From assembly GCA_963764225.1 (NCBI GenBank), contig CAVXRL010000004.1, positions 273,909 through 337,908 on the forward strand: DNA of 64,000 nt. Reading direction: 5' to 3'. Every line of letters starts with the position of its first letter. The stretch's first letter is position 1. The translations under genes were made by a program, and so were the position numbers. Source of the DNA: an uncultured Actinomycetes bacterium. Its GTDB lineage: Bacteria; Actinomycetota; Thermoleophilia; UBA2241. Below the pieces are notes generated by a model, which had not been told where the DNA came from, made no database searches, and saw nothing but the letters and a program-made list of their open reading frames with translations. Below, piece after piece: positions 1 to 64,000 of the stretch.

Positions 1-1
1 G

Positions 2-148
2 CACCTGGGCCTGGGCGACGGCGTCATCGACGCGGCGGCGGTCGTGGCGGCCGCGCGCGCCGCCGGGGCCAGCATGGTGCTCGAGCACGACAACCCGGAC
101 TCCATCAGGACGAGCCTCGCCCACCTCCGGGCGCTCGGCCTCCTGTGA
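2..148 (+). CDS. 3' end of sugar phosphate isomerase/epimerase (xylose isomerase-like TIM barrel), truncated by window start
   Basis: Frame 2 reads HLGLGDGVIDAAAVV...MVLEH...LGLL*. HLxxGxGxID...LE is the typical C-terminal motif of this family. Confidence 0.6.
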   Translation, partial: HLGLGDGVIDAAAVVAAARAAGASMVLEHDNPDSIRTSLAHLRALGLL

Positions 149-271
149 GGACCCGGATGGCCGGAGTCCGGCGCTTCGCCTGAGCACCGGCGCTCCACGC
201 GGGCGGTCCGAGCGTCGCGTGGAGCCGACAGACGATGGGCGAGGACCCCTCGAGCGAGGACCCCTCTGCGG

Positions 272-400
272 TGAGACCTCATCTCGAGGGGTCGATGTGA
301 CCACAAATCGCTTCTCACGCCGGCCGGTGTGGTCACAGACCACAACAACGCCAGACGAAGCGCTCTTGTGACCACAATCGAGCACCGAACTGTGACCACC
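272..400. repeat. 129-bp symmetric multi-box element, copy 1
   Basis: Boxes TGAGACCTCA 272-281, TGTGACCACA 296-305, TGTGGTC-ACA-GACCACA 328-344, TGTGACCACA 367-376, TGTGACCACC 391-400. Spacers are 14, 22, 22, 14. Confidence 0.85.
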
Positions 401-566
401 GGCAGAGCGACCCAGCGGCGAGAGTCGACGTCGGCGCTCGCCGGCGTGTTCAAGCTCGCTGCCACTTCCTCCGCTGCCACCGACGTCCGCGCTCGTCCGC
501 GCTCGCCTGCGTCGGCGCGGCCGTCGGCGGCCGCCGCGCCCGCCGCCGCTCACGCCTCGCGCGCCT

Positions 567-1130
567 CTACCTCGCGAGCGCCGCGCCCGCCTCGTAGGCG
601 CGGGCGCGCAGGGCCTCGTCGCGCTCCGCGCTCTCCGGATCGTTGGCGTTGACGCAGACGATGTTGTCGGCCCAGTCGAACCCGAACGATGGGTACATCG
701 CCGCCGTGTACTCGAAGTACGAGTCGTAGGCGTGGGGGTCGTCCAGGCTCTGCGAGTACACCGTGACCAGCTTCTTGGCGCCGAACCGCGGCCGCCCCTC
801 CTGGTCCATCAGCGGGAACAGCCGGTCGTAGAGATTCTTGACGGGGCCGGACATCTGCATCATGTAGACCGGCGAGCCGATCACGACCGCATCCGCCGTC
901 TTGACCTTGCGCACCGCCTCGCGCACCTCGTCGTTGATCACGCAGTCGTCCTGCATGCGGCAGGCGAAGCAACCCTGACACGCCATGAACTTCATCTTGA
1001 ACAGGGTGTAGTACTTGACCTCCGCCCCCCGCTCGCGTGCACCCCGGGCGATCAGGTCCAGCACCGTCACCGTGTTGCCGTCCTTGCGCGGACTGCCGTT
1101 GAACACCACGATCTGTCTCATCGCGCGCAC
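567..1130 (-). CDS. Flavodoxin-like iron-sulfur flavoprotein / NADPH-dependent FMN reductase family
   Basis: GSPRKDGNT FMN-binding loop, CQGCFAC-x5-C motif, IGSPVY. Start may be the ATG at 1121. Confidence 0.85.
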   Translation of the reverse strand: MRAMRQIVVFNGSPRKDGNTVTVLDLIARGARERGAEVKYYTLFKMKFMACQGCFACRMQDDCVINDEVREAVRKVKTADAVVIGSPVYMMQMSGPVKNLYDRLFPLMDQEGRPRFGAKKLVTVYSQSLDDPHAYDSYFEYTAAMYPSFGFDWADNIVCVNANDPESAERDEALRARAYEAGAALAR

Positions 1131-1185
1131 GCGCCCCTTCCGCCGGCCGCCGAGGGCGCCCGAGCGACTCGCTCCCTCAAACGGC

Positions 1186-2014
1186 TTACAGTTCGATGAA
1201 CCCCAGGTTCCGCGACTCGTCGGCGATGGTGACGCCGGCGCTGTGCAGCTTGCCGCCGGCGTCCACGTCGACCCTGTACTCGCCGTTCTCGAGGCCGTCG
1301 AACTTGAACTCGCCGAAGAAGTTCGTGGTCTGCGTCTCGACCACGCCGGCGCCCGAGCTCAAGGTCACGCTCGCGCCCTCGTGGCAGTCGCCGTCCACCA
1401 GCACCCCCGCGGTGATGAAGTTCCTGGTGAACCGGTGCAGGTTCTTGTACAGCGTGTGCGGCCTGGTGCCGTGCTCCGGCAGGTACTCCTGCAGGCCCTC
1501 CTCCGCGATCATCCGCTGCATCTCCTCGGGCTCGACCAGGTAGGTCGCCATCGCCTCGGTCGGGCACGAGTGCGTGCAGCGCGTCGTGCAGGGCGTCCAC
1601 GAAGGGTCGTCCAGCAGGTGGGCGCAGAAGATGCACTTCTGCGGGACGTCCTTCTCGTCGTTGTACCAGATGGCGCCGTAGGGGCAGGAGCCGAGCACGT
1701 CCTTCTGCCCCTTGGCCTTCTCCAGGTCGATCAGGACGATGCCGTCGTCACGCGCGATAGAAGGCGCCGCCGGAGGCCTCGATGCACGGCGCCTCCTCGC
1801 ACTGCTGGCACGGCACCGGCAGGTACGCCACGTCGTTGCGCGCGTACTGGCCGCGCTCGCGCCGGAGAATATCCACCCAGCGGTGGCCGTGGCGGGGCTG
1901 CGCGTAGGTGTAGCCCGGCCAGTCGTTGCCGACGAACTCGTCCTTGTCGGCCATGAAGCAGTTGTTGCAGTCGTGGCACTTGGCCACGTCGATGACTTTG
2001 TACCATTGCTTCAC
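1186..2014 (-). CDS. bthL: Pyrogallol hydroxytransferase small (Fe-S, beta) subunit, with a +1 frameshift near 1752
   Basis: N-part IDVAKCHDCNNCFM...PCQQCEEAPC joins, after removing one base in cgcgcg, to RDDGIVLIDLEKAKGQKDVLGSCPYG...QKCIFCAHLLDD...TNFFGEFKFDGLENGEY...LGFIEL. Closely matches the recalled Pelobacter acidigallici beta subunit. Confidence 0.85.
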
Positions 2015-2066
2015 TTCACTGACTCCTTGTCGGTCATGCTCGGACGGCAGCCTCGACGGCCCTGCC

Positions 2067-4667
2067 TCAAGCAGTCTCGTAGATGCCGCCGTCCCACTTC
2101 TCGACCTCGACCTGAGCCGTGTTGGGAGCCATGGCGCAGGCGTACTTGGACATGTACCGGTCGGGCGACAGGATGTTCATGCACCCGCCGCGGTCGGCCG
2201 ACTTGCCGGGTGTGCCCAGCGGGTCGTAGACGGCGCAGGACTCGTAGGTGTGCACGGTGCCGGGCTGGACGCGCTCGCCGACCTGGGCGCAGACGATGAC
2301 GGAGCCGCGGTCGTTGTAGGCGCGGACGAGGTCGCCCGCCTTGATGCCGCGGGCCTCGGCGTCCACCTTGTTCAGGCGGATGATCCAGTAGTACCAGCCG
2401 TCCACGAGCACGCGGTGGTCCTTGATGTCGTTCATGAAGCTGTCCTTGCCGTCACCCATGGTGTGGAACGAGAAGCGCGGGTGCGGGGAGAGCATGCCGA
2501 GCGGGTACTTCTTGGCGAGCTCGCAGGCCGGGCCCTCCCACGCGGGCACATAGGTGTGCATCGCCGGGCGGTGCTCGTCGACGTAGCCCTGGTCCTCGAA
2601 GTTCTTGATGCTCGAGGCGATGAACTCGACCTTGCCGGTGCGCGTCTGCAGGCCCTTGCGGCCCACCTGGTTGTTGAGACGCGGGCCCCAGTCGGGGGTG
2701 TCCTTCTCGCGGTCCTCGGCGAACCAGCGGAGCGCAGGCGTCTTCTTGCGCTCCGGGTTGTCCGGCACCACGAAGTAGCCCTTCTCCTTGAACTCGGCGA
2801 AGGTCATGTGCCTGGGCATGTCGGTGGCGTTGTAGTACTGCTCCACCCACTGGAGCTCGTCCTTGCCCTCCGTGAACATCGGGCCGATGCCGAGCTTCTC
2901 GGCGAGCATCGCGTAGATCTGGTAGTCCGACTTGGACTCGCCGAGGGGCTCGATGCACTTGGCCTGGAGGGAGATCACGCGGTGGTTGCACTGGCCGTAG
3001 GTGTCCGGGATGTAGCCGGAGCAGTTGGCGAACTCGCTGATGTCCCAGCGCTCGAAGTTGGTGCAGGCCGGCAGGATGATGTCCGCGAACGGCACCTCGC
3101 CCTCGAACCAGATGGACTGGCTCACGACGAACTCGAGGCCGGGATGCGTGTACATCTGCGCGTAGCGGTTGGTGGCCGTCATCGTGCCGATCCACGGGCC
3201 GCCGTACTTCCAGAGCATCTTGATCCTCGGGTAGCCCGGAGCCGGGTACTCGTACTGGTGCATCTGGTGCTGGATGTCGCCGCCGGCGAAGCCCTTGCCG
3301 GACCACTTGAACTGGCCGTCCATGATGCACTCCGGCACCTTCAGCCGCGGGATGTGCTGGCCGGCCGCGGTGTTGATGTTCGACGGGCTCGGGAACGTGG
3401 TCTTGCCGTCGAACATGCGCCAGGCGAACTTGAAGCCGGCGGCCGAGTTCTCGGCGTCGCCGGAGATGCCGCCCTCGGCGTACCCCGGGAAGTAGAAGTC
3501 GTAGTCGACCGGGGTGCCCTGCGTGGTCGAGTAGATGTTGCTGCCCGGCTTGCCCATGCCCTGCATGGTGGCGAGGGCGATCATGCCGCGGCTCCACTCG
3601 ATGCCGTGCGAGGCGCGGCAGGCGCCGCCCCAGCCGCCGAGGCCGCCGGCGGCGAGCATCGTCTTGCGCTTGGCCCACTCGCGCGCGAGCGCGCGGATCT
3701 CGCAGGCGGGCACGCCGCTCTCGGCCTCGGCCCACTCGCAGGTCTTGGGCACGCCGTCGGTCTTGCCGAGCACGTACTCGGCCCACTCGTCGAAGCCGTG
3801 GGCGTGCGTGGCCACGTACTCCTTGTCGTAGGTGTCCTCCGTGAGCCAGGTGTAGGCGATGGCGAAGGACAGCGCGTGGTCGGTGCCGATCTTGGGCGAG
3901 AACCACTTGTCGCCGATGAGGCCGGCGGTGTGGTTGTAGAACGGGTCGATGAAGACCATCTTGATGCCGAGGTCCTTCATCCACTGGCGGCGCACCGTGG
4001 ATTCGTGCGCCGCGTAGATGCCCGTGTTGGTCTCCGGGTCGGAGGACCAGAAGACGATCATCTCGGTGTTCTGCAGCGTGTCCTCGAGCAGGTCGTACTG
4101 CTCGGGGTTGCCCAGGCGCCAGCTGAAGCCCCACATGTGCATGCCGCCCCAGTGCCAGCCTTCCCAGCTGTCGGGGTTATGGTCGGCGTAGGTGAAGCCC
4201 ATCATGTTCATGAAGCGGAAGTAGGTGCTGTGGCGATAGCCCACATTGCCCCACATGTGGTGGGAGCTCGGGCTGGAGAGGATCGCCGCGGGGCCGGCCT
4301 CGCGCTTCACGCGGTTGATCTCGCTCACCACGATGTCGGTGGCCTCGTCCCAGGAGATGGGCTCGTACCCGCTGACACCGCGGTTCTGGATGTTGCGCTC
4401 GCCGCCCGGGTCGAAGTCGACGCGCTTGAGTGGCGTCATGATGCGCTTGTCGGAGTAGATCATGGACTTGAAGCCGGCGGTGTAGACCGAGTAGGTGGTC
4501 TTGCGCGGGGGCTGGAAGGCCCGCCCGCGCGCCTCGATCTTCCAGGACGACGCGTCGACCGCGTCGTCGAAGTCCATCGGCGTGATGCGGACGATCTTGC
4601 CGTCCTCGACGTAGACGAAGACCGGCCCGCCGGTCGACGAGTTCGTCAGTCGGACTACCTCTCCCAT
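2067..4667 (-). CDS. athL: Pyrogallol hydroxytransferase (transhydroxylase) large molybdopterin subunit, DMSO reductase family
   Basis: Starts MGEVVRLTNSSTGGPVFVYV after an AGGAGAGG RBS. Contains SSHHMWGNVGYRHSTYFRF, HNPDSWEGWHWGG, FPGYAEGG and FANCSGYIP, as in the recalled P. acidigallici AthL. Confidence 0.92.
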   Translation of the reverse strand: MGEVVRLTNSSTGGPVFVYVEDGKIVRITPMDFDDAVDASSWKIEARGRAFQPPRKTTYSVYTAGFKSMIYSDKRIMTPLKRVDFDPGGERNIQNRGVSGYEPISWDEATDIVVSEINRVKREAGPAAILSSPSSHHMWGNVGYRHSTYFRFMNMMGFTYADHNPDSWEGWHWGGMHMWGFSWRLGNPEQYDLLEDTLQNTEMIVFWSSDPETNTGIYAAHESTVRRQWMKDLGIKMVFIDPFYNHTAGLIGDKWFSPKIGTDHALSFAIAYTWLTEDTYDKEYVATHAHGFDEWAEYVLGKTDGVPKTCEWAEAESGVPACEIRALAREWAKRKTMLAAGGLGGWGGACRASHGIEWSRGMIALATMQGMGKPGSNIYSTTQGTPVDYDFYFPGYAEGGISGDAENSAAGFKFAWRMFDGKTTFPSPSNINTAAGQHIPRLKVPECIMDGQFKWSGKGFAGGDIQHQMHQYEYPAPGYPRIKMLWKYGGPWIGTMTATNRYAQMYTHPGLEFVVSQSIWFEGEVPFADIILPACTNFERWDISEFANCSGYIPDTYGQCNHRVISLQAKCIEPLGESKSDYQIYAMLAEKLGIGPMFTEGKDELQWVEQYYNATDMPRHMTFAEFKEKGYFVVPDNPERKKTPALRWFAEDREKDTPDWGPRLNNQVGRKGLQTRTGKVEFIASSIKNFEDQGYVDEHRPAMHTYVPAWEGPACELAKKYPLGMLSPHPRFSFHTMGDGKDSFMNDIKDHRVLVDGWYYWIIRLNKVDAEARGIKAGDLVRAYNDRGSVIVCAQVGERVQPGTVHTYESCAVYDPLGTPGKSADRGGCMNILSPDRYMSKYACAMAPNTAQVEVEKWDGGIYETA

Positions 4668-4772
4668 GTGGTCCTCTCCTTCAGCTGGTACGCGCTGGCC
4701 GGCGGTCTGTCTTGTGCTTGAGCCTGAGGGATGCGCAGAATGGCGCGGAGGCGCGGCTCTTCCCGTAGCTCG

Positions 4773-4831
4773 CATTGCGGACGTCTAGGTCACATTGCGG
4801 ACATCCTAAGCCTGCCCTCGGCCTCCGTCAA
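4773..4831 (-). promoter_or_regulatory. Sigma70-type promoter of athL with tandem operator-like repeats
   Basis: Minus strand TTGACG (4831-4826), 17 nt, TAGGAT (4808-4803). GTCCGCAATG is repeated at 4802-4793 and 4782-4773, just downstream of the -10. Confidence 0.65.
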
Positions 4832-4907
4832 GACTCCTGGGACACGGTCGACTTGAAGGAGATCGCCCGGCGGACCGAGGCAGAGAGCCTCGACGGGCGC
4901 TCTGACC

Positions 4908-5036
4908 GGTGACCATATCTCACACCACCGATGGGGTCACAATTCCGGCCGCACTCGATCAGTTGTGGTCACCGGCCACATTCGCCCCCTCCGCCGGCGA
5001 GATGTGACCACAACACAGGCGCTATCTGAGACCTCA
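4908..5036. repeat. 129-bp symmetric multi-box element, copy 2 (inverted relative to copy 1)
   Basis: Boxes GGTGACCATA 4908-4917, TGGGGTCACA 4932-4941, TGTGGTC-ACC-GGCCACA 4964-4980, TGTGACCACA 5003-5012, TGAGACCTCA 5027-5036. Spacers are 14, 22, 22, 14. Confidence 0.85.
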
Positions 5037-5066
5037 GCGAGAGCGGCCCTGCAGGCACTCCCGCCG

Positions 5067-5178
5067 CCGGCGGCGCTCCGCGGGGGGCGGCCGGGCAGCG
5101 CTCCCCGGTGGGTCCGCCGGGCGGCGCTCCCGGGTCCGCCGGGCGGCGTTCCGCGGTGTGCCCGCCCGGCGGCGCTCC
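5067..5178. repeat. Degenerate GC-rich short repeats (about 5 copies of GGCGGCGCTCC-like)
   Basis: ggcggcgctcc / ggcagcgctcc / ggcggcgttcc variants recur at irregular spacing. Confidence 0.45.
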
Positions 5179-5188
5179 GGAGCGGGCG

Positions 5189-5662
5189 TCAGTCCTCGAG
5201 GATCTCGATGAGCTCTTCTTTGAGGTCGCGCAGGCGCAGCGAGACCAGGCCGGCCAGCTTCTTCATCACCTGGTAGCCGGCCTCGGGCTCGCGCAGCAGG
5301 ATGGCCTCGACCTCGTCGGCTGAGATCGCGGCCACGGCGCTGTCCTCCAGCGCCCAGGCGGTGGCCACGTAGACGTGCGGCGCCACGACGGACGACCATC
5401 CGGAGATCCCGTACTGGCCCACCTCCACCACCTCGACGACGCGGCCGGACGGCGCGGCCAGCCTGATCGCCAGCCTCCCGCTGGCGACCACGAACAGGCT
5501 GTGGGCCGCGGTGTCCGCGTCGAACAGGGTCTCACCTTCCTTCACCGTGACCATGCGGCCGTGCTCGGCCAGGGCCTCGATCTGTGCCTCGCTCAGCGGC
5601 TCGAGCAGCTCGCAGTGCGCGAAGGTGCTCTCGACGGAAAGGTCGGCGGTCGGCGGTCTCAT
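5189..5662 (-). CDS. Stand-alone cyclic nucleotide-binding (Crp/Fnr cNMP) domain protein without an HTH
   Basis: LLEPLSEAQI...GETLF...LFVVASG...ISGWSSVV...ATAWALED. At 157 aa it ends after the C-helix. Confidence 0.75.
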   Translation of the reverse strand: MRPPTADLSVESTFAHCELLEPLSEAQIEALAEHGRMVTVKEGETLFDADTAAHSLFVVASGRLAIRLAAPSGRVVEVVEVGQYGISGWSSVVAPHVYVATAWALEDSAVAAISADEVEAILLREPEAGYQVMKKLAGLVSLRLRDLKEELIEILED

Positions 5663-5842
5663 GTCCTCCCCCTCTGGTAGACATCGACGGCTCGTGTGGG
5701 TTGTACCCGAAGAGGCGGCGGTCGCCTCGGACGCCCGCCGTTCAGCCGGCCGTTCACGCCGTTCGGCAAGGGGCCTCTGATAGACTTCCGAGGGTGCCGC
5801 TCCGGCGCCCCCCGCTCACGTCAACGACCGAAAGCGCACGCC

Positions 5843-6676
5843 ATGAGCCAGTCCTTCACGTACACGGGCACCAGCGACTACATCGCCGCGCCCGACCTCA
5901 TGCAGACCGTCAACGTCGCCGTCCAGCTCAGCCGCCCGCTGCTCATCAAGGGCGAGCCGGGCACCGGCAAGACGATGCTCGCCCAGAGCATCGCCAAGGG
6001 CCTCGACCTGCCGCTCCTCATCTGGAACGTGAAGTCGACGACCAAGGCGCAGGACGGCCTCTACGTCTACGACACCGTCCAGCGCCTCTACGACGGCCAG
6101 TTCGGCGACAGCGACGTGAGCGACATCGCCCGGTACATCAAGCTCGGCATGCTGGGGCGCGCCTTCTCCGCGGAGGAGCGTGTCGTGCTCCTCATCGACG
6201 AGATCGACAAGGCCGACCTCGAGTTCCCCAACGACCTCCTGTGGGAGCTCGACCAGATGGAGTTCCACATCCCCGAGACCCGCGAGACGATCAAGGCCGC
6301 GCAGCGGCCCATCGTGCTCATCACGTCCAACGCCGAGAAGGAGCTGCCCGACGCGTTCCTGCGGCGTTGCGTGTTCCACTACATCGAGTTCCCCGACGAC
6401 GCGATGATGGAGCGCATCGTGCGCGTCCACGTGCCGGGCCTCGACAAGCGGCTCCTCGACCTCGCCATGCAGGCCTTCTACTGGCTGCGCGACCTGCCCG
6501 GCCTGCAGAAGAAGCCCAGCACCAGCGAGCTCATCGACTGGGTGCAGGCGCTGGAGCGCGGCGGGGTCGACCCCCGGGAGATCGCCGCGCGCCTGCCGTT
6601 CATGGGCGTGCTGCTCAAGAAGGACCACGACGTGGACGTCGCGCAGCGGGCGCTGGCCTCGAACCGGCGCCGCTGA
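5843..6676 (+). CDS. MoxR family AAA+ ATPase
   Basis: Walker A GEPGTGKT, LLIDEIDKAD, ITSNAEKELPDAFLRRC. The start ATG at 5843 is preferred. Confidence 0.9.
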   Translation: MSQSFTYTGTSDYIAAPDLMQTVNVAVQLSRPLLIKGEPGTGKTMLAQSIAKGLDLPLLIWNVKSTTKAQDGLYVYDTVQRLYDGQFGDSDVSDIARYIKLGMLGRAFSAEERVVLLIDEIDKADLEFPNDLLWELDQMEFHIPETRETIKAAQRPIVLITSNAEKELPDAFLRRCVFHYIEFPDDAMMERIVRVHVPGLDKRLLDLAMQAFYWLRDLPGLQKKPSTSELIDWVQALERGGVDPREIAARLPFMGVLLKKDHDVDVAQRALASNRRR

Positions 6677-6692
6677 CGCCGGTCCGGCGGCC

Positions 6693-7901
6693 GTGTTCAC
6701 CGACTTCTTCTTCCTGCTGCGCTCCTACGGAGTGCCGGTCACGGTCACGGAGTGGCTCGCGCTCATGCGCGGGCTGGCCCTGGGCCTCGTCCCCGCCGGC
6801 CTCGACGAGTTCTACGCGGTAGCGCGCAGCGTCCTGGTCAAGAGCGAGGCGTACTTCGACCAGTACGACCAGGCGTTCGCGCACATGTTCAGGGGCATCG
6901 AGACGCCCGTGGAGATCGAGGACGAGGTCTGGGACTGGCTCTCCGACCCGCTGACGATGCCGGGGCTCAGCGACGAGGAGCGGCGCACGCTGGCCGCCGC
7001 GCTCGAGGACCTCGACCTCGAGGCGCTCCAGAAGCTCTTTGAGGAGCGCCTCAAGGAGCAGACCGAGGCCCACCACGGCGGCAACAAGTGGGTGGGGACC
7101 GGCGGCACCAGTCCCTTCGGCCACTCCGGGTTCCACCCCGGCGGCATCCGCGTGGGCGGAGAGAGCCGCAACATGAGCGCCGTCAAGGTCGCAGGGGAGC
7201 GCCGCTACCGCGGCTACCGCACCGACCAGGAGGTCGGCGTGCGGCAGTTCGAGCTCGCCCTGCGGCGCCTGCGGCAGCTCTCGTCGCGCAACGAAGGCGT
7301 GCCCGACGAGCTCGACCTCGACGAGACCATCGAGGAGACGGCGAGCAACGCCGGCCGCCTCAGCCTCGTCTGGCGCAAGAGCCGCAAGAACGCCGTCAAG
7401 GTGCTGCTGCTCATGGACGTCGGCGGCTCCATGCACCCCTACATCCGCCTCTGCAGCCAGCTCTTCAGCGCCGTGAACCGCAGCAGCCACTTCAAGGACC
7501 TGCGCTTCTACTACTTCCACAACTGCGTCTACGACTGGCTCTACACGAGCACGCGCATGACGTCGTCGGAGGCGATCTCCACGCGGCGCGTGCTCCAGGA
7601 GCTCCCCAGCGACTACAAGCTCATCATCGTCGGCGACGCGGCCATGGCGCCCAGCGAGCTCATGGCCCGTGACGGCATCATCTGGTGGGGCCACGGCAAC
7701 GACGAGCCCGGCATCGAGTGGCTGCGCCGCCTGCGCCGCCACTTCGACCACTCCGTGTGGCTCAACACCATCCCGGAGGCCGACTGGGACCGCGCCTACG
7801 GCAGCGTGACGATCCGCAAGGTCCGAGAGGTCTTCCCCATGTTCGAGCTCACCGTCGACGGTCTCACGGCCGCGACCCGCAAGCTCATGGTGAGGTACTG
7901 A
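6693..7901 (+). CDS. vWA domain (CoxE-like) partner of MoxR
   Basis: MIDAS motif DVGGSM, GGNKWVGTGGTSPFG, YYFHNCVY, VGDAAMAP. Confidence 0.85.
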   Translation: MFTDFFFLLRSYGVPVTVTEWLALMRGLALGLVPAGLDEFYAVARSVLVKSEAYFDQYDQAFAHMFRGIETPVEIEDEVWDWLSDPLTMPGLSDEERRTLAAALEDLDLEALQKLFEERLKEQTEAHHGGNKWVGTGGTSPFGHSGFHPGGIRVGGESRNMSAVKVAGERRYRGYRTDQEVGVRQFELALRRLRQLSSRNEGVPDELDLDETIEETASNAGRLSLVWRKSRKNAVKVLLLMDVGGSMHPYIRLCSQLFSAVNRSSHFKDLRFYYFHNCVYDWLYTSTRMTSSEAISTRRVLQELPSDYKLIIVGDAAMAPSELMARDGIIWWGHGNDEPGIEWLRRLRRHFDHSVWLNTIPEADWDRAYGSVTIRKVREVFPMFELTVDGLTAATRKLMVRY

Positions 7902-7929
7902 CGCGCCCGCGGCCGCTCGTCCGGGCGCG

Positions 7930-9603
7930 CTACTTCTTGTCGCCGAGACAGTAGAAGAAGCCGTCGCGGCAGCCCACGTACACGCGCCCGTCCCAGAGCG
8001 TGGGCGTCGACTCGAACCCGCCGCCGGCGAAGAACTGGTCGCGCTCCTCGAGCGTCACCGTCCAGTAGTTGCCGTCGCGCGCCGCGCTCGGGAGCGCGCC
8101 GGCGTCCCCCTCCTGCGCCGGCGTGTAGACGATGTCGTAGAGGTGCACGCGCTGGTCGTAGCCGGCGCTGACGAGCGTGTCGCCCACGATGATCGGCGTC
8201 GAGATGGCGCCGCCGTTCCACTCCCGCGCGACCCGCACCGGGGTCTTCCACCCCTTCTGCAGCATGGGCCCCGCGACCGTCTTGCCTGCCATGACGTCCT
8301 GCGAGACCACGTACAGGTAGCCGTCGATCGCGTTGAACGCGCACAGAGCCGGGTACTCACCGCTCGCGTTGTACGTGTCGTTGACCGCCGCCGAGCCGAC
8401 CACGCCGCCGGCCCAGTCGCCCACCTTGCGGTCGCCGGTCGGGAAGAACCACACGGTGGCCTTGTCCGGCGGCTTCGCCGGGTCGAGGGCCAGCATGCCG
8501 CCCTTGCCCTTGACGTACTGCTTCTCGACGCCCTGCAGCAGGAGCCCCTTCCGGGTCGGCACCGGAGTCGCGTTGACATCCGTGCCGACGTAGTAGTCCC
8601 ACACGACCTTGAGGTCCGAACGCCGGAGGCCGTAGACGTGGCCGGCGCCGGAGGCGATGTAGAGATTCTCGCCCAGCGCCGCAGCCGAGGCCTCGAGGGC
8701 GAGGTCGTCCTTGTGGTTGACGTTACGCTGGTCGCCCAGGAGCAGGGTCTGGTGGTCGACGACCGGCTTCTCGCCGCCCGCCCAGCGGGTGGTCCTGATG
8801 GGGTCGAGCGCGTAGAACCAGCCGCTCTCGACGCCGATGAAGAAGGCGCCGTCGTAGTAGAAGCCGCTGCCGTCGCAGTCACGGCTGTAGTTCTTCGTCC
8901 GCGGCACCGGTTGCCGCCAGAGCTCGGTGCCGCTGCCGAACGTCACCGCCCGCAGCGGCGCGACCGAGGGGTCGTCCATGGCCTTGGGGTAGCCGCGCCG
9001 GGAGCCGGCGACGACGACGTAGCGGTCGTCCGGGCCCGTCGGTGAGGGGTTCTTGAAGACCGACGGGCTGCTCTTGATGATGTCGTCGAACTTGTACGCC
9101 CAGACGACCTTGCCGCTGGCGGCGTCGATCTTGCGCAGGTTGTAGTCGTAGCCGCTGGCCACGACGTAGGTCTTGCCGCCGTCGACGACCACGTTGGCCT
9201 GCCCGGTCCAGCCGCTTCCCGCGTACTCGCTGGGGTCGTCCTTCTCGTGCTTGCCCGAGCTCAGCCCGCTGCCGAGCCGGACCTTCCAGATGACGTCGAG
9301 GTGCTTGGGCGCCGGGCCCTGCCCGTAGTACCGGCGCCCGTAATTGCCCAGGAACGTGCCGACCTTGACGCCGTCGCCGGCCACGGCCGGGGCGGGCGGC
9401 GCCGGCACCGGCCCGGCCTGGGCCGGCTGCTCATCCCCGCCGCCGCAGCCACAGCCGCCGCAGGCGGCGGCACGCCAGATGACCAGGACCGCGAGGACGG
9501 CGACGAGGAGGAGCGCGACGCCGCGCCGGCGCCGCAGCTGGCGCTGACGCTGGGCTGAGCGGCGGCGTCGTGGCCGCCGGTCCTGTCCGGCCGACGTCTC
9601 GAT
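7930..9603 (-). CDS. Membrane-anchored PQQ-like beta-propeller protein; start uncertain
   Basis: Repeated propeller motifs (IDAASGKVVWAY, ELWRQ, VVWDYY, STPIIVG, STPTLWDGRVYVG). The open frame continues upstream of 9408 through an Arg-rich stretch and a TM helix (RRRRGVALLLVAVLAVLVIW) to a stop at 9618-9616. Confidence 0.7.
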   Translation of the reverse strand: METSAGQDRRPRRRRSAQRQRQLRRRRGVALLLVAVLAVLVIWRAAACGGCGCGGGDEQPAQAGPVPAPPAPAVAGDGVKVGTFLGNYGRRYYGQGPAPKHLDVIWKVRLGSGLSSGKHEKDDPSEYAGSGWTGQANVVVDGGKTYVVASGYDYNLRKIDAASGKVVWAYKFDDIIKSSPSVFKNPSPTGPDDRYVVVAGSRRGYPKAMDDPSVAPLRAVTFGSGTELWRQPVPRTKNYSRDCDGSGFYYDGAFFIGVESGWFYALDPIRTTRWAGGEKPVVDHQTLLLGDQRNVNHKDDLALEASAAALGENLYIASGAGHVYGLRRSDLKVVWDYYVGTDVNATPVPTRKGLLLQGVEKQYVKGKGGMLALDPAKPPDKATVWFFPTGDRKVGDWAGGVVGSAAVNDTYNASGEYPALCAFNAIDGYLYVVSQDVMAGKTVAGPMLQKGWKTPVRVAREWNGGAISTPIIVGDTLVSAGYDQRVHLYDIVYTPAQEGDAGALPSAARDGNYWTVTLEERDQFFAGGGFESTPTLWDGRVYVGCRDGFFYCLGDKK

Positions 9604-9763
9604 GGCGCGACGATATCACCCCCCGGCCTCGTCGCGCCCTCGCCTCCGCGTCCCGAGCCGACGGCGCCGGATGTCGCCGCGCGACAGGAGCGGGTAGGAT
9701 GCCTGAGGCCGGCGACGAAGCGCCACCGGCTGCTTCACCACACCACAGACCCCGGAGGGACTC

Positions 9764-10834
9764 ATGGCGACCGACCTGGACCTGCTGCGCGACCTCTGCG
9801 CCGCCCCCGCTCCCACCGGCTTCGAAGCTCCCGTGCTGGACCTGGTCCGGCAGCGCCTCGCCGCGCTGTCCGCCCCGGAGGGTGACCCGCTGGGCAACGT
9901 CTGGGGCACCGTCAAGGGGGAGGGCGCGCCGCACGTCGTCGTCACCGCGCACGCCGACCAGATCGGGCTCATCGTCACGTACGTGGACGACAACGGCTTC
10001 GTCTCGTTCGACAAGATCGGCGGCGTCGACCCGCAGCTGCTCCCCGGCCGCAACCTCGTCGTCCACGGCCGCGAGGGCGACGTGAACGGTGTCGTCGGCC
10101 GCAAGCCCTCGCACAAGATGAGCAAGGAAGAGCGCGCCAAGGCTCCGGACCTCAGCGACCAGTGGCTGGACATCGGCTGCTCAAGTCGGGAGCAGGCGCT
10201 GGAGCGGGTGAGGATCGGCGATCCCATCACGTTCCCGCCGAACTTCCTGCCGCTGGCCGGCGGCCGCTACGCCTCGCCGGCCTTCGACAACCGCGCCGGA
10301 GTCTACGTCTGCCTGCGCGCGCTCGAGCACTACCAGGCGTCCCCCTCCGCGGCCGACCTCACCGCGCTGCTCACGGTGCACGAGGAGACCACGTTCATGG
10401 GCGCGAAGGCGATGGCCATCAAGTGGCGGCCGGACGTCATCATGGTCGTCGACGTCGACTTCGCCAGCGACGACCCGGGCCTGGACGCCAAGAAGCTCGG
10501 CGGCGAGGTCAGGCTCGGCTCCGGCCCGGTGATCCACCGCGGAGCCGGCGGCAACCTCGCCCTCACCGACCTCGCCATCGAGGTGGCCGAGGAGGAGGGC
10601 ATCCCGTGCCAGATCAAGGCCATGCCCGGCAGCACTTCCACGGACGCCGAGGAGCTCATGGCCGCCGGCAGCGCGGCGACACTCTCGTTCAGCATCCCGG
10701 TGCGCAACATGCACTCCGCGTTCGAGGTCGCGCAGCCCGAGGACGCGGAGGCCGGCGCCCGCCTGGCCGCCGCGATCACGCGGCGCCTCTCGGAGGGCGC
10801 CTGGGACGCGCAGCGCTTCGTGCCGCGCGCGTAG
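9764..10834 (+). CDS. M42 family metallopeptidase (M20/M42 clan)
   Basis: AHADQIG, IGGVDP, AFDNRAG, VHEE, VDV, STDA, RNMHS metal-binding motifs. Confidence 0.88.
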   Translation: MATDLDLLRDLCAAPAPTGFEAPVLDLVRQRLAALSAPEGDPLGNVWGTVKGEGAPHVVVTAHADQIGLIVTYVDDNGFVSFDKIGGVDPQLLPGRNLVVHGREGDVNGVVGRKPSHKMSKEERAKAPDLSDQWLDIGCSSREQALERVRIGDPITFPPNFLPLAGGRYASPAFDNRAGVYVCLRALEHYQASPSAADLTALLTVHEETTFMGAKAMAIKWRPDVIMVVDVDFASDDPGLDAKKLGGEVRLGSGPVIHRGAGGNLALTDLAIEVAEEEGIPCQIKAMPGSTSTDAEELMAAGSAATLSFSIPVRNMHSAFEVAQPEDAEAGARLAAAITRRLSEGAWDAQRFVPRA

Positions 10835-11017
10835 CTCCGCGCGGCGCTCCCGCCGGCGCCGCGCCGCGCTTCACGCGCCTGCGCTGGCGCCGCGGCTTCA
10901 CGCGCGCCTGCGCCTGGCCGCCCTCGAAGGTCCACCAGCGCCGAAACGTCCACCCGCGACGCCACTCGTCATCCTTCCTCGTCCGACGCGGGTCGCGGTA
11001 GCGTGCTGTCCGCTACC

Positions 11018-11098
11018 TCTGTCCACATGTAGCCGGCGGATACAGTCCCGCGGCGAGACGGCCGCCGGGGCGATCTGTCGACATGTAGCCGATGGATA
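11018..11098 (+). promoter_or_regulatory. Duplicated 25-bp site upstream of the antitoxin gene, likely TA operator
   Basis: TCTGTCCACATGTAGCCGGCGGATA 11018-11042 and TCTGTCGACATGTAGCCGATGGATA 11074-11098 are 22/25 identical with an ACATGT palindromic core. Confidence 0.55.
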
Positions 11099-11122
11099 TC
11101 CGTGAGGAGAGGAGGCAAGTAC

Positions 11123-11395
11123 ATGACCACCAGGACCTCTCGCGGCTGCGCCACCAGAAGGATCCTGCGCTGGGGTTGGGGCCTGGGCGTCAGGATCCCC
11201 GTCCCGCTCGCGCGACAGGTCGGGCTTGAGGAAGGCTCCACCGTCGAGGTCCACATCGAGGACGGCTGTCTCGTGCTCAGGCCGCTTCCGGACGCCCTCA
11301 CTCTCGATCGCATGCTCGCCCGCGTGACGCCGGAGAACCAGCACGCCGGCCTGGAGTGGCGCCCGGCGGACGCCAGCCGGGACTGCGGCAGGTGA
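11123..11395 (+). CDS. mazE: AbrB/MazE family antitoxin
   Basis: RWGWGLGVRIP...VGLEEGSTVEV...LVLRP...LTLDRMLARVTPENQH. GGAGG RBS before ATG 11123. Confidence 0.8.
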   Translation: MTTRTSRGCATRRILRWGWGLGVRIPVPLARQVGLEEGSTVEVHIEDGCLVLRPLPDALTLDRMLARVTPENQHAGLEWRPADASRDCGR

Positions 11396-11763
11396 ACGCG
11401 CGGGCGGCCTGGACCCCGGGATGCGGAGACATCGTCCTCGTCAGGATGTCACCCTGGGGAGGGCGTTCCCGGAGCATGCCGGGCACGTGCCGGACGCGCC
11501 CCGCGTTCGTGCTCTCCCCGGCCGCCTACAGCGCGAAGACCGGCCGCGCCATCGTCTGCCCCATCGCGGACGAGCCGGAGGACGGTCCCTTCGAGGTCAC
11601 GGTCCCGCCTGCTCTGGGCACGGGAGGAGTCATCCTCGCGGACCGCGTCACCAGCATCGACGTGCGCGCCTGCGGAGTGAGGCTGATGTGCCCGGCGACG
11701 AGCGACGCGGTCGCCCTGGTACGCGAGAAGCTCCAGGTCCTGCTCGGCCTCCCCGTCGGCTGA
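11392..11763 (+). CDS. mazF: PemK/MazF family toxin (divergent)
   Basis: GDIVLV...RPAFVLSP...KTG...VCP...PFEV...ILADRVTSID. The GTG start overlaps the mazE TGA. Confidence 0.78.
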   Translation: MNARAAWTPGCGDIVLVRMSPWGGRSRSMPGTCRTRPAFVLSPAAYSAKTGRAIVCPIADEPEDGPFEVTVPPALGTGGVILADRVTSIDVRACGVRLMCPATSDAVALVREKLQVLLGLPVG

Positions 11764-11818
11764 CGACAGCCCGGCGGCGGCAGCAGCTCGAGCGGGGCGT
11801 GAGGCTCTCCGGCAGGCG

Positions 11819-12949
11819 TCAGCGCAGGGTCGTGCCGTTCGCCCTCGGGCGCTGCGCGAGCGGCTCGGCCGGGTGAGGCAAGGTCGCGGCGATCTGACGC
11901 GCCATCACCGGCTGCCACTTGAGACGCGCCGGGGCGAGCAGGTGGAAGAGGTCGGCGAAGTCCTGGTCCACGAGCTTGACCTTGCGCTCGATGTGCACGT
12001 AGGGCACTCCGTAGCGCCGCGCGAGATCCGTCGCGCGCTTGCGGTACGCCGGCACCACGCCGTTCCAGGTGGGTCCGGCCGCCGAGGCGTTGAGCGGCTG
12101 GTCGTAGAGGACCACGTCGAAGCCACGCTCACGCGCGAGCTTCAGGATCTCTTCGAGCATGGCGAAGTTGTAGTCGCCGTACTTGCGGTACAGCGTGACG
12201 TCCTTGGCGAGCACGTAGAGCACGTTGCGGCGCTTGCCGAGTTGCGTGTGCCCTTTGGCTCCCCAGGGGTAGTAGTGCGTGGCGTAGGTGATCCGGGTGC
12301 CCCAGGGCGCGTCGCTGGTCGCGCGTTCGCGCAGGTAGGACCCGACGTAGTCGAAGATGCCCGGGATGGCCCCCGTCCGCGGCGCGGGACGGCCGAAGTA
12401 CTTGGGGCTGAGCTGCTCGAGGCGGCTGCTGCGCACGAGCAGCTCGTGGCCGCCGAGCAGGGACGCGTCGCGTGCGGGCTTGCCGGTCACGCGGATGGGG
12501 GCCAGCCCGATGGCCAGCGTGGCCGGGCCCGCCGGCAGGTTGTCGACGAGTGCCAGCGTCATGCCCATGCTCTCCTGGTGCGCGGCCAGGCTGACGACCC
12601 GGACCGGCTGGCCGGCGTCGCGCGAGATCGCCGCGCCGAGCGACGCCTCGCTGACGAAGCACTCCATGGTGCCGGAGCCGCCGAAGAGGTAGACGGTGCG
12701 GGTCTTCGGCGGGTCCTTCTTCAGCTCCTGGACCTTGACCGAGACGTGCACGTAGTCGTCGTGGGTGATGCGCAGGAGGCGGCCCTCGTCCACAGCGGTG
12801 AGGCCGCCCCGGAACAGCACCCCTTGAAGGAGGAGCAGGGCGAGCACCGTGACGAGGGCCGCCGCGGCCAGCACCAGCGGATGCCGCTGGTGGAAGCCGC
12901 GGCTGAACGAACGCCAGCCGCCCGTGTTCTGGACCTCACGTGGACTCAC
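11819..12949 (-). CDS. Membrane-anchored SGNH/DltD-like acyltransferase, paralog 3
   Basis: N-terminal TM helix, LFGGSG serine motif, C-terminal FADLFHL (DxxH). Confidence 0.6.
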   Translation of the reverse strand: MSPREVQNTGGWRSFSRGFHQRHPLVLAAAALVTVLALLLLQGVLFRGGLTAVDEGRLLRITHDDYVHVSVKVQELKKDPPKTRTVYLFGGSGTMECFVSEASLGAAISRDAGQPVRVVSLAAHQESMGMTLALVDNLPAGPATLAIGLAPIRVTGKPARDASLLGGHELLVRSSRLEQLSPKYFGRPAPRTGAIPGIFDYVGSYLRERATSDAPWGTRITYATHYYPWGAKGHTQLGKRRNVLYVLAKDVTLYRKYGDYNFAMLEEILKLARERGFDVVLYDQPLNASAAGPTWNGVVPAYRKRATDLARRYGVPYVHIERKVKLVDQDFADLFHLLAPARLKWQPVMARQIAATLPHPAEPLAQRPRANGTTLR

Positions 12950-13036
12950 ACTGCTCCTCAGCCGGCTTCTTCATGGTCCCACAGGTAAACGCCGGAGCGC
13001 GCAGTGCGGTTCACGCCGGCGCATGGCGGGCCGCGC

Positions 13037-14284
13037 TCACGGCAGCATGCCGTGGATCCACGCCAGCGGCAGGCGCACGGCCATGTAGAAGATCCTGCCC
13101 GCCTGCGTGATGCTGCCGGTGGAGACGAACGCGTAGCCCATCGCGACGTAGAGGAACGTCACCGGGTAGCCGAGCCACTTCGTGAACTTCTCGTAGCCCG
13201 CCGCCGGCGGCAGGCCCGCCTTCTTCCTCTTCTTCTTGCGGGCCCTCTTCCACCGCTCCCACCTCGCCACGATCACGAGCCCGGTGCCGTGATAGAGGCC
13301 CCACATCGTCCAGTTGAGGTCCACGGCGTGCCACAGGCCCATCACCAGCATGCTCGCGTACAGTCCCAGCCAGGTCTTGCGTGTGAGGCCGAACACCGGG
13401 AAGTACACGTTGTTGCGCACCCAGGTGCTGAGCGAGATGTGCCAGCTGTGCCAGAACTCGCTCAGGTTCTTCTGCCAGAACGGGAAGTGGAAGTTCTCCA
13501 TGATCCGGAACCCGAACAGACGGGAGAAGCCGATGGCGAGATCCGTGTACGCGCTCAGGTCGAAGTACGCGCGCACGAACACGATGATGCAGTAGGCGAC
13601 GGGCCACCACCAGCTGACGTCGCTGCCGTTGAAGTCCGTCTTGCCGACCGTCGTGATGATCTTGCTGAAGAAGATCGAGAAGAGGAAGTCGACGACGAAG
13701 ACCTTCTTGAAGTAGCCCAGCGCGATGCGCCGCAGACCGTAGTAGAACTCCTGCCGGTCGAACCCGATGGTGCGCTTCTCGTAGAAGCCCTGGTACGTCT
13801 CGAGCGGGCCGGCCGGGAACGTGGGGATCCACATGATGAACGCCGCCAGCCGCAACAGGCTGTTCTCCTTGATCACGCCGCGCACGCAGTCGAACACGTA
13901 CTGCAGCATGCGGAACACGAAGTAGCTGATGCCCAGCGGCATGATGAGGTGCGTCACGATGGGGTCGTTCGTGCCCCAGATCGCGCGCGCCCCGGTCTGG
14001 CCGTACTTGCCGACGCCGAGCGTCACCAGGGCGATGATGATGGCGATGAACACCAGCCTGGCGCCGCGCAGTCGCTTGCTCCGGAACGCCTCGACGAGCT
14101 GCCAGGTGACGATCACCAGGCCCACCGCGATGGCCGCGAAGATGGGGTTCAGCACGGCCAGCACGCCCACGCTGACGACGAGCATGAAGAACAGCCGGTA
14201 CGCGTCCTTGCGCAGCAGCAGCCAGAACACCAGCAGCGAGAAGACCACCACCGGGATCAGGTACAGCGTGAAGTAGATCTTCAC
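13037..14284 (-). CDS. MBOAT family O-acyltransferase (DltB/AlgI-like)
   Basis: PLGISYFVF, AGP, DLSAYTDLAIG, ENFHFP, FWHSWHISLSTW, catalytic GLWH. Confidence 0.92.
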   Translation of the reverse strand: MKIYFTLYLIPVVVFSLLVFWLLLRKDAYRLFFMLVVSVGVLAVLNPIFAAIAVGLVIVTWQLVEAFRSKRLRGARLVFIAIIIALVTLGVGKYGQTGARAIWGTNDPIVTHLIMPLGISYFVFRMLQYVFDCVRGVIKENSLLRLAAFIMWIPTFPAGPLETYQGFYEKRTIGFDRQEFYYGLRRIALGYFKKVFVVDFLFSIFFSKIITTVGKTDFNGSDVSWWWPVAYCIIVFVRAYFDLSAYTDLAIGFSRLFGFRIMENFHFPFWQKNLSEFWHSWHISLSTWVRNNVYFPVFGLTRKTWLGLYASMLVMGLWHAVDLNWTMWGLYHGTGLVIVARWERWKRARKKKRKKAGLPPAAGYEKFTKWLGYPVTFLYVAMGYAFVSTGSITQAGRIFYMAVRLPLAWIHGMLP

Positions 14285-15351
14285 CGGCCACTCCCTCCAG
14301 AGTCCGCGGCGTTGAGGAGCTGGGCGAGCTCCTTCGCCAGTGCATGTTGCCAGACGACGCGCCCGGGCCCGATGAGATGAGAGAGGTCCTGGAAGTCACG
14401 GCTGGGGATGTCGACGGTCTTGTTGAGGTCGACGTACGGGTAGCCGTACTTCCCGGCGAGCTTGGTGACGGGGACCTGGTACTGCCGCTGTGATGAGGCG
14501 AAGCTGTCGCCGACGATCTCCTTGTTGAGCGGCAGCTCGAGCAGGACCACGTTGACGCCGCGTTCCCTGGCCTGCGCCAGCAACTCCTCGAGCATCTGCA
14601 GGTTGGCGACGCGGTTCTTCTCGAAGACCGGCTTGCGGCTCGTGTTCCACCTGGTCACGAGCCGTTTCTTCAGGCTGTCGGAGCGCCGCGTCTTCTCGGA
14701 GTACCGGTGCAGCTCGTACCGGGTGCTCGGAGGATCGCCCTCGAGCAGGGATGCGCCGTGCTTGCGCATCCAGTCGGTGATGTACGCCCAGATGCCCGGC
14801 AGGATCGTGTACTGGTACTTCTCGAGACCCCAGCGGGACGAGACGAACTCCCGGACCGCGTCACTGTCCAGCAGCAGCTCTCGACCCTGGGCCTGCTGCG
14901 CATTCTGGTCGCGCGTGGCGGTGAAGCGGCCGAGGTTGACGCCCACGAGCAGCCAGGCCGGCGTGTCGGGAGCGCCCTCGACGACCGAGAGGCTCTCGGC
15001 GAAGTTCTGGTTGATCGAGCCGAGGTCGTAGGCGACGACGTCGGGGCCGCCGGCCCTGCGCACCTCGGCGGCGAGGGAGTCGCCGCCGACGATGCTCTCG
15101 CGCGCGCTCGAGCCGCCGAGCAGGTAGAGGCCCGGCACCGAGGGACGGTCCTGCCGGGCCTTGCCCACCTCCCAGGAGATGTACGTGAACGAGTCCTCGC
15201 CGCTCCGCAGCGCCCGGTCGAGCGGCAGTACGGTCCAGGCGCCGCTCGTGAACAGCCACTGGAACCCGAGCAGCGCCGGTACCAGGCAGAGCGCCGCGGC
15301 GATGAGGACCAACGGATGCCGGTTGCGGAACCCGCGGCGAAAGGAGTCCAT
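14281..15351 (-). CDS. Membrane-anchored SGNH/DltD-like acyltransferase, paralog 2
   Basis: N-terminal TM, LLGGSSARE, GVNLGRF, C-terminal FQDLSHL. Confidence 0.6.
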   Translation of the reverse strand: MDSFRRGFRNRHPLVLIAAALCLVPALLGFQWLFTSGAWTVLPLDRALRSGEDSFTYISWEVGKARQDRPSVPGLYLLGGSSARESIVGGDSLAAEVRRAGGPDVVAYDLGSINQNFAESLSVVEGAPDTPAWLLVGVNLGRFTATRDQNAQQAQGRELLLDSDAVREFVSSRWGLEKYQYTILPGIWAYITDWMRKHGASLLEGDPPSTRYELHRYSEKTRRSDSLKKRLVTRWNTSRKPVFEKNRVANLQMLEELLAQARERGVNVVLLELPLNKEIVGDSFASSQRQYQVPVTKLAGKYGYPYVDLNKTVDIPSRDFQDLSHLIGPGRVVWQHALAKELAQLLNAADSGGSGR

Positions 15352-16415
15352 CAGGGCGCCGTCCGCAGGGTGCCGTCGTTGTAGAGGCCGGCCAGCCGGC
15401 GGGCGAGCTCGGCCTGCCAGACCGCCCGCCCTGCCGGACGCAGGTGCGAGAGGTCGAGGAAGTCCTCGCTGGGGATGGCGACCTGGTCGTTGAAGTCCAG
15501 GTAGGGAACGTCGTACTTCTCGGCGATGGCCCGGGTCGGCGCCCGGTAGGCGGCCATCGCCGCGTCGAACGAGCCGCCGATGACGTCACGGTTCCACGGC
15601 AGCTCGACGATGACCATGTCCAGGCCTCGCCTCTGCCCCTCGGCGATGAGCCCGTCGAGCATCGCCGCGTCGAACTTGTGGACCTTCTTGAACGCCGGGT
15701 AGTACTTGCTGAGCCACTTGCGCACCAGTCGCCGCTTCTCGGCCTCGGGGAGCGTGGCGCGCTTGTCGAAGGCGTGCACCTTGTACGGCTTGGCCTGCTT
15801 GCCCTTGAGCCAGGCGTTCTCCTTCTGCTGCAGGTACGAGGCCAGCGCCGAGAAGATGCCCGGCAGGATGGTGTACGAGTACTTGTGCTCGCCGGACTGC
15901 TTGACGACCCAGCGCCGCAGGGAGTCGCTCTTGAGGAGCAGCTCGCGTCCGATGACCTGGTTGTAGTTGCTCCGGGGGCTGGTGGTGAAGCGGCCGAGGT
16001 TCACGCCGACCAGCACCGTCGTCGGCGTGTCCGGGAGGTTGTCGACGATCGCCCAGCTCTGCGCGTAGCGCTGCATGCGCGAGCTGAGGTTGTAAGCGAC
16101 GATGTCGGGACCGCCGTCGCGGGCGACCTGGCGGGCCAGGGAGGGGCCGCTGACGAGGGCCTCGCGGCCGCTCGACCCGCCGAGCAGCACGGCAAGCGGT
16201 TTGCTCGGCGGGTGCTTCTTGAGGTGGCTGGTCATCCACGAGACGTACATGTAGTCGTCGGTGGAGTTGCGCTCCCAGCGCTGGGCCGCGATCGCGGTCC
16301 AGTCGCCGCTCGTGAACCAGCTCTGAATGCCGAGAAGCGCCGGCACCAGGAGTGCCAGCGCCACGACGAGCACGAGCGGATTCCTGTTGCGCAAGCCCCT
16401 CCTGAAGCTGCTCAC
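15351..16415 (-). CDS. Membrane-anchored SGNH/DltD-like acyltransferase, paralog 1
   Basis: N-terminal TM, LLGGSSGRE, GVNLGRF, C-terminal FLDLSHL. Confidence 0.6.
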   Translation of the reverse strand: MSSFRRGLRNRNPLVLVVALALLVPALLGIQSWFTSGDWTAIAAQRWERNSTDDYMYVSWMTSHLKKHPPSKPLAVLLGGSSGREALVSGPSLARQVARDGGPDIVAYNLSSRMQRYAQSWAIVDNLPDTPTTVLVGVNLGRFTTSPRSNYNQVIGRELLLKSDSLRRWVVKQSGEHKYSYTILPGIFSALASYLQQKENAWLKGKQAKPYKVHAFDKRATLPEAEKRRLVRKWLSKYYPAFKKVHKFDAAMLDGLIAEGQRRGLDMVIVELPWNRDVIGGSFDAAMAAYRAPTRAIAEKYDVPYLDFNDQVAIPSEDFLDLSHLRPAGRAVWQAELARRLAGLYNDGTLRTAP

Positions 16416-17947
16416 CCCAGCTCCTCGGCGAGCAGCTTCCGCAGCTCCGCCCTGATCGCCTTTCCCGACCCCGTGCGTGGGATCTGCCCGACGGCGATCA
16501 CGCGGCTGGGCAGGGACGTGGAGGGCAGCACGCCGCGCAGTTCACGCAGCAGCCTGCTGGCCCTGAAGCCGTCCGGCTCGTTGGGGACCACGAACGCGAC
16601 CGGCACGTGACCGAGGATCTCGTCGGGCGCGGCCACCACGGCCACATCGGCGAACCGGCCGAGACCCTGCAGCGCCTCCTGCACGTGGATGATGCTGACC
16701 TTCTCACCGCCGCGCTTGATGATGTCGTCCTTGCGGCCGGCGATCCACACGGCGCCGGTCTCGTCGACCTTGCCGAAGTCGCCGGTCTTGAGGCCGTGAG
16801 CGGTCAGGGTCTTCGCCGTGATCTCCGGCTCGTCCAGGTAGCCCTGCATGAGCAGCGAGCCGGTGACGTAGAGCTCGCCCTGCTCGCCGGGCGCGGCCTC
16901 AGTGAGGTCGCCGCGCCGGGCGACGACGCGCATGTCGCCGATGGGCCGGCCGACGGAGCCGACTTTGAGGTCGAGCTCGGCCGGCGGCAGCACGCACAGC
17001 CGGCCGCTCACCTCGGTGAGGCCGTACATGTTGAACAGCGCGACGCCCGGGAGCACGGCCTGGAACTTCTCGATCACCGGCAGCGGCAGGTGGTCGCCGC
17101 TGCTCACCCAGAACCGGAACGCGTGCTCGCGCGGCTCCTGCATCGGCTCGACGACGCGCACCAGATGGGCCGGCGCGCCGCCGAAGCCAGTGCAACCCTC
17201 CGCCTCCATCTCGTCCAGCAGCCCCGTCCCGAAGTAGAAGCCGAGCTGCCCGGCGACGCCCCCGCCCGCGGCCATGAGCGTGAGGAAGTGGCAGATGCCG
17301 CTGGTGAAGTACGGCGGCGTGTTGATGAACACGCGGTCGCCGGCCCGCAGGCCGAGCGTCTGAGAGACGTACCCGGCGTTGCTCGAGACGGCCCGCAGCG
17401 TCTGGCGCACGCCCTTGGGCAGCCCCGTGGTGCCCGACGTGAACATGATCATCGCCGTCTCGTCCTCGCGCACGGGCTCGAGCCGGTCCGCCGGAGCGGC
17501 AGCGACGGATCCGCCGCCGGCCGCGCGCAGGCCGTCCACCAGCCCCTCCGCGTCGGCGGTGACGACCAGCCGCGTGGGGCCGTCCGCGGGAGTCGGGCAC
17601 ACCTCGTCGTCCGGCAGCACGATCAGGTCCGGCCGGCACTTGCCCAGCAGCCAGTCGAGGTCGTTCTGCGGCAGGCTCACGTTGAGCGGGACGACGACCT
17701 GGCCGGCCAGCCACGCGCCGAGCATGCAGGCGAAGAACTGGTCGTACTCCTCCAGCACGAACGCGACGCGGGCGCCGCGGCGGCCGGCGGCGGCCAGGAG
17801 GGCCGCCGCGATCCGCGTCGCCCGCGCGTCCAGGTCCGCGTAGGTGTACACCCGGCCGCGCGTGCGCACGAGCGTCTCGTCCGCGCGCTCGACCGCCCAG
17901 CGGCGGAGGCGCGCGACGGCGTCTGTCATCAGTGCTTCGGTGGTCAC
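16412..17947 (-). CDS. Class I adenylate-forming enzyme (AMP-binding ligase)
   Basis: FTSGTTGLPKG, NMYGLTE, KTGDFG, GRKDDIIKRGG, PRTGSGK. Confidence 0.9.
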   Translation of the reverse strand: MTTEALMTDAVARLRRWAVERADETLVRTRGRVYTYADLDARATRIAAALLAAAGRRGARVAFVLEEYDQFFACMLGAWLAGQVVVPLNVSLPQNDLDWLLGKCRPDLIVLPDDEVCPTPADGPTRLVVTADAEGLVDGLRAAGGGSVAAAPADRLEPVREDETAMIMFTSGTTGLPKGVRQTLRAVSSNAGYVSQTLGLRAGDRVFINTPPYFTSGICHFLTLMAAGGGVAGQLGFYFGTGLLDEMEAEGCTGFGGAPAHLVRVVEPMQEPREHAFRFWVSSGDHLPLPVIEKFQAVLPGVALFNMYGLTEVSGRLCVLPPAELDLKVGSVGRPIGDMRVVARRGDLTEAAPGEQGELYVTGSLLMQGYLDEPEITAKTLTAHGLKTGDFGKVDETGAVWIAGRKDDIIKRGGEKVSIIHVQEALQGLGRFADVAVVAAPDEILGHVPVAFVVPNEPDGFRASRLLRELRGVLPSTSLPSRVIAVGQIPRTGSGKAIRAELRKLLAEELG

Positions 17948-17966
17948 GTGCCCCCCGGCGATGCGG

Positions 17967-18167
17967 TCAGAAGCCGACGTAGCGGAACTCGGTGAGCTTG
18001 TTGCCCACGAGCACGGCCACGGTGATGGCGAGGAAGAGCAAGAACCACAAGAACGTCTGCAGGCTCAGGCCGAGGAGGTAGTAGAACCACTGGGTCCTCG
18101 GCCCCACCGGCCGCGGCGCCTCCGCGCCCTCCGCCGGCTGATCGGGCGCGCCTCCCGGCTCAGCCAT
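17967..18167 (-). CDS. Small single-TM protein with DltX-like C-terminal motif FRYVGF
   Basis: 66 aa, one hydrophobic helix, ends F-x-Y-x-x-F. It lies between the carrier protein and the ligase. Confidence 0.7.
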   Translation of the reverse strand: MAEPGGAPDQPAEGAEAPRPVGPRTQWFYYLLGLSLQTFLWFLLFLAITVAVLVGNKLTEFRYVGF

Positions 18168-18408
18168 CGCCCGCCTTCTTGCGCGCGACGTAGGCCAGCA
18201 TGTGATTCACGGTGTCGAGGTTCTCGTAGACGATGTCCATGGGCTTCACCTTGATCTCGAACTCCTCCTCGAGAAACGCGATGAGCGCCGTGAGGTTCAT
18301 GGAGTCGAGCAACTGGTCGCGGAACAGCGAGGTGTCGGGATTGACCTCGTCGTCCTCGAGGTCGGCCTCGTCGCGGATGAACTCGAGGATGGTGTCGGCG
18401 TCGGACAT
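18160..18408 (-). CDS. Acyl/aminoacyl carrier protein (DltC-like)
   Basis: 82 aa, acidic. LLDSM phosphopantetheine site, LEEEFEI, ENLDTV. GGAGG RBS before ATG 18408. Confidence 0.88.
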   Translation of the reverse strand: MSDADTILEFIRDEADLEDDEVNPDTSLFRDQLLDSMNLTALIAFLEEEFEIKVKPMDIVYENLDTVNHMLAYVARKKAGDG

Positions 18409-18437
18409 GTGGCGATCCTCCGGTGGGAGCGGGAGCG

Positions 18438-19121
18438 TCAGGTGCGGGTGCCCTGCGAGTACGAGAAGCGCATGTAGTTCTGGTAGCCGGTGCTCTCGGC
18501 GCCGGCCTTGACGAGGCCGGCGAGCGTGAACACCCGCTGCGCGGTCTGGAAGGCCTGCTCGAGGCCCCACTCGTCACTGAGGACGTGGCCCTTGGCCCCG
18601 GCCCAGGCGTAGGCGCCGAACTGGCAGGTGCCGTCGCCGTTGCCCACCACGAGGCAGCCGTTACGGATGAACGGCAGCCAGGTGGCCAGGATGGCCGTCT
18701 CCGCGCCGCCGGAGCGGCGCCCCGCGGTAGCGAGCACGCCGACCGGCTTGTCGGCGAGCTTGAAGTCCTGGTGGCGCAGCGGGCGCGTGCGCATGATGAA
18801 CTTGCTGAAGAGGTCCGACGGCAGCCCGAAGTACACGGGCGTCGCGACGAGGAGCCCGTCGGCGGCCACCATGGCGTCCAGGATGCTCTGCACATCGTCC
18901 TCGTGCTCACGGACACAGGGGATGAACGTGCCGTCCTTCTTCTTGCCGCACACGGCGCACGCCTTGCACGGCTCGATGTGCTGGTCGCGCAGGTGGATGA
19001 CTTCGTGTTCACACTCGCCGGGGTACACGGCGTCGAGCTTCTCGAACGCGCTCTCGAGCATGATCGCGCTGTTGCTGTTGTCGCGGGGGCTGCAGTTGAG
19101 CCCCAAGAGCCGCACCGTCAT
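18438..19121 (-). CDS. Flavodoxin-like iron-sulfur flavoprotein
   Basis: CSPRDNSNS, PCKACAVC...PC, ATPVYFG, GRRSGGAE. Confidence 0.85.
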   Translation of the reverse strand: MTVRLLGLNCSPRDNSNSAIMLESAFEKLDAVYPGECEHEVIHLRDQHIEPCKACAVCGKKKDGTFIPCVREHEDDVQSILDAMVAADGLLVATPVYFGLPSDLFSKFIMRTRPLRHQDFKLADKPVGVLATAGRRSGGAETAILATWLPFIRNGCLVVGNGDGTCQFGAYAWAGAKGHVLSDEWGLEQAFQTAQRVFTLAGLVKAGAESTGYQNYMRFSYSQGTRT

Positions 19122-19304
19122 GCGTCGTGCTCCTCTCCGTGCACAGCCGCCCGCGAGAGCGGGCGGCAGGGAAACGTCAGACCCGCGGGTCGCGTACGGG
19201 ACGCCATCCTACCAGACGCCGGCCTCGCGCGCGCCCGCGTGAGAGCTCGGGCGCCGCTCGGACGCGCCTGCGACGGGTGCGTTCACAGCAGGGAGCAGGA
19301 GGAG

Positions 19305-19392
19305 TGGTGCCGGAGGTGGGACTCGAACCCACACGCCCTTTCGGGGCACCCGATTTTGAGTCGAGCGCGTCTACCAGTTCCGCCACACCGGC
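19305..19392 (-). tRNA. tRNA-Leu(CAA)
   Basis: GCCGGTGTGGCGGAACTGGTAGACGCG-CTCGA-CTCAAAA-TCGGG, long variable arm, GTTCGAGTCCCAC...CCGGCACCA. Confidence 0.95.
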
Positions 19393-19677
19393 ACCGGTGC
19401 ATGCAGGGAAGCTCCCCGGCAAGCAGAGCGGCCGCTTGCGAACAGACCGCGGATCTTGCTCCGCTTTCGCCGTGGGGCCGCCACTCGCACATTCTGACGC
19501 ATTCCGGCTGCCTTGTGCATCTTCTGCTCCCGGCGCCCTCGCCTGCCGCCCGCTCCCACAGGACGTTACGTTCCGTCGCACGTCCCCCGGACCGGCGGCA
19601 ATAAGAAGACCAGAGGGAACGGCGGGGCCGGCAGAGGGTCCTCTGGGCGGGGCCCGCAGAGTAAAGGAGAGCGCACG

Positions 19678-20073
19678 ATGTCAAATGACTACGACTGGTA
19701 CTCCAGCGAGGCTCTGGAGAAGCAGGGCGTCGATGGGAGCACGCGTCCGCGTCCGGAACAGACACCCGCGTACATGCCTTCCATGTACGACTACGGGCTC
19801 AAGCACGTCATCGCCATCAACAGCGAGTACGGCGGGTGGGACACCTGGCTCAAGGTGTTCGGCTCAGAAGATGCGGCCCTGACCAAGCTGACCGATGCAG
19901 TCACGGACATCTACCGCAGTCTCGACGAGGCCACGGTCGCGGAGCCCGATCTCATGCCGCATGCGTCTGCGATCATCGAACACGCGTTGAGCGTCGTCGA
20001 ATACGAGAACCGTGACGCGATGTATGCCGAGCTGCGGGCGATCGAGAAGTCGCACGGGACGTATCGAGGCTAG
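19678..20073 (+). CDS. Hypothetical protein (131 aa)
   Basis: AAGGAG RBS, ATG 19678, protein-like composition. No family recognised. Confidence 0.65.
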   Translation: MSNDYDWYSSEALEKQGVDGSTRPRPEQTPAYMPSMYDYGLKHVIAINSEYGGWDTWLKVFGSEDAALTKLTDAVTDIYRSLDEATVAEPDLMPHASAIIEHALSVVEYENRDAMYAELRAIEKSHGTYRG

Positions 20074-20145
20074 TCCCCGCTCCGCCGACCGCCGCCGCTC
20101 ATCTTCCCGGCGCGCCGCCCCCGAGGCGGCGCGCCGGTCGCCCGA

Positions 20146-20850
20146 TCAGTACTGCGACGCGAACGTGGTGGTCCACATCTGCGGGCCCATGCCCTTGTGG
20201 ATGGCGTAGGCGGTCGCGAAGATCTGCGAGCTGCCGTCGTAGATGCTGTCGCTCCTCCATGGGTTCCAGCTGGCGGACCAGCTCCCGGTCCAGTACTGGA
20301 ACAGGCCCTTGAAGGCGCTGCCGGAGCCCGCGAACCGCTGCCCGCCGGACTCGCGCATCATCATCCGGTACATGCCTTGGGAGCTGACGTGGTACCTGGC
20401 CGCGGCGACCTCGATGATCTTCATCCACTGGTGCTGCTTCTCCCAGCGCACCAGGTTCTGCTCGAGCCGGTACTGCCGGGCGAGCCTGCTGACCCGCTGC
20501 CTCCACACGCGCACGGCCTTACGGGCCCTGACGACCTTCGCACGGAGCTCGGCGACGGTCGGGACGGCGACGGTCGCCGCGCTGGGCGAGGGTGTGGGTG
20601 TCGGCGTCACGGAGGGATCTCCAGACTCTGTGGTGACGATCGCCAGCCCGGTCTGCACGGCCTGGGCGGCGGCGAGGGCGGCCCGGACGGACCTCAAGCG
20701 GTCTCTGGACTGCCGCAGCGCGACTCTGGCGCCGCGCAACTTGCTCTTGGTGGTGGCGGCCTCAGCCTTCTGGGGGAGGGCTACTGCGGCCAGGGCGGTG
20801 GCGACGATGAGGATCATGACGATCGCGATCCAGCTCTTGCATCGACTCAC
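20146..20850 (-). CDS. Secreted protein with coiled coil and C-terminal lytic transglycosylase/Rpf-like domain
   Basis: Signal peptide (AEA), PT-rich linker, MMRESGG...GLFQY...W...QIFATA lysozyme-fold motif. Confidence 0.7.
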   Translation of the reverse strand: MSRCKSWIAIVMILIVATALAAVALPQKAEAATTKSKLRGARVALRQSRDRLRSVRAALAAAQAVQTGLAIVTTESGDPSVTPTPTPSPSAATVAVPTVAELRAKVVRARKAVRVWRQRVSRLARQYRLEQNLVRWEKQHQWMKIIEVAAARYHVSSQGMYRMMMRESGGQRFAGSGSAFKGLFQYWTGSWSASWNPWRSDSIYDGSSQIFATAYAIHKGMGPQMWTTTFASQY

Positions 20851-21396
20851 AACGTCCTTTCGACGGGGTTTCCCCGAGGGCAGCGGCTTCCAGCCTGTGC
20901 CCTGGAGCGTTCGGCGCCCGGTACGCCGCCGGCCAGCATGCGAACGCCGCGTGGGTGAAAGGGAGAAGAGAGGGGCGAACGGATGTGGGGGCGGCAGTGG
21001 CGCCTCGTTGTGCGTTCGGGTCGTTACTCAATCAGCCGCGGTGAGCCTGCGCAACCCGGCGCCGTTGACGCGGCCGCGAACACGACTTGCCCTCAACCCG
21101 TGGTCGAGGGTCCACTCGGGCCGCTCAGGCGCCCGGCACGGGCCTCCCTCGTCACGACCCTCACCCGCTGCCTCAGCGAGCGTCAGGGCGTGCGAGAGGG
21201 GCGCTGACCGGGTGCCTGAGTGAACCCTCGAGCGGTGGCTGAGAGACGGCATCAAGCCCCGCTCGAAGGTTGCCGGAAGCGACATCACAGGGGAATCGGG
21301 CCGGAGCCGGCGGACGCGGTCCCGACTGTACGTCGACGCGCGCTCGGAGGGGTCGACGTGGACCCTTCCCGACGCGATGACGACAGGCGAAGACCC

Positions 21397-22014
21397 TCAC
21401 GGGGACGGGCTGAGCATCTCCGCCTCGACGATCCATCCGGCGATGTGGCCGGCGCTGCGGACGAGCTGGAACCCGGCCTCGGTCGCCGTCCGCACCGTGT
21501 CGCGGTCGAGGCGACAGCCCGCCGCCACGGCGGACCAGGCCGGGGCGGCGGCGGATTGCAGGGCCCGCCCCGGCTCCCATGCGAGGTGGACGTGCTCGAG
21601 CAGCAGGAGCGGGCTGCCGGGGACGAGGACCCGGCGGAGCTCGGCGAGCGCCGCCGCCGGGTCGCCCACCGTGCAGAGCGCGAACGCGCTGACGGCCGCG
21701 TCGAAGCTCGCGTCGGCGAACGGAAGCGCTTCTGCGCGGCTGCCGACGACGCGCACCCGGGCGGCGGCGCGCGCCGCGCGCGCGGCCAGGCGGGCGCGCA
21801 TACCGTCGTCCGGCTCCACCGCCGTGACCTCGGTGCCGGGCGCGTACCAGCGCAGCTGCGCGCCCGTGCCCGACCCGATCTCGAGCACCCGTCCGCGTGC
21901 CCGCGCGCCGACGCGCCGTCGCCAGGCGCCGACGGCGGCTCGTTCGAACGGCCACATCACCGCGTCGTACACGGCGGCGTGACCTCCGGGAGAGGTTGAG
22001 AAGCGTGCGTCCAT
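21397..22014 (-). CDS. Class I SAM-dependent methyltransferase
   Basis: VLEIGSGTG, AEALPFADASFD, LCTV, LLEHV. Confidence 0.88.
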   Translation of the reverse strand: MDARFSTSPGGHAAVYDAVMWPFERAAVGAWRRRVGARARGRVLEIGSGTGAQLRWYAPGTEVTAVEPDDGMRARLAARAARAAARVRVVGSRAEALPFADASFDAAVSAFALCTVGDPAAALAELRRVLVPGSPLLLLEHVHLAWEPGRALQSAAAPAWSAVAAGCRLDRDTVRTATEAGFQLVRSAGHIAGWIVEAEMLSPSP

Positions 22015-22090
22015 ACCAGAGACTTACTCGGTCACCACGTCCCCGGGTTGATGCCCGCTCGGGCGGCGCCGCACGCATCGGGGGGGATGG

Positions 22091-22537
22091 ATGGGTCTGT
22101 TCGACTTCGTCAAGTACGACAGGGACGCGACGGGCGCGGAGGTGGACGAAGCCACGCGGTCGGAGCTCCGCCGTCTGGCCAATCTCTTCCTCCTCTCGTC
22201 GGTCACGCTCATCGTACTGCTGCTCGAGGTCTTCGCCCGCGCCCTCGGCGTGAGCTTCATCCCCCAGCCGGTGTACGGCGTCGCCGGCCTCGTCTTCCTG
22301 GTCGGCTGGGCGGCGACGTTCGTCTACGGTCTGTACGTCACGTTCCGAGCCGCTCGCTGGGGCTGGTTCGTGCTCTGCGTCATCCCCGTCACCTGCGTGC
22401 CGGCGAGCGTGGCCTACGCCTGGATCCGGCGCGGCGAGATCGAGCGCGAAGTGCTCGGCGAGGACGGCGGCAGGAGGTCAGGCCGGACGACCGCCGCGCA
22501 GGCGCGGCAGCGCCGCGGCGGCAGGAACAAGCGCTGA
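22091..22537 (+). CDS. Hypothetical membrane protein
   Basis: Three hydrophobic segments and GC-third-position codon pattern. Confidence 0.65.
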   Translation: MGLFDFVKYDRDATGAEVDEATRSELRRLANLFLLSSVTLIVLLLEVFARALGVSFIPQPVYGVAGLVFLVGWAATFVYGLYVTFRAARWGWFVLCVIPVTCVPASVAYAWIRRGEIEREVLGEDGGRRSGRTTAAQARQRRGGRNKR

Positions 22538-23544
22538 CCGACGCCTCCGCGCCTCGCCGCCGCCACCCCTGGCGCACGGCGATCATCTTCATGGCCGTGA
22601 TCGTGGCGCTGTTCCTCGTCGTCCCGCGCCTCGCGGGGCAGCGCCACGCACTCGAACTGGTCGGTGAGGCCTCGCCCGCATGGCTGGCCGCGGCGGTGGC
22701 CGTCGAGTGCGTCTCCATCCTTTTCTACTCGCTGCTCTTCCGCCGCCTCCTCGACCTGCTTCGCTACCCGCTCACGCTCGGACTGGCGCTGCGCATCAAC
22801 CTCGCGGGCCTCGCCGCCGCGCACCTGTTCTCGGCCGGCGGCCTGGGCGGCGCGGCGGTCACCTATCGCGCGCTGCAGAAGCGAGGCATGCCCCACGCCA
22901 TGGTGCTCATCGCCGTCATCTTCCAGAACGCCTTCGCCTACTTCTTCCTGTTCGCGCTGTTCGCCGCGAGCCTGCTGGTCCTCATCGCGCGCGGCCGCGG
23001 CGGAGACGCCGCGACGGTCGTCTCGACCCTCCTCGTGGCGCTCGTCCTCGCGCTCACCGGCTACGGGTTCTGGCTCCTCAACCACCCCACCTCGCTGCGC
23101 CGGCGCTCCCGGCGGGTCATCGCCTGGCTGGAGCGGCGCACGCGGCGGGTCCGCGTGGACCGCGAGAAGCTCGAGGAGTACCTCGACGGCGTCATCGACG
23201 GCTGGCGCAGACTGCGGCGTGACGGCTGGGGACACCTCCGCACGGTGGGGCACGCAGCGGGCTACTGGGGTTTCGACATCGTCTGCCTGCTCTTCGTGAT
23301 GCTGGCGTTCCACCAGTACCTCGCCATCGACCTGGTCGTCATCGCCTACGCGGTCGCCTACGTGGTCGGCACCTTCTCCCCCACGCCCAGCGGCCTGGGC
23401 GCCGTGGAAGGCGTGCTCATCGCGCTGCTCGTCGGCTTCGGGCTCGCGTCGGGCCCCGCGGTCGCCGTGGTGCTCGTGTACCGCCTCATCTTCTTCTGGC
23501 TCCCGATCCCCGTCGGGCTGGGCACGTACCTCACCGTGCGCTGA
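22534..23544 (+). CDS. Lysylphosphatidylglycerol synthase TM / flippase-like domain protein (UPF0104), paralog 1; start uncertain (CTG 22534 or ATG 22591)
   Basis: Multi-TM with SAGGLGG, PTPSGLGAVEG, VLVYRLIFFWLP. Confidence 0.8.
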   Translation: MTDASAPRRRHPWRTAIIFMAVIVALFLVVPRLAGQRHALELVGEASPAWLAAAVAVECVSILFYSLLFRRLLDLLRYPLTLGLALRINLAGLAAAHLFSAGGLGGAAVTYRALQKRGMPHAMVLIAVIFQNAFAYFFLFALFAASLLVLIARGRGGDAATVVSTLLVALVLALTGYGFWLLNHPTSLRRRSRRVIAWLERRTRRVRVDREKLEEYLDGVIDGWRRLRRDGWGHLRTVGHAAGYWGFDIVCLLFVMLAFHQYLAIDLVVIAYAVAYVVGTFSPTPSGLGAVEGVLIALLVGFGLASGPAVAVVLVYRLIFFWLPIPVGLGTYLTVR

Positions 23545-23640
23545 CTCCTCCCCGGCGTCCGGCCTCTCCGTGGCCTGTGGTACTGTCCTGGTCACGTTCA
23601 GGCTCGCCGGCGCGCCGTCGCCGGACCGTGGGGGATCGCC

Positions 23641-24708
23641 ATCAGGAAGACGCTCATCCGCATCATCGTCTTCGCCGTCATCGTGCTGGCGCTCTACCTG
23701 CTGCTGCCCAAGCTGGTGGACACCCAGCAGACGCTCCAGTACATCTCCCACGCGAGCTACTTCCTGCTCGGCGTGGCGGTCGCGTCCGAGATCGCGGCGC
23801 TGGCCGGGTACGCCAACCTCTTCCGCTACATCCTGCGCGTGCTGGACATCCGCATGCGCCTGGGCGAGGTGTGGGCGGTCACGCTCAGCAGCCTCGCCGT
23901 GAGCCACATCCTCTCCGCCGGCGGCGTCGGCGGCTGGGTGGTCAGCTACAACGCGCTGATGAAGCACAAGGTGCCGCACGGCATCATCTTCGTCGCCATC
24001 GCGGCCCAGCAGTTCTTCAACTACGTCGTGCTGTGGTTCTTCTTCGCCCTGGCGATCGTCTACCTCATCGTCACGCGCGGGGGCGACTCCATCTTCGGCT
24101 ACCTGGTCGGGATCGTGCTCATCGTCCTCCTCCTCTGGCTCACGTTGTACGGTGTCTACCTCTACAACCACCCCACGCGGCTGCGCCTGCGCGCGCGCCA
24201 GCTGGCACGACTCGTGAACCGCGTGATGCGGCGCACCGTGGTCAAGGAGCACCACATCGACGGCTGGATCGACAACCTGCTGATCGGCATGCGGCGCATG
24301 ACCGGCCACCGCGGGGCGATCCGCAACACCCTGGGCCTGGCCTGCGTGTTCTGGTTCTTCGACATGCTCGCCCTGTGGTGCACGTTCGCCGCGTTCGGGG
24401 AGAGGATCACCCTCGGTCACCTGCTCGTCGGCTACGTGATCGCCTACTCCATCGGCACGCTGGCGCCCACGCCGGGGGGCCTGGGCGCCGTCGAGGGCAT
24501 CATGATCGCGCTCTACGTGAGCTTCGGCGTGCCGTCCGCGGTGGCGGTGGCCGTGGTGCTCGTCTACCGCATCATCAACTTCTGGCTGCCGATCCCGCCG
24601 GGGTTCGTCGCCTACGCCGTCGTGCGGCCGGGTCGCAAGCCGATCGCCGAAGGCGAGGTCGAGGAGGCGGCCGTCGAGGCGCCGGCCGAGCTGGGCGGGC
24701 GGAGGTAG
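23641..24708 (+). CDS. Lysylphosphatidylglycerol synthase TM / flippase-like domain protein, paralog 2; start uncertain (ATC 23641 or GTG 23683)
   Basis: SAGGVGG, PTPGGLGAVEG, VLVYRIINFWLP. Confidence 0.8.
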   Translation: MRKTLIRIIVFAVIVLALYLLLPKLVDTQQTLQYISHASYFLLGVAVASEIAALAGYANLFRYILRVLDIRMRLGEVWAVTLSSLAVSHILSAGGVGGWVVSYNALMKHKVPHGIIFVAIAAQQFFNYVVLWFFFALAIVYLIVTRGGDSIFGYLVGIVLIVLLLWLTLYGVYLYNHPTRLRLRARQLARLVNRVMRRTVVKEHHIDGWIDNLLIGMRRMTGHRGAIRNTLGLACVFWFFDMLALWCTFAAFGERITLGHLLVGYVIAYSIGTLAPTPGGLGAVEGIMIALYVSFGVPSAVAVAVVLVYRIINFWLPIPPGFVAYAVVRPGRKPIAEGEVEEAAVEAPAELGGRR

Positions 24709-24736
24709 CCCAAAGCGCCGCCTCCCGCCGCCGGCG

Positions 24737-26389
24737 TCAGTCGCGCGGGCTCAGGCGGTAGAGACGCAGCGCCGGCCCGCGCTCGCCGGGGCCGGGCCGG
24801 AACACCTCGACCAGCTCCGCCTCCTCGTCGAGCCGCCGGTAGAAGCCGGCGAGCTCGGGGTAGTCGGCGGCGGCTGCGAGCACGCGGTCGCGCACGCTGG
24901 AGCTCGTCACCACGTACTGCACGCCCTGCTCACGCAGGCGCGCGAGGTCGTGCGTGCGCTCCGGCGTGCCGGGCACCGGCAGCTTGAGACGCACCAGACG
25001 GTAGGCGACGGGGTCGAGCCCCCGCTGCCGGTAGTGCGGAAGCTGGTCCTCGCGCACCAGCGGCGGGCCGTAGTTCTCGACGGCGATGAGCGCTCCCTCC
25101 GGGATGTTCCGCTGGATCCACTCGCGCGCGATCTCTCTCGTGTCGGCGCCGCTCAGGTCGCGGTCGAACGCCAGCGACGAGGTGAGCGCCGGCACGAACG
25201 CCGCCGCCAGCAGCACCGCGGCCGCGGGCAGGGCGAAGCGGCGTGCCCGCGGCCACAGCAGCGCAAGCTCCACGACCATCCGCACCGCGAGCAGGAGGAG
25301 CAGCGGCACGATCACCAGCAGGTAGCGGTCGGCGAGCTCCTTCCAGGTCCCGATGTAGACGAAGTACACGACGGCGTAGGGCGCGAGCATCAGGTCGAGG
25401 CGCGTGCGGCGCCGGAACGCCCAGACGAGCCCTGCGGCGGCCAGGACAGCCGCGACGACGCCCACCGCGCCGGTCAGGTTGGGCGTCACGTTGTACCAGA
25501 ACCCGTTGCCGGCGTGCTCGAACCCGAGCCAGCCGCGGTCCATGATCTGGCTCTGGCGGCGGAAGTCGCGCAGGAAGCGCGGCGCGTCGAGCACGACGAA
25601 CGGCGAGGCGAGGACGAACGCCGCGAGCATGGGCGCGTAGACCCGCAGCACGAGCACGCGCGCCCACAGGAGCGCGGCGCGGCCGCCGGCGGCCGCGCGC
25701 CGCGCCACCTCCTCCCTGCAGGCGTAGACCGCCGCCACCGTCGCCGGCAGCACCAGCAGCCCCAGGTTGTACTTGGTGGACGTGGCGAGGCCGGCGGCGA
25801 GGGCGCCGAGGACCAGCCAGCGGGCGGCGTGGGCGCGACCTGCGGCAGCCTGCTGCAGCAGCGCCAGCGCCAGCAGCGAGAGAGCGACGGCGGTCACGTC
25901 GGTCACCGCCATGTGGGAGTAGGCGACGTGGAGCGGCGCCGCCGCCAGGAAGAGCGCCGCGAGCAGGCCGGCCGCCGCCCCGAAGGCATCCCGGCCGAGC
26001 CGCCAGACCAGCCACACGGAGGCGGTCCCGGCGGCCACCGAGAGCAGCCGGGCCAGCAGGAAGTACGGCGTGGGGTCCACGACGAACGACGTCAGCGACA
26101 ACAGGTCGCCCTTGCCGAGCAGCCACCAGAAGGGCGCGGCGAGCACGTACACTGCTCCGGCCAGGTAGAAGTAGAGCGACGGATAGAAGAAGAACTGCGG
26201 GTTCAGATGCCCCCGCGCGGCGGCCACCGCCTTGGGCACCACCGTGCTCTCGTCGGCGTTCACGAAGCTGAAGGGCAGGCCGTAGCCGACTCCCTTGAGA
26301 CGCAGGGCGAGCGCCAGGAGGAGGATGAGGGCGAGGAGCGCGCCGGTGAGCCCGACGCGGCGCCGGCGGCCGCTGGCCTCCGCGCTCAC
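24737..26389 (-). CDS. GT-C glycosyltransferase (family 39 / ArnT-PMT-like)
   Basis: NADE loop, FFYPSL, ARLLS, TKYN, DRYLL, many TMs. The GTG start overlaps the hisI stop. Confidence 0.8.
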
Positions 26390-26748
26390 GCTCCCGAAGG
26401 CCGCGTGGCGGCCCCGCCGTTCGCATCGTCGCGGAAGCAGCTCACGCCGCCCGTGTGGCAGGCCGGCCCGGCGGGCTCCACGGTCATGAGGACGGTGTCG
26501 TGGTCGCAGTCCAGGCTCAGGGAGACCACGCGCTGCACGTTGCCGCTGGTGCCGCCCTTGTGCCACAGCTCGTGCCGGCTGCGGCTCCAGAACGTGGACT
26601 CGCCCGAGACCAGCGTGGCCCGCAGCGCCTCCTCGCTCGCGTAGGCGACCATGAGCACCTCGCCGCCGTCCGCGGCCTGGACCACGCAGGGCACCAGGCC
26701 GTCGGCGTTGTAGCGCACGAGCGCGAGGAACGCCTCGTGGTCCATCAT
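26386..26748 (-). CDS. hisI: Phosphoribosyl-AMP cyclohydrolase
   Basis: FWSRSR.ELWHKG.TSGN.Q, DCDHD, ACHTG..SCF. Confidence 0.93.
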
Positions 26749-27431
26749 GCGATGCTCTCCTTCATGATGGACGCGCCGGCGCTGGTGCCCACCCGGACGG
26801 CGCCGGCGCTCACCATGCGCTCGACGTCGGCCGCGGTGCGGATGCCGCCCGACGCCTTGACGCCGATGTGCGCGTCGAGGCAGTCCCGCAGCAGCTCGAC
26901 GTCCTTGACGGTCGCGCCGTGCGGCCCCACCCCCGTCGACGTCTTGACGAAGTCCACGCCCGCGTGCTCGCAGATCCTGCAGGCGAGCCGCTTGAGCTTC
27001 TCGTCGAGGTAGCAGGTCTCGATGATGGCCTTCACGATGATCTGCCCGCGCGCCATGTTGACCCCGCGGACGCGCGCGGCTCGCGCCACCCCGGTCAGCT
27101 CGTCACGTACCAGTCCGAACTCGCCGGAGAGGAACGCGGAGATGTTGATCACGACGTCCACCTCGTCTGCGCCCCGCTGCACCGCCTCGTCGGCGGCCAG
27201 CGCCTTGACGCGCTGCGTGTCGGCGCCGTAGGGGAACGAGATCACCGTGCAGGTCTTGACGTCGGTGCGCTTGAGCAGCGACGCCGCCATGGTCACGTAG
27301 TGGGGGAAGACGCAGACGGCGGCGAAGTGGAACGTCGCCGCCTCGCGGCACAACTTCTCCACGTCCGACGCCGTCGCCTCGGGGCGCAGCAGCGTGTGGT
27401 CTATGGTCTTCGCGATCTCCTCGGGCTGCAC
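26745..27431 (-). CDS. deoC: Deoxyribose-phosphate aldolase
   Basis: [34 protein letters not shown]. Confidence 0.93.
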
Positions 27432-27484
27432 CCCTCGGCCCCCCTCGACGGCTCCTGGTTCTGGCGGCGCGGAGAGTATAGCAA

Positions 27485-28429
27485 CTACAGCAGGCGGTCG
27501 ATGTAGCGGTCGTCCCGGCGCCAGCGCTTGCGCACCTTGACGCGCAGGTCGATGAACACGTGCACCCCGAGGATGGCCTCGATCTCGTGCCTCGCGCCGC
27601 TGCCGATGGCCTTGATGACCCGGCCGCCCTTCCCCACCACGATCGCCTTCTGCGAGTCGGTCTCGACGATGAGATACGCCTCGATCTCCACCAGCGGGCG
27701 GTCCTCGCGCTCGGTGATGGAGGCCACCTCGGCGGCGATCGCGTGAGGGACTTCGTCACGGGTCAGCCTGAGCGCCTGCTCGCGGACGAGCTCCGCCACG
27801 AGCAGTTCCAGCGGCTGGTCGCTCTGCTGGCCCTCCGGAAAGTACATCGGGCCGGGCGGCATGGCCGCCGACAAGCGCGAGAGCACCTCGGCGAGCCCGT
27901 CCCCGCGCAGCGCCGAGACCGGCAGCACCTCGGCGTTCCCGGAGAGGGCGCGCGCCTCTTCGAGGCGCCCGTTGAGCCGGGGCCCGTTCACGAGGTCGAT
28001 CTTGTTCAGCAGGACCACTGCCGGCAGGCCGGCCCCGGCGACGGCCCGCGTGATGTACTGGTCGCCGCCTCCGAACGTCTCGTTGGCGTTGAGCAGCACG
28101 AGCGCGGCGTCGACCTCCTCCAGCGCGTCGTCCACGGCGGTCTGCATGCGCCGCGTGAGCGAGTCGAACGGCTTCTGGAAGCCCGGCAGGTCGAGCAGCA
28201 CGATCTGGCAGCCCGGCAGAGAGACCACGCCGGTGATGCGCCGTCGCGTGGTCTGCGGGTGGTCGCTGACGATGCTGACCTTGCGCCCCACGAGGGCGTT
28301 GACCAGCGTCGACTTGCCGACGTTGGGCCGGCCGAACACGGCGACGAACCCGCTGCGGAACCCGCCGGCCTGGTCGCCGCCCGGCTGGGCGCCGGCGGGC
28401 TCGTCCGGGAGTGGGCGTCGTTCAGCCAT
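27485..28429 (-). CDS. era: GTPase Era
   Basis: GRPNVGKST, PQTTR, NKID, KH domain VVGKGG. Confidence 0.93.
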   Translation of the reverse strand: MAERRPLPDEPAGAQPGGDQAGGFRSGFVAVFGRPNVGKSTLVNALVGRKVSIVSDHPQTTRRRITGVVSLPGCQIVLLDLPGFQKPFDSLTRRMQTAVDDALEEVDAALVLLNANETFGGGDQYITRAVAGAGLPAVVLLNKIDLVNGPRLNGRLEEARALSGNAEVLPVSALRGDGLAEVLSRLSAAMPPGPMYFPEGQQSDQPLELLVAELVREQALRLTRDEVPHAIAAEVASITEREDRPLVEIEAYLIVETDSQKAIVVGKGGRVIKAIGSGARHEIEAILGVHVFIDLRVKVRKRWRRDDRYIDRLL

Positions 28430-28835
28430 CGGATCCCCTCCGAACAGGTGGGAACGGCGCCGTGAGGAGGTCGCTCAGGCGCCTGACGCTCACCTCGCCG
28501 CCGCGACGGGCGACCACTTCGGGGTCGCCGAACTCCGCGAGCGCCTGCAGACAGAGCCCGCACGGCAGGCAGTCGGAGCCGTCGAGTGCGGCGACGGCCA
28601 CACGGCGCACCTCGCGCTCGCCGGAGGTGACGAGCGCGGCGAGCGCGGCCCGCTCCGCGCACAGCCCCGCCGGGTAGGCGGCGTTCTCGACGTTGGCGCC
28701 GTGGTGGCCGCGGCCCGACGGGCCGACGACCACGGCGCCGACCGCGTAGCCCGAGTACGGCGCGTACACGTTGACGGCCACGGCAAGCGCCTCCTCGAAG
28801 AGCAGGCGCTCGTTGTCTCCCGGCTCACGGTTCAC
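28422..28835 (-). CDS. cdd: Cytidine deaminase
   Basis: YAPYS, NVENAAY, CAER, PCGLC. Confidence 0.9.
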   Translation of the reverse strand: MNREPGDNERLLFEEALAVAVNVYAPYSGYAVGAVVVGPSGRGHHGANVENAAYPAGLCAERAALAALVTSGEREVRRVAVAALDGSDCLPCGLCLQALAEFGDPEVVARRGGEVSVRRLSDLLTAPFPPVRRGSDG

Positions 28836-28851
28836 GGCTCACACTCCATCC

Positions 28852-29574
28852 TCAGATCGGGTACCAGAGCCGGAAGAGCACGGCGGTGACGGCGATGCCC
28901 AGAGCCGCGCCGGCGGCCACCTCGCCGAGCGTGTGGATCTTGGCCTGCACGCGGCTCTGCGCGACCAGCAGCGCCAGGAAGAGCGTGATGGCCGAGATCG
29001 GCAGCGCGAACGTCGTGTCGGAGGCGAGGAACGTCACCGCGACCCAGGTCCCGAAGGCGACGGCGGTGTGCGCCGACGGCCAGCCGCCGTGGAACGCCGT
29101 GCCCCGGTGCGTCAGCGCCTTGAGCGCGATGGCCGCCAGGATGACGAGGACCAGCGCGATGACCATGACGTCGATGGGCGAGCCGCGCAGCTTGCTCAGG
29201 ATGGTGTACGGCACGTTGGTGATCTTGTCGTAGAACACGAGGTAAGCCACGGCGACGGCGTTGACGGCGGCGACGAGCACGGCGCCCGCCGACACGTCCT
29301 TGGCGACGCGGGCGCGGGGGTCGTCCTCGTCCGTCACGAGGTCGACGACGTGCTCGATCGCGGTGTTGAACATCTCGGTGATCAGGACGAACGAGATGGC
29401 CACGAGCAGGGCGACGACCTCGAGCCTGGTGAGCGCGAAGAACAGCGCGGCGACGAGCACCAGCGCCGCGATGCCGAAGTGGATCCACATGTTCCGCTCG
29501 CTGCGGAGCGAGTGGACGATGCCGTCGAAGGCGTAGTTGAAGCTGGTGAGGAGGTTACCGCGGCGGCGCGCCAA
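28852..29574 (-). CDS. dgkA: Diacylglycerol/undecaprenol kinase with C-terminal PAP2 domain
   Basis: SFNYAFDG, ERNMWIH, EMFNTAIE, AKDVSAGAVL, PSAHT, QSRV...IH. TTG start after GGAGG. Confidence 0.85.
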   Translation of the reverse strand: MARRRGNLLTSFNYAFDGIVHSLRSERNMWIHFGIAALVLVAALFFALTRLEVVALLVAISFVLITEMFNTAIEHVVDLVTDEDDPRARVAKDVSAGAVLVAAVNAVAVAYLVFYDKITNVPYTILSKLRGSPIDVMVIALVLVILAAIALKALTHRGTAFHGGWPSAHTAVAFGTWVAVTFLASDTTFALPISAITLFLALLVAQSRVQAKIHTLGEVAAGAALGIAVTAVLFRLWYPI

Positions 29575-30127
29575 CGAGACCCTCCCAGTCGACGAGCTCG
29601 AGCAGTTCGGCCTGGCGAAGCGCCATCTGGCCGGCGTCCGTCTCGTGGTCGTAGCCGAGCAGGTGCAGGGTGCCGTGCGCCAGCAGGAGGGCCAGTTCGA
29701 GCGACGGCGGCAGCTCGTCCTCGGCCGCCTGCCGGAGCGCCCGGCGCGTGCAGACCACGACGTCGCCGAGCATGAGCGGCGGGCCCGCATCGCCGGCGGC
29801 GACCGCCTCCGCGACCTCGCCGAGGTCCGGAGCGAGCGAGGCGACGACCACGGCGGCGGCCTGACGCGCGGAGCCGGAGCCGTCGACCGACGCGTCCACC
29901 TCGGCGTCCTCCTCCCACTCCTCGAGCGGGAAGCTCAGCACGTCGGTGACCTCGTCCTTGTCCCGGTACTCGCGGTTGATCTGCCGCATGCGCCGCTCGC
30001 CGACGAAGGTGACGTCGACCTCGGCGCCGCGCACGTCCTCCTCCTCGAGCACGCGCGCCACGAGCCGCGCAACGAGTTCCTCGTCGATGACCGTTCGCGT
30101 AGCGTTGCTCACCTCGACGACGTTCAT
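29555..30127 (-). CDS. ybeY: rRNA maturation RNase YbeY
   Basis: NREYRDKD..TDVLSF, LGDVVV, HGTLHLLGYDH. Carries an acidic/Ala-rich insertion. Confidence 0.9.
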   Translation of the reverse strand: MNVVEVSNATRTVIDEELVARLVARVLEEEDVRGAEVDVTFVGERRMRQINREYRDKDEVTDVLSFPLEEWEEDAEVDASVDGSGSARQAAAVVVASLAPDLGEVAEAVAAGDAGPPLMLGDVVVCTRRALRQAAEDELPPSLELALLLAHGTLHLLGYDHETDAGQMALRQAELLELVDWEGLVGAPPR

Positions 30128-31143
30128 TGGCCCGGCTCCTTGCGGCGCTTCTCGGCCTCTGCGCGGCGCTGATCGCGCGCCGCGCCGATCTGGTCGTCGT
30201 GCGTCTTGTACGCGTTGACGATGCGCTGCACGAGCTTGTGCCGCACCACGTCGTGGCCGTCGAACTGCACGATGCTGATGTCGTCGACGTCGTCGAGGAC
30301 CTCGGAGACGGTGACGAGCCCCGAGGTCCGGCTGTGGGGCAGGTCGATCTGGGTGACGTCGCCGGTGACCACCATCTTGCTGCCGAACCCGAGCCGCGTG
30401 AGGAACATCTTCATCTGCTCGGGCGAGGTGTTCTGCGCCTCGTCCAGGATGATGAACGAGTCGTTGAGCGTGCGCCCGCGCATGAACGCGAGCGGCGCGA
30501 CCTCGATCTCGCCCTTCTCGATGAGGGCCGCCAGCCGCTCGCCGTCGATCATGTCGTAGAGCGCGTCGAACAGGGGCCGGAAGTACGGGTCGACCTTCTC
30601 GCTCACCGTGCCGGGCAGGAACCCGAGGCTCTCCCCCGCCTCCACAGCCGGCCGCGTCAGGATGATGCGCCCCACCTGCTTGCCGAAGAACGCGTTGACC
30701 GCCATGGCCGTGGCCAGGTAGGTCTTGCCCGTGCCGGCCGGGCCGATGCCGAACGTGATGGTGTTGCTGCGGATGGCGTCCACGTACAGCTTCTGATTGA
30801 CGGTGCGGGGACCCACCTGGCGGCCGCGGTGAGTCCACACGACGTCGCCGTAGACCTCGGAGGGCTTGCCCGACGAGTTGACGGCGATGTCCATGAGGGA
30901 CTCGACGATGGCGGGGCTCAGCGGTCGCCCGCCCTTCACCACCTCGATCAGCTCCTCGATCGCGGCGCGCGCCTTGTCGACGGCGCCGTCCTCACCCTCC
31001 AGGATGAGCACGTTGCCGCGCAGCGTGAGCCTGCAGTCGAGCCGCTGCTCGAGGATCTTGAGGTTGGAGTCGTGCTCGCCCGCGATCTCGAGCGCCAGGC
31101 TGTTGCTGTCCAGGTCGATGACGGTACGTGTCGCCGGAGTCAC
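30124..31143 (-). CDS. phoH: PhoH family ATPase
   Basis: GPAGTGKT, RPAVEAGE.LGFLPG, MRGRTL, DEAQN. Confidence 0.93.
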   Translation of the reverse strand: MTPATRTVIDLDSNSLALEIAGEHDSNLKILEQRLDCRLTLRGNVLILEGEDGAVDKARAAIEELIEVVKGGRPLSPAIVESLMDIAVNSSGKPSEVYGDVVWTHRGRQVGPRTVNQKLYVDAIRSNTITFGIGPAGTGKTYLATAMAVNAFFGKQVGRIILTRPAVEAGESLGFLPGTVSEKVDPYFRPLFDALYDMIDGERLAALIEKGEIEVAPLAFMRGRTLNDSFIILDEAQNTSPEQMKMFLTRLGFGSKMVVTGDVTQIDLPHSRTSGLVTVSEVLDDVDDISIVQFDGHDVVRHKLVQRIVNAYKTHDDQIGAARDQRRAEAEKRRKEPGQ

Positions 31144-31147
31144 GTCG

Positions 31148-31606
31148 TCAGCCTCCCAGCCGCCCGCGGACCAGGTCGCTCAGCTTCTTGCCGTCGGCGC
31201 GGCCGGCGACCTTGGGCTTGAGCCAGCCCATCACCTTGCCCATGTCCCTGGGAGTGGCGGCGCCGGTGGCGGCGATGCCTTGGTCCACCAGCGTCTCGAG
31301 TTCGGCGTCGCTCAGCTCCGCCGGCATGTACCCCGCGAGGAGTTCCTCCTCGTAGCGCTCCTGCTCGGCCAGGTCCTCGCGGCCCGCCTGCTCGTACACC
31401 TCGATCGCCTCGGCGCGGCGCTTGCGTTCACGCTTGAGGACCGTGAGCTCGTCCGCCTCGGTGGGCTCCTTGCGGCTGTCGATGCGCTCCTTCTTGAGCG
31501 CCGCGACGATGGCGCTGAGCGCCTCGCGGCGCCGCTTGTCGCCCGCCTTGAGCGCGGCGATGCCGTCGTCCTTGATGCGCTGTTCGATCGCCCCCAACTC
31601 CCTCAC
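31148..31606 (-). CDS. yqeY: GatB/YqeY domain protein
   Basis: ALKAGDK, KRRAEAIE.YE.AGREDLA, YMPAELS, DMGKVMG, GRADG. GAGGAGG RBS before GTG 31606. Confidence 0.9.
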   Translation of the reverse strand: MRELGAIEQRIKDDGIAALKAGDKRRREALSAIVAALKKERIDSRKEPTEADELTVLKRERKRRAEAIEVYEQAGREDLAEQERYEEELLAGYMPAELSDAELETLVDQGIAATGAATPRDMGKVMGWLKPKVAGRADGKKLSDLVRGRLGG

Positions 31607-31821
31607 GACGCCTCCTCGTCTCCCCGCGTACACGAGCGGGCCGCCGTAGGCAGACCGCTCATGACGCCTCGTCTTCCCGCGTACACGAGCGGGCCGCCGC
31701 AGGCAGACCGCTCATGACGCCTCGTCTTCCCGCGTACACGAGCGGGCCGCCGTAGGCAGACCGCTCATGACGCCTCGTCTTCCCGCGTACACGAGCGGGC
31801 CGCCGTAGGCAGACCGCTCAT
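31607..31821. repeat. Tandem repeat, 4 copies of a 53-bp unit (first copy 56 bp), each with an internal hairpin
   Basis: GACGCCTCGTCTTCCCGCGTACACGAGCGGGCCGCCGTAGGCAGACCGCTCAT at 31663, 31716 and 31769, with a variant at 31607. GAGCGG...CCGCTC inverted repeat; no spacers. Confidence 0.95.
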
Positions 31822-32159
31822 ACCATGCCTCCCAGCCGCGCCCCACCGACCAGGTGCCAGTGCAGGTGCTCGACCTCCTGGCCGGCGTCCGGACCTGTGT
31901 TCGTGATGACTCTGTAGCCGCTCTCCGCCAGGCCGGCGACGCGGGCGGTACCTGCGATGAACTCGAGCGCGCGGGCCGAGGCCTCCGCGCCCAGGGCCTC
32001 GACCTCGTCCAGCGAGGCGATGTGCTTGCGCGGGATCACGAGCAGGTGCACCGGCGCCTGCGGCCGCACATCGGGGAACGCGAGGAAGTGCTCGTCCTCG
32101 TTCACCCGCTTCGCGGGGATCTCGCCCGCGGCGATCCTGCAGAAGATGCACTCACTCAC
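31818..32159 (-). CDS. hinT: Histidine triad (HIT) nucleotide-binding protein
   Basis: CIFCRI, PQAPVHLLVIP, GQEVEHLHWH. Confidence 0.92.
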   Translation of the reverse strand: MSECIFCRIAAGEIPAKRVNEDEHFLAFPDVRPQAPVHLLVIPRKHIASLDEVEALGAEASARALEFIAGTARVAGLAESGYRVITNTGPDAGQEVEHLHWHLVGGARLGGMV

Positions 32160-32166
32160 TCCTACC

Positions 32167-33597
32167 TCACTCCTCGTCCTTGCCGGCCGCACCCGCTCGC
32201 ACCGTACCCGTCACCCCGTCGCCGGCGAGCTCGTCTGCTACCGCCCGGACCAGCTCGCCGCGCCGCGCCGGTCCGCGCACCGCATACCGGATGTACTCCG
32301 AACTGTACCCTCTCCAGAGGCCGTCGCGCCGCTCCTCTACGAGCACCTCGGCCTCGCGGCCGAGCGCGGCGCGGCGCGCGGCCAGGGCGGCCGCCTCGGC
32401 TGCGGCCAGCGCGCGCCCCATGCGCTCCTTGACCACGGCGGCCGGCAAGGGCGGCAGCTCCGCCGCCGCCGTCCCCGGCCGCGGTGAGTACGCGAACACG
32501 TGGGCGCGCCCGAACAGCCCGCTCTCGAGCGCCTCCAGGGTGCGCGCGAACGCAGCCTCGTCCTCCGCCGGGAACCCCACGATCACATCCGTGCTGAGCA
32601 TAGCCCCGCCGGGCACGTCGCGCAGGCCCTCCACCGCGCGCAGGTACTTCTCGAACGTGTAGGGCCGCTTCATGGCGCGCAGCACCCCGTCGTCGGCCGA
32701 CTGCAGCGGCACGTGCAGGTGCCTCGCCACGCGGGGGTGGGCGAGCAGCTCGAGCAGCGCCGGCGTGACGTGCCGCGGCTCTACCGACGACAGCCGCACT
32801 CGCCGCAGGCCGTCGAGCTCCGCCACGGCGGCGACCAGCTCGGGCAGCCGCGCCGCGACCGGGCGAGACCGATCCCCGCGACGTCGGGCGCCGCGGGGCC
32901 CGTCGTCGCGCCAGGCCCCGAGGTCGATGCCGCTCAGCACCACCTCGCCGCAGCCGCGCTCGATGCCCGCGCGCGCGGCTGCGAGCGCAGCCTCCAGCGG
33001 CGTGCTCCGCGGCGCGCCGCGCACCAGCCGCACCACGCAGTAGCTGCAGACACCCGCGCAGCCGTCCTGGACCTTGAGCACCAGTCGGGTCCGCGCGCCG
33101 GGCGTCGCTCTGGGCGCCGTGGAGCCGGTCGCGACGAGTGGACGGACGTCGCTCGCCGTGCCGTCGTCCGCGGCGCCCGCCCGCAGAGGGGCGCCCTCGC
33201 ACGCTCCGGGCCGCGGCGTCCCCGGCGGGCCGACGAGGCCAAGTTGGCCGGCCAGCGCCGCCCAGTCAGGCTGCGCCGCCACGGTGACGCCCTCGCCCTG
33301 GAACTGCTCGGGGCGCAGGGCGGCGGCGCAGCCGGCCACCACCACGAGCTTGCCGGCCGAGGCCGCGCGCCGTACCAGGCGGCGCGACTTGCGCTCGGCC
33401 TCGGCCGTCACGCAGCACGTGTGCACCACGACCACGTCGGCCGCCTCGCGGGACGCGACCGGCTCGAGGCCGGCGGCGGCGAGGCCCGCGAGGGCCTCCT
33501 CCCCGTCGGCCTGGCTCACTTTGCAGCCGACGAACCCCGCGGCGACCCGGGCCGGCGTCTGCCCCCCGTACTCGCGCCCGTCGCCGACGCGCGTCAC
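32167..33597 (-). CDS. mtaB: Radical SAM tRNA methylthiotransferase (MtaB-like)
   Basis: GCKVSQ / TCCVT / AGC N-terminal Cys triad, KVQDGCAGVCSYC, SSVEP, PLQS, YSPRPGT. Located after prmA. Confidence 0.8.
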   Translation of the reverse strand: MTRVGDGREYGGQTPARVAAGFVGCKVSQADGEEALAGLAAAGLEPVASREAADVVVVHTCCVTAEAERKSRRLVRRAASAGKLVVVAGCAAALRPEQFQGEGVTVAAQPDWAALAGQLGLVGPPGTPRPGACEGAPLRAGAADDGTASDVRPLVATGSTAPRATPGARTRLVLKVQDGCAGVCSYCVVRLVRGAPRSTPLEAALAAARAGIERGCGEVVLSGIDLGAWRDDGPRGARRRGDRSRPVAARLPELVAAVAELDGLRRVRLSSVEPRHVTPALLELLAHPRVARHLHVPLQSADDGVLRAMKRPYTFEKYLRAVEGLRDVPGGAMLSTDVIVGFPAEDEAAFARTLEALESGLFGRAHVFAYSPRPGTAAAELPPLPAAVVKERMGRALAAAEAAALAARRAALGREAEVLVEERRDGLWRGYSSEYIRYAVRGPARRGELVRAVADELAGDGVTGTVRAGAAGKDEE

Positions 33598-34613
33598 GTG
33601 CGCCTCGAGAGGTGGAGCGTGAGCCAGGTGCCGTCGTCGACCCGGCCCGCCTCGGCGAACCGCGGGAACGCCGCAAGCGCCTCATCCGCCTGCTCCACGA
33701 GCAGGCCCGAGAGCAGGAGTTCTCGGGGCAGAGAAGCCCGGCGGCCGAGGGGGTCGTCGTCGGCCGCCGCTGCGACCCCATCCTTCCAGCGCTCCGCGAG
33801 GCGCAGGATCGGGCGGAGCGCGATGTTGGCCACCACCACGTCGGCCTCGGGCAGGGGGTACGCGGGGTCCGTGGCGTCGCCGACGAGGAAGGTCGGCTCG
33901 AGACCGTTCATCGCGGCGTTGCCCGCGGCAGCGTGGACGGCGACGGGGTCGATCTCGATGCCCGTCACCGGCGTGAAGCCCAGCCGCAGCGCCGCGAACG
34001 CGACCACGCCGGAGCCGGAGCCGAGATCGAGCAGCGCGCCCGGCGCGAGCGTCTGGAGGAGCTCGAGACACTGGCGCGTGCTCGCGTGACCGCCGGTGCC
34101 GAACGCGAGCCCCGCCTCGACGGCGATGTCGAGCAGGTCCTCGCGTGCCGGGTACCAGGGCGGGCGCACGTAGAGCCGCCCGATCGCGTGCGGCCTGTGG
34201 AACCGCTGCCACGCGGTCTCCCAGCCGGGAGGCTCGCGGCTGACCTCGAGGCGGCCCCGCGAGCCGATGCGCTTGAGCGCCGCGGCGGTTTCTCCGCCCG
34301 GCTCGGCGCCGTCCTCGAGCCAGAACACCAGCGTGCGTCCGCCGTCCTCCTCCTGCCAGCCGGCCGGCTGCAGGGCAAGGATCGACGCCACCGCCTCAGG
34401 GTCGGTGTACTCGAGCGTCTGGGCGTCGGAGCCGCGATCGTAGGCCGCCGCACCGGACCAGTCGTCGACCCGTTCGGCGGCGGGAGCGGCCGCGGCGTTC
34501 GGAGCGGCCGCCGGCTCGGCCCTCAGACGGAGGGCGTACCGCGTGTACCGGGGTCGTTGCATGCCTGCGACTGGGGGTGCGGTGGGGACGGGGCGAGGCG
34601 GCGGTGCGCTCAC
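33594..34613 (-). CDS. prmA: Ribosomal protein L11 methyltransferase
   Basis: GLAFGTGGHASTR, LDLGSGSG, VVANI, LSGLL. Confidence 0.88.
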   Translation of the reverse strand: MSAPPPRPVPTAPPVAGMQRPRYTRYALRLRAEPAAAPNAAAAPAAERVDDWSGAAAYDRGSDAQTLEYTDPEAVASILALQPAGWQEEDGGRTLVFWLEDGAEPGGETAAALKRIGSRGRLEVSREPPGWETAWQRFHRPHAIGRLYVRPPWYPAREDLLDIAVEAGLAFGTGGHASTRQCLELLQTLAPGALLDLGSGSGVVAFAALRLGFTPVTGIEIDPVAVHAAAGNAAMNGLEPTFLVGDATDPAYPLPEADVVVANIALRPILRLAERWKDGVAAAADDDPLGRRASLPRELLLSGLLVEQADEALAAFPRFAEAGRVDDGTWLTLHLSRRT

Positions 34614-35758
34614 TGGCGGAACGCCGCCCGGATCTTGTCGAAGAAGCTGTGGTCGGCCTGGTAGTTCGAGTCACTGCTGAGCTCGGCGAACTGCTCCAGG
34701 AGTTCGCGCTGCTCGTCGCTGAGCTTGCGCGGGACGAGCACGTTGACCACGACCTTGAGGTCGCCGCGCCCGTACCCCTGCAGCACCGGCACGCCGCGGC
34801 TGCGGTACGTCTTGACGTCGCCGGGCTGCGTGCCGGGCTTGAGCTGCAGCTCGATGTCGCCGTCGAGCGCGGGCACGTACGCGGTGGTGCCGAGCGCCGC
34901 CTCGATCATGGTGAGGTCGAGGCGGTAGACGAGATCGTCGCCGTCGCGCACGAAGTCGTCGTGCGGCTCGACGCGGATGGCCACGTAGAGGTCGCCGGCG
35001 CGCCCGCCGTGGGAGCCGGCGCCGCCCTCACCGGCCAGCCGCAGGCGCTGGCCGTCGGCGATGCCCGCCGGCACCTCGACGGGCACGGTGCGCGTCTGCC
35101 GCACGCGGCCGGTGCCGAGGCACTTCTCGCAGGGCTCCTTGACGATCGTGCCCAAGCCCCGGCAGACGTTGCAGGTGCTCGTCCGGATGAACTGGCCGAA
35201 CCCGCCGAGGCTGGAGACCTCGCGCACGCGTCCGCTGCCGTGGCACTGCGGGCACTGCTCGCGCCCGGTGCCGGCCTTGGCGCCGCTGCCGGCGCAGGTC
35301 TCGCACGGCGCGTCGGCCGTGACCTCGACGTCCTTGGTGACGCCGAAGACGGCCTCGGCGAAGGTGAGGTCGAGGCTCGCCTCGATGTCGTCGCCGCGCG
35401 GCGCGGGTGCGCTGCCGCCCGCCGCGCCCCACATCCCGCCGGCGTCGCGCAGCACGCTGTCGAACATGCCGCCGCCGAAGAAGATGTTGAAGAGGTCGCC
35501 GAAGCCGACGTGCTCGAAGTCGGTCATCTGCCGGCCGCGCAGGCCGTCGAACCCGTAGTGGTCGTAGGCGGCGCGGGTGTCGGCGTCGCTGAGCACCTCG
35601 TAGGCCTCGGCGGCCTCCTTGAAGCGCGCTTCGGCCTCCGGATCCTCGGTGTTCACGTCCGGGTGGAACTCGCGCGCCAGCTTGCGGAACGCTTTCTTGA
35701 TCTCACCGGCGTCCGCGTCTTTGCGCACGCCGAGCACGTCGTAGTAGTCACGCTTCAA
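34610..35758 (-). CDS. dnaJ: Chaperone DnaJ
   Basis: J domain HPD and four CxxCxGxG repeats. Confidence 0.95.
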   Translation of the reverse strand: MKRDYYDVLGVRKDADAGEIKKAFRKLAREFHPDVNTEDPEAEARFKEAAEAYEVLSDADTRAAYDHYGFDGLRGRQMTDFEHVGFGDLFNIFFGGGMFDSVLRDAGGMWGAAGGSAPAPRGDDIEASLDLTFAEAVFGVTKDVEVTADAPCETCAGSGAKAGTGREQCPQCHGSGRVREVSSLGGFGQFIRTSTCNVCRGLGTIVKEPCEKCLGTGRVRQTRTVPVEVPAGIADGQRLRLAGEGGAGSHGGRAGDLYVAIRVEPHDDFVRDGDDLVYRLDLTMIEAALGTTAYVPALDGDIELQLKPGTQPGDVKTYRSRGVPVLQGYGRGDLKVVVNVLVPRKLSDEQRELLEQFAELSSDSNYQADHSFFDKIRAAFRQ

Positions 35759-35782
35759 CGGTCAGCCCCAGTCAGGAGGTGG

Positions 35783-36802
35783 TCACCAGATGTCTTCAAG
35801 ATACGCGCTCAGGCCGTCGGCTGTCGCCCGCACCGTCGAGATGACGCGCTGGTAGTCCATGCGCGTAGGCCCGATCACGCTCACGGTGCCCAGGCTGCGG
35901 TTGGCGACGCCGTAGCTGGTGGAGACCAGCGAGCACTCCTGCAGCGTCGGTTGCGGCATCTCGTGGCCGATGCGCAGGTACACGCCGTCCTCGCGCAGCG
36001 CCCCGGCCAGCAGCTCGAGCAGGTTGTACCGCTCCTCGAGCATCTGCAGCACCTCGTTGAGGTGGCCGGCGCCGGCGCGCGAGAGGTTGTCCAGCAGACG
36101 CGACGTGCCGCCGAGGTGCAGACCCTCGACGTCGCCCGGCCCGGGGACCTCGAACGCCGGGCGCAAGGCATCCAGGAACGAGCGCTCCTTGGGCCGCAGG
36201 TCCGGGCTGTCGAAGGTGGCGGCCACGCGCCGCGTGCCGAGCTGCGCGCCGACCAGCCGCTCGTTGAGGTACACGCGCGCGAACTCGGCGAGCCCCTCGT
36301 CCACCGGCGTGCCGAACGAGAAAGTGCGCTTGGTCACCTGGCCGGACGTGGTGATGAGCACCACCATGACCAGCCGCGGCTGCAGCGCGAGGATCTCGAT
36401 GTGCCGCACCGAGGATGTGGTGACGGCCGGCGCCGAGACCACGGCGAGGAGCTCGGTGACGCGGGACAGCGCCTCGGCCGTCTCGCGCAGCGCGTCGTCG
36501 ATCTCGCTCGCGGCGCGGTCGCGCTCGAGCGTGAGCGCCGGGGGGCCCTCACGGCGTTCGGTGACGACGGCGTCCACGTAGTGCCGGTACCCCGCGTCGG
36601 TGGGCACTCGCCCCGCGGAGGTGTGCGGGTGCGCCAGCATGCCCATGTCTTCGAGGTCGGCGAGGTCGTTGCGGATCGTGGACGCGGCCACGCCGAAGTC
36701 GAACAACTCGCTGAGGTGCCGGGACCCCACGGGGGCGCCGAGCGCGATGTACTCCTCGATGACGGTCCGGAGGACCTGTTCTTGCCTCGACGTGAGTGGC
36801 AC
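35783..36802 (-). CDS. hrcA: Heat-inducible transcription repressor HrcA
   Basis: LTSRQ..VL, PVGS, STIRNDLADLE, PHTSAGRVPT..GYR.YVD, IGPTRMDY. Confidence 0.93.
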   Translation of the reverse strand: MPLTSRQEQVLRTVIEEYIALGAPVGSRHLSELFDFGVAASTIRNDLADLEDMGMLAHPHTSAGRVPTDAGYRHYVDAVVTERREGPPALTLERDRAASEIDDALRETAEALSRVTELLAVVSAPAVTTSSVRHIEILALQPRLVMVVLITTSGQVTKRTFSFGTPVDEGLAEFARVYLNERLVGAQLGTRRVAATFDSPDLRPKERSFLDALRPAFEVPGPGDVEGLHLGGTSRLLDNLSRAGAGHLNEVLQMLEERYNLLELLAGALREDGVYLRIGHEMPQPTLQECSLVSTSYGVANRSLGTVSVIGPTRMDYQRVISTVRATADGLSAYLEDIW

Positions 36803-36804
36803 GT

Positions 36805-38068
36805 TCACCCCCTTAAATGCGTAGAGCGAAACAGGCGCACGATGACCTCGTCGGCCACGTGCCTCCCCTTTCGCGTCACGCGGATTGTACCACTGTGCAG
36901 GGAAACCAATCCAGCGCCGGCGAGGCCGGCGGCCGCCTGCCGGTCCAGCACGCCGGCCACCTCCTCGAGTGGGACGGCCTCGCCGCAGCGGGCGGCGAGC
37001 AGGAGGCGCTCGCGGGCGGCCGTCGCCGGGTCGAGCGCCTCCTCGGAGCGGGGCGGCGCCGAGCCTGCGGACGAGCGCCGCCGCCCAGGCGCCGGTCCCG
37101 GCCGTGTTGCGCCAGCGCCGGGAGCCCACGGTGCTCACGGCTCCCGGCCCCAGGCCGAGGTAGGGCCGGGCGCGCCAGTACGCCACGTTGTGGCGCGCCT
37201 TGCGCCCGGGCAGGGCGAAGTTGCTGACTTCGTACCAGTCGTAGCCGGCACGCGAGAGCTCTCTCACGATGCGCCGGTAGCCGGCTGCCCGCACGTCGTC
37301 CTGCGGGTCTGCGGGCATTGCGCCGGGGTCCAGCCCGGCCTCGTGAGTGCCCGGGCCGGGGTCCTCGGCCCCGCCCAGCCGCGCGGCGAGGGCCGTCCCT
37401 TCGATCACGTCCAGCTCGTACCAGGAGACGTGGTCCGGCCGCAGCTCGAGCACCGCGGCGATGTCGGCGCCCAGCAGCTCCGGCGTCTGGCCCGGGATGC
37501 CGTGGATCAGGTCGAGCCCGGCGTTGGCGACTCCCGCGGCGCGCAGGCGGCGGAAGGCGCGGGCCGGGTCCGCGCGCGCCGTGCGGCCCAGGACGGCGCG
37601 CAGCTCGGGAGAGAAGCTCTGCGCGCCGAGCGAGACCCGCAGGCCGCCCCGGGCGGCGAAGCCGGCGTACGCGGCATCCGCGTCCTCGGGGTTGGTCTCG
37701 ACGGTCACCTCGGCGTGCCGGGTGAGGTGCGGCCGGAAGAGCCCGAGCAACCGCTCGAGCCGGTCCGGCCCCAGCAGGCTGGGCGTGCCGCCACCGAGGT
37801 ACAGCGTGCGCAGCCGGCGCACGTCGTGCGCCGCGCGCTCCCGCTCCCACTCGGCGGCCACGGCGTCCACGAAGACATCGAGCCGGCGGGCCACCTCCGC
37901 CCCGGCCCGCCCGCCGGCCTCCGCGTCCACCGCCTCGGAGGCGAACTCGCAGTAGTCGCAGCGGGCCCGGCAGAAGGGCACGTGGACGTAGACGTGCCGC
38001 ACGGGCCCCTCGAACGGCCCGCGCCCGGTCACGCGGGCCGCGTGCCGGGCGGGGCCGCCGCCGCTCAT
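36805..38068 (-). CDS. hemW: Radical SAM heme chaperone HemW (HemN-like), with a +1 frameshift near 37072
   Basis: YVHVPFCRARCDYCEF, GGGTPS, YEVSNFA, HNVAYW. The C-terminus continues in another frame (EALDPATAARERLLLAAR...TRKGRHVADEVIVRLF) to TGA at 36807-36805. Confidence 0.82.
36884..36892 (-). promoter_or_regulatory. Candidate extended -10 promoter for hrcA inside the hemW 3' end
   Basis: TGGTACAAT on the minus strand about 80 nt upstream of hrcA, in a locally AT-richer patch. Confidence 0.4.
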
Positions 38069-38658
38069 CTGCGGGGCGACGTCGGCACCCAGAAGTACAG
38101 CTCGTCGTCGTACTCCCCGTCGAGCACACCGCCGTTCTTCTCGATCACCCGCCGTGAAGCGATGTTGCCGGGATCGCAGTCGATGAGGGCGCACTCGACT
38201 CCGAGCTCCGCCGCCAGCGGCAACGCCGCGGCCAGCATGGCGGTCGCGTGCCCCCGGCCCCGCGCACTCGGGCGGACCTCGTAGCCGATGTGGCCGCCCT
38301 CGTAGAGCAGATGCAGCGTCAGACGATGACGGATGCTGACCCGCCCCAGGTACTCGTCGCCCTGAGCCCACCACAGTGTCGTCTGCGGGACGTAGCCGCC
38401 AGGCTGATACGGCGGCTCCTTGCCTCGCAGCGACCACACGTAGCGGGCCGTCGCCCCCGGCGACCTCACGTCATCCCGCAGCGCGGCCACATACCTCCCG
38501 AACTCGTCCGGCGCCCGGAGGAGCGTCTCGTCGAGTTCGGGGTGGCGGCCCTCCCGGTGGGCCTCGGCCAAGGCCGCGAGAAACGACTCCCGGAAGCGCG
38601 TCGCCGGAGCGGCCAGACGTGGCGACCCCATGGCCCGAGGCTTCTCCGGCCCCGCCAT
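38065..38658 (-). CDS. GNAT family N-acetyltransferase, paralog A
   Basis: YLGRVSIRHRL, GGHIGYEVRPSARGRGHAT, NIASRRVIEKNGG. Confidence 0.85.
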   Translation of the reverse strand: MAGPEKPRAMGSPRLAAPATRFRESFLAALAEAHREGRHPELDETLLRAPDEFGRYVAALRDDVRSPGATARYVWSLRGKEPPYQPGGYVPQTTLWWAQGDEYLGRVSIRHRLTLHLLYEGGHIGYEVRPSARGRGHATAMLAAALPLAAELGVECALIDCDPGNIASRRVIEKNGGVLDGEYDDELYFWVPTSPRR

Positions 38659-38671
38659 CAGCGGCCGGAGC

Positions 38672-39271
38672 TCATCGCGTCGGCACCCAGAAGAAGTAGC
38701 TGCCGTCACGTTCCTCGTCGAGTACGCCGCCGTTCGCCTCGATGACGCGGCGGGAGGCGGTGTTGGCCACCTCGCAGTCGATGCGTGCGGGGTCGATGCC
38801 GAGCTCGGCCGCCAGCGGCAGCGCCGCCGCCAGCATGGCAGTCGCGTGCCCTCGGCGCCGCGCCGTGGGTCGCACCTCGAACCCGATGTTGCCGCCGTGG
38901 TACAGCAGGTGCGGCGTCAGCCGGTGGCGGATCGAGAGGCGGCCGAGGTACTCGTCGCCGGCGACCCACCAGAGCGTCGTCATGGGCACGTACCCGTCCA
39001 CCCACTCGCCGGGCAGCGGGGTGCCGTACAACCCGGCGAAGTAGAAATCCGGCTCACCCGGGCGCTCCACTCCGGCGTTGACGGCCGCGCAGTAGCGCGC
39101 GAACTCGTCACGGTCCTCGAAGACCTCGGCCTCGAGCTCGGCGTGCCGGCCCTCGGCGTGGTACTCGTGGATCGCCTCGAGCACCGAGGCGTGGAAGCGC
39201 ACGTCCGGCCGCTCGAAGTGAGGCCGGGGGTCGGCCGGCGACGAGCCGCCTGCGGCCGGCGGCGCGCTCAT
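38672..39271 (-). CDS. GNAT family N-acetyltransferase, paralog B
   Basis: YLGRLSIRHRL, GGNIGFEVRPTARRRGHAT, NTASRRVIEANGG. Confidence 0.85.
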   Translation of the reverse strand: MSAPPAAGGSSPADPRPHFERPDVRFHASVLEAIHEYHAEGRHAELEAEVFEDRDEFARYCAAVNAGVERPGEPDFYFAGLYGTPLPGEWVDGYVPMTTLWWVAGDEYLGRLSIRHRLTPHLLYHGGNIGFEVRPTARRRGHATAMLAAALPLAAELGIDPARIDCEVANTASRRVIEANGGVLDEERDGSYFFWVPTR

Positions 39272-39636
39272 CGAGCGGCCGGCCGGAACCGGAGCGCCGA
39301 CCAGGTGTCGTCGATCGCCACCTGGCGTACCGGGCGTACGCCGCGGGCGGCCATGAACGCCGCCAGCGAGTCGCGGTTGAGGTCGGTGCCGAGCTTGCCG
39401 GCCTTGGGGTACGCGACCCAGGAGAGCTCGTCCGCGGCCGCCGCCCTGACGGCGGGGCCGACGCGCTCCTCGGCCTCGGCGAACGTCGTGACGAAGACGA
39501 GAGTCGCCGGGGCGGGCGCCACGCCGCCCGCCTCTCCACCCGAGGACAGGTCCTTCTCGAGACCTTCCGGCGCGTGCAGCACGCGCAGAGCCTGACCGGG
39601 CTTCAGCTGCAGCTTCCTGGCCAGCGTCGCGTCCAT
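39268..39636 (-). CDS. Hypothetical protein (DUF3052-like)
   Basis: LARKLQLKPG, WVAYPK, TDLNRD, AIDDTWSALRFR. Confidence 0.65.
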   Translation of the reverse strand: MDATLARKLQLKPGQALRVLHAPEGLEKDLSSGGEAGGVAPAPATLVFVTTFAEAEERVGPAVRAAAADELSWVAYPKAGKLGTDLNRDSLAAFMAARGVRPVRQVAIDDTWSALRFRPAAR

Positions 39637-39655
39637 CGGCGGTCCTCTCCGGAGG

Positions 39656-41482
<1,827 letters not shown>

Positions 41483-41592
41483 TGATACAGGCTCCGGAGG
41501 AGGCGGTCGCGCAGCCCCGCGACGTGGCTGTGGACGACGTCGCCTACGAGGCGTATCGTGGAGCCGTTCCGCGTCGTCAGATGGGAGGAGCG

Positions 41593-42078
41593 ATGCGCGT
41601 CGCCGTCAGGATCGCGGGCCTCGTCGCCGCGGTGGCCCTCGTCCTCTGGTGCGCGACCATCGCCGTCCACAGCTTCACGCCGCGGGCCGGCGCCGGGCTT
41701 CCCCGCCTCGACGGCGGCGCCGGGCTGCAGATCCTGCTCGGGCTCGCGGCGCTCACCGGCTCCGGGCTCGTCGCCGCGGCGGCCTTCGCCCTGACCAGAC
41801 GCTCCTGCCGCTTCGGCCAGCCCTTCTGGCTCCTCGTGTGCCTGTTCGGCTGGGCAGCGCTCTCGGCCTCGCTCGCGTCGCGTGCCGCGGACCTCTTCCT
41901 CGCCCCCGTCGACTACGAGATGGGCGTCGGCGCGGGAGCGACGTCGTCCGTCGCCGGCGCGTGGGGGACCTACTTCTGGACGATGGCCGCCGTCTGCGCG
42001 GCGCTCGCCGGCGCGTTGCTGGCCCGCTGGGGGCTGGCGAGCCGCGCCGCGGCCGGCGTCACGCGCCCGACCGCCTGA
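41593..42078 (+). CDS. Hypothetical membrane protein
   Basis: GGAGGAG RBS, ATG 41593, four hydrophobic segments. Confidence 0.6.
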
Positions 42079-42115
42079 CCGGCTACCGCCCTCCTTCGTC
42101 GCAGCCCGCGTCGAC

Positions 42116-43720
42116 TCATCCCGCGCCGGGCCCCTCGTCCGCGGCCCCCACAGCGGCGGTGCGCCGACGCTTGCGGCTCCACAGCCGGCGCACCGAGGCG
42201 AGCTCCTCCAGCTTCAGGACCTTGGAGATGCGCAGGTAGGTGAGCCCGCCGGCGAAGACCGCCACGACCACCGAGAGGAACAGCGGCACGAACCCCTTCG
42301 CCGCGAACCAGTGCAGGGCGAACCAGAGGCCGCCGGAGACGGCCGTGAGGCCGGCGGCCGCGAGCACGGCGCCGCCGGCCGACTTCGCGATGCGGCGCCC
42401 GTCGATCAGGCCGATCTGGCGCCGCAGGAGCCACACCAGCACCACCATGTTGAAGATCGAGACGATGGACGTCGACAGGGTGATGCCGGCCACGCCGAGC
42501 GGCTTGAGCAGGATCCAGTCGAGCACGGCGTTCAGGCCGAGGTTGGCGAGCCCGACGTAGAGCGGCAGCCACGGCCGCTGCAGGCTCTGGAAGCTGCGGT
42601 TGAACATGATGTTCACGTTGGCGAACGTCAGGCCCAGGGTGAACGCGGCCAGCGCCCAGGCCACCTCCTGCGTGGCGGCGGCGTCGAAGGTGCCTCTCTG
42701 GTACACGAGCCGGACGATCGGCGCCGCCAGGATCGTGAACCAGGCGAGGAACGGCAGCGAGACGTAGATCATCTGCCGCACCCCGAGCGAGAGCGTCTCG
42801 CGGAACTCTTCCATGTTCTTCTCCGCCGCGAAGCGCGACAGCGTCGGGAACAGGATCGTGCCGATGGTCACGGCGAAGATCCCCTGCGGCAACTGGTAGA
42901 GCCTGAACGAGTAACCGATCTCGGCGGCGGCCCGGTCGCTCACGTACTGGGCGAAGTACGTGTCGATGAGCGCGTTGAAGTTGAGGATGCCGAGCGTGAT
43001 GGTGATCGGCACCATGAGCGCCAGCACGCGGCGCAGGTACGGGTCGCCGAAGTGGAAGTTGAGGGCGAGCGGCTCCCCGGCCGCGCGCATGGCGAGCCCC
43101 AGCAGGATCAGCTCGACCACGGTCCCGACGAGTGTGCCCCAGGCCAGCGCGTACACGCCCCACTCGTCGTGCCAGATCACCATGAAGCCGATGATGACGA
43201 GGTTCCAGACGATGCTGACCACGGCCGGCATGGTGAACCGCTCGTGCGCGTACAGCACGCCGGTGAGCACGCCCGCGAGCGCGAGCACGAGCACGGTCGG
43301 CACGAGGATCTGCAGGTAGCGCGCCGCGAGCTCCGTCATTTGGCTCGTTGTGGTGAGCTCGGGATAGATGGTCTTGACGACCGGCGTGGCGCCCAGGATC
43401 AGCACCACGCACACGGCGCCGACCACGGCGAGCATGAAGCCGAGGAGAGTGCCCGTGAGCTTGCGGGCGCGCTCGACGTCGCCGGCGGCGAGCAGCGCCG
43501 TGAGCACCGGCACGAACGCGGCGCTGATGGCGGCGTCGGCGAAGAGTTGCCGGATGAGGTTCGGCACCACCGAGACCGACACGTAGGTGTTGTAGTCGGC
43601 GGTGACGCCGTACAGGCCGGCGGTGATGACCTCTCGCCCCAGGCCGACCACGCGGGAGATGGCGGTGGCCGAGGCGACGATCACCGCCGCCCAGGCGAGC
43701 TTGCGTCTGTGCTCGCTCAT
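42116..43720 (-). CDS. murJ: Lipid II flippase MurJ (MviN)
   Basis: SRVVGLGRE, PNLIRQLFADAAISAAFVP, RLYQLPQGIF, RGTF. Confidence 0.93.
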   Translation of the reverse strand: MSEHRRKLAWAAVIVASATAISRVVGLGREVITAGLYGVTADYNTYVSVSVVPNLIRQLFADAAISAAFVPVLTALLAAGDVERARKLTGTLLGFMLAVVGAVCVVLILGATPVVKTIYPELTTTSQMTELAARYLQILVPTVLVLALAGVLTGVLYAHERFTMPAVVSIVWNLVIIGFMVIWHDEWGVYALAWGTLVGTVVELILLGLAMRAAGEPLALNFHFGDPYLRRVLALMVPITITLGILNFNALIDTYFAQYVSDRAAAEIGYSFRLYQLPQGIFAVTIGTILFPTLSRFAAEKNMEEFRETLSLGVRQMIYVSLPFLAWFTILAAPIVRLVYQRGTFDAAATQEVAWALAAFTLGLTFANVNIMFNRSFQSLQRPWLPLYVGLANLGLNAVLDWILLKPLGVAGITLSTSIVSIFNMVVLVWLLRRQIGLIDGRRIAKSAGGAVLAAAGLTAVSGGLWFALHWFAAKGFVPLFLSVVVAVFAGGLTYLRISKVLKLEELASVRRLWSRKRRRTAAVGAADEGPGAG

Positions 43721-43927
43721 GAGTCCTTTGATTCGACCGCGAGGGGGTCGTTCTCCTGCCCCGCGGGAGGGACGCGGGCGGGTCGCCCGAGCGGAAGCGA
43801 GTCTAGCAGAGCGGGTCTCCCCGACAGGGGGCCGGCGACCAGTACATCAGTACGGCCGGCCCGGGCTCGGGGCGGCGCGGACGTGGAGTCCGCGTTCCTC
43901 CGGGGGCGCGGCCGGCCGCGCTCCTTC

Positions 43928-44506
43928 TCAGACGACCTCGACCAGCTCCGAAGCGCCGAGAGTGAGTGACGGAGCGTCGACGGTGAGAGAGGAAGCGTCG
44001 ACGACGAGCGCCGGGGGTTCCGCGCAGGCGTCGTCCAGCACGCCGTCGAGGAACGCCGTGACCTCGTCCTCGCTGAGCCCGCGGGCGTACATGAGCTCGC
44101 TGGCCAGGATCTTCTTGGCCTTGGTGAACAGCTGCTTCTCGCCCGTCGGCAGGTCCTTCTCGGCGCAGCGGAGGGCGAGGTTGCGGACCACCTCCGCCAC
44201 CTCGAAGATGTCCCCGGTCTTCAGCTTCCCGAGGTTGTGCTTGTAGCGGTGGCTCCAGCGCTCGGGCATCCTGGTGGGATCGGCGCGCAGCACCACGAGC
44301 ACCTCGTCGACCACGTCCGCCGCCACCACCCTGCGCAGCCCGGCGCGGTCGGCGTTCTCCACAGGGACCATGACGGTCATGTTGTTGTGGAGGATCTGGA
44401 TGGTGAGGTAATCCCGCCGGCGGCCGAGGACCATCTTCTGCTCGATCCCCGTGACCGTGCCGGCGCCGTGCTGCGGATACACGACTTCGTCTCCGACTGC
44501 ATACAT
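43928..44506 (-). CDS. carD: CarD family transcriptional regulator
   Basis: VGDEVVYPQHGAG, VMVPV, GLRRV, WSHRYK.N..KL.TGDI. Confidence 0.9.
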   Translation of the reverse strand: MYAVGDEVVYPQHGAGTVTGIEQKMVLGRRRDYLTIQILHNNMTVMVPVENADRAGLRRVVAADVVDEVLVVLRADPTRMPERWSHRYKHNLGKLKTGDIFEVAEVVRNLALRCAEKDLPTGEKQLFTKAKKILASELMYARGLSEDEVTAFLDGVLDDACAEPPALVVDASSLTVDAPSLTLGASELVEVV

Positions 44507-44692
44507 CGCCTCAGCCCTCCTGCCTTACATGCTCACGCCCTTGCGGCCTGCTCGCATGGCACGCCCTCGGCAACGAGGGAGGCGACAACTCCGCCCACCT
44601 GGGCCTGGCGGCGCGCAGGTGCTGCGGACGTACGTCTTGCCTGCAATACTACAGGAAACGAGCGCGCGGCGCTCATGCCGCCCCCACCTTGT

Positions 44693-44722
44693 TTGCCGGA
44701 GAACGCGGGCCCGTGATAGCAT
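44693..44722 (+). promoter_or_regulatory. Candidate sigma70 promoter of rpsT
   Basis: TTGCCG (44693-98), 18 nt, TAGCAT (44717-22) with a TG extension. Confidence 0.5.
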
Positions 44723-44790
44723 CTCCCGTCCGAACGCAGCCCCACTGCATTCCGGGACCGTCACGAATCTAGCCTGAGAAAAGGGATCAC

Positions 44791-45057
44791 GTGGCCAACA
44801 TCAAGCAGCAGAAGAAGCGTATCCGCCTGGCCGCCAAGCAGCGGCTGCGCAACCGGCACGCCAAGTCGACCCTCAAGACGCTGTTCAAGCAGCTCGAGAC
44901 CGAGGTCGCCGAGGGCCAGGCCGAAGAGGCCAAGGAGACCGCGACGTTCCTCACGTCGCGCATCGACAAGGCCGCGGCCAAGGGCGTGCTCCACAAGAAC
45001 AACGCCGCCCACAAGAAGAGCCGCGTCGCGCACACGCTGGCGCGTCTCTCCGCCTGA
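44791..45057 (+). CDS. rpsT: 30S ribosomal protein S20
   Basis: MANIKQQKKR...RN...KS..KT...IDKAAAKGVLHKNNAAHKKSR. Confidence 0.96.
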   Translation: MANIKQQKKRIRLAAKQRLRNRHAKSTLKTLFKQLETEVAEGQAEEAKETATFLTSRIDKAAAKGVLHKNNAAHKKSRVAHTLARLSA

Positions 45058-45075
45058 CGCCGGGCTGAGGATCTT

Positions 45076-45118
45076 GACGAAGCGGGCGGGCCGCCTCGAG
45101 CGGCCCGCCCGCTTCGTC
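45076..45118. terminator. Bidirectional terminator-like hairpin between convergent rpsT and holA
   Basis: Perfect 19-bp stem GACGAAGCGGGCGGGCCGC / GCGGCCCGCCCGCTTCGTC with a 5-nt loop. Confidence 0.75.
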
Positions 45119-45198
45119 GTTCCCGCCGCCATCGCCTCGGGCGCCGGCGGGACCGGCACGGACGACAAGACCGCGAAGAGGCCGCGCGAGTACCCGGC

Positions 45199-46206
45199 TC
45201 ACGCGAGCAGGCGCGCCAGCGCCAGCTCGACGACCAGGCGGTCGGCGTCGTTGACGCCGCCGACCGACTCGAGCGTGACGGGCGCGCGGCCGCGCAGGCC
45301 GGCCTCGGCCTCGGCCAGAGCCCGGTAGGCGCGGCCCAGACGACGCCTGTCGAAGTGCTCCCGCTGCTGCAGCAGCTTCTTGGCGGTGAACGGGTGCACC
45401 TTGAGCTGCTTGGCCGCCGTGGACTGGTCGGCGTGCTGCAACTGCGACGCGGCGTCGAGCTGCTCGACGTGGCGCCTGAGGCTGTAGAGCACCCCGTTGG
45501 CGTCGTTGCGCGGGTTGCCCGAGGCGTACAGCGCCTCGAGCAGCTCGAAACTGTGGGCGCGGTCGCGATGCCCCACCGCGTCCATGAGGTCGAAGATGAC
45601 CGCGTCGTCGTCCGGCGTGCAGACGGCGTCCACGTCGGCCTCGCCGGCCTCGCCGCCGCGGCAGTACACGGCGAGCTTCTCGATCTCCCGGTCGAGCCGC
45701 TCGGCGTGACGGGGATCGTTGCCGCAGCGGTCCAGCAGGTGCCTGGCGACGTGCGGGCTCACGTGCAGCCCGTGCGACTTGGCCTGCCTGCTCACCCACC
45801 CGGCCATCTCGTACTTCTTCGGCAGGTCCCACTGGAGGATGCCGCCGAGCTTCTTGACCGCCTTGTACAGGGCGTCGGTGGCGGGGATGGTCTCGGCCTC
45901 GAACGCCACGCAGGTGTCCGGCATGGGGTCGTCCAGGTACGCGGCGATCCGCTGCCGCGCCTTGGCGTTCCACTTGTGCCCGTTGAGCACCAGCAGCAGC
46001 CGCGTGCCGAAGGTGAGCCCGGGGCTGGCGGCGGCGTCGATGAGCTCGTCGACCTTGTCCTGCTCCGCATCCAGGACCACCACGTTGAGGTCGCTGCCGG
46101 CCTCGTCGATCACGCGCTTGCGCAGGCGAGCGACCGCCACCCGGACCTTGGGGCGGTCCGTGCCGAGGATGAGGTACGCGGGAAGCAGTGGTGCAGGGTC
46201 GGCCAT
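45199..46206 (-). CDS. holA: DNA polymerase III delta subunit
   Basis: YLILG.D, EIEKLAVY, IFDLMDAVG, HPFTAKK. Usual comEC-holA-rpsT synteny. Confidence 0.85.
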   Translation of the reverse strand: MADPAPLLPAYLILGTDRPKVRVAVARLRKRVIDEAGSDLNVVVLDAEQDKVDELIDAAASPGLTFGTRLLLVLNGHKWNAKARQRIAAYLDDPMPDTCVAFEAETIPATDALYKAVKKLGGILQWDLPKKYEMAGWVSRQAKSHGLHVSPHVARHLLDRCGNDPRHAERLDREIEKLAVYCRGGEAGEADVDAVCTPDDDAVIFDLMDAVGHRDRAHSFELLEALYASGNPRNDANGVLYSLRRHVEQLDAASQLQHADQSTAAKQLKVHPFTAKKLLQQREHFDRRRLGRAYRALAEAEAGLRGRAPVTLESVGGVNDADRLVVELALARLLA

Positions 46207-46298
46207 GGTGGCCAGAAGGATAGCACGGGGGCCGGCCGCCGCCGGGTGACTCGGCTCGACTCCGCGGGGCGCCCGCACTAGGATGCTCGAGGCCGGCG

Positions 46299-47601
46299 AT
46301 GAGCGGAAGGACACGCTGGGTGCTACCTCTGGCAGACACGACGATCCCCCCGGGAGCGCTGATCGCGCTCATCGTCGTCGGCGTCGCCGAGCTCGCGCTC
46401 GTGGTCTTCTGCCTTGTCGACCTGGTCCGGCGGCCGGCCGTGCTGGGAGGCCGCAAGTGGGTCTGGGCGCTCCTCATCGTGGTGTTCGCCATCCCCGGGT
46501 CGATCATCTACCTGGCGGTGGGTCGCGTGCCGGCTCCGCACGAGCAGGCGGACGAGAACGGAGCCGCCGCGCGGCCGCGGGCGGACGCGGCGGCGACGGC
46601 GCTCTTCTCCGCGGGCGGTGTCGAGGGTCCCGTCAGCCCGCCGGGAGGCGCCGCTGTGCACGCCGCTCCCGCAGGCCCGCCGGCGATCGTCATCTCGGGC
46701 CTCACCAAGGAGTACAAGCAGGCCAAAGCTCTCGACGGCGTCGACCTCGTCGTGCCGGAGGGCTCCGTGTTCGGCTTCCTCGGCCCCAACGGCGCCGGGA
46801 AGACCACGACCCTGCGCATCCTCGCGGGGCTGGCGCGCCCGACCGCAGGCGAGGCGCGCATCTTCGGCCACGACACGACCACCGAAGCCGACGCCGTGCA
46901 CGCGCTCATCGGGTTCCTGCCCGACGTGCCCGGCTTCTACAAGTGGATGACGGCCCGTGAGTACCTGGAGCTCTCAGCGGGCCTGTTCGGCATGCCCGCC
47001 GCCGAGCGCGGCGAGCGCATCGCGACGCTGCTGGACCTCGCCGGGCTCGGCGGCGTGACCACCAAGGTCGGCGGTTACTCGCGCGGCATGAAGCAGCGCC
47101 TGGGCGTGGCCCAGGCGCTCATCAACTCGCCGCGCCTCCTGCTGCTGGACGAGCCGACGAGCGCGCTCGACCCCATCGGGCGCCGCGAGGTCCTGGAGAT
47201 GATCGCGGCGCTCGCCGGCCGCACCACCGTCTTCTTCTCGACCCACATCCTCGCCGACGTCGAGCGCGTCTGCGACACGGTGGCCGTGCTCGCCGGACGG
47301 CCGCGTGATCGAGCAGGCCGGCATCGACGAGCTGCGCGCGCGCCACGGCGGCGCTCAGCGGGTCGTCATCGAGACGTCGGACCCGCAGCTTCTCGAGACC
47401 GCGCTCGCGTCCGAGTCGTGGGCGGGCGCGGTTCGGCGAGACGGCCGCGAGCTCGTCGTCGAGGTCACCGACCTCGAGGAGGCCTACCTCGCGGTGCCCG
47501 CACTGGTCGCCCGCCTCGGGCTCCCGCTCCGCCGGTTCGAGGCCGACGAGGTCTCGCTCGAGGACGTCTTCGTCGACCTCGTGCAGGGAGCGTCGTCGTG
47601 A
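46299..47601 (+). CDS. ABC transporter ATP-binding protein with N-terminal PLDc_N-like membrane hairpin, +1 frameshift near 47297
   Basis: KWVWALLIV..IPGSIIYL, GPNGAGKTT, YSRGMKQRL, LDEPT, STHIL. Continues in the shifted frame GRVIEQ...SLEDVFVDLV. Confidence 0.82.
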
Positions 47602-48428
47602 ATACCCGACGGAGTGAAGGTATCGAGCGGGGCGCCGAAGGGGCACCGCTCCGCGCCCTCAACCTCCGCGGCTTCGGCGCCTTCACTCGCAAGGAGTTCC
47701 TCGAGACGCGCAAGACGTGGCGCCTCTGGGTGGTTCCCGGCGTGCTCGTGTTCCTCGGGCTCACCACGCCGATCATGGCAGCCGTCACGCCGGCCATCCT
47801 CAGGATGACGGCCGAGCGGCAGCCCGGCGTCGTCATCCGCTTCCCCACGCCCACGTCCATCGACTCCTACACCCAGTTCATGGGCAATCTCCTCCAGCTC
47901 GCGCTGCTCGTGGTGATCATCACGGGAGCGGCCGCCGTGGCCGGCGAGCGCCGCGGAGGCACCGCCGTCCTCGTGCTCACCAAGCCGCTCTCGCGCACCT
48001 CGTTCGTGTGGTCCAAGGCGGTCGCCAACCTCGTGGTGCTGGTGGCCGCCACCGCTCTCGGCACGGCGCTCTGCGTCGGCGTCACGCTCGCGCTCTTCGA
48101 CAGCTCGCACATCGTCGCCTTGATCGAGTCGGTGGCCGTCTGGCTGGCGCTGGCGGGGATGTTCGTGTGTCTCATGATCTGGCTGTCGGCCGCTCTGGAC
48201 CGGCAGGCGGCCGCGGCCGGCGCCGGGATCGCCGTGTACGTCGCCCTCTTCACGCTCACCGGATTCCCCGCGCTGCGGGACCGGACGCCGGCCGGCATCT
48301 TCACCGCGAGCGAGGCGCTGCTCAAAGGCAAGGACCTCCCGCTGGCGCAGCCCGTCGTGGTCACGCTCGTCCTCGCCGTGGTGTTCCTGCTCCTCGCCGC
48401 CTGGTCGTTCCGGCGCAAGGAGCTGTAG
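47598..48428 (+). CDS. ABC-2 type transporter permease
   Basis: RKEFLE, GERRGGT..LVLTKPLSR, ends FRRKEL. The GTG start overlaps the upstream TGA. Confidence 0.85.
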   Translation: MNTRRSEGIERGAEGAPLRALNLRGFGAFTRKEFLETRKTWRLWVVPGVLVFLGLTTPIMAAVTPAILRMTAERQPGVVIRFPTPTSIDSYTQFMGNLLQLALLVVIITGAAAVAGERRGGTAVLVLTKPLSRTSFVWSKAVANLVVLVAATALGTALCVGVTLALFDSSHIVALIESVAVWLALAGMFVCLMIWLSAALDRQAAAAGAGIAVYVALFTLTGFPALRDRTPAGIFTASEALLKGKDLPLAQPVVVTLVLAVVFLLLAAWSFRRKEL

Positions 48429-48466
48429 GGGCGGCGCTTCGAGCACGAGCGCGGGCGCCGAGGCGC

Positions 48467-50879
48467 TCACGGACGCCCGTGCTGACCGCACCTCCAATCC
48501 CCCGTCGCCGAGCGCGACGGCGACGTCGCCGCGCTGGTCGGTGCGCACCACGGGGACGCCGGCCTCGGCGAGCAGGTCCAGCGTGTCCGGGTCGGGGTGC
48601 CCGTAGCCGTTCTCGCCGACAGGGATGACGGCCAGCCGGGGCGCAAGCCCGGCGAGCAGGCTCGGCGTCGAACCCCCCGTCGCTGCCGTGGTGAGGCGCC
48701 GCGACCACCACGCAGGGAGCCAGGCCCAGATCCTCCAGCACCCGCCCCTCGGCGTCGCCGGGCAGGAGCAGGCGCTGCCCCCCGAGCGCGGCGACGACGA
48801 CGAGAGCGTCGTCGTTCTCCTTCTGGTTGTCGTCGACGCCGCCCACGGGCGTGCTCGGCAGCACCTGTACCGCCCAGGAGCCAGCCACCGAGGCGGAGCG
48901 GCGCCGTGCAGCGACGGACGTCCGTCCCCTGCGCGAGCAGCCTGCCCTCGATCTCGTCGAGCGCGAGGGCGCTGCTGCTCGAGCCGTCCTCCGGGTCGGG
49001 CAGCAGCGCCGCCTTCACGGGGATCTCGCCGATCACGTCGGCCAGCCCGGCGACGTGGTCGTCGTGCCCGTGGGAGAGCACGAGCAGGTCGATCTCCTTC
49101 ACCGCGTGCTGCCTGAGCTTCACGCCGAGCGGCCCCGGGCCGGCGTCGACGAGCACGGTCGGCCCGCCCGGCACCTGCAGGAGGGTGGCCGCGCCCTCGC
49201 CCACGTCCAGGAACGTGAGCGTCGGCTTGTCGGGCGGCCGCACGGGCGCCGGCGCGAGCAGCAGCGGCGGCCGCCAGCACCGCCGCCGTCGCGGCGATCA
49301 GCGGCGGGCGGCGGCGGCGGTCCCGCACGTAAGCCACGGGACCGCCGCCGGCCCGCAGCGCAAGCACGCACACGGCGACGAGCTCGGCGCCCAGGCCGGC
49401 CAGGAGGAGCAGCCGCAGCGTGACGCCCTGGTACGTGTACACGGCTCCCGGCAGACCGGCGAAGAACCGCGCCACCTCCAGGAGGAAGCCGATGAACAGC
49501 CCGGCCAGCAGATTGAGCGGCCGCGACACCCACTCGCTCACGAACCCGGCCAGCAGCGACAGCATGCCGAGGAACATGATCGGCCCCAGGACGAACCCGC
49601 CCACGGCGTTTGCCGGCACGCTGACCAGTGAGGCCGACCCGAACGTGAGCACCGAAACGGGCGCCGTCGCGATGCTGGCCGCGGTCGTCACTCCCACCTG
49701 CTCCGCCAGCGGCCCGGGGAGAAACGAGAGCGCCCGCGTCAGCGGGCGCGCCAGCAGCAGCAGCCCGGCCACGGCCGCGAACGAGAGCTGGAAGCTCACG
49801 TCGAAGAGGTTGTTGGGGTTGACGGTGAGCAGCCAGGCGGCCGGCGCCAGCCACAGCAGCCACCCGTCGCTGGGCCGCGATGCCAGCACCGCGAGCAGGC
49901 CCAGGATGCCGGCCACTCCGGCGCGCACGATGGACGGCGACGCCCCGGTGAGCAGCACGTAGGTGGCCACCACCGGCAGCAGCAGCACGGTGCGCGCGAG
50001 CCTGTGGATGCCCAGGAGCGCGAACGCGAAAGACCACATGGCGCACAGCAGCACCACGTTCTCGCCCGAGACGGCCATGATGTGGAGCAGGCCGCTGGCC
50101 CGGAACGTGTCGATGGTCTCCTGCCCCACGCCCTCGTCGTCGCCGAGGACCATGCCCTGCAGCACCTCGGCCACGGGCGAGCGCACGCCGGCGAGCAGGT
50201 GCGCTCGCGACGCCTGCCGCAGCCGGTCCACCAGCCCCTGCAGCCCGCCGCGGCGGCCGGTGATGGTGAGGTCCGCGAAGTCCGCCTCGAGCAGCACGTG
50301 CTCCCCGCGGCGCCGCAGGTACCGGCCGTAGTCGAAGGCTCCCGGCCTGGGCTCGGGCAGGGGCTCGACGCTCACCGAGCGCAACCGCACCAGGGCGCCC
50401 TCGGTGAGCGGCCCCGTGGGGTCGTACCCGAGGGTCTGGCCCTCCTCCAGCCGCAGTCGCAGGTGAGCGGGCTCGCGGACGGACACGCCGTCGGCGCCGG
50501 TCACCCGGACGGCCAGCGTGACCAGGCCGTCCTTCTCCGCCGGCAGGTCGGTGAGGACGGCCGTGAGCGGCACGTGGTGGCCGGCGTACGCGGTGAGGGA
50601 GGAGCGCCCGACGGCGTCCAGCCGGGCGCCTCCGAGCGAAAGGCCGGCGACGACGAAGACGACCGCCAGCGCGCCGGTGACCGAGCAGCGAGCGCTGCCC
50701 GGCGACGGCAGCGACGTGCTCGAGCGGCGCCGGCGACCACACGACCAGCGCCAGTGCCACCGCGGCCGGCAGAGGCGACCGCCACCAGCCGCGACCACCG
50801 GCGGCCGCCACGCGAGCGCGAGGCAGAGGCCGGCGCAGTAGGCGGCCACGGCCACGTGAGGAGCAGCCGGCAGCCGCAT
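48467..50879 (-). CDS. comEC: DNA uptake channel ComEC/Rec2, broken by about six apparent single-base insertions
   Basis: GLLHIMAVSGEN, SPSIVRA, SFQLSFAA, FLDVGEG, LSHGHDDH, PHHGS and NGYGHP are distributed across three frames. The 3' end is uncertain. Confidence 0.82.
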
Positions 50880-50889
50880 CGCGGGCTCC

Positions 50890-51567
50890 TCAGACCGTTA
50901 TGGAGGCCTGCATGGCCGCGAACTTGGCGTCCCCGATGCCGGGGACCTCCTTGATCTCCTCGATGGACTTGAAGCCGCCGTTGGCGGTGCGGTAGTCGAT
51001 GATCTTCTGCGCCGTGGAGGGGCCGACGCCGTCCAGAGCGTCCAGTTCCTCCAGCGACGCCGTGTTGATGTTGATCAGCGGCGCCGGCGCGGAGCCACCC
51101 GTGCCGGCCCCCAGCCCGCCCGAGGTCTCGCCGCCGGCGGCCGGCGCCGCCGCGAGTGCGCCGGCCGCGCCCTTCTCGGGCACCACGATCTGCTGGCCGT
51201 CCGCCACCGGCGCCGCCAGGTTGACGGCGGCCAGCTCCGCCCGCGCCGTCGGGCCGCCGGCGACCTCGAGCGCGTCCGTCACTCGCGCCCCGGCAGGCAG
51301 CCTCACGACGCCCGGAGAGCGCACGGCTCCGCAGACGTAGACCACCACGTCCGGGCTCGGCGTGGTGGCGGGCTGCTGCGCCGCTCCCCCGGCCGCGCCT
51401 CCCTGCGCACCGGGCGCCGCCGATGCAGCCGCCAGCGGCGCCAGCACCACAGGCTGCGAGCCCTGCGGCCCCGCCTGCGTGGGCAGCACCAGGTACCGCA
51501 CGCCCAGGGCGATGACCACCACGGCCACAGCGGCGTAGGCGAGGATCTGGCGACGAGAGAGCTGCAC
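50890..51567 (-). CDS. comEA: Competence protein ComEA (SLBB + helix-hairpin-helix)
   Basis: [52 protein letters not shown]. Confidence 0.92.
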
Positions 51568-51776
51568 GGCCCACCTCCGGCGCCGCCTCGGCCTGGGGGA
51601 GTGACGGGCGCCGGGGGCGCGTCCGGCGCCCGTCACGCAGCAGGCTACGCCGGGTGCGGCGCCCCCGCATCGCCCCTCAGGGGGGATCTCACGGGGTGAC
51701 GGCTGCTGCGACAGTCTCCGGCTGCGGCCGCGATAAGCTGTGCATCGCGACCGGCAAGTGACGACGAGGAGACAGC

Positions 51777-52202
51777 ATGTCCAGCAAAGGGATGTTCACG
51801 GAGGAGGAGTGGCGCGTCCTGCAGTGGGCGGTCACCGACACGATGACCTATCTCTCCATGGCGGACCACGGCTTCTGGGACACGTTCAAGGAGGCCAGCG
51901 CGGCGGCCAGGTTCATGGCGCACGCCAAGGCGGACACCCAGAGCCCGCTCATCCACGACCTGGCCGGCGACGTCAAGATGGGTCGCGACAAGCAGGTCGC
52001 CCACGACGCGACCGACATGGCCGGCGAGGTCTCGAAGCGGGTGCGCGAGGCCAGGGCGCTGATCCAGCAGAAGTCCCCGGACGACGTCGAGGCGTTCAAG
52101 GCGTTCATCATCGGCGTGGCCGAGGCGACGGCCGAGGCCGCGCACGGGGTGGACGCGCACGAGGAGGCGGCCATCGAGACCCTGCGGGCCGCCCTCGCCT
52201 GA
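51777..52202 (+). CDS. Hypothetical helical protein
   Basis: GAGGAG RBS. FTEEEW...VAEATAEAA...EEAAI. Confidence 0.7.
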
Positions 52203-52254
52203 CGGCCGCGCCTCGCCGGGCAGCGGCCGCGATCGGGCTCCGTGCCCCCGGCTG

Positions 52255-54732
52255 TTACTTCACGACGAAGTTGACGAGCTTGCCGGGCACGTAGATCTCC
52301 TTGACGACCTGCTTGCCCTCCAGGAAGCGCGCGGCGTTCTCCGCCGCGCGCGCCTGCGCCAGCACGTCGTCCTTCTCCGCGTCCACCGGCACCTGCAGGC
52401 GTTCGCGCAGCTTGCCGTTGACCTGCACGACGACGGTCACGACCTCGTCGGCGGCGAGCTCTTCGTCCCATGAGGGCCACGGCGCGTCGAGCACGTTCTC
52501 GCCCCGGCCGAGCAGCTCCCAGACCTCCGAGGCGATGTGCGGCGCCATGGGGCTCAGCAGCAGCGTCATGTCCTCGAGCACCTCGCGCCACTGCGCGAGC
52601 GACAGCGCCCCGCGGGCGTTGCCCCACACGTCCAGCACCTCGTTCTGCAGTTCCATCAGGGCGGAGACGGCCGTATTGAAGCGAAAACCTTCGATGTCGC
52701 GGCCGACCTTGCGGATGGTCTTGTGGAGCGTGCGCAGCACGTGGCGGCCCAGTTCGGCCTCGGCCTCATCGGCCGCCGCCCCGCTCCCCTGCGCCTCCAC
52801 GACCTCCCCGGCGAGGTTCCAGAAGCGCCCGAGGAACCGGTACGTGCCCTGCACGCCGCGGTCGCTCCAGGCCACACTCTGCTCGAACGGGGCGATGAAC
52901 AGCTCGTACACGCGCAGGGCGTCGGCGCCGTACTTCTCGACCACGCTGTCCGGCGTGATGACGTTGCCCTTGCTCTTGCTCATCTTCTGGCCGTCCTCGG
53001 CCTGGATCATGCCCTGGTTGCGGAGCCGATAGTAGGGCTCGCCGAAGCTGACGTAGCCGGCGTCCTGGGCCACCTTGCAGAAGAAGCGCGCGTAGAGCAG
53101 GTGCATCACCGCGTGCTCGGCGCCGCCCACGTACAGGTCGACCGGCAGCCAGTACTCGACCTTCTCGCGGTCGAACGGAGCGGTCTCGTCGTGAGGAGAC
53201 GCGAAGCGGAAGTGGTACCAGCTGGAGCAGGCGAACGTGTCCATGGTGTCGGTCTCGCGCCGCGCGGGGCCGCCGCACCGGGGGCACCTGGTGGTGACCC
53301 ACTCGGCGGCGCGCGCCAGCGGCGAGCGGCCGTCATCGGTCGGATGGAAGTCGTCGAGGTCGGGCAGGAGTACCGGCAGCTCGTCCTTGGGCACCGGCAC
53401 CACACCGCAGTTCTCACAGTGCACCATCGGGATGGGCGCGCCCCAGTACCGCTGGCGGCTGATGAGCCAGTCGCGCAGCTTGTAGTTGACCTTCTTGCGC
53501 GCCGCGCCCCGCTCGCCGAGCCAGGCGACGATCTGCTCGAAGGCGTCGCCCGGCGCCGCCATGCCGTCGAACCGGCCGGAGTTCACCAGCACGCCGTCGC
53601 CGGTGTACGCCTCCGCGAGCCGGCCCTGGGGGCCGGACTCCGGCGCGATCACCTCCACGATCGGGAGAGCGAACTCCGTCGCGAACTGGAAGTCGCGCTC
53701 GTCGTGCGCAGGCACCGCCATGATGGCGCCGGTGCCGTAGCCCATGAGCACGTAGTCGCTGATCCAGATGGGCACCGGCGCCTCGTTGACGGGGTTGACG
53801 GCGTATGCGCCGGTGAACACCCCGGTCTTCTCCTTCTCGGTGCTCAGGCGCTCGATCTCGCTCTGCCGCCGAGCCTCGTCCTGGTACTCCTTGACCGCCG
53901 CCTTCTGCCCCGGCGCCGTGAGCTCGTCGACGAGCGGGTGCTCGGGCGCCAGCACCATGTAGGTGGCGCCGAAGAGCGTGTCGGGCCGCGTCGTGAACAC
54001 GGTGAGCTTCTCGTCGCGGCCCTGGATACCGAAGTCGACCTCGGCCCCCTCGCTGCGCCCGATCCAGTTGGCCTGCATGGTCTTGATCTGCTCGGGCCAG
54101 TCCACCGTCGCGAGGTCGTCCAGCAGACGCTGCGCGTACTCGGTGATCTTGAAGTACCACTGCTCGAGGTCCTTCTTGGTCACGTCGCTGCCGCAGCGCC
54201 AGCACTTGCCGTCGTGCACCTGCTCGTTGGCGAGGATGGTCTTGTCGACCGGGCACCACCACTGCTGTCCCGTGCCCCGGTACGCCAGCCCGCGCTCGTA
54301 GAGCAGCAGGAAGAACCACTGGGTCCAGCGATAGTAGTCGGGGAAGCAGCTGGTGATCTCCCGGGACCAGTCGAACGACAAGGCGATCATGTCCATCTGC
54401 CGGTGATAATTGGCGATGTTGCGCTCGGTGGTCACCCGCGGGTGGACGCCCATCTTGATGGCGTAGTTCTCGGCGGGCAGGCCGAAGGCGTCCCAGCCCA
54501 TGGGGTGCAGCACGTTGAACCCCTGCATGCGCCTGAACCGTGAGACCGCGTCGGTGGGCACGTAGTTGCGGCAGTGGCCGACGCTGAGCCCGTCGCCGGA
54601 GGGGTACGGGAAGAAGTCGAGGGCGTAGAACTTGGGCTTGTCGCTCTCGTCGGGCGTGCGGTAGGCGTCGCGCTCCTTCCAGAGGCGCTGCCACTTCTCC
54701 TCGATGGCGTGCGGGTCGTAGCGTCGGTCCAC
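52255..54732 (-). CDS. leuS: Leucine--tRNA ligase
   Basis: FPYPSG, GWDAFGLPAEN, FTTRPDT, GTGAIMAVPAHD, SRQRYWG, KMSKS. Confidence 0.97.
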   Translation of the reverse strand: MDRRYDPHAIEEKWQRLWKERDAYRTPDESDKPKFYALDFFPYPSGDGLSVGHCRNYVPTDAVSRFRRMQGFNVLHPMGWDAFGLPAENYAIKMGVHPRVTTERNIANYHRQMDMIALSFDWSREITSCFPDYYRWTQWFFLLLYERGLAYRGTGQQWWCPVDKTILANEQVHDGKCWRCGSDVTKKDLEQWYFKITEYAQRLLDDLATVDWPEQIKTMQANWIGRSEGAEVDFGIQGRDEKLTVFTTRPDTLFGATYMVLAPEHPLVDELTAPGQKAAVKEYQDEARRQSEIERLSTEKEKTGVFTGAYAVNPVNEAPVPIWISDYVLMGYGTGAIMAVPAHDERDFQFATEFALPIVEVIAPESGPQGRLAEAYTGDGVLVNSGRFDGMAAPGDAFEQIVAWLGERGAARKKVNYKLRDWLISRQRYWGAPIPMVHCENCGVVPVPKDELPVLLPDLDDFHPTDDGRSPLARAAEWVTTRCPRCGGPARRETDTMDTFACSSWYHFRFASPHDETAPFDREKVEYWLPVDLYVGGAEHAVMHLLYARFFCKVAQDAGYVSFGEPYYRLRNQGMIQAEDGQKMSKSKGNVITPDSVVEKYGADALRVYELFIAPFEQSVAWSDRGVQGTYRFLGRFWNLAGEVVEAQGSGAAADEAEAELGRHVLRTLHKTIRKVGRDIEGFRFNTAVSALMELQNEVLDVWGNARGALSLAQWREVLEDMTLLLSPMAPHIASEVWELLGRGENVLDAPWPSWDEELAADEVVTVVVQVNGKLRERLQVPVDAEKDDVLAQARAAENAARFLEGKQVVKEIYVPGKLVNFVVK

Positions 54733-54811
54733 TTCAGTCCTCTCTGCGGTTCTGGCGCGGGAGACCGATTCTACCTCAGGCGTGTGTGAGCCTGTGCGGG
54801 CGGCAGGCGCC

Positions 54812-56332
54812 TCACGGCGCGAACGGCAGGTAGGTGACGACGGTGCGGCCGCCGGGCACGTAGCTCACCGTCGTCACCGCGAGCAGGCGCCGCGGCGCGT
54901 CGCGCGTGAAGTCGATGAGCTGGAAGGTGTAGACGTCGCGAGAGAGGGCCGGAGGTTCTTCCCCGCCGGCCCCGGCCGGAGTGGCGGACGCGGCGCCGAT
55001 CGCCTCGTACCCCGAGGCGCCGGCCGTGCCCGCGTCCACCTGCACCACCCCGTCGTCGGCGGTCACGCCGGCGACGTGATCGTTGCCGTAGGCGACCACG
55101 AGGGATGCGCCTTGATCCTTGGCGGAGGCGATGGTGTCCGCCGCCTGACGCACGTCGTGCACCAGGAGCACCTGCGGGTGCGGCAGGTCCACCCGCCACA
55201 GGCCGTCGAGCCGCACGGCGTCGGCGGCGAGCGCCTGGGCGTCGGACGATATCTGGGGCGTCGACGCCGCCGGGTCGGACGCCCCCAGCACGCTCACGCC
55301 GTCCACGATCGCCAACCTCCCGTGCAGTTCACGGTAGCCGGCGCGGCGGAACACCCGCATCGCCGGCGCATCCTCGTGATTGCCGCCCACCAGGAGCACC
55401 GGCGCGGGCGGCCGGCCGAACGCGCGCAGGAACAGCTGCGCCTCCTCGGCGGAGCCTCTGTCGGTCAGGTCGCCGGCGAACAGGATGCCGTCGACGGGCC
55501 GGCCGCCGCCGGCCGCCAGGCGGGCGGCGGCGCGGGCGCCGAACACGTTGTCGTGGATGTCGCTCGCGAGCAGCAGCCGCACCACGTCGCTGCGCGGCGG
55601 CCCTCCGGGCGACGTGTCCAGCTGGGTGGCCACGGCCTCGAGGCCGGCGAGGAAGTCCTGCAGGCGGCCCAGGCGATCCGTCTGGTCGCCGCCGCTGCTC
55701 AGGGCGCGCAGCAGCGGGAGCACCGCCGGCACGCGCGACGCGAGCCCGGCGTACTGCACCGAGGGCGAGCGGTCCAGCGTCGCGTAGCTCGCGAACGCGA
55801 GGGCGCCGCCGAGCAGCAGCGCGGCGGCGGCGCCACCGGCCAGGCCCCAGAAGCGCCGCCGCCGCGACGGGTGGCGGACGACGAGCAGCCCGGCCGCAGC
55901 GCCGGCGAGCAGCAGCCAGGGGATGCGGCCCAGCAGGTACCTGGCGAATGCCGCCCGGGCGCCGCCCTCCAGCCTGGGCAGCTGCGCCGGCTCCTCCCCG
56001 AACAGAGCCGCCGTCTGCTCCGGCAAACGGTAGTCCATGATCACGTCAACCGGCGTGCGATGGGTGTGCAGGGAGAGCTGGCCGGCGGGGCCGAGCGGCA
56101 TGATCAGATCGCCGCCGGGCCATGCCGGCCGGAGCTGGAAGGTAACGGAGCCGGCGGAGACCCGGTAGCTCACCGCCGCCTGCAGCTGCACCACGCTGAA
56201 GGCCACGACCAGCACGAGCGCTACCCGCAGCAGCAGGCCCGCGGCGCTGCGCAAACGGGCATGTGCCGGCCTCGCTCCACCCTCCCGGCCCTTTCCGGGG
56301 TCTCCCGTCGTCGCTCTGGTCGAATCGGACAT
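54812..56332 (-). CDS. Membrane-anchored metallophosphoesterase
   Basis: SDIH, AGDLTDRG and GNHE calcineurin-like motifs after TM segments. Confidence 0.78.
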   Translation of the reverse strand: MSDSTRATTGDPGKGREGGARPAHARLRSAAGLLLRVALVLVVAFSVVQLQAAVSYRVSAGSVTFQLRPAWPGGDLIMPLGPAGQLSLHTHRTPVDVIMDYRLPEQTAALFGEEPAQLPRLEGGARAAFARYLLGRIPWLLLAGAAAGLLVVRHPSRRRRFWGLAGGAAAALLLGGALAFASYATLDRSPSVQYAGLASRVPAVLPLLRALSSGGDQTDRLGRLQDFLAGLEAVATQLDTSPGGPPRSDVVRLLLASDIHDNVFGARAAARLAAGGGRPVDGILFAGDLTDRGSAEEAQLFLRAFGRPPAPVLLVGGNHEDAPAMRVFRRAGYRELHGRLAIVDGVSVLGASDPAASTPQISSDAQALAADAVRLDGLWRVDLPHPQVLLVHDVRQAADTIASAKDQGASLVVAYGNDHVAGVTADDGVVQVDAGTAGASGYEAIGAASATPAGAGGEEPPALSRDVYTFQLIDFTRDAPRRLLAVTTVSYVPGGRTVVTYLPFAP

Positions 56333-56386
56333 CGCACCCCGCGCCGTCCGCCTGGTCGCGGCGCTCCCAGGCGCTTCGTTGTCAGG

Positions 56387-56414
56387 TTGCCGGCGAAGCC
56401 GGGTATGCTATACT
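56387..56414 (+). promoter_or_regulatory. Promoter of tRNA-Ala
   Basis: TTGCCG, 16 nt, TATACT with a TG extension. Confidence 0.6.
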
Positions 56415-56449
56415 TCCGAGCCTGCCGGCACGGTCGGCACCCCTTCGGT

Positions 56450-56525
56450 GGGGGTATAGCTCAGCTGGGAGAGCGTCTGGCTGGCAGCCAGAAGGTCAGC
56501 GGTTCGAGCCCGCTTACCTCCACCA
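56450..56525 (+). tRNA. tRNA-Ala(GGC)
   Basis: 76 nt, G3:U70 pair, anticodon arm TCTGG-CTGGCAG-CCAGA, GGTTCGAG, encoded CCA. Confidence 0.97.
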
Positions 56526-56693
56526 ATCTTCCTCTTCTCGTGTCCCCACGCAAGCGAGCCTGCACACGCGCCGGTCCGCCCCAGCTGCCGCGGACTGCAG
56601 GCCGTTTGAGGTCGCCCAGCCGGGGAACGGTCGCGTGTAGCGGGCCGAAGCAGAGTGAGCGCCCGCCACCCCCTCCGAGCTGAGGTGAGAGCC

Positions 56694-56867
56694 ATGTGTC
56701 ACGAGTACTACGAGCGGCTCCAGCGCCTCGAAGACCAGCGCCGGCGCGAGTCCCTCGAGCAGAGCAGGCCGCGGACCGAGAAGGACCTCGAGCAGGTCCG
56801 CTCCGAGCAGACCGGGCGGAAGGCCCCGGAAGAGCCCTCCCGCATCAGGGAGAAGGTCCCGGCCTGA
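56694..56867 (+). CDS. Small charged hypothetical protein (57 aa)
   Basis: GAGGTG RBS, MCHEYYER...REKVPA, followed by a strong hairpin. Confidence 0.55.
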   Translation: MCHEYYERLQRLEDQRRRESLEQSRPRTEKDLEQVRSEQTGRKAPEEPSRIREKVPA

Positions 56868-56879
56868 GAAGGAAGACCG

Positions 56880-56912
56880 CGGAGGCCCGGCGGCGACGCC
56901 GCCGGGCCTCCG
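56880..56912 (+). terminator. Terminator-like hairpin
   Basis: CGGAGGCCCGGCGGC / GCCGCCGGGCCTCCG inverted repeat. Confidence 0.65.
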
Positions 56913-57014
56913 TCGCTTCTCCCCCGTCCCCCCGGGGCGGATCTCCGGCTGTCAGACGCCGCCGGTGACGCCGGCTTGCTGCGGCACGAGGCTCAGGTTC
57001 TGTAGACTCAAGCC

Positions 57015-58562
57015 GTGATCAGAACGACCAACCAGCTCGCGCTCTCCACGCTCGTCTTCCTCGCCGGCATCGGCTCGATGGCCACGGAGATCTGCGCCTC
57101 ACGGCTGCTCGCGCCGTACTACGGCTCGTCCACCGTCGTGTGGGCCAACATCATCGGGCTCATCCTGGCGTCACTGTCGGTGGGCTACTGGCTCGGCGGA
57201 CGCGTCGCGGACAAGCACCCCTCGCCGCAGCTGCTGTCCGTCATCGTCCTCGCGGCGGCCGCGTGGGTGGCCGCGATCCCGTTCGTGGCGCGGCCGTTCC
57301 TCGATCTCTCGATCAAGGGCATCGAGACCATCTCCACCGGCGCGGTGGTGGGCTCGTTCGCCGCGTCGCTGGCGCTGTTCGCGCCGCCCGTCGTGCTCCT
57401 GGGGATGGTCACGCCCTTCGCCATCCGCCTGGCCGCCACGGGCGTGGCGGACGCCGGCCGCGTGGCGGGGCGCATCTTCGCCCTCTCCACGGCCGGCAGC
57501 CTCATCGGCACCTTCGTGCCCGCACTCATCACCATCCCGCTCATCGGCACGCAGCGCACGCTCATCGGCGCGGCGCTCATCATCGCTCTCGCGGCCGTGC
57601 CGCTGCTGGTGGGCCGGCGGCTCGCCTACGGCCTCGTGGTCGCCGCCGTCCTGGCCGCCCTGCTGGCGCTGCCCCCGGGCGTCGTCAAGGCGCAGCCGGG
57701 GCTGCTGCACGAAGAGGAGTCGCGCTACCAGTTCATCCAGGTGGTGCAGGATGGCGAGGCCCGCTACCTGTACCTCAACGAGGGGTACGCCGTCCACTCC
57801 GTCTGGCGGCCGGACACCGTGCTCACCGGCGGCGAGTGGGACATGTTCCTCACTGCGCCGCCGCTGCTGGGCCGACCGGCGGCGCGCGTGACCACGCTCG
57901 GCAACGCCGCCGGCACCACTGCCCGCGCCTTCGGCGTCTACTACCCCGAGGCGCGCATCGACGGCGTGGAGCTCGACCCGGCGGTCACCGCCGTCGGGCG
58001 GCGCTGGTTCGGCCTCGACGACAATCCTCGGCTCACCGTGCACACGGCGGACGCGCGTCCGTACCTGGCGGCCTCGGACGCGCGCTATGACCTCATCCTC
58101 ATCGACGCCTACCGGCAGCCCTACGTGCCGTTCTACCTGGCCACGCGCGAGTTCTTCCGGCTTTGCCGGCAACGGCTCGCGCCCGGCGGCATCGTCTGCC
58201 TCAACGTGTCCACCGTCCCCGGCGACGACCGTCTGGCGGAGGGCATCGCCGGCACCCTCCGCACGGAGTTCCCGCAGGTCCTCACCTGGCAGGCGCTGCG
58301 CTTCAACCAGTTCGTCGTGGGCCTCACGGCGCCGCTCTCGCGGGCCCAGGTGCGCGCCCGCCTGGCCACGGCGCCGGCCGACCTCCTGCCCGACACCCGG
58401 CTGTTCGCCGCCGAGTACCGGGAGGCCGGGCCCGCGGCGACGCCGTGGACGGACGACCTCTGCCCGGTGGAGTGGGTCACCGACCGCATGATCGCGGCCT
58501 ACGCCATCCGCGGCGAGGCCGCTCCCGAGGACCTCCTCCCCACGGCGCCCACCTCACCGTAG
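57015..58562 (+). CDS. Fused membrane (MFS-like)/spermidine synthase protein
   Basis: N-terminal TMs (RLLAPYYGSS), ESRYQ, VELDP.V, DAR, IDAY, WTDD. Confidence 0.85.
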   Translation: MIRTTNQLALSTLVFLAGIGSMATEICASRLLAPYYGSSTVVWANIIGLILASLSVGYWLGGRVADKHPSPQLLSVIVLAAAAWVAAIPFVARPFLDLSIKGIETISTGAVVGSFAASLALFAPPVVLLGMVTPFAIRLAATGVADAGRVAGRIFALSTAGSLIGTFVPALITIPLIGTQRTLIGAALIIALAAVPLLVGRRLAYGLVVAAVLAALLALPPGVVKAQPGLLHEEESRYQFIQVVQDGEARYLYLNEGYAVHSVWRPDTVLTGGEWDMFLTAPPLLGRPAARVTTLGNAAGTTARAFGVYYPEARIDGVELDPAVTAVGRRWFGLDDNPRLTVHTADARPYLAASDARYDLILIDAYRQPYVPFYLATREFFRLCRQRLAPGGIVCLNVSTVPGDDRLAEGIAGTLRTEFPQVLTWQALRFNQFVVGLTAPLSRAQVRARLATAPADLLPDTRLFAAEYREAGPAATPWTDDLCPVEWVTDRMIAAYAIRGEAAPEDLLPTAPTSP

Positions 58563-58719
58563 AGCGGCTCGCACTCCTGCTTCCCAGACTCGACGGCCGC
58601 CTCGGACGAGCTCTGCGGGCAGTCCTCTCGGGGTTTAGCGCCACCCCCTCCCGGAAAGGTAAACGCACACAGCACGCAGGGGCCGACCGCTGCCTGCATC
58701 TCCAGTCGAGGAGGCGCGT

Positions 58720-59079
58720 ATGGAGGACAAGCCGCAGTTCCGCGTCGACTACGAGGCGACGGACGCCGAGGTGGGCGTGGTCATCCTCGAGGGTGAGATC
58801 GACATCTACTCCGCGCCGGAATTCAAAGAGGTGCTGGTCAACGGCATCGAGGGCGGCGCGAAGCGGGTGATCGTCGACCTCTCCGGGGTCACGTTCATCG
58901 ATTCCACAGCGCTCGGTGTGCTCGTCAGCGGCGCGAAGCGGGTGCGGCCCCGCAACGGCAATCTCGACATCGTGTGCACCGACGAGAACATCATCCGCAT
59001 CTTCGAGATCACCGGCCTCGACCGCATCTTCGGGATCTTCCCCAGCAGGGGCGAGGCACTCAAGGCGGCGTCCGCCTGA
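58720..59079 (+). CDS. STAS-domain anti-sigma factor antagonist (RsbV/BldG-like)
   Basis: GEIDIYSAP, VDLSGVTFIDSTALGVLV, IFEITGL. Confidence 0.9.
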   Translation: MEDKPQFRVDYEATDAEVGVVILEGEIDIYSAPEFKEVLVNGIEGGAKRVIVDLSGVTFIDSTALGVLVSGAKRVRPRNGNLDIVCTDENIIRIFEITGLDRIFGIFPSRGEALKAASA

Positions 59080-59152
59080 GAGAGGGGACGCCGAAGCACG
59101 AGCGGTTGGCGGAGCGCTCGAAGGTCACGGGGCGGCCGCCGGGGGCGAAGAG

Positions 59153-59530
59153 ATGGAGTTCCCCAAGACAAGAGCACTACGGGGCAGGACACTCCAGCAC
59201 GTGGCCGACGCCATGCTGAAGACCAAGACATATGGAGTGGGACGAATCTGTATGGTCGACGGTTGCGGGACGCGTCTCTCGGCCTACAACCCGTCACGAG
59301 TGTGCGCGCTGCACGGCGGCTCGTGGGAAGAGGAATACCATCGCACCACCCGCAAGGCCACGCACCGTGAGGAGATCGTGCGCCGTTGCGCGTTCGAGCA
59401 GTGCAGCCGGGAGTTCACGACCACCAACCCCGCCAAGAAGTACTGCAGCGACGCCTGCCGGATGAAGGCCTTCCAGGCCCGCGTCATGGAGACCAGGCAC
59501 ACGGGAGACGCTCTCCCGCGAGCAAGCTGA
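59153..59530 (+). CDS. Small double zinc-finger protein
   Basis: C-x4-C-x12-C-x2-H and C-x4-C...YCSDACR motifs. Confidence 0.65.
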   Translation: MEFPKTRALRGRTLQHVADAMLKTKTYGVGRICMVDGCGTRLSAYNPSRVCALHGGSWEEEYHRTTRKATHREEIVRRCAFEQCSREFTTTNPAKKYCSDACRMKAFQARVMETRHTGDALPRAS

Positions 59531-59624
59531 GGCGCCGTACTTCACCGCCGCCGCCTCCGGCAGAGCGACCGGCCGCGGCCGGCACACTCGCGGCCTGCTG
59601 GTCCTTCCGCCCGGACCGCACGCC

Positions 59625-60062
59625 CTAGCCTGCGAGCGTGCGGAACGCGGGTGGGATCACGGGCCGCCCGCTCATCACGCTCTGCACGGCCGCCTCGATG
59701 CTCTCGTACACGGGCACGATGTTGGGCAGGCCGACCACGCCCAGGACCTTGCGCACCTGCCCCATGGGCCGCACCAGCAGCAGTTCCCGGCTCTTGGCGC
59801 GCTGCGCGGCCGAGAGCCGCACGAGGAACCCGATGAAGCTCGAGTCGACGAAGGTGGTGTGCTCGAGGTCGATCACCAGGTGATCCTGGTGATACAGCGG
59901 TCCCAGCGTGCGTCGCAGGAACCGGTCGATCTCGGGCACGGTGTCCAGGTCGAACTCACCCTCCAGCTCGAGTATGGGCGGCCCGTCGTCGCGGACGGCG
60001 GAGAGACGCAGGCGGACTCCGCGGGCGGCCTGCTCATACGGCTGGACGATGCGACGGACCAC
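59625..60062 (-). CDS. STAS-domain anti-sigma factor antagonist
   Basis: LEGEFD, IDLEHTTFVDSSFIG. GGAGG RBS before GTG 60062. Confidence 0.82.
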   Translation of the reverse strand: MVRRIVQPYEQAARGVRLRLSAVRDDGPPILELEGEFDLDTVPEIDRFLRRTLGPLYHQDHLVIDLEHTTFVDSSFIGFLVRLSAAQRAKSRELLLVRPMGQVRKVLGVVGLPNIVPVYESIEAAVQSVMSGRPVIPPAFRTLAG

Positions 60063-60352
60063 GGCGCTACCTCCCCCGGCAGGCACGGCGAGGCCGGAGA
60101 ACCACATCCGGTCCTGCTGTGCGGTGATGGTGACATCGGCGCGCCCCGGGCGGGGCGCGTGGTCGACCCTAGGACTTCGACCCGCACAAGTAAAGGTCTT
60201 GTCGGGGAGGTTCGAGAGGTTCTCGCGTCAGGCTCTAGGCAAGCCTGAACGACGAGGGGTTCTCTCCCGAGTCGGTCGATGCTGCCTCAGGCGCAGGTCG
60301 AGAGTCTTCTGCGGCCGCCGCACGGCGGCGTGGCCGCCAGGGACGCCGCCTC

Positions 60353-61321
60353 TCAGGCCTCGTCGGCGCGAGCCAGCGCCTTGAGCTTCTTGTACTGCGG
60401 CTCGCGCTCCTTGAGCAGGGTCAGGATCGGGCTCGCGACGAAGATGGACGAGTAGGCCCCGGAGAGGATGCCGACCAGCAGGGCGAAGGCGAAGTCCCCC
60501 AGGGTGACCCCGCCGAAGAGCAGCAGGCACACCACCGGCAGCAGGGTGGTCAGCGACGTGTTGAACGAGCGCGTCAGCGTCTCCCAGATAGAGAGGTTGA
60601 CCATGGCGCCGTACGGGATGCGGTTGAACCGAGGTTCGTTCTCGCGGATACGGTCGTAGATGATGACCGTGTCGTAGAGCGAGTAGCCGAGGATGGTGAG
60701 CACCGCGGCGATGGTGGCCGTGGTGACCTCCCTGCCGGTGAGCGAGTACACGCCGACGACGATGAGCAGGTCGTGGATCTCCGCCGAGATGGCGCCGATG
60801 GCGAACTTCCACTGGAACCGGAACGTGACGTAGATGAGGATGAGCACCAGGGCGAGCGCCACGGCCTTGAGCGACGAGCTCACGACCTGCTTGCCGAACG
60901 AGGCACTCACCGTCTCGAGGTTCCAGACCTCCTTGCCGTCCGCCGACGCGAGGGTGAACTTGTCGGCGAGCTCCTTCTTCAGCGCCGCCTGCTGGTCGGC
61001 GCCGAGCACCGGCGTCTGGATCTGGAAGCCCTGCTTGCCGGAGTTGGCGACGTTGGCCGTCTGCTGGATCTGCGCGCCTCCGTAGCCCGCCTGGGCCACC
61101 GCGGCGCGCACCTCGGCGAGCGTCGGGCTCTGCTCGAAGGCGACCGAGATACGGGTGCCTTCTTTGAACTCGAGGCCGTAGTTGAGGCCGTCGACCGGGT
61201 TGCCGCCGCCCTTGATGAACAGGCTGGCGAGGCCGGCGATGATGATGATGCCGGAGATGGCGAACCACCACTTCTTGTGGCCCATGTAGTCGAACGACCA
61301 GATGCCGCGGAAGAACTTCAC
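60353..61321 (-). CDS. secF: Protein translocase subunit SecF
   Basis: GLEFKEG, HD, LTILGYSLYDTVIIYDRIRE, GAYSSIFVA. Confidence 0.95.
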   Translation of the reverse strand: MKFFRGIWSFDYMGHKKWWFAISGIIIIAGLASLFIKGGGNPVDGLNYGLEFKEGTRISVAFEQSPTLAEVRAAVAQAGYGGAQIQQTANVANSGKQGFQIQTPVLGADQQAALKKELADKFTLASADGKEVWNLETVSASFGKQVVSSSLKAVALALVLILIYVTFRFQWKFAIGAISAEIHDLLIVVGVYSLTGREVTTATIAAVLTILGYSLYDTVIIYDRIRENEPRFNRIPYGAMVNLSIWETLTRSFNTSLTTLLPVVCLLLFGGVTLGDFAFALLVGILSGAYSSIFVASPILTLLKEREPQYKKLKALARADEA

Positions 61322-61325
61322 GTGC

Positions 61326-63035
61326 TCACCTGCGCTTCTTGCGCTTGCGGTTGGGAGTGGACGTGCGGCGGCCGCCCTGGCCGCGCGGAGCCGCGGCCGC
61401 GGAGGACGACGCGGAGGCGCTCTCGGTGGCGGGCGCCGGAGCGGCTTCGCCCGCGGCGCCGCGACGCCTGCGCGACGCTGTGATGCGCGAGTCGCCCATC
61501 ATGGCGGTCTCGATGTCGACCTGACCGGCCTTGACGCCCATGAGCGACGGCTTGTTGAAGAAGGCGAACCCGGCGAGCACGCCGAGCATGGCGCGCGTGA
61601 AGAGCACGGCGGTGAGCATGCTGACGATGACGCCGACGATGAGCGTGAAGGCGAAGCCCTTGGGGCCGGCGGTGGCGAACAGGAACAGCACCAGCGCCGT
61701 GAGCATGGTGAGCACGTTGGCGTCGAGGATGGTCTTGAAGCCGCGCGTGTACCCCGAATTGACGGCGGAGCGCACCGTCTTGCCGCGGCGCACCTCCTCC
61801 TTGATCCGCTCGAAGATGACGACGTTGGCGTCGGCGGCCACACCGATGGTGAGGATCATGCCGGCGATGCCGGGCAGCGTGAGCGTGACCGGGATGAGGT
61901 TGAACAGCCCCCAGAGCAGGATGGCGTACACGATGAGCGCGAGGTCGGCCACGAGCCCGAGGAAGCGATAGTAGAGCAGCATGTAGAGCAGCACGAGGCC
62001 GAGACCGATGAGGCCGGCGACGAGACCCTCGTTGAGGGAGTCCTTGCCGAGGGTGGCGGAGACCTCCTGCTGGTAGGCGGTCTCGAGCTTGACCGGCAGG
62101 GCGCCGGTGTTGAGCACGAGCGCCAGGTCTTTGGACTCGCCCACCGTCATGTTGCCGCCGCTGATGATCGCGGCGCCGCCGCTGATGCCGTCGCGCAGCG
62201 TCGGGTCGGTGTAGTCGATCATCGGGTCCGACTCCATGACGTTGTCGAGCACGATGGCGAAGGTCTGCGGCGTCTGCTTGAGCAGGCCGGTGCGGTAGAG
62301 CTCGCGAGTGATCTCCTGGAATTTCTGGCTGCCCTCGCTCGTGAAGTCCATGGTGACCTGGGGCTTGCCGTCCTGGCCGAAGCCCGCGTTGGCGCTCTTG
62401 ACCGCCGCACCGGTCATGGCAGGCGGGAGCTTGTAGACGTACCAGGCCTCGGCCGTGCCGTCGACCTCGCTGGCGGGCTGGACGACCAGCGCGTACTTGT
62501 CCGAGTTGCCCTCGGTGGTGAGCATGTCGATCTCGGCCTTCGTGGCGCCCTGGCGCTTGAGCTCCTTGAGCGCTGCCTCCTTGGTCGCGACCGGGCCGAC
62601 CAGGCGCGAGGACGGGTCGTCCTTGAAGAACTGCAGCTGGGCCGTCTTGCCGATGACCTTGAGCGCCTGCTCGGAGTTGGTGATGCCGGGCAGGGCCACG
62701 GAGATCTGGTCGGTGCCCTGCTTCTGGATCTGCGACTCGGTGACGCCCAGGCCGTTGACGCGCTTGTCGAGGATGGAGACCGCCAGGTCGAGCTGCGACT
62801 GGGTCGGCGCCTTACCGTCCGACGTCTTGGCCTGGTAGACGATCTGCAGGCCACCCTGGAGGTCGAGGCCGAGGCGGGTCTTGGTGCTCGGAGGGACGAT
62901 CCAGTACACGGAGACGGCGACGAGCACGGCCATCATCGTGAGGATGAGCCAGTTGTTGCGGCGCGCGAAGGCGCCGTACATGGCCACCGCGATGGCGGCC
63001 ACCCAGATGCCCCAGGTGATGTACTGCTGCGTCAC
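61326..63035 (-). CDS. secD: Protein translocase subunit SecD
   Basis: LGLDLQGG, RVNGLGV, GALPV, TLPGIAG, DANVVIFERIKEE. Confidence 0.95.
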   Translation of the reverse strand: MTQQYITWGIWVAAIAVAMYGAFARRNNWLILTMMAVLVAVSVYWIVPPSTKTRLGLDLQGGLQIVYQAKTSDGKAPTQSQLDLAVSILDKRVNGLGVTESQIQKQGTDQISVALPGITNSEQALKVIGKTAQLQFFKDDPSSRLVGPVATKEAALKELKRQGATKAEIDMLTTEGNSDKYALVVQPASEVDGTAEAWYVYKLPPAMTGAAVKSANAGFGQDGKPQVTMDFTSEGSQKFQEITRELYRTGLLKQTPQTFAIVLDNVMESDPMIDYTDPTLRDGISGGAAIISGGNMTVGESKDLALVLNTGALPVKLETAYQQEVSATLGKDSLNEGLVAGLIGLGLVLLYMLLYYRFLGLVADLALIVYAILLWGLFNLIPVTLTLPGIAGMILTIGVAADANVVIFERIKEEVRRGKTVRSAVNSGYTRGFKTILDANVLTMLTALVLFLFATAGPKGFAFTLIVGVIVSMLTAVLFTRAMLGVLAGFAFFNKPSLMGVKAGQVDIETAMMGDSRITASRRRRGAAGEAAPAPATESASASSSAAAAPRGQGGRRTSTPNRKRKKRR

Positions 63036-63154
63036 GAGAAGTCCATGTCCTCAGGTTGAGTGACAACGGCGGTAGAGCGTACCGGACCCACAGGTGCGCC
63101 GCAACTGCGCGCGCAGAGGGAAACGCTCGAACGCTCGGGCAGGTTCAGATCGCC

Positions 63155-64000
63155 TCAGCGGTCCTTGAGGAAGCTCGGGATGTCGAGAACGTCGTCGTCG
63201 ACGTCGAACTTGGGCTTGCTCTCTTCGGCGAACAGCGCGGTGCCCCTGGACTCGCGCTCCGGAGCGGCCTCCTGCTGCGCCGGCTGCTGGACGGGCACCT
63301 CGCGGTCGAAGCCGGTGGCGATCACCGTCACGCGCACCTCGTCGCCGAGCGACGGGTCGATGACGGCGCCGAAGATGATGTTGGATTCGGCGTCGGCGGC
63401 GCTGCTGATGATCTCCGCCGCCTCGTTGATCTCGAAGAGCCCGAGGTCGTTGCCGCCGGTGATGTTGAGCAGGATGCCGCGGGCGCCCTCCACGCTGGCC
63501 TCGAGAAGCGGCGAGCTGACCGCCGCCCGCGCCGCCTCGACGGCGCGGTTCTCGCCGCCGGCCACGCCGATACCCATGAGCGCCGAGCCGGCGTCCTTCA
63601 TGATGGTGCGCACGTCGGCGAAGTCGAGGTTGATGAGGCCGGGGACCGTGATGAGGTCGGTGATGCCCTGGACACCCTGGCGCAGGACGTCGTCGGCGAC
63701 CTTGAAGGCCTCGATGACCGACGTGCGCCGCTCGACCACCTGCAACAGGCGGTCGTTCGGGATGACGATGAGCGTGTCGACCTTGTCGCGCAGGCTCTGG
63801 ATGCCGTCCGATGCCTGGCGGGCGCGGCGCTTGCCCTCGAAGGCGAACGGCCGCGTGACCACGCCGACCGTGAGCGCCGAGAGCTCCTTGGCGAGCTCGG
63901 CGATGACGGGAGCGGCCCCCGTGCCGGTGCCGCCGCCCTTGCCGGCCGTGACGAACACCATGTCCGCGCCCTTGAGCGCGTCGCGCAGCTCGTCCTTGCT
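63155..64000 (-). CDS. ftsZ: Cell division protein FtsZ (5' part outside the window)
   Basis: [23 protein letters not shown]-terminal LDIPSFLK. Confidence 0.96.

What the first reader, a model, noticed from the sequence alone, without database searches (positions are those of the whole stretch)
272..400. 129-bp dyad-symmetric box array whose geometry is conserved while its spacers are not
Seen: five near-palindromic boxes (consensus about TGTGRYCACA) are arranged 10-14-10-22-17-22-10-14-10 around a central inverted repeat TGTGGTC-N3-GACCACA. A second element at 4908-5036 has exactly the same box positions and total length, yet its spacers show no obvious similarity. Each copy also has short terminal inverted flanks (CTCTGCGGTG...CACCGGCAGAG; CGCTCT...AGAGCG). 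Inference: selection acts on box sequence and exact spacing (24- and 32-bp steps), as expected for a multi-protein DNA site such as a recombination/synapse site, a mobile-element end, a REP/BIME-like unit or a nucleoid-organising array. I do not recognise it as a described element, and no cognate recombinase or nuclease is in the window.
Basis: partly seen in the sequence, partly recalled or inferred. Interest (0 to 1): 0.85.

Follow-up and report, generated by a model that had tools for sequence, protein, structure and literature searches.

The report
Small mobile repeat with spaced protein-binding boxes
This is a rare 148-base non-coding repeat, found between genes in a few soil Thermoleophilia species, that comes and goes between close relatives yet keeps its short palindromic boxes and their spacing while everything between them mutates freely.

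Summary
Window 272-400 and 4908-5036 are two of six copies in this genome of a ~148-bp unit: CNCTCTG-N2/3-box-14-box-22-TGTGGNC-N3-GNCCACA-22-box-14-box-N3/2-CAGAGNG, where box = TGTGRYCACA. A sister species has 11 copies. Four further species of the same 54-species genus hold variants with other box centres or no central palindrome. Nothing convincing turned up in 150 other genomes of the class or in the three public contig collections.

All copies are intergenic, usually at gene 3' ends, and their neighbouring genes are unrelated. In four orthologous pairs the boxes are 91% identical and the spacers 56%. The inner boxes lie 60-62 bp apart in all 16 measured copies. Copy e6 here, and f6 and f8 in the sister species, face clean empty sites in relatives. 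The block holding e1 is also missing from relatives.

Best reading: a non-autonomous, MITE-like element made of two inverted arms of repeated protein-binding sites, like fused transposon ends, and still recognised by a protein. No target-site duplication, transposase, RAYT or binding protein was found. I rate it a new variant of a known kind, of moderate interest.

The parts
262..409 (.). Element copy e1, whole unit (148 bp) from CCCTCTG to CAGAGCG
   Evidence: (90 bits with model R1).
262..268 (+). e1 left terminus CCCTCTG
   Evidence: An equivalent terminus occurs in 16 of 16 measured copies.
272..281 (.). e1 outer left box TGAGACCTCA
296..305 (.). e1 inner left box TGTGACCACA
328..344 (.). 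e1 central palindrome TGTGGTC-ACA-GACCACA
   Evidence: I13.
367..376 (.). e1 inner right box TGTGACCACA
391..400 (.). e1 outer right box TGTGACCACC
403..409 (+). e1 right terminus CAGAGCG
142..566 (.). 425-bp intergenic block holding e1, lying between two convergent genes. It is missing from relatives, where the two genes almost touch.
   Evidence: G003, G062, G016 and G011 have almost no spacer, and G018 about 100 bp; contigs of runs X4 and X18 join 141 to 567 with 16-18 other letters between.
4898..5045 (.). Element copy e2, whole unit (148 bp) from CGCTCTG to GAGAGCG
   Evidence: (88.7 bits). Covered by a 2389-base contig of run X1.
4908..4917 (.). e2 outer left box GGTGACCATA
4932..4941 (.). 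e2 inner left box TGGGGTCACA
4964..4980 (.). e2 central palindrome TGTGGTC-ACC-GGCCACA
5003..5012 (.). e2 inner right box TGTGACCACA
5027..5036 (.). e2 outer right box TGAGACCTCA
567..1130 (-). Neighbour of e1: FMN reductase-like gene whose 3' end faces the element
   Evidence: PF03358, 1.2e-23.
2067..4775 (-). Neighbour of e2: molybdopterin oxidoreductase large subunit whose 5' end and conserved upstream repeats face the element
5189..5662 (-). Neighbour of e2: 157-aa protein with only a cyclic-nucleotide-binding domain, whose 3' end faces the element
   Evidence: PF00027, 2.2e-13.

Best explanation
It is a non-autonomous, MITE-like mobile DNA element of about 148 bp. It consists of two inverted arms. 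Each arm starts with the terminus CNCTCTG. It then carries an outer and an inner copy of a 10-bp site (TGTG-NN-CACA, mostly TGTGGTCACA in one arm and its complement in the other). In most copies each arm ends in one half of a central 7-N3-7 palindrome. That gives three like-oriented sites per arm, the arrangement of two transposon ends with terminal and subterminal binding sites joined back to back.

What is shown: the family exists, it is non-coding and intergenic, it differs in presence between close relatives, and its boxes and spacing are under purifying selection while the spacers drift.

What is inferred: a sequence-specific, probably dimeric or oligomeric DNA-binding protein still binds the boxes. 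I think this is most likely a transposase supplied in trans from an unassembled element. The protein would bridge the two arms across the fixed 61-bp gap, and this complex would move the unit or keep it in place.
For: Family and layout: there are six copies in this genome and 11 in one sister species, with a sharp score gap and no decayed relics. The layout is 14/22/22/14 in 12 of 16 copies. The inner boxes are 61 bp apart in 13 of 16 copies and 60-62 bp in all 16. The same 60-61 bp gap holds in two of the variants of G059 that lack the central palindrome, and by my count of the printed sequence it is 61 in copy f11.

Termini and orientation: CTCTG and CAGAG lie 144 bp apart in 10 of 16 copies. 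Box orientation is biased towards inverted arms: by my reading of the base counts, about 21 oriented, 8 opposite and 3 symmetric among 32 inner boxes.

Selection: boxes are 208/228 identical in orthologous pairs, spacers 136/244 and outer flanks 166/400. Four-fold sites of the flanking genes are 676/865 identical.

Gain and loss: e6 is absent from the ilvC-serA spacer of G009, G003 and G066. f6 and f8 of G009 face empty sites in this genome. The e1 block is absent from 4-5 relatives and is skipped by contigs of two runs.

Position: all copies are intergenic with unrelated neighbours. By my own ORF calls, 7 of 13 independent loci lie between convergent genes and 12 of 13 abut at least one gene 3' end.

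Distribution: the architecture pattern hits 5 of 54 genus members, and the reversed control hits 0 of 54.

Definition: a MITE review gives under 500 bp, TIRs of 4-30 bp and flanking direct repeats that fade with age (passages of PMC10969869).
Against: No target-site duplication was detectable at any offset or length tried; the best identity was 41%.

No autonomous partner was found. There are no solo arms in this genome or in G009. No IS-like repeat carries the boxes. rve is absent from G009, G059 and G066. RAYT and ISL3 transposases are absent from all five genomes tested.

Copies within one genome share only the boxes and a weak extension of them. Spacer identity among paralogues averages 0.37. 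That is unlike the near-identical copies of a recent MITE burst.

Purifying selection at fixed orthologous sites is not what a purely selfish, decaying element predicts.

Inserted blocks are larger than the unit and vary in size (about 190 to 425 bp), so the true mobile boundaries are unknown.

The conserved CTCTG lies outside the terminal TGTG box, unlike the TG...CA termini of Tn7/Mu-type ends (recalled, not tested).
Confidence: 0.5

Rival explanations
1. It is a host-selected nucleoprotein site rather than a transposon. In this reading it is a modular array bound cooperatively by a chromosomal DNA-binding protein. It would act at gene ends as a transcription roadblock or insulator, or as a chromosome-structuring site. 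New copies would arise rarely, and each would be kept by selection on the host.
For: Boxes and geometry are conserved in place, while spacers and flanks are close to randomised. There are no decayed relics: in this genome scores drop from 85-92 bits straight to 15 bits or less. Copy number is low and stable (6 and 11). Copies sit preferentially between convergent genes or after terminators. The symmetric 24/32/7/32/24 centre-to-centre spacing, computed, suits cooperative binding.
Against: The family is present in only 5-6 of 54 species of the genus and in 0 of 150 other genomes of the class. That is odd for a core chromosomal function. Presence differs between sister species at clean empty sites. 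The discrete unit with inverted termini looks like something that moves as a unit. No candidate protein was identified.
Confidence: 0.25
2. It is an operator array of a transcription factor regulon, for example a CRP/FNR-like protein recognising TGTG...CACA half-sites, controlling the adjacent genes.
For: The half-site TGTGR resembles the CRP-type TGTGA (recalled). e2 lies upstream of an oxidoreductase operon and next to a gene encoding a cyclic-nucleotide-binding domain.
Against: 7 of 13 loci lie between convergent genes, where there is no promoter to control. Neighbouring genes share no function. The oxidoreductase has its own conserved upstream repeats in relatives that lack the element. 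The cNMP gene is present in many genus members without the element.
Confidence: 0.05
3. It acts as RNA or single-stranded DNA: a structured transcript, terminator or hairpin element like ERIC or REP, with the spacers paired.
For: Folding energies are 2-6 SD below mononucleotide shuffles. Copies sit at gene 3' ends.
Against: Symmetric spacer positions are complementary in 176 of 575 cases (0.31). That is lower than the 0.37 seen when spacers of different copies are paired. The low energies therefore come from the palindromic boxes alone, which the shuffles destroy. No Rfam family matched in the window.
Confidence: 0.05
4. It is a cluster of DnaA boxes (datA/DARS-like) or another replication-control site.
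For: TGTGGNCA loosely resembles the reverse complement of the actinobacterial DnaA box (motif recalled). Two central palindromes read TGTGGAC.
Against: The origin region of this genome uses TGTGGATAA, TGTGGAAAA and TGTGGACGA type boxes and holds no element-type box cluster. Most element boxes have A or G where the DnaA box needs T. The distribution within the genus is patchy.
Confidence: 0.03

Closest known systems
Bacterial MITEs (for example Correia elements of Neisseria, RUP, MITEAba12)
   Same: Under 500 bp, non-coding, with terminal inverted repeats. Dispersed in intergenic DNA and variable in presence between close relatives. Some carry a host-protein site in the middle (IHF in Correia, per passages of PMC10969869).
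   Different: Copies share only the 10-bp boxes, the termini and the geometry, not the full length. No target-site duplication, no known parent IS, a GC-rich setting and very low copy number.
Transposon ends with several transposase-binding sites per end (Tn7 TnsB sites, Mu L1-L3/R1-R3, IS21, Tn402). Recalled, not tested against sequences.
   Same: Two or three like-oriented sites beginning TGT in each arm, inverted between arms, with fixed spacing and free intervening sequence.
   Different: The arms are fused with nothing between them. A conserved CTCTG lies outside the last box. No rve transposase is present in 3 of the 4 element-bearing genomes tested. No 5-bp duplication.
REP/BIME and REPIN elements with RAYT transposases
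   Same: Short intergenic units at gene 3' ends with dyad symmetry, long persistence and vertical inheritance (abstract of PMC3337134 in the listing).
   Different: No RAYT (0 of 5 genomes). No stable stem-loop between the arms. I saw no GTAG-type head in the termini (motif recalled).
ERIC/IRU 127-bp imperfect palindromes of enterobacteria
   Same: Similar size, intergenic position, and copy number that varies by species (abstract of PMC2759123 in the listing).
   Different: ERIC copies are alike along their whole length and fold as RNA (recalled). Here only the boxes are alike.
Plasmid centromeres and resolvase res sites (parC of R1, res of gamma-delta). Recalled.
   Same: Several short binding sites at fixed spacing over about 110-150 bp, symmetric around a centre, bound cooperatively.
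   Different: Those occur once per replicon beside their own gene. These are dispersed and have no linked gene. No serine recombinase was found in the genome.

Membership tests
MITE | Short (under 500 bp) and without coding capacity | tested here: met
   The unit is 148 bp and CTCTG to CAGAG is 142-149 bp. Definition from passages of PMC10969869.
MITE | Terminal inverted repeats | tested here: met
   CNCTCTG-N2/3-TGTGRYCACA occurs at both ends, inverted, in 16 of 16 measured copies.
MITE | Target-site duplication flanking the unit | tested here: not met
   No direct repeat at offsets 0-8 and lengths 2-9; the best identity was 41%. The review notes that duplications fade in old copies.
MITE | Several dispersed copies and insertion polymorphism | tested here: met
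   6 and 11 copies. Empty sites for e6, f6, f8 and the e1 block.
MITE | Parent autonomous element with the same ends | tested here: not met
   No solo arms. Nothing beyond chance-level matches in the genome, metagenome or viral contig collections. The assemblies are 64-91% complete, so absence is not proven.
REP/BIME/REPIN | Associated RAYT (Y1 transposase) gene | tested here: not met
   PF01797 found in 0 of 5 genomes; the control search hit 6 of 14 well-known genomes.
REP/BIME/REPIN | Each unit folds into a stable stem-loop | tested here: not met
   Spacer complementarity is 0.31 against 0.37 in the control.
Tn7/Mu-type transposon ends | Several like-oriented transposase sites per end, inverted between ends | tested here: inconclusive
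   There is an orientation bias, roughly 21 oriented to 8 opposite at inner boxes and 17 to 7 at outer boxes by my reading. The boxes are near-palindromic and the copies are not independent.
Tn7/Mu-type transposon ends | rve-type DDE transposase in the genome | tested here: not met
   One rve frame in G000 (C7:29676-31265), with no boxes near it. None in G009, G059 or G066.
Transcription-factor operator | Position upstream of the regulated genes | tested here: not met
   7 of 13 loci lie between convergent genes.
Rfam RNA families | Match to a curated covariance model | tested here: not met
   Only two tRNAs in the window reach gathering score.

The most novel reading that the evidence does not exclude
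The unit is a portable, self-contained nucleoprotein module. A lineage-specific protein would assemble on four to six TGTG-NN-CACA sites held at fixed distances (24 bp within an arm, 61 bp between arms). The host would keep each copy because the complex does something useful at gene ends, such as insulation, a roadblock or chromosome structuring. The central dinucleotide of the box would co-evolve with the protein between species: GT/AC/GC here, CA/TG in G054, CG in G003. This would be a mobile regulatory or architectural cassette, not a decaying transposon.
Probability: 0.2. Interest if true: 0.7.

Novelty: new variant of a known kind. Interest (0 to 1): 0.45.

Why it matters
Small non-coding repeats are hardly described in uncultured, GC-rich Actinomycetota such as Thermoleophilia.

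This family is unusual in what it keeps. It keeps only short boxes, inverted termini and exact distances, over a time in which the spacers have nearly randomised. It also still appears and disappears between sister species.

That combination points to a protein that reads geometry as well as sequence. It gives a compact natural test case of about 150 bp and four to six sites for how multi-site DNA-protein assemblies constrain DNA.

If the binding protein is a transposase, the element marks an undescribed transposon family. If it is a host protein, it is an example of a mobile architectural or regulatory cassette.

In practice, such units are useful markers of strain-level variation in soil metagenomes.

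Tried and rejected
Regulon operator: rejected on position and on unrelated neighbours.

Structured RNA: no Rfam match, and the spacers are not complementary.

DnaA-box cluster: the origin region uses other boxes and has no cluster.

Inversion of the inner segment between orthologues: no support; all orientations of e1/f7 are at random level.

Exchange of spacers between paralogous copies: no non-orthologous spacer pair stands out beyond a weak shared consensus next to the boxes.

Sub-family link between e3, e6 and f6: spacer identity is 0.51-0.53 against a background of 0.37 +/- 0.06. This is too weak to use.

Target-site duplications: none.

Recurrent neighbouring gene: none in all-against-all BLASTP of the flanking ORFs of 21 loci; only orthologues and one weak pair matched.

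Transposases and recombinases:
- rve occurs once in G000 only, in a low-GC island without boxes.
- DDE_Tnp_1 occurs in G000 only. Its 876-bp two-copy IS has unrelated ends.
- Y1_Tnp 0 of 5 genomes, ISL3 0 of 5, Resolvase 0 of 1.
- There are seven Phage_integrase matches and none lies in the window.

Wider searches:
- The genome contigs pattern scan gave 10 stretches. Seven came from one MAG titled 'uncultured Thermoleophilia bacterium'. Three were singletons, in a Bacteroidales, a Paracoccaceae and a Terriglobia MAG. Of those three, only the Bacteroidales one scored with model R1, at chance level.
- The metagenome-contig scan gave 17 stretches. The 9 that model R1 scored at all reached only 11-14.5 bits, so these are chance matches.
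- The viral-contig scan gave one AT-rich chance match.
- The model R1 search of the class found 0 of 150 other genomes.

Sequencing runs: no run held more than 0.20 of the sampled words. The RNA run X18 gave almost no cover over 235-468 and none over 4681-5148. This says nothing about transcription.

Papers: a full-text search for the box sequences found only primers and unrelated uses among the 25 of 733 papers listed. A search combining Thermoleophilia with three repeat terms listed no paper that mentions Thermoleophilia. So I found no description in print, within those two searches. Supplementary files were not consulted.

Not attempted: structure or complex prediction (no candidate protein), and the large protein searches.

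Full report
**What is there**

The window is G000:C4:273909-337908, from a 3.09-Mb genome of 71% G+C in nine contigs. Each stretch has four 10-bp near-palindromes of the form TGTGRYCACA and a central TGTGGTC-N3-GRCCACA, laid out 10-14-10-22-17-22-10-14-10.

This is far from chance. The exact 10-mer occurs 4 times in the window against 0.14 expected and only 9 times in the genome. I scored the whole 129-bp layout at every genome position. That gives a background ending at 32 of 54, with one position at 34, and five outliers at 37-51.

Reading the flanks of the solitary boxes showed a sixth copy with one 21-bp spacer. A sequence-only covariance model built from the six copies finds exactly these six at 85-92 bits. 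The next match is at 15 bits.

**Anatomy**

I measured 16 of the 17 copies in this genome and in its sister species G009. The layout fit failed on copy f11.

- The spacers are 14/22/22/14 in 12 copies. They differ by one base in one spacer in the other 4.
- The two inner boxes are 61 bp apart in 13 copies and 60-62 bp apart in all 16.
- Outside the outer boxes lie inverted termini, CNCTCTG-N2/3 and N3/2-CAGAGNG. CTCTG and CAGAG are 144 bp apart in 10 of 16 copies. The unit is therefore about 148 bp: window 262-409 and 4898-5045.
- Base counts with the arms oriented show that the left-arm boxes are mostly TGTGGTCACA and the right-arm boxes mostly its complement. By my reading of those counts, inner boxes split roughly 21 oriented, 8 opposite and 3 symmetric.
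- So each arm carries two boxes plus half of the central palindrome in like orientation, and the arms are inverted copies of each other.
- The boxes extend weakly into the spacers as A/T-rich shoulders. This explains why paralogous spacers are 0.37-0.40 identical rather than the 0.28 expected from composition.

**Where it occurs**

Model R1 found the family in 4 of the 54 species genomes of the genus. They are this one (6 copies), G009 (11 copies), and G059 and G066 with weak single matches.

A box-agnostic architecture pattern (terminus, box, 13-14, box) hits only G000, G009, G059, G066 and G054. The reversed control hits none of the 54.

The variants are instructive.
- G059 has TGCGACCACA outer boxes, 13-bp outer spacers and no central palindrome. 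In the two copies where all four boxes could be placed, the inner boxes still lie 60-61 bp apart.
- Copy f11 of G009 has a single central box. By my count of the printed sequence, its inner boxes are again 61 bp apart.
- G054 uses TGTGCACACA, and a weak G003 locus uses TGTGCGCACA between the same termini.

So TGTG..CACA, the termini and the distances define the family. The central dinucleotide and the centre of the unit vary by lineage.

Searches outside the genus were negative.
- None of 150 other genomes of the class matched at E <= 1e-5.
- A pattern scan of 185,579 species genomes returned 10 stretches. Seven came from one MAG titled 'uncultured Thermoleophilia bacterium' and three were unrelated singletons.
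- Scans of metagenome and viral contigs gave only chance-level matches.

The class name rests on that one record title.

**Context**

Every copy is intergenic. The neighbours include FMN reductase, molybdopterin oxidoreductase, a cNMP-binding protein, ilvC/serA, transketolase, DUF72, a Fic protein, M20 peptidases, a PIN toxin, UvrD, an ECF sigma factor and others. No gene family recurs next to the copies.

By my own ORF calls, 7 of 13 independent loci lie between convergent genes, 5 between tandem genes and 1 between divergent genes. This rules out an operator role for most copies.

**Selection**

Four copies are orthologous between G000 and G009: e1/f7, e2/f2, e4/f1 and e5/f3.
- Within these pairs the boxes are 208/228 identical.
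- The spacers are 136/244 identical.
- The 50-bp outer flanks are 166/400 identical.
- Boxes against spacers gives Fisher p = 3.7e-19.
- Four-fold degenerate sites of the flanking genes are 676/865 identical. These sites are themselves constrained by the 96% GC3 bias.

In e1/f7 the two 22-bp spacers are 4/22 and 6/22 identical, and the surrounding intergenic DNA cannot be aligned. Even so, all four spacer lengths are unchanged.

I checked three other explanations and found no support for any. These were inversion of the inner segment, exchange of spacers among copies and pairing of spacers in a hairpin. The boxes and their distances are therefore kept by purifying selection at fixed sites.

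**Gain and loss**

- Copy e6 sits just after the ilvC terminator-like hairpin, in a 258-bp ilvC-serA spacer. The same spacer is 54 bp in G009, 6 bp in G003 and 45 bp in G066, with no element.
- Copies f6 and f8 of G009 face empty sites in this genome.
- The 425-bp block 142-566 that holds e1 lies between convergent genes. These genes nearly touch in G003, G062, G016 and G011.
- Contigs from a soil DNA run and a soil RNA run join 141 to 567 with 16-18 other letters between. These contigs are about 85-92% alike, so they come from related organisms.
- A contig of a third run covers e2 at about 93% identity.
- G059 has a degenerate variant at the e2 position.

The unit thus appears and disappears on the time scale of species divergence. 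The inserted blocks are larger than the unit and vary in size, and no target-site duplication is detectable. The exact mobile boundaries and the mechanism therefore remain open.

**Partner**

I found no cognate enzyme.
- There are no solo arms in G000 or G009.
- There are no multi-copy IS longer than 900 bp.
- G000 has one rve frame, in a low-GC island without boxes. G009, G059 and G066 have none.
- A two-copy IS with a DDE_Tnp_1 domain has unrelated ends.
- RAYT, ISL3 transposase and serine recombinase were not found.
- Tyrosine recombinases are present, but none lies in the window.

These assemblies are 64-91% complete, and mobile DNA is often unassembled. Absence is therefore not shown.

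**Interpretation**

The best reading (about 0.5) is a non-autonomous, MITE-like element built from two inverted arms of repeated protein-binding sites. The arrangement resembles transposon ends with terminal and subterminal sites, fused back to back, and a protein still recognises it.

The main rival (about 0.25) is that the array is kept for a host function at gene ends and is only occasionally copied. The two readings are not exclusive, and the in-place conservation favours some present-day binding under either.

Operator, RNA and DnaA-box readings are each unlikely (0.03-0.05), for the reasons given above and.

**Comparison and novelty**

The unit meets the size, TIR, copy-number and polymorphism criteria of MITEs as summarised in the passages I read of PMC10969869. 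It fails the target-duplication and parent-element criteria.

It is not a REP/BIME in the strict sense. It differs from described bacterial MITEs in conserving only boxes and geometry.

Two full-text searches found no description of the motif or of such repeats in Thermoleophilia.

I rate it a new variant of a known kind, with moderate interest.

Noticed in passing
window 4770-4809: Two tandem 20-bp direct repeats (TCGCATTGCGGAC... / TCACATTGCGGAC...) upstream of the molybdopterin oxidoreductase gene. They are conserved in at least seven other genus members that lack the element (G003, G062, G016, G018, G011, G044, G056) and in G059. This is probably the operon's real operator or promoter region.
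   Followed up: partly
window 5064-5179: GC-rich tandem repeat (period 26/48, about 2-5 copies) between e2 and the stop of the cNMP-domain gene. A related contig of run X1 skips 5064-5161.
   Followed up: partly
window 5189-5662 (-): A 157-aa protein with only a cyclic-nucleotide-binding domain and no DNA-binding domain. It is conserved across many genus members.
   Followed up: no
L003:3803-4273 and just upstream; element e5 at G000:C9:253865-254013: A PIN-domain (VapC-like) gene follows a short frame that reads like a Phd/YefM-type antitoxin. That is my reading, not a tool result. Its GTG start appears to overlap the right terminus CAGAGCG of e5, which may explain why that flank is 43/50 identical in G009.
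   Followed up: partly
G000:C7:24000-35000: A low-GC island (0.58-0.68 against 0.71) with the genome's only rve-type transposase frame (529 aa), fragments of tyrosine recombinases and local repeats.
   Followed up: partly
G000:C8:253440-254279 and C9:65036-65907: A two-copy, 876-bp repeat (93.7% identical) encoding a DDE_Tnp_1 transposase. One copy is bounded by a CTAG-containing inverted repeat. Its ends are unrelated to the element.
   Followed up: partly
G000:C9:406900-407520 and 409820-410180: Likely replication origin regions on either side of the frames I took for dnaA and its upstream neighbour (gene names are my reading, not a tool result). They hold TGTGGATAA, TGTGGAAAA and TGTGGACGA type boxes.
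   Followed up: partly
L010:1708-1800 (G000:C2, upstream of serA): About 90 bp upstream of serA are conserved in G009 and G003, while the DNA before them is not. This is a possible leader or regulatory region.
   Followed up: no
L077 (G056:C4:269850-270700): At the position orthologous to e2, G056 has no element. By eye the sequence there resembles a tRNA gene; I did not run a tRNA finder.
   Followed up: no
window 244-254 and 283-293: A perfect 11-bp inverted repeat (GACCCCTCGAG / CTCGAGGGGTC) brackets the left terminus and outer box of e1. It is not seen in other copies.
   Followed up: no

Follow-up and report, generated by a model that had tools for sequence, protein, structure and literature searches.

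Does a gene set that holds every functional part of the Dlt relay, but lies in an uncultured soil actinobacterium, transfer D-alanine, or does it export a different acyl group by the same kind of route? The set occupies positions 11819-19121 of the window, a stretch of 64,000 nucleotides from a metagenome-assembled genome (MAG, 90.8% complete) of an uncultured member of the Thermoleophilia (Actinomycetota). It comprises eight co-oriented ORFs on the minus strand that encode, in this order, an Fe-S flavoprotein, an acyl carrier protein, a membrane micropeptide ending in FRYVGF, an adenylating ligase, two SGNH proteins (D1 and D2), a short MBOAT protein and a third SGNH protein (D3). Genes overlap by 8 nt between micropeptide and carrier (18160-18167, ATGGCTGA), by 4 nt between D1 and ligase (16412-16415), by 1 nt between D2 and D1 (15351) and by 4 nt between MBOAT and D2 (14281-14284). 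An earlier sequence-only reading had reported these genes with their order and overlaps in a non-Firmicute host, and had proposed the relay of DltA, DltC, DltB, DltX and DltD; the coordinates and the host agree, and ligase, carrier, short MBOAT, FRYVGF micropeptide and SGNH proteins are all present. Its further proposal, that a different acyl group is placed onto a surface polymer, stands insofar as the genes fall outside canonical dlt and the ligase is not a canonical DltA, while the acyl group and the polymer end-point are a matter of interpretation. The set probably encodes a carrier-dependent MBOAT-microprotein-SGNH relay of the Dlt type that handles an acid other than D-alanine and has been kept by vertical descent within a single uncultured genus of the Thermoleophilia. 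On the best reading the acid carried would not be an alpha-amino acid and the acceptors would belong to the envelope.

The ligase, the carrier and the likely substrate

The Dlt system (DltA, DltC, DltB, DltX, DltD) D-alanylates teichoic acids in Firmicutes and is found in a few Actinomycetota; dlt genes also occur in Dickeya and Pectobacterium according to the available text of PMC5541007. Like the window set, Dlt combines a ligase, a small carrier, a short MBOAT protein without a fused motif, a separate single-helix microprotein ending in EFxYxxF and an SGNH protein that is anchored by its N-terminus, lies outside the cytoplasm and has Ser, Asp and His, all encoded by tightly packed genes. 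Where Dlt has one SGNH protein, sets of the window type have between two and five; they also consistently include an Fe-S flavoprotein and follow another gene order, and no protein of the window set attains its Dlt family cut-off.

The ligase is a 511 aa protein (16412-17947, minus strand) that matches Pfam AMP-binding (PF00501, 5.7e-62) and AMP-binding_C (PF13193, 1.6e-12). It contains the core motifs TSGTTG, YGLTE and GSGK496, the last with the catalytic Lys496, and judging from both domains, the motifs and the Lys it is a member of the ANL superfamily. Its top NCBIfam match is PRK06187, a long-chain-fatty-acid--CoA ligase (265.9 bits, under the cut-off of that model), and its best solved relatives are FadD5 (1.7e-46) and FadD13 (1.8e-43), with DltA at 1.5e-27. 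Against the DltA equivalog TIGR01734 it is the best scorer in the whole genome with 105.3 bits, but the cut-off is 559.85 bits and is exceeded in the control genomes of B. subtilis and L. lactis.

In amino-acid adenylation domains the Asp of the A4 'FD' motif binds the alpha-amino group of the substrate. F-D is found in LgrA domains 1 and 2 and at the aligned place in three canonical actinomycete DltAs, whereas the window ligase has F214-T215 within its A4 motif PPYFT215SG, and this FT is conserved in 49/50 orthologues. An assignment of the ligase as DltA was rejected, since it scores far under the TIGR01734 cut-off, has Thr215 in place of Asp and is closer to FadD enzymes; its substrate, as far as sequence can tell, does not look like D-Ala. 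The Thr-for-Asp argument derives from amino-acid adenylation domains, and the acid may still be an unusual amino or hydroxy acid.

The carrier is an 82 aa protein (18160-18408, minus strand) whose ATG at 18408-18406 is preceded by GAGGA. It matches Pfam PP-binding (9.4e-11) and carries Ser36 within LLDSMNLT, a Ser motif (DSM) that is conserved in 49/49 loci. Every NCBIfam ACP and DltC model lies under its cut-off, with ACP models at 37.2 bits, DltC model NF003464 at 34.5 bits (cut-off 68) and DltC model TIGR01688 at 26.8 bits (cut-off 52.35). That the carrier scores ACP and DltC models about alike speaks for genuine D-alanylation, or another aminoacylation, by a system in which divergence has carried DltA, DltB and DltD past the family cut-offs, as do the five functional parts shared with dlt, the DltD chains that head the structural matches of D1 (see below) and the existence of canonical dlt in Actinomycetota, where 6/401 genomes exceed the DltB cut-off. 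Against it stand the score, the Thr and the FadD relatives of the ligase, and the canonical dlt sets of the phylum are only 24-33% identical, have the order A-B-C-D-X and contain no flavoprotein, so that aminoacylation appears quite unlikely. In the preferred relay for an acid other than D-alanine, the ligase would adenylate a carboxylic acid without an alpha-amino group and load it onto the Ser36-phosphopantetheine of the adjacent carrier.

The short MBOAT protein and its micropeptide

The MBOAT protein of the window has 415 aa (13037-14284, minus strand) and matches Pfam MBOAT (3.1e-15). Residues 9-386 align to DltB (6bug) at 9.9e-34 with WHxSLS and GxWH aligned, and H282 and H319 are invariant in 19/19 sequences. 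Against the DltB equivalog TIGR04091 it scores about 161.7-161.9 bits, far from the cut-off of 375 bits, which together with the lack of any Pfam DltD (PF04914) match in the genome at E <= 1 bears out the earlier description of a non-canonical pathway parallel to dlt. With this model the genome's three fused MBOATs score above it (168.4-174.8 bits), and in BLAST comparisons of the window MBOAT fused long forms give 31-32% identity (1e-41) and canonical DltB 26% (1e-24). The window MBOAT is thus no closer to DltB than to the fused forms, and its kinship with Dlt may therefore be one of analogy or of an old split.

Dlt and PatAB are the systems on which the Tyr shuttle of bacterial MBOAT-SGNH acylation has been worked out. 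PatA/PatB, which O-acetylate peptidoglycan, and AlgI-type pairs likewise join an MBOAT to an SGNH partner and use an FxYxxF Tyr shuttle motif; in the available text of PMC12148441 they take acyl-CoA as donor, have neither carrier nor ligase and bear the motif on two extra C-terminal MBOAT helices, whereas in the window set the motif sits on a separate 66-aa peptide and ligase and carrier are encoded alongside. The same text describes the split-versus-fused dichotomy between Dlt and PatA. The three other MBOATs of the genome (480-676 aa) end in FLYFKF, FLYFKF and FVYVQF and serve as an internal control for the split design, and two of them adjoin DUF459 SGNH genes. The F.Y..F motif was not found in the 415 aa of the window MBOAT, and a terminal FxYxxF is present in 11/11 long MBOATs, 0/5 canonical DltB and 0/19 window-type MBOATs. 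By sequence, the pairing of a short window MBOAT with fused long ones matches the Dlt/PatA dichotomy. A fused pair of the PatA/PatB type was rejected as an identity for the set, as the window MBOAT lacks the motif and a carrier and a ligase adjoin it.

The micropeptide (66 aa; 17967-18167, minus strand) consists of a variable N-terminus, a single hydrophobic helix and a C-terminal F61-R-Y63-V-G-F66 followed directly by the stop. LTEFRYVGF forms its C-terminal end in 49/49 loci, and a canonical actinomycete DltX ends in EFVYEQF. The micropeptide matches no Pfam or NCBIfam family and has no DltX-family match in Pfam-A at E <= 0.1; it is DltX-like by its predicted motif and architecture rather than by family model, and 525 unnamed relatives are found in metagenomes. 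Among its last 40 codons, 13 keep one amino acid by way of several synonymous codons, and the invariant Arg is encoded by all six Arg codons across the loci. Because amino acids are kept despite this synonymous turnover, the micropeptide is under purifying selection, and the codon pattern is evidence that argues for its translation.

The sequence-only reading had suggested a structure prediction of MBOAT, peptide and SGNH together, and the MBOAT-micropeptide part of this complex was predicted. With micropeptide residues 24-66 the MBOAT reaches an ipSAE of 0.51 against 0.00 for the best control, at least 94% of contacts agree between runs and the partner pLDDT is at least 79. The mark reached by 0.51 is passed by 58/80 solved complexes and 2/110 mismatched pairs, and those that pass with an ipSAE of at most 0.60 comprise 7 of the 80 solved complexes and both of the mismatched pairs. 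The prediction thus lends weak support to the complex, and the pair may have passed because it resembles Dlt complexes. If it works as DltB and DltX do, the short MBOAT (His319, His282) would accept the thioester on the cytoplasmic side and hand its acyl group on to Tyr63 in the micropeptide's extracytoplasmic FRYVGF tail.

SGNH paralogs and candidate acceptors

D1 (354 aa; 15351-16415), D2 (356 aa; 14281-15351) and D3 (376 aa; 11819-12949) are all encoded on the minus strand and match Lipase_GDSL_2 weakly, each under the cut-off (0.0012, 0.01 and 0.0056). D1 has an N-terminal membrane helix and Ser81, Gly137, Asn275, Asp321 and His324, and its AF2 model has a pLDDT of 88.6. S81, G137, D321 and H324 are invariant in 113/113 paralogs and N275 is kept in 110/113. 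The modelled fold of D1 together with the block I Ser, II Gly, III Asn and V Asp-x-x-His places the paralogs in the SGNH superfamily, as the earlier reading had supposed for all three; for D2 and D3 the assignment goes by their alignment to D1, with which they are 46% and 33% identical, and by the conserved catalytic residues.

DltD chains fill ranks 1-10 of the Foldseek search with D1 (E 1e-05 to 1.6e-04, TM 0.41-0.47). VIA-align gives a Z of 15.5 to 1z8h (rmsd 3.1, 178 residues aligned), 15.4 to TesA and 14.2 and 13.4 to PatB, so D1 also matches PatB structurally; among the best 50 VIA-align matches by Z there is no DltD, and these are generic SGNH hydrolases. Pfam DltD matches 1/31 SGNH family members (0.0023), and hhalign against four DltD-like proteins of canonical actinomycete dlt loci reaches a probability of only 68.8%, across 101 C-terminal columns. 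The sequence comparisons leave the paralogs not demonstrably kin to DltD. In a tree of 113 paralogs D2 falls in an 'upstream' clade and D3 in a separate 'downstream' clade of 36 members (support 1.0). Ser81 of the SGNH transferases, which are membrane-anchored, would take over the acyl group from the acyl-Tyr ester, and the two to five paralogs, from two ancient orthologue groups, could place it on one envelope acceptor or on several.

A search of the host genome, which is 90.8% complete, found no TagB/F-type polymerase, and the classical Dlt acceptor may therefore be missing. This absence fits a variant in which the relay is real but acylates no surface polymer, its acceptor being a lipid or glycolipid of the membrane, a secreted protein or some small molecule. 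Two LPG_synthase_TM (flippase-like) genes, a PMT_2 glycosyltransferase gene and a methyltransferase gene 2-7 kb upstream of the set point the same way, as does an orphan SGNH paralog elsewhere in the genome that adjoins another LPG_synthase_TM gene and a methyltransferase gene; moreover, eukaryotic MBOATs acylate proteins and lipids. The upstream genes are, however, linked to the set by synteny only, and because the genome encodes three LCP-family ligases, the host probably makes wall-linked glycopolymers. The bacterial MBOAT-SGNH pairs described in the available text of PMC12148441 act on polymers as well, and a non-polymer acceptor seems rather unlikely, though it merits some weight.

The flavoprotein and the conservation of the set

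The flavoprotein (227 aa; 18438-19121, minus strand) is encoded by the first gene of the set and is a predicted Fe-S flavoprotein by virtue of its FMN_red domain (Pfam, 2.4e-22) and a compact four-Cys motif. This Isf-like motif, C52-x2-C55-x2-C58-x10-C69, is kept in 44/45 orthologues. Among solved structures the flavone ene-reductase FLR comes closest (7d38, 2.4e-07, residues 4-114); FLR, in the available text of PMC7862272, and iron-sulfur flavoproteins share the FMN_red domain and a CxxCxxC...C after the first strand-helix unit, but the similarity of the window protein to them is weak and partial. Its AF2 model has a pLDDT of only 48.2, too poor for a pocket comparison, so its role has no structural support. 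To our knowledge no iron-sulfur flavoprotein or FLR-family member works with a carrier protein or an MBOAT. Speculatively, the flavoprotein may reduce or oxidise the carrier-bound acyl group.

Carrier, micropeptide, ligase, SGNH and MBOAT genes lie on one strand in 47/57 related loci, 43 of which also keep the flavoprotein, and because of these counts the arrangement is far beyond chance. That the genes are neighbours by chance or shared regulation, with an untranslated micropeptide ORF and an unrelated flavoprotein, could appeal to the poor flavoprotein model and to the fact that no promoter or terminator signal is callable at the gene set. This is very improbable indeed given the order kept across loci with overlapping stop and start codons, the synonymous turnover beneath an invariant micropeptide and the window MBOAT being alone among the MBOATs of its genome without F.Y..F. 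The flavoprotein is moreover duplicated along with the set, being kept in double sets in one MAG or contig (L018 and L065, L041 and L051) and in the tandem sets on L050.

Matches to the window MBOAT of at least 65% identity over the whole length occur in 19/24 genomes of the same genus, with one more split in two frames, and in 0/16 genomes from other families of the class, a distribution consistent with vertical conservation. A soil RNA-seq library contains contigs from relatives, with possible DNA carry-over, that are 90-96% alike over D3, MBOAT, D1 and ligase, and under the same caveats of origin and carry-over one 349-nt contig spans the carrier/flavoprotein junction.

In the available text of PMC12148441, non-Dlt MBOAT pathways have neither a carrier nor a DltX-like microprotein. 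The window set would be an exception, a split relay whose ligase is FadD-like and lacks the amino-binding Asp, with an Fe-S flavoprotein as a constant member and several transferases on the acceptor side, and it bears on the evolutionary relation of split and fused MBOAT designs. If the preferred reading of a Dlt-type relay is true, carrier-dependent envelope acylation would not be confined to D-alanine, and the set would point to a new acyl group decorating the cell surface in an abundant uncultured group of soil and sediment. A bolder version is tentative: the split design of short MBOAT, Tyr-shuttle microprotein and carrier could exist outside D-alanylation, and may have arisen independently of dlt by fission of a fused MBOAT. 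It would export a non-amino acyl group tailored by redox chemistry, with the flavoprotein working on the carrier-bound intermediate, and two to five SGNH proteins would distribute this group among several acceptors of the envelope, in a Gram-positive lineage where no TagB/F-type teichoic-acid polymerase was found. The number of SGNH paralogs per set varies from two to five even between close relatives, and for this reason the sets would offer a natural system for questions of acyl and acceptor specificity.

Composition, setting and conservation of the gene set

The set comprises eight genes on the minus strand. It opens with a 227 aa flavoprotein of the FMN_red family (Isf, 18438–19121; ORF call and Pfam), which lies 29 nt upstream of the gene for an 82 aa PP-binding carrier protein (ACP, 18160–18408; its ATG was located in the sequence). 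There follow a 66 aa micropeptide with a FRYVGF end (X, 17967–18167; an ORF without Pfam or NCBIfam match), a 511 aa AMP-binding ligase of the ANL type (16412–17947), the SGNH paralogs D1 (354 aa, 15351–16415) and D2 (356 aa, 14281–15351), a 415 aa MBOAT (13037–14284) and a third SGNH paralog, D3 (376 aa, 11819–12949). Flavoprotein, carrier, ligase and MBOAT are borne out by Pfam and NCBIfam matches, and the three paralogs each give a sub-threshold GDSL match only. The eight co-oriented genes with overlaps of 4, 1, 4 and 8 nt that had been read from the sequence alone all agree with the ORF coordinates. A tRNA-Leu(CAA) gene (19305–19392) lies just upstream of the set and is the only family found in an Rfam search of window positions 11000–20500, which returned no riboswitch. 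No promoter was called around the set, nor any terminator, the terminator count being at the level of shuffled sequence. Directly downstream (11102–11763) a MazE-like antitoxin ORF (PF04014, 2.4e-08) overlaps a 135 aa ORF without family match; the two may form a toxin-antitoxin pair and are present in just one or two related loci.

The host genome amounts to 3.09 Mb in nine contigs and is 90.8% complete, with the window on contig 4; the MAGs related to it carry the label Thermoleophilia or Actinomycetota. A profile of the SGNH paralogs fetched 66 loci, 57 of which were mapped (L009–L065). Carrier, micropeptide, ligase, MBOAT and at least one paralog occur together on one strand in 47 of the 57, and most of the others are cut by contig ends. 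The flavoprotein is also present in 43 of these 47 core loci. The two commonest forms are that of the window, Isf-ACP-X-ligase-D-D-MBOAT-D (18 loci), and Isf-ACP-X-ligase-D-MBOAT-D (10 loci). The MBOAT is matched over its full length at ≥65% identity in 19 of 24 genomes of the same genus and in two frames in one more; no such match came from the 16 genomes that represent other families in the class. When 401 evenly sampled Actinomycetota genomes were searched with the paralog profile, strong matches were confined to the genus of the window (2/2 genomes), and weak ones (1e-7 to 1e-13) came from five of the other 399. The M42 peptidase, LPG_synthase_TM and other flanking genes are common to many related loci, and together with the distribution in the genus this fits vertical inheritance within it. 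A 6.9 kb contig of a Thermoleophilia MAG (L050) carries two tandem sets, the second composed of flavoprotein, carrier, micropeptide and SGNH genes with no ligase between micropeptide and SGNH gene. One soil metatranscriptome library contains contigs that are 90–96% alike over D3, MBOAT, D1 and ligase, as well as a 349 nt contig across the carrier/flavoprotein junction (18289–18637, 13 differences); these belong to relatives, and carried-over DNA may be their source.

Relation to canonical dlt and the split acyl transferase

By its gene content the set is a predicted Dlt-type acyl relay that is conserved among relatives and falls below every canonical Dlt family threshold, which bears out the earlier view that these genes stand apart from canonical dlt. 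No description of the gene set was found in the literature searched, judged in part from titles and abstracts and with supplements aside, and an earlier mention is possible. Canonical DltB scored above cut-off in 6 of the 401 sampled Actinomycetota, a tally that takes in five genomes flagged as unpublished, which were counted but left out of the analysis. Three canonical loci were fetched, and unlike the window set they contain no flavoprotein. Their order is dltA-B-C-D-X in genome G273 and dltA-B-C-D in G121, there with a frame ending in FxYxxF just downstream; the locus of G400 holds an extra DltD-like gene of 426 aa between dltA and dltB (L098, 6502–7782), besides one after dltC. The best matches across these three loci give 24–26% identity between the window ligase and DltA (2e-26 to 8e-23), 26–27% between MBOAT and DltB (3.5e-24 to 1.2e-20) and 29–36% between carrier and DltC (1.2e-07 to 2.3e-06), and no significant BLAST match between the SGNH paralogs and DltD.

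DltX is described as a membrane microprotein with a C-terminal FXYXXF 'acyl shuttle' motif, whose invariant Tyr takes D-Ala from DltB to the catalytic Ser of DltD (PMC12148441). The window micropeptide is real and DltX-like. In all 49 loci that hold it, it ends in LTEFRYVGF followed by a stop, as compared with EFVYEQF at the end of a 53 aa ORF in a canonical actinomycete dlt locus, and the alignment shows a conserved hydrophobic helix and tail after a variable N-terminal third. At 13 of its last 40 codons the amino acid stays the same although several synonymous codons are in use, the invariant Arg62 is written with all six Arg codons, and pairwise codon differences are more often synonymous (10512) than non-synonymous (6496). 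Metagenome gene calls contain 525 unnamed relatives without Pfam domain. A search for longer forms returned two proteins only (P0388 and P0389, 330 and 465 aa), both with an AMP-binding domain, which are genuine fusions of micropeptide and ligase or else read-through gene calls; it gave no micropeptide-MBOAT fusion, a blank that is weak evidence.

Residues 9–386 of the window MBOAT align with solved DltB (9.9e-34), the two His motifs matching position for position, and all 19 of the orthologues compared retain H282 and H319. From the MBOAT-peptide-SGNH complex that the sequence-only reading had put forward for structure prediction, the pair of MBOAT and micropeptide (residues 24–66) was run. 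It reached an ipSAE of 0.51 against 0.00 for the best control, with at least 94% contact agreement between runs and a partner pLDDT of at least 79, and was graded as weak support: of 80 solved complexes 58 attain this ipSAE mark, as do 2 of 110 mismatched pairs, and passing values up to 0.60 comprise just seven of the 80 solved complexes along with both passing mismatches. The pass may be due to likeness to known Dlt complexes.

MBOAT pathways other than Dlt are described as having no microprotein; there the motif is fused to the MBOAT, on two additional helices at its C-terminus (PMC12148441). Three further MBOATs of the host genome, 480–676 aa long, end in FLYFKF, FLYFKF and FVYVQF, and two of them adjoin DUF459 SGNH genes; judged by sequence, they are an internal control for split versus fused design. 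The C-terminal F.Y..F motif was not found in the window MBOAT, and in a wider set it ends 11 of 11 long forms as against none of five canonical DltB and none of 19 window-type proteins. On contig 6 of the host, a long MBOAT with FLYFKF end is paired with a DUF459 SGNH protein twice in tandem (L081, 6712–12481), and the 676 aa MBOAT with the FVYVQF end is encoded on contig 4, some 40 kb ahead of the window (L082).

In BLAST comparisons the fused long forms are closer to the window MBOAT (31–32% identity, 1e-41) than DltB is, and the DltB model gives it a lower score than it gives the fused paralogs of its own host. The MBOAT tree resolves three well-supported clades, namely window-type proteins, fused long forms and canonical DltB, but is unrooted and cannot decide which two are sisters, hence nearness is given as BLAST distance only. 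With three clades and no root, the window MBOAT may share its ancestry with dlt or may have arisen independently, by fission of a fused form. Weak loci from Lachnospiraceae/Clostridia (L067–L074) were considered as further split systems; tblastn gave MBOAT matches in seven of the eight, and two loci, L067 and L072, were examined at the level of ORFs. The candidates were rejected, as these two MBOATs are long, fused and end in F.Y..F; an SGNH-like tblastn match lies just downstream of each (in L067 the ORF at 9221–10342).

The SGNH paralogs

That the paralogs have an SGNH fold, as first read from the sequence, is secure from the predicted structure of D1. In the AF2 model (31-sequence alignment; pLDDT 88.6, pTM 0.88) a helix at the N-terminus (residues 13–35) leads into an alpha/beta core that contains a large insertion of helices. 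DltD chains take all of the first ten places among the PDB matches of this model in Foldseek (E 1e-05 to 1.6e-04, TM 0.41–0.47), ahead of generic GDSL esterases. In VIA-align the highest ranks go to generic SGNH hydrolases (1z8h, Z 15.5; TesA, Z 15.4), PatB reaches 14.2 and 13.4, and DltD is absent among the best 50 rows, so that special likeness to DltD comes from Foldseek only. The sequence evidence for kinship with DltD is likewise thin. PF04914 (DltD) has no match in the host genome at E ≤ 1; Lipase_GDSL_2 matches 30 of 31 family members, DUF1574 seven and DltD one; a comparison by hhalign with four DltD-like proteins from actinomycetes reaches 68.8% probability across 101 C-terminal columns; and language-model look-alikes fall into unnamed clusters with minor shares of DUF1574, LB_356 or DltD.

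A tree of 113 paralogs contains two deep groups, an 'upstream' one (52 D2-type and 23 D1-type) and a 'downstream' D3 group (36), with the D1-type as a later duplication inside the former. All 113 paralogs retain S81, G137, D321 and H324 (D1 numbering) and 110 retain N275, so that by their residues all copies look catalytically able. One relative (G381) has one upstream-type and four downstream-type copies. The host has a fourth, orphan paralog (contig 7, L080 5215–10167; profile E 1.3e-92), flanked by a methyltransferase gene on one side and an overlapping LPG_synthase_TM gene on the other; genes of both kinds also lie close to the main set.

Acyl group, flavoprotein and acceptor

The ligase is the best match of the host genome to the DltA equivalog model, with 105.3 bits against a cut-off of 559.85, and its best NCBIfam match is a long-chain-fatty-acid–CoA ligase subfamily (265.9 bits, also below cut-off). 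Among solved structures FadD5 (1.7e-46) and FadD13 (1.8e-43) come closest to it, then LgrA adenylation domains and a feruloyl-CoA synthetase; solved DltA gives 1.5e-27. The Asp of the A4 'FD' motif holds the alpha-amino group of the substrate, and it is Thr215 of the ligase that aligns with this Asp of both LgrA domains and of three canonical actinomycete DltAs. The stretch PPYFTSGICHF is present in 49 of 50 orthologues. The enzyme does not look like a D-alanine ligase, and its substrate would be a carboxylic acid without alpha-amino group; the A4 stretch presumably resembles that of benzoate-CoA ligases, a reading that was dropped. The proposal of a parallel relay with a different acyl group is thus supported, and from DltA score, Thr215 and FadD relatives the group carried is most likely other than that of Dlt.

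The flavoprotein combines an FMN_red domain with a CxxCxxC-x10-C motif found in 44 of 45 orthologues. It occurs in both sets of double-set MAGs and contigs (L018 with L065, L041 with L051, and the tandem L050), and we read it as functionally coupled to the set. Its best solved relative is the flavone ene-reductase FLR, a weak match (2.4e-07, residues 4–114), and a structure-atlas look-up returned generic FMN_red clusters only. Perhaps it performs redox tailoring of the acyl group, which is speculation because the structure model failed (AF2 with 18 close orthologues, pLDDT 48.2).

With regard to the acceptor, the TagB/F glycerophosphotransferase family has no match in the host genome at its 90.8% completeness, and three LCP ligases are present. 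Upstream of the set lie a methyltransferase (21397–22014, minus strand), two flippase-like LPG_synthase_TM genes (22048–23544 and 23683–24708, plus strand) and an ArnT/PMT-like PMT_2 glycosyltransferase (24737–26566, minus strand). This block, 2–7 kb away, is common to 20–28 related loci, and its genes (21397–26566) may be linked to the acceptor. The repeated company of methyltransferase and LPG_synthase_TM genes is a lead only, pointing to a glycolipid or lipid-linked glycan.

Elsewhere in the window, Radical_SAM (residues 150–320) and the C-terminal domain of HrcA (647–866), usually encoded by separate genes, share one stop-free frame of 884 aa (35783–38437, minus strand). A molybdopterin oxidoreductase at 2067–4775 (minus strand) has a first domain resembling pyrogallol hydroxytransferase (PF21423, 2.3e-29).
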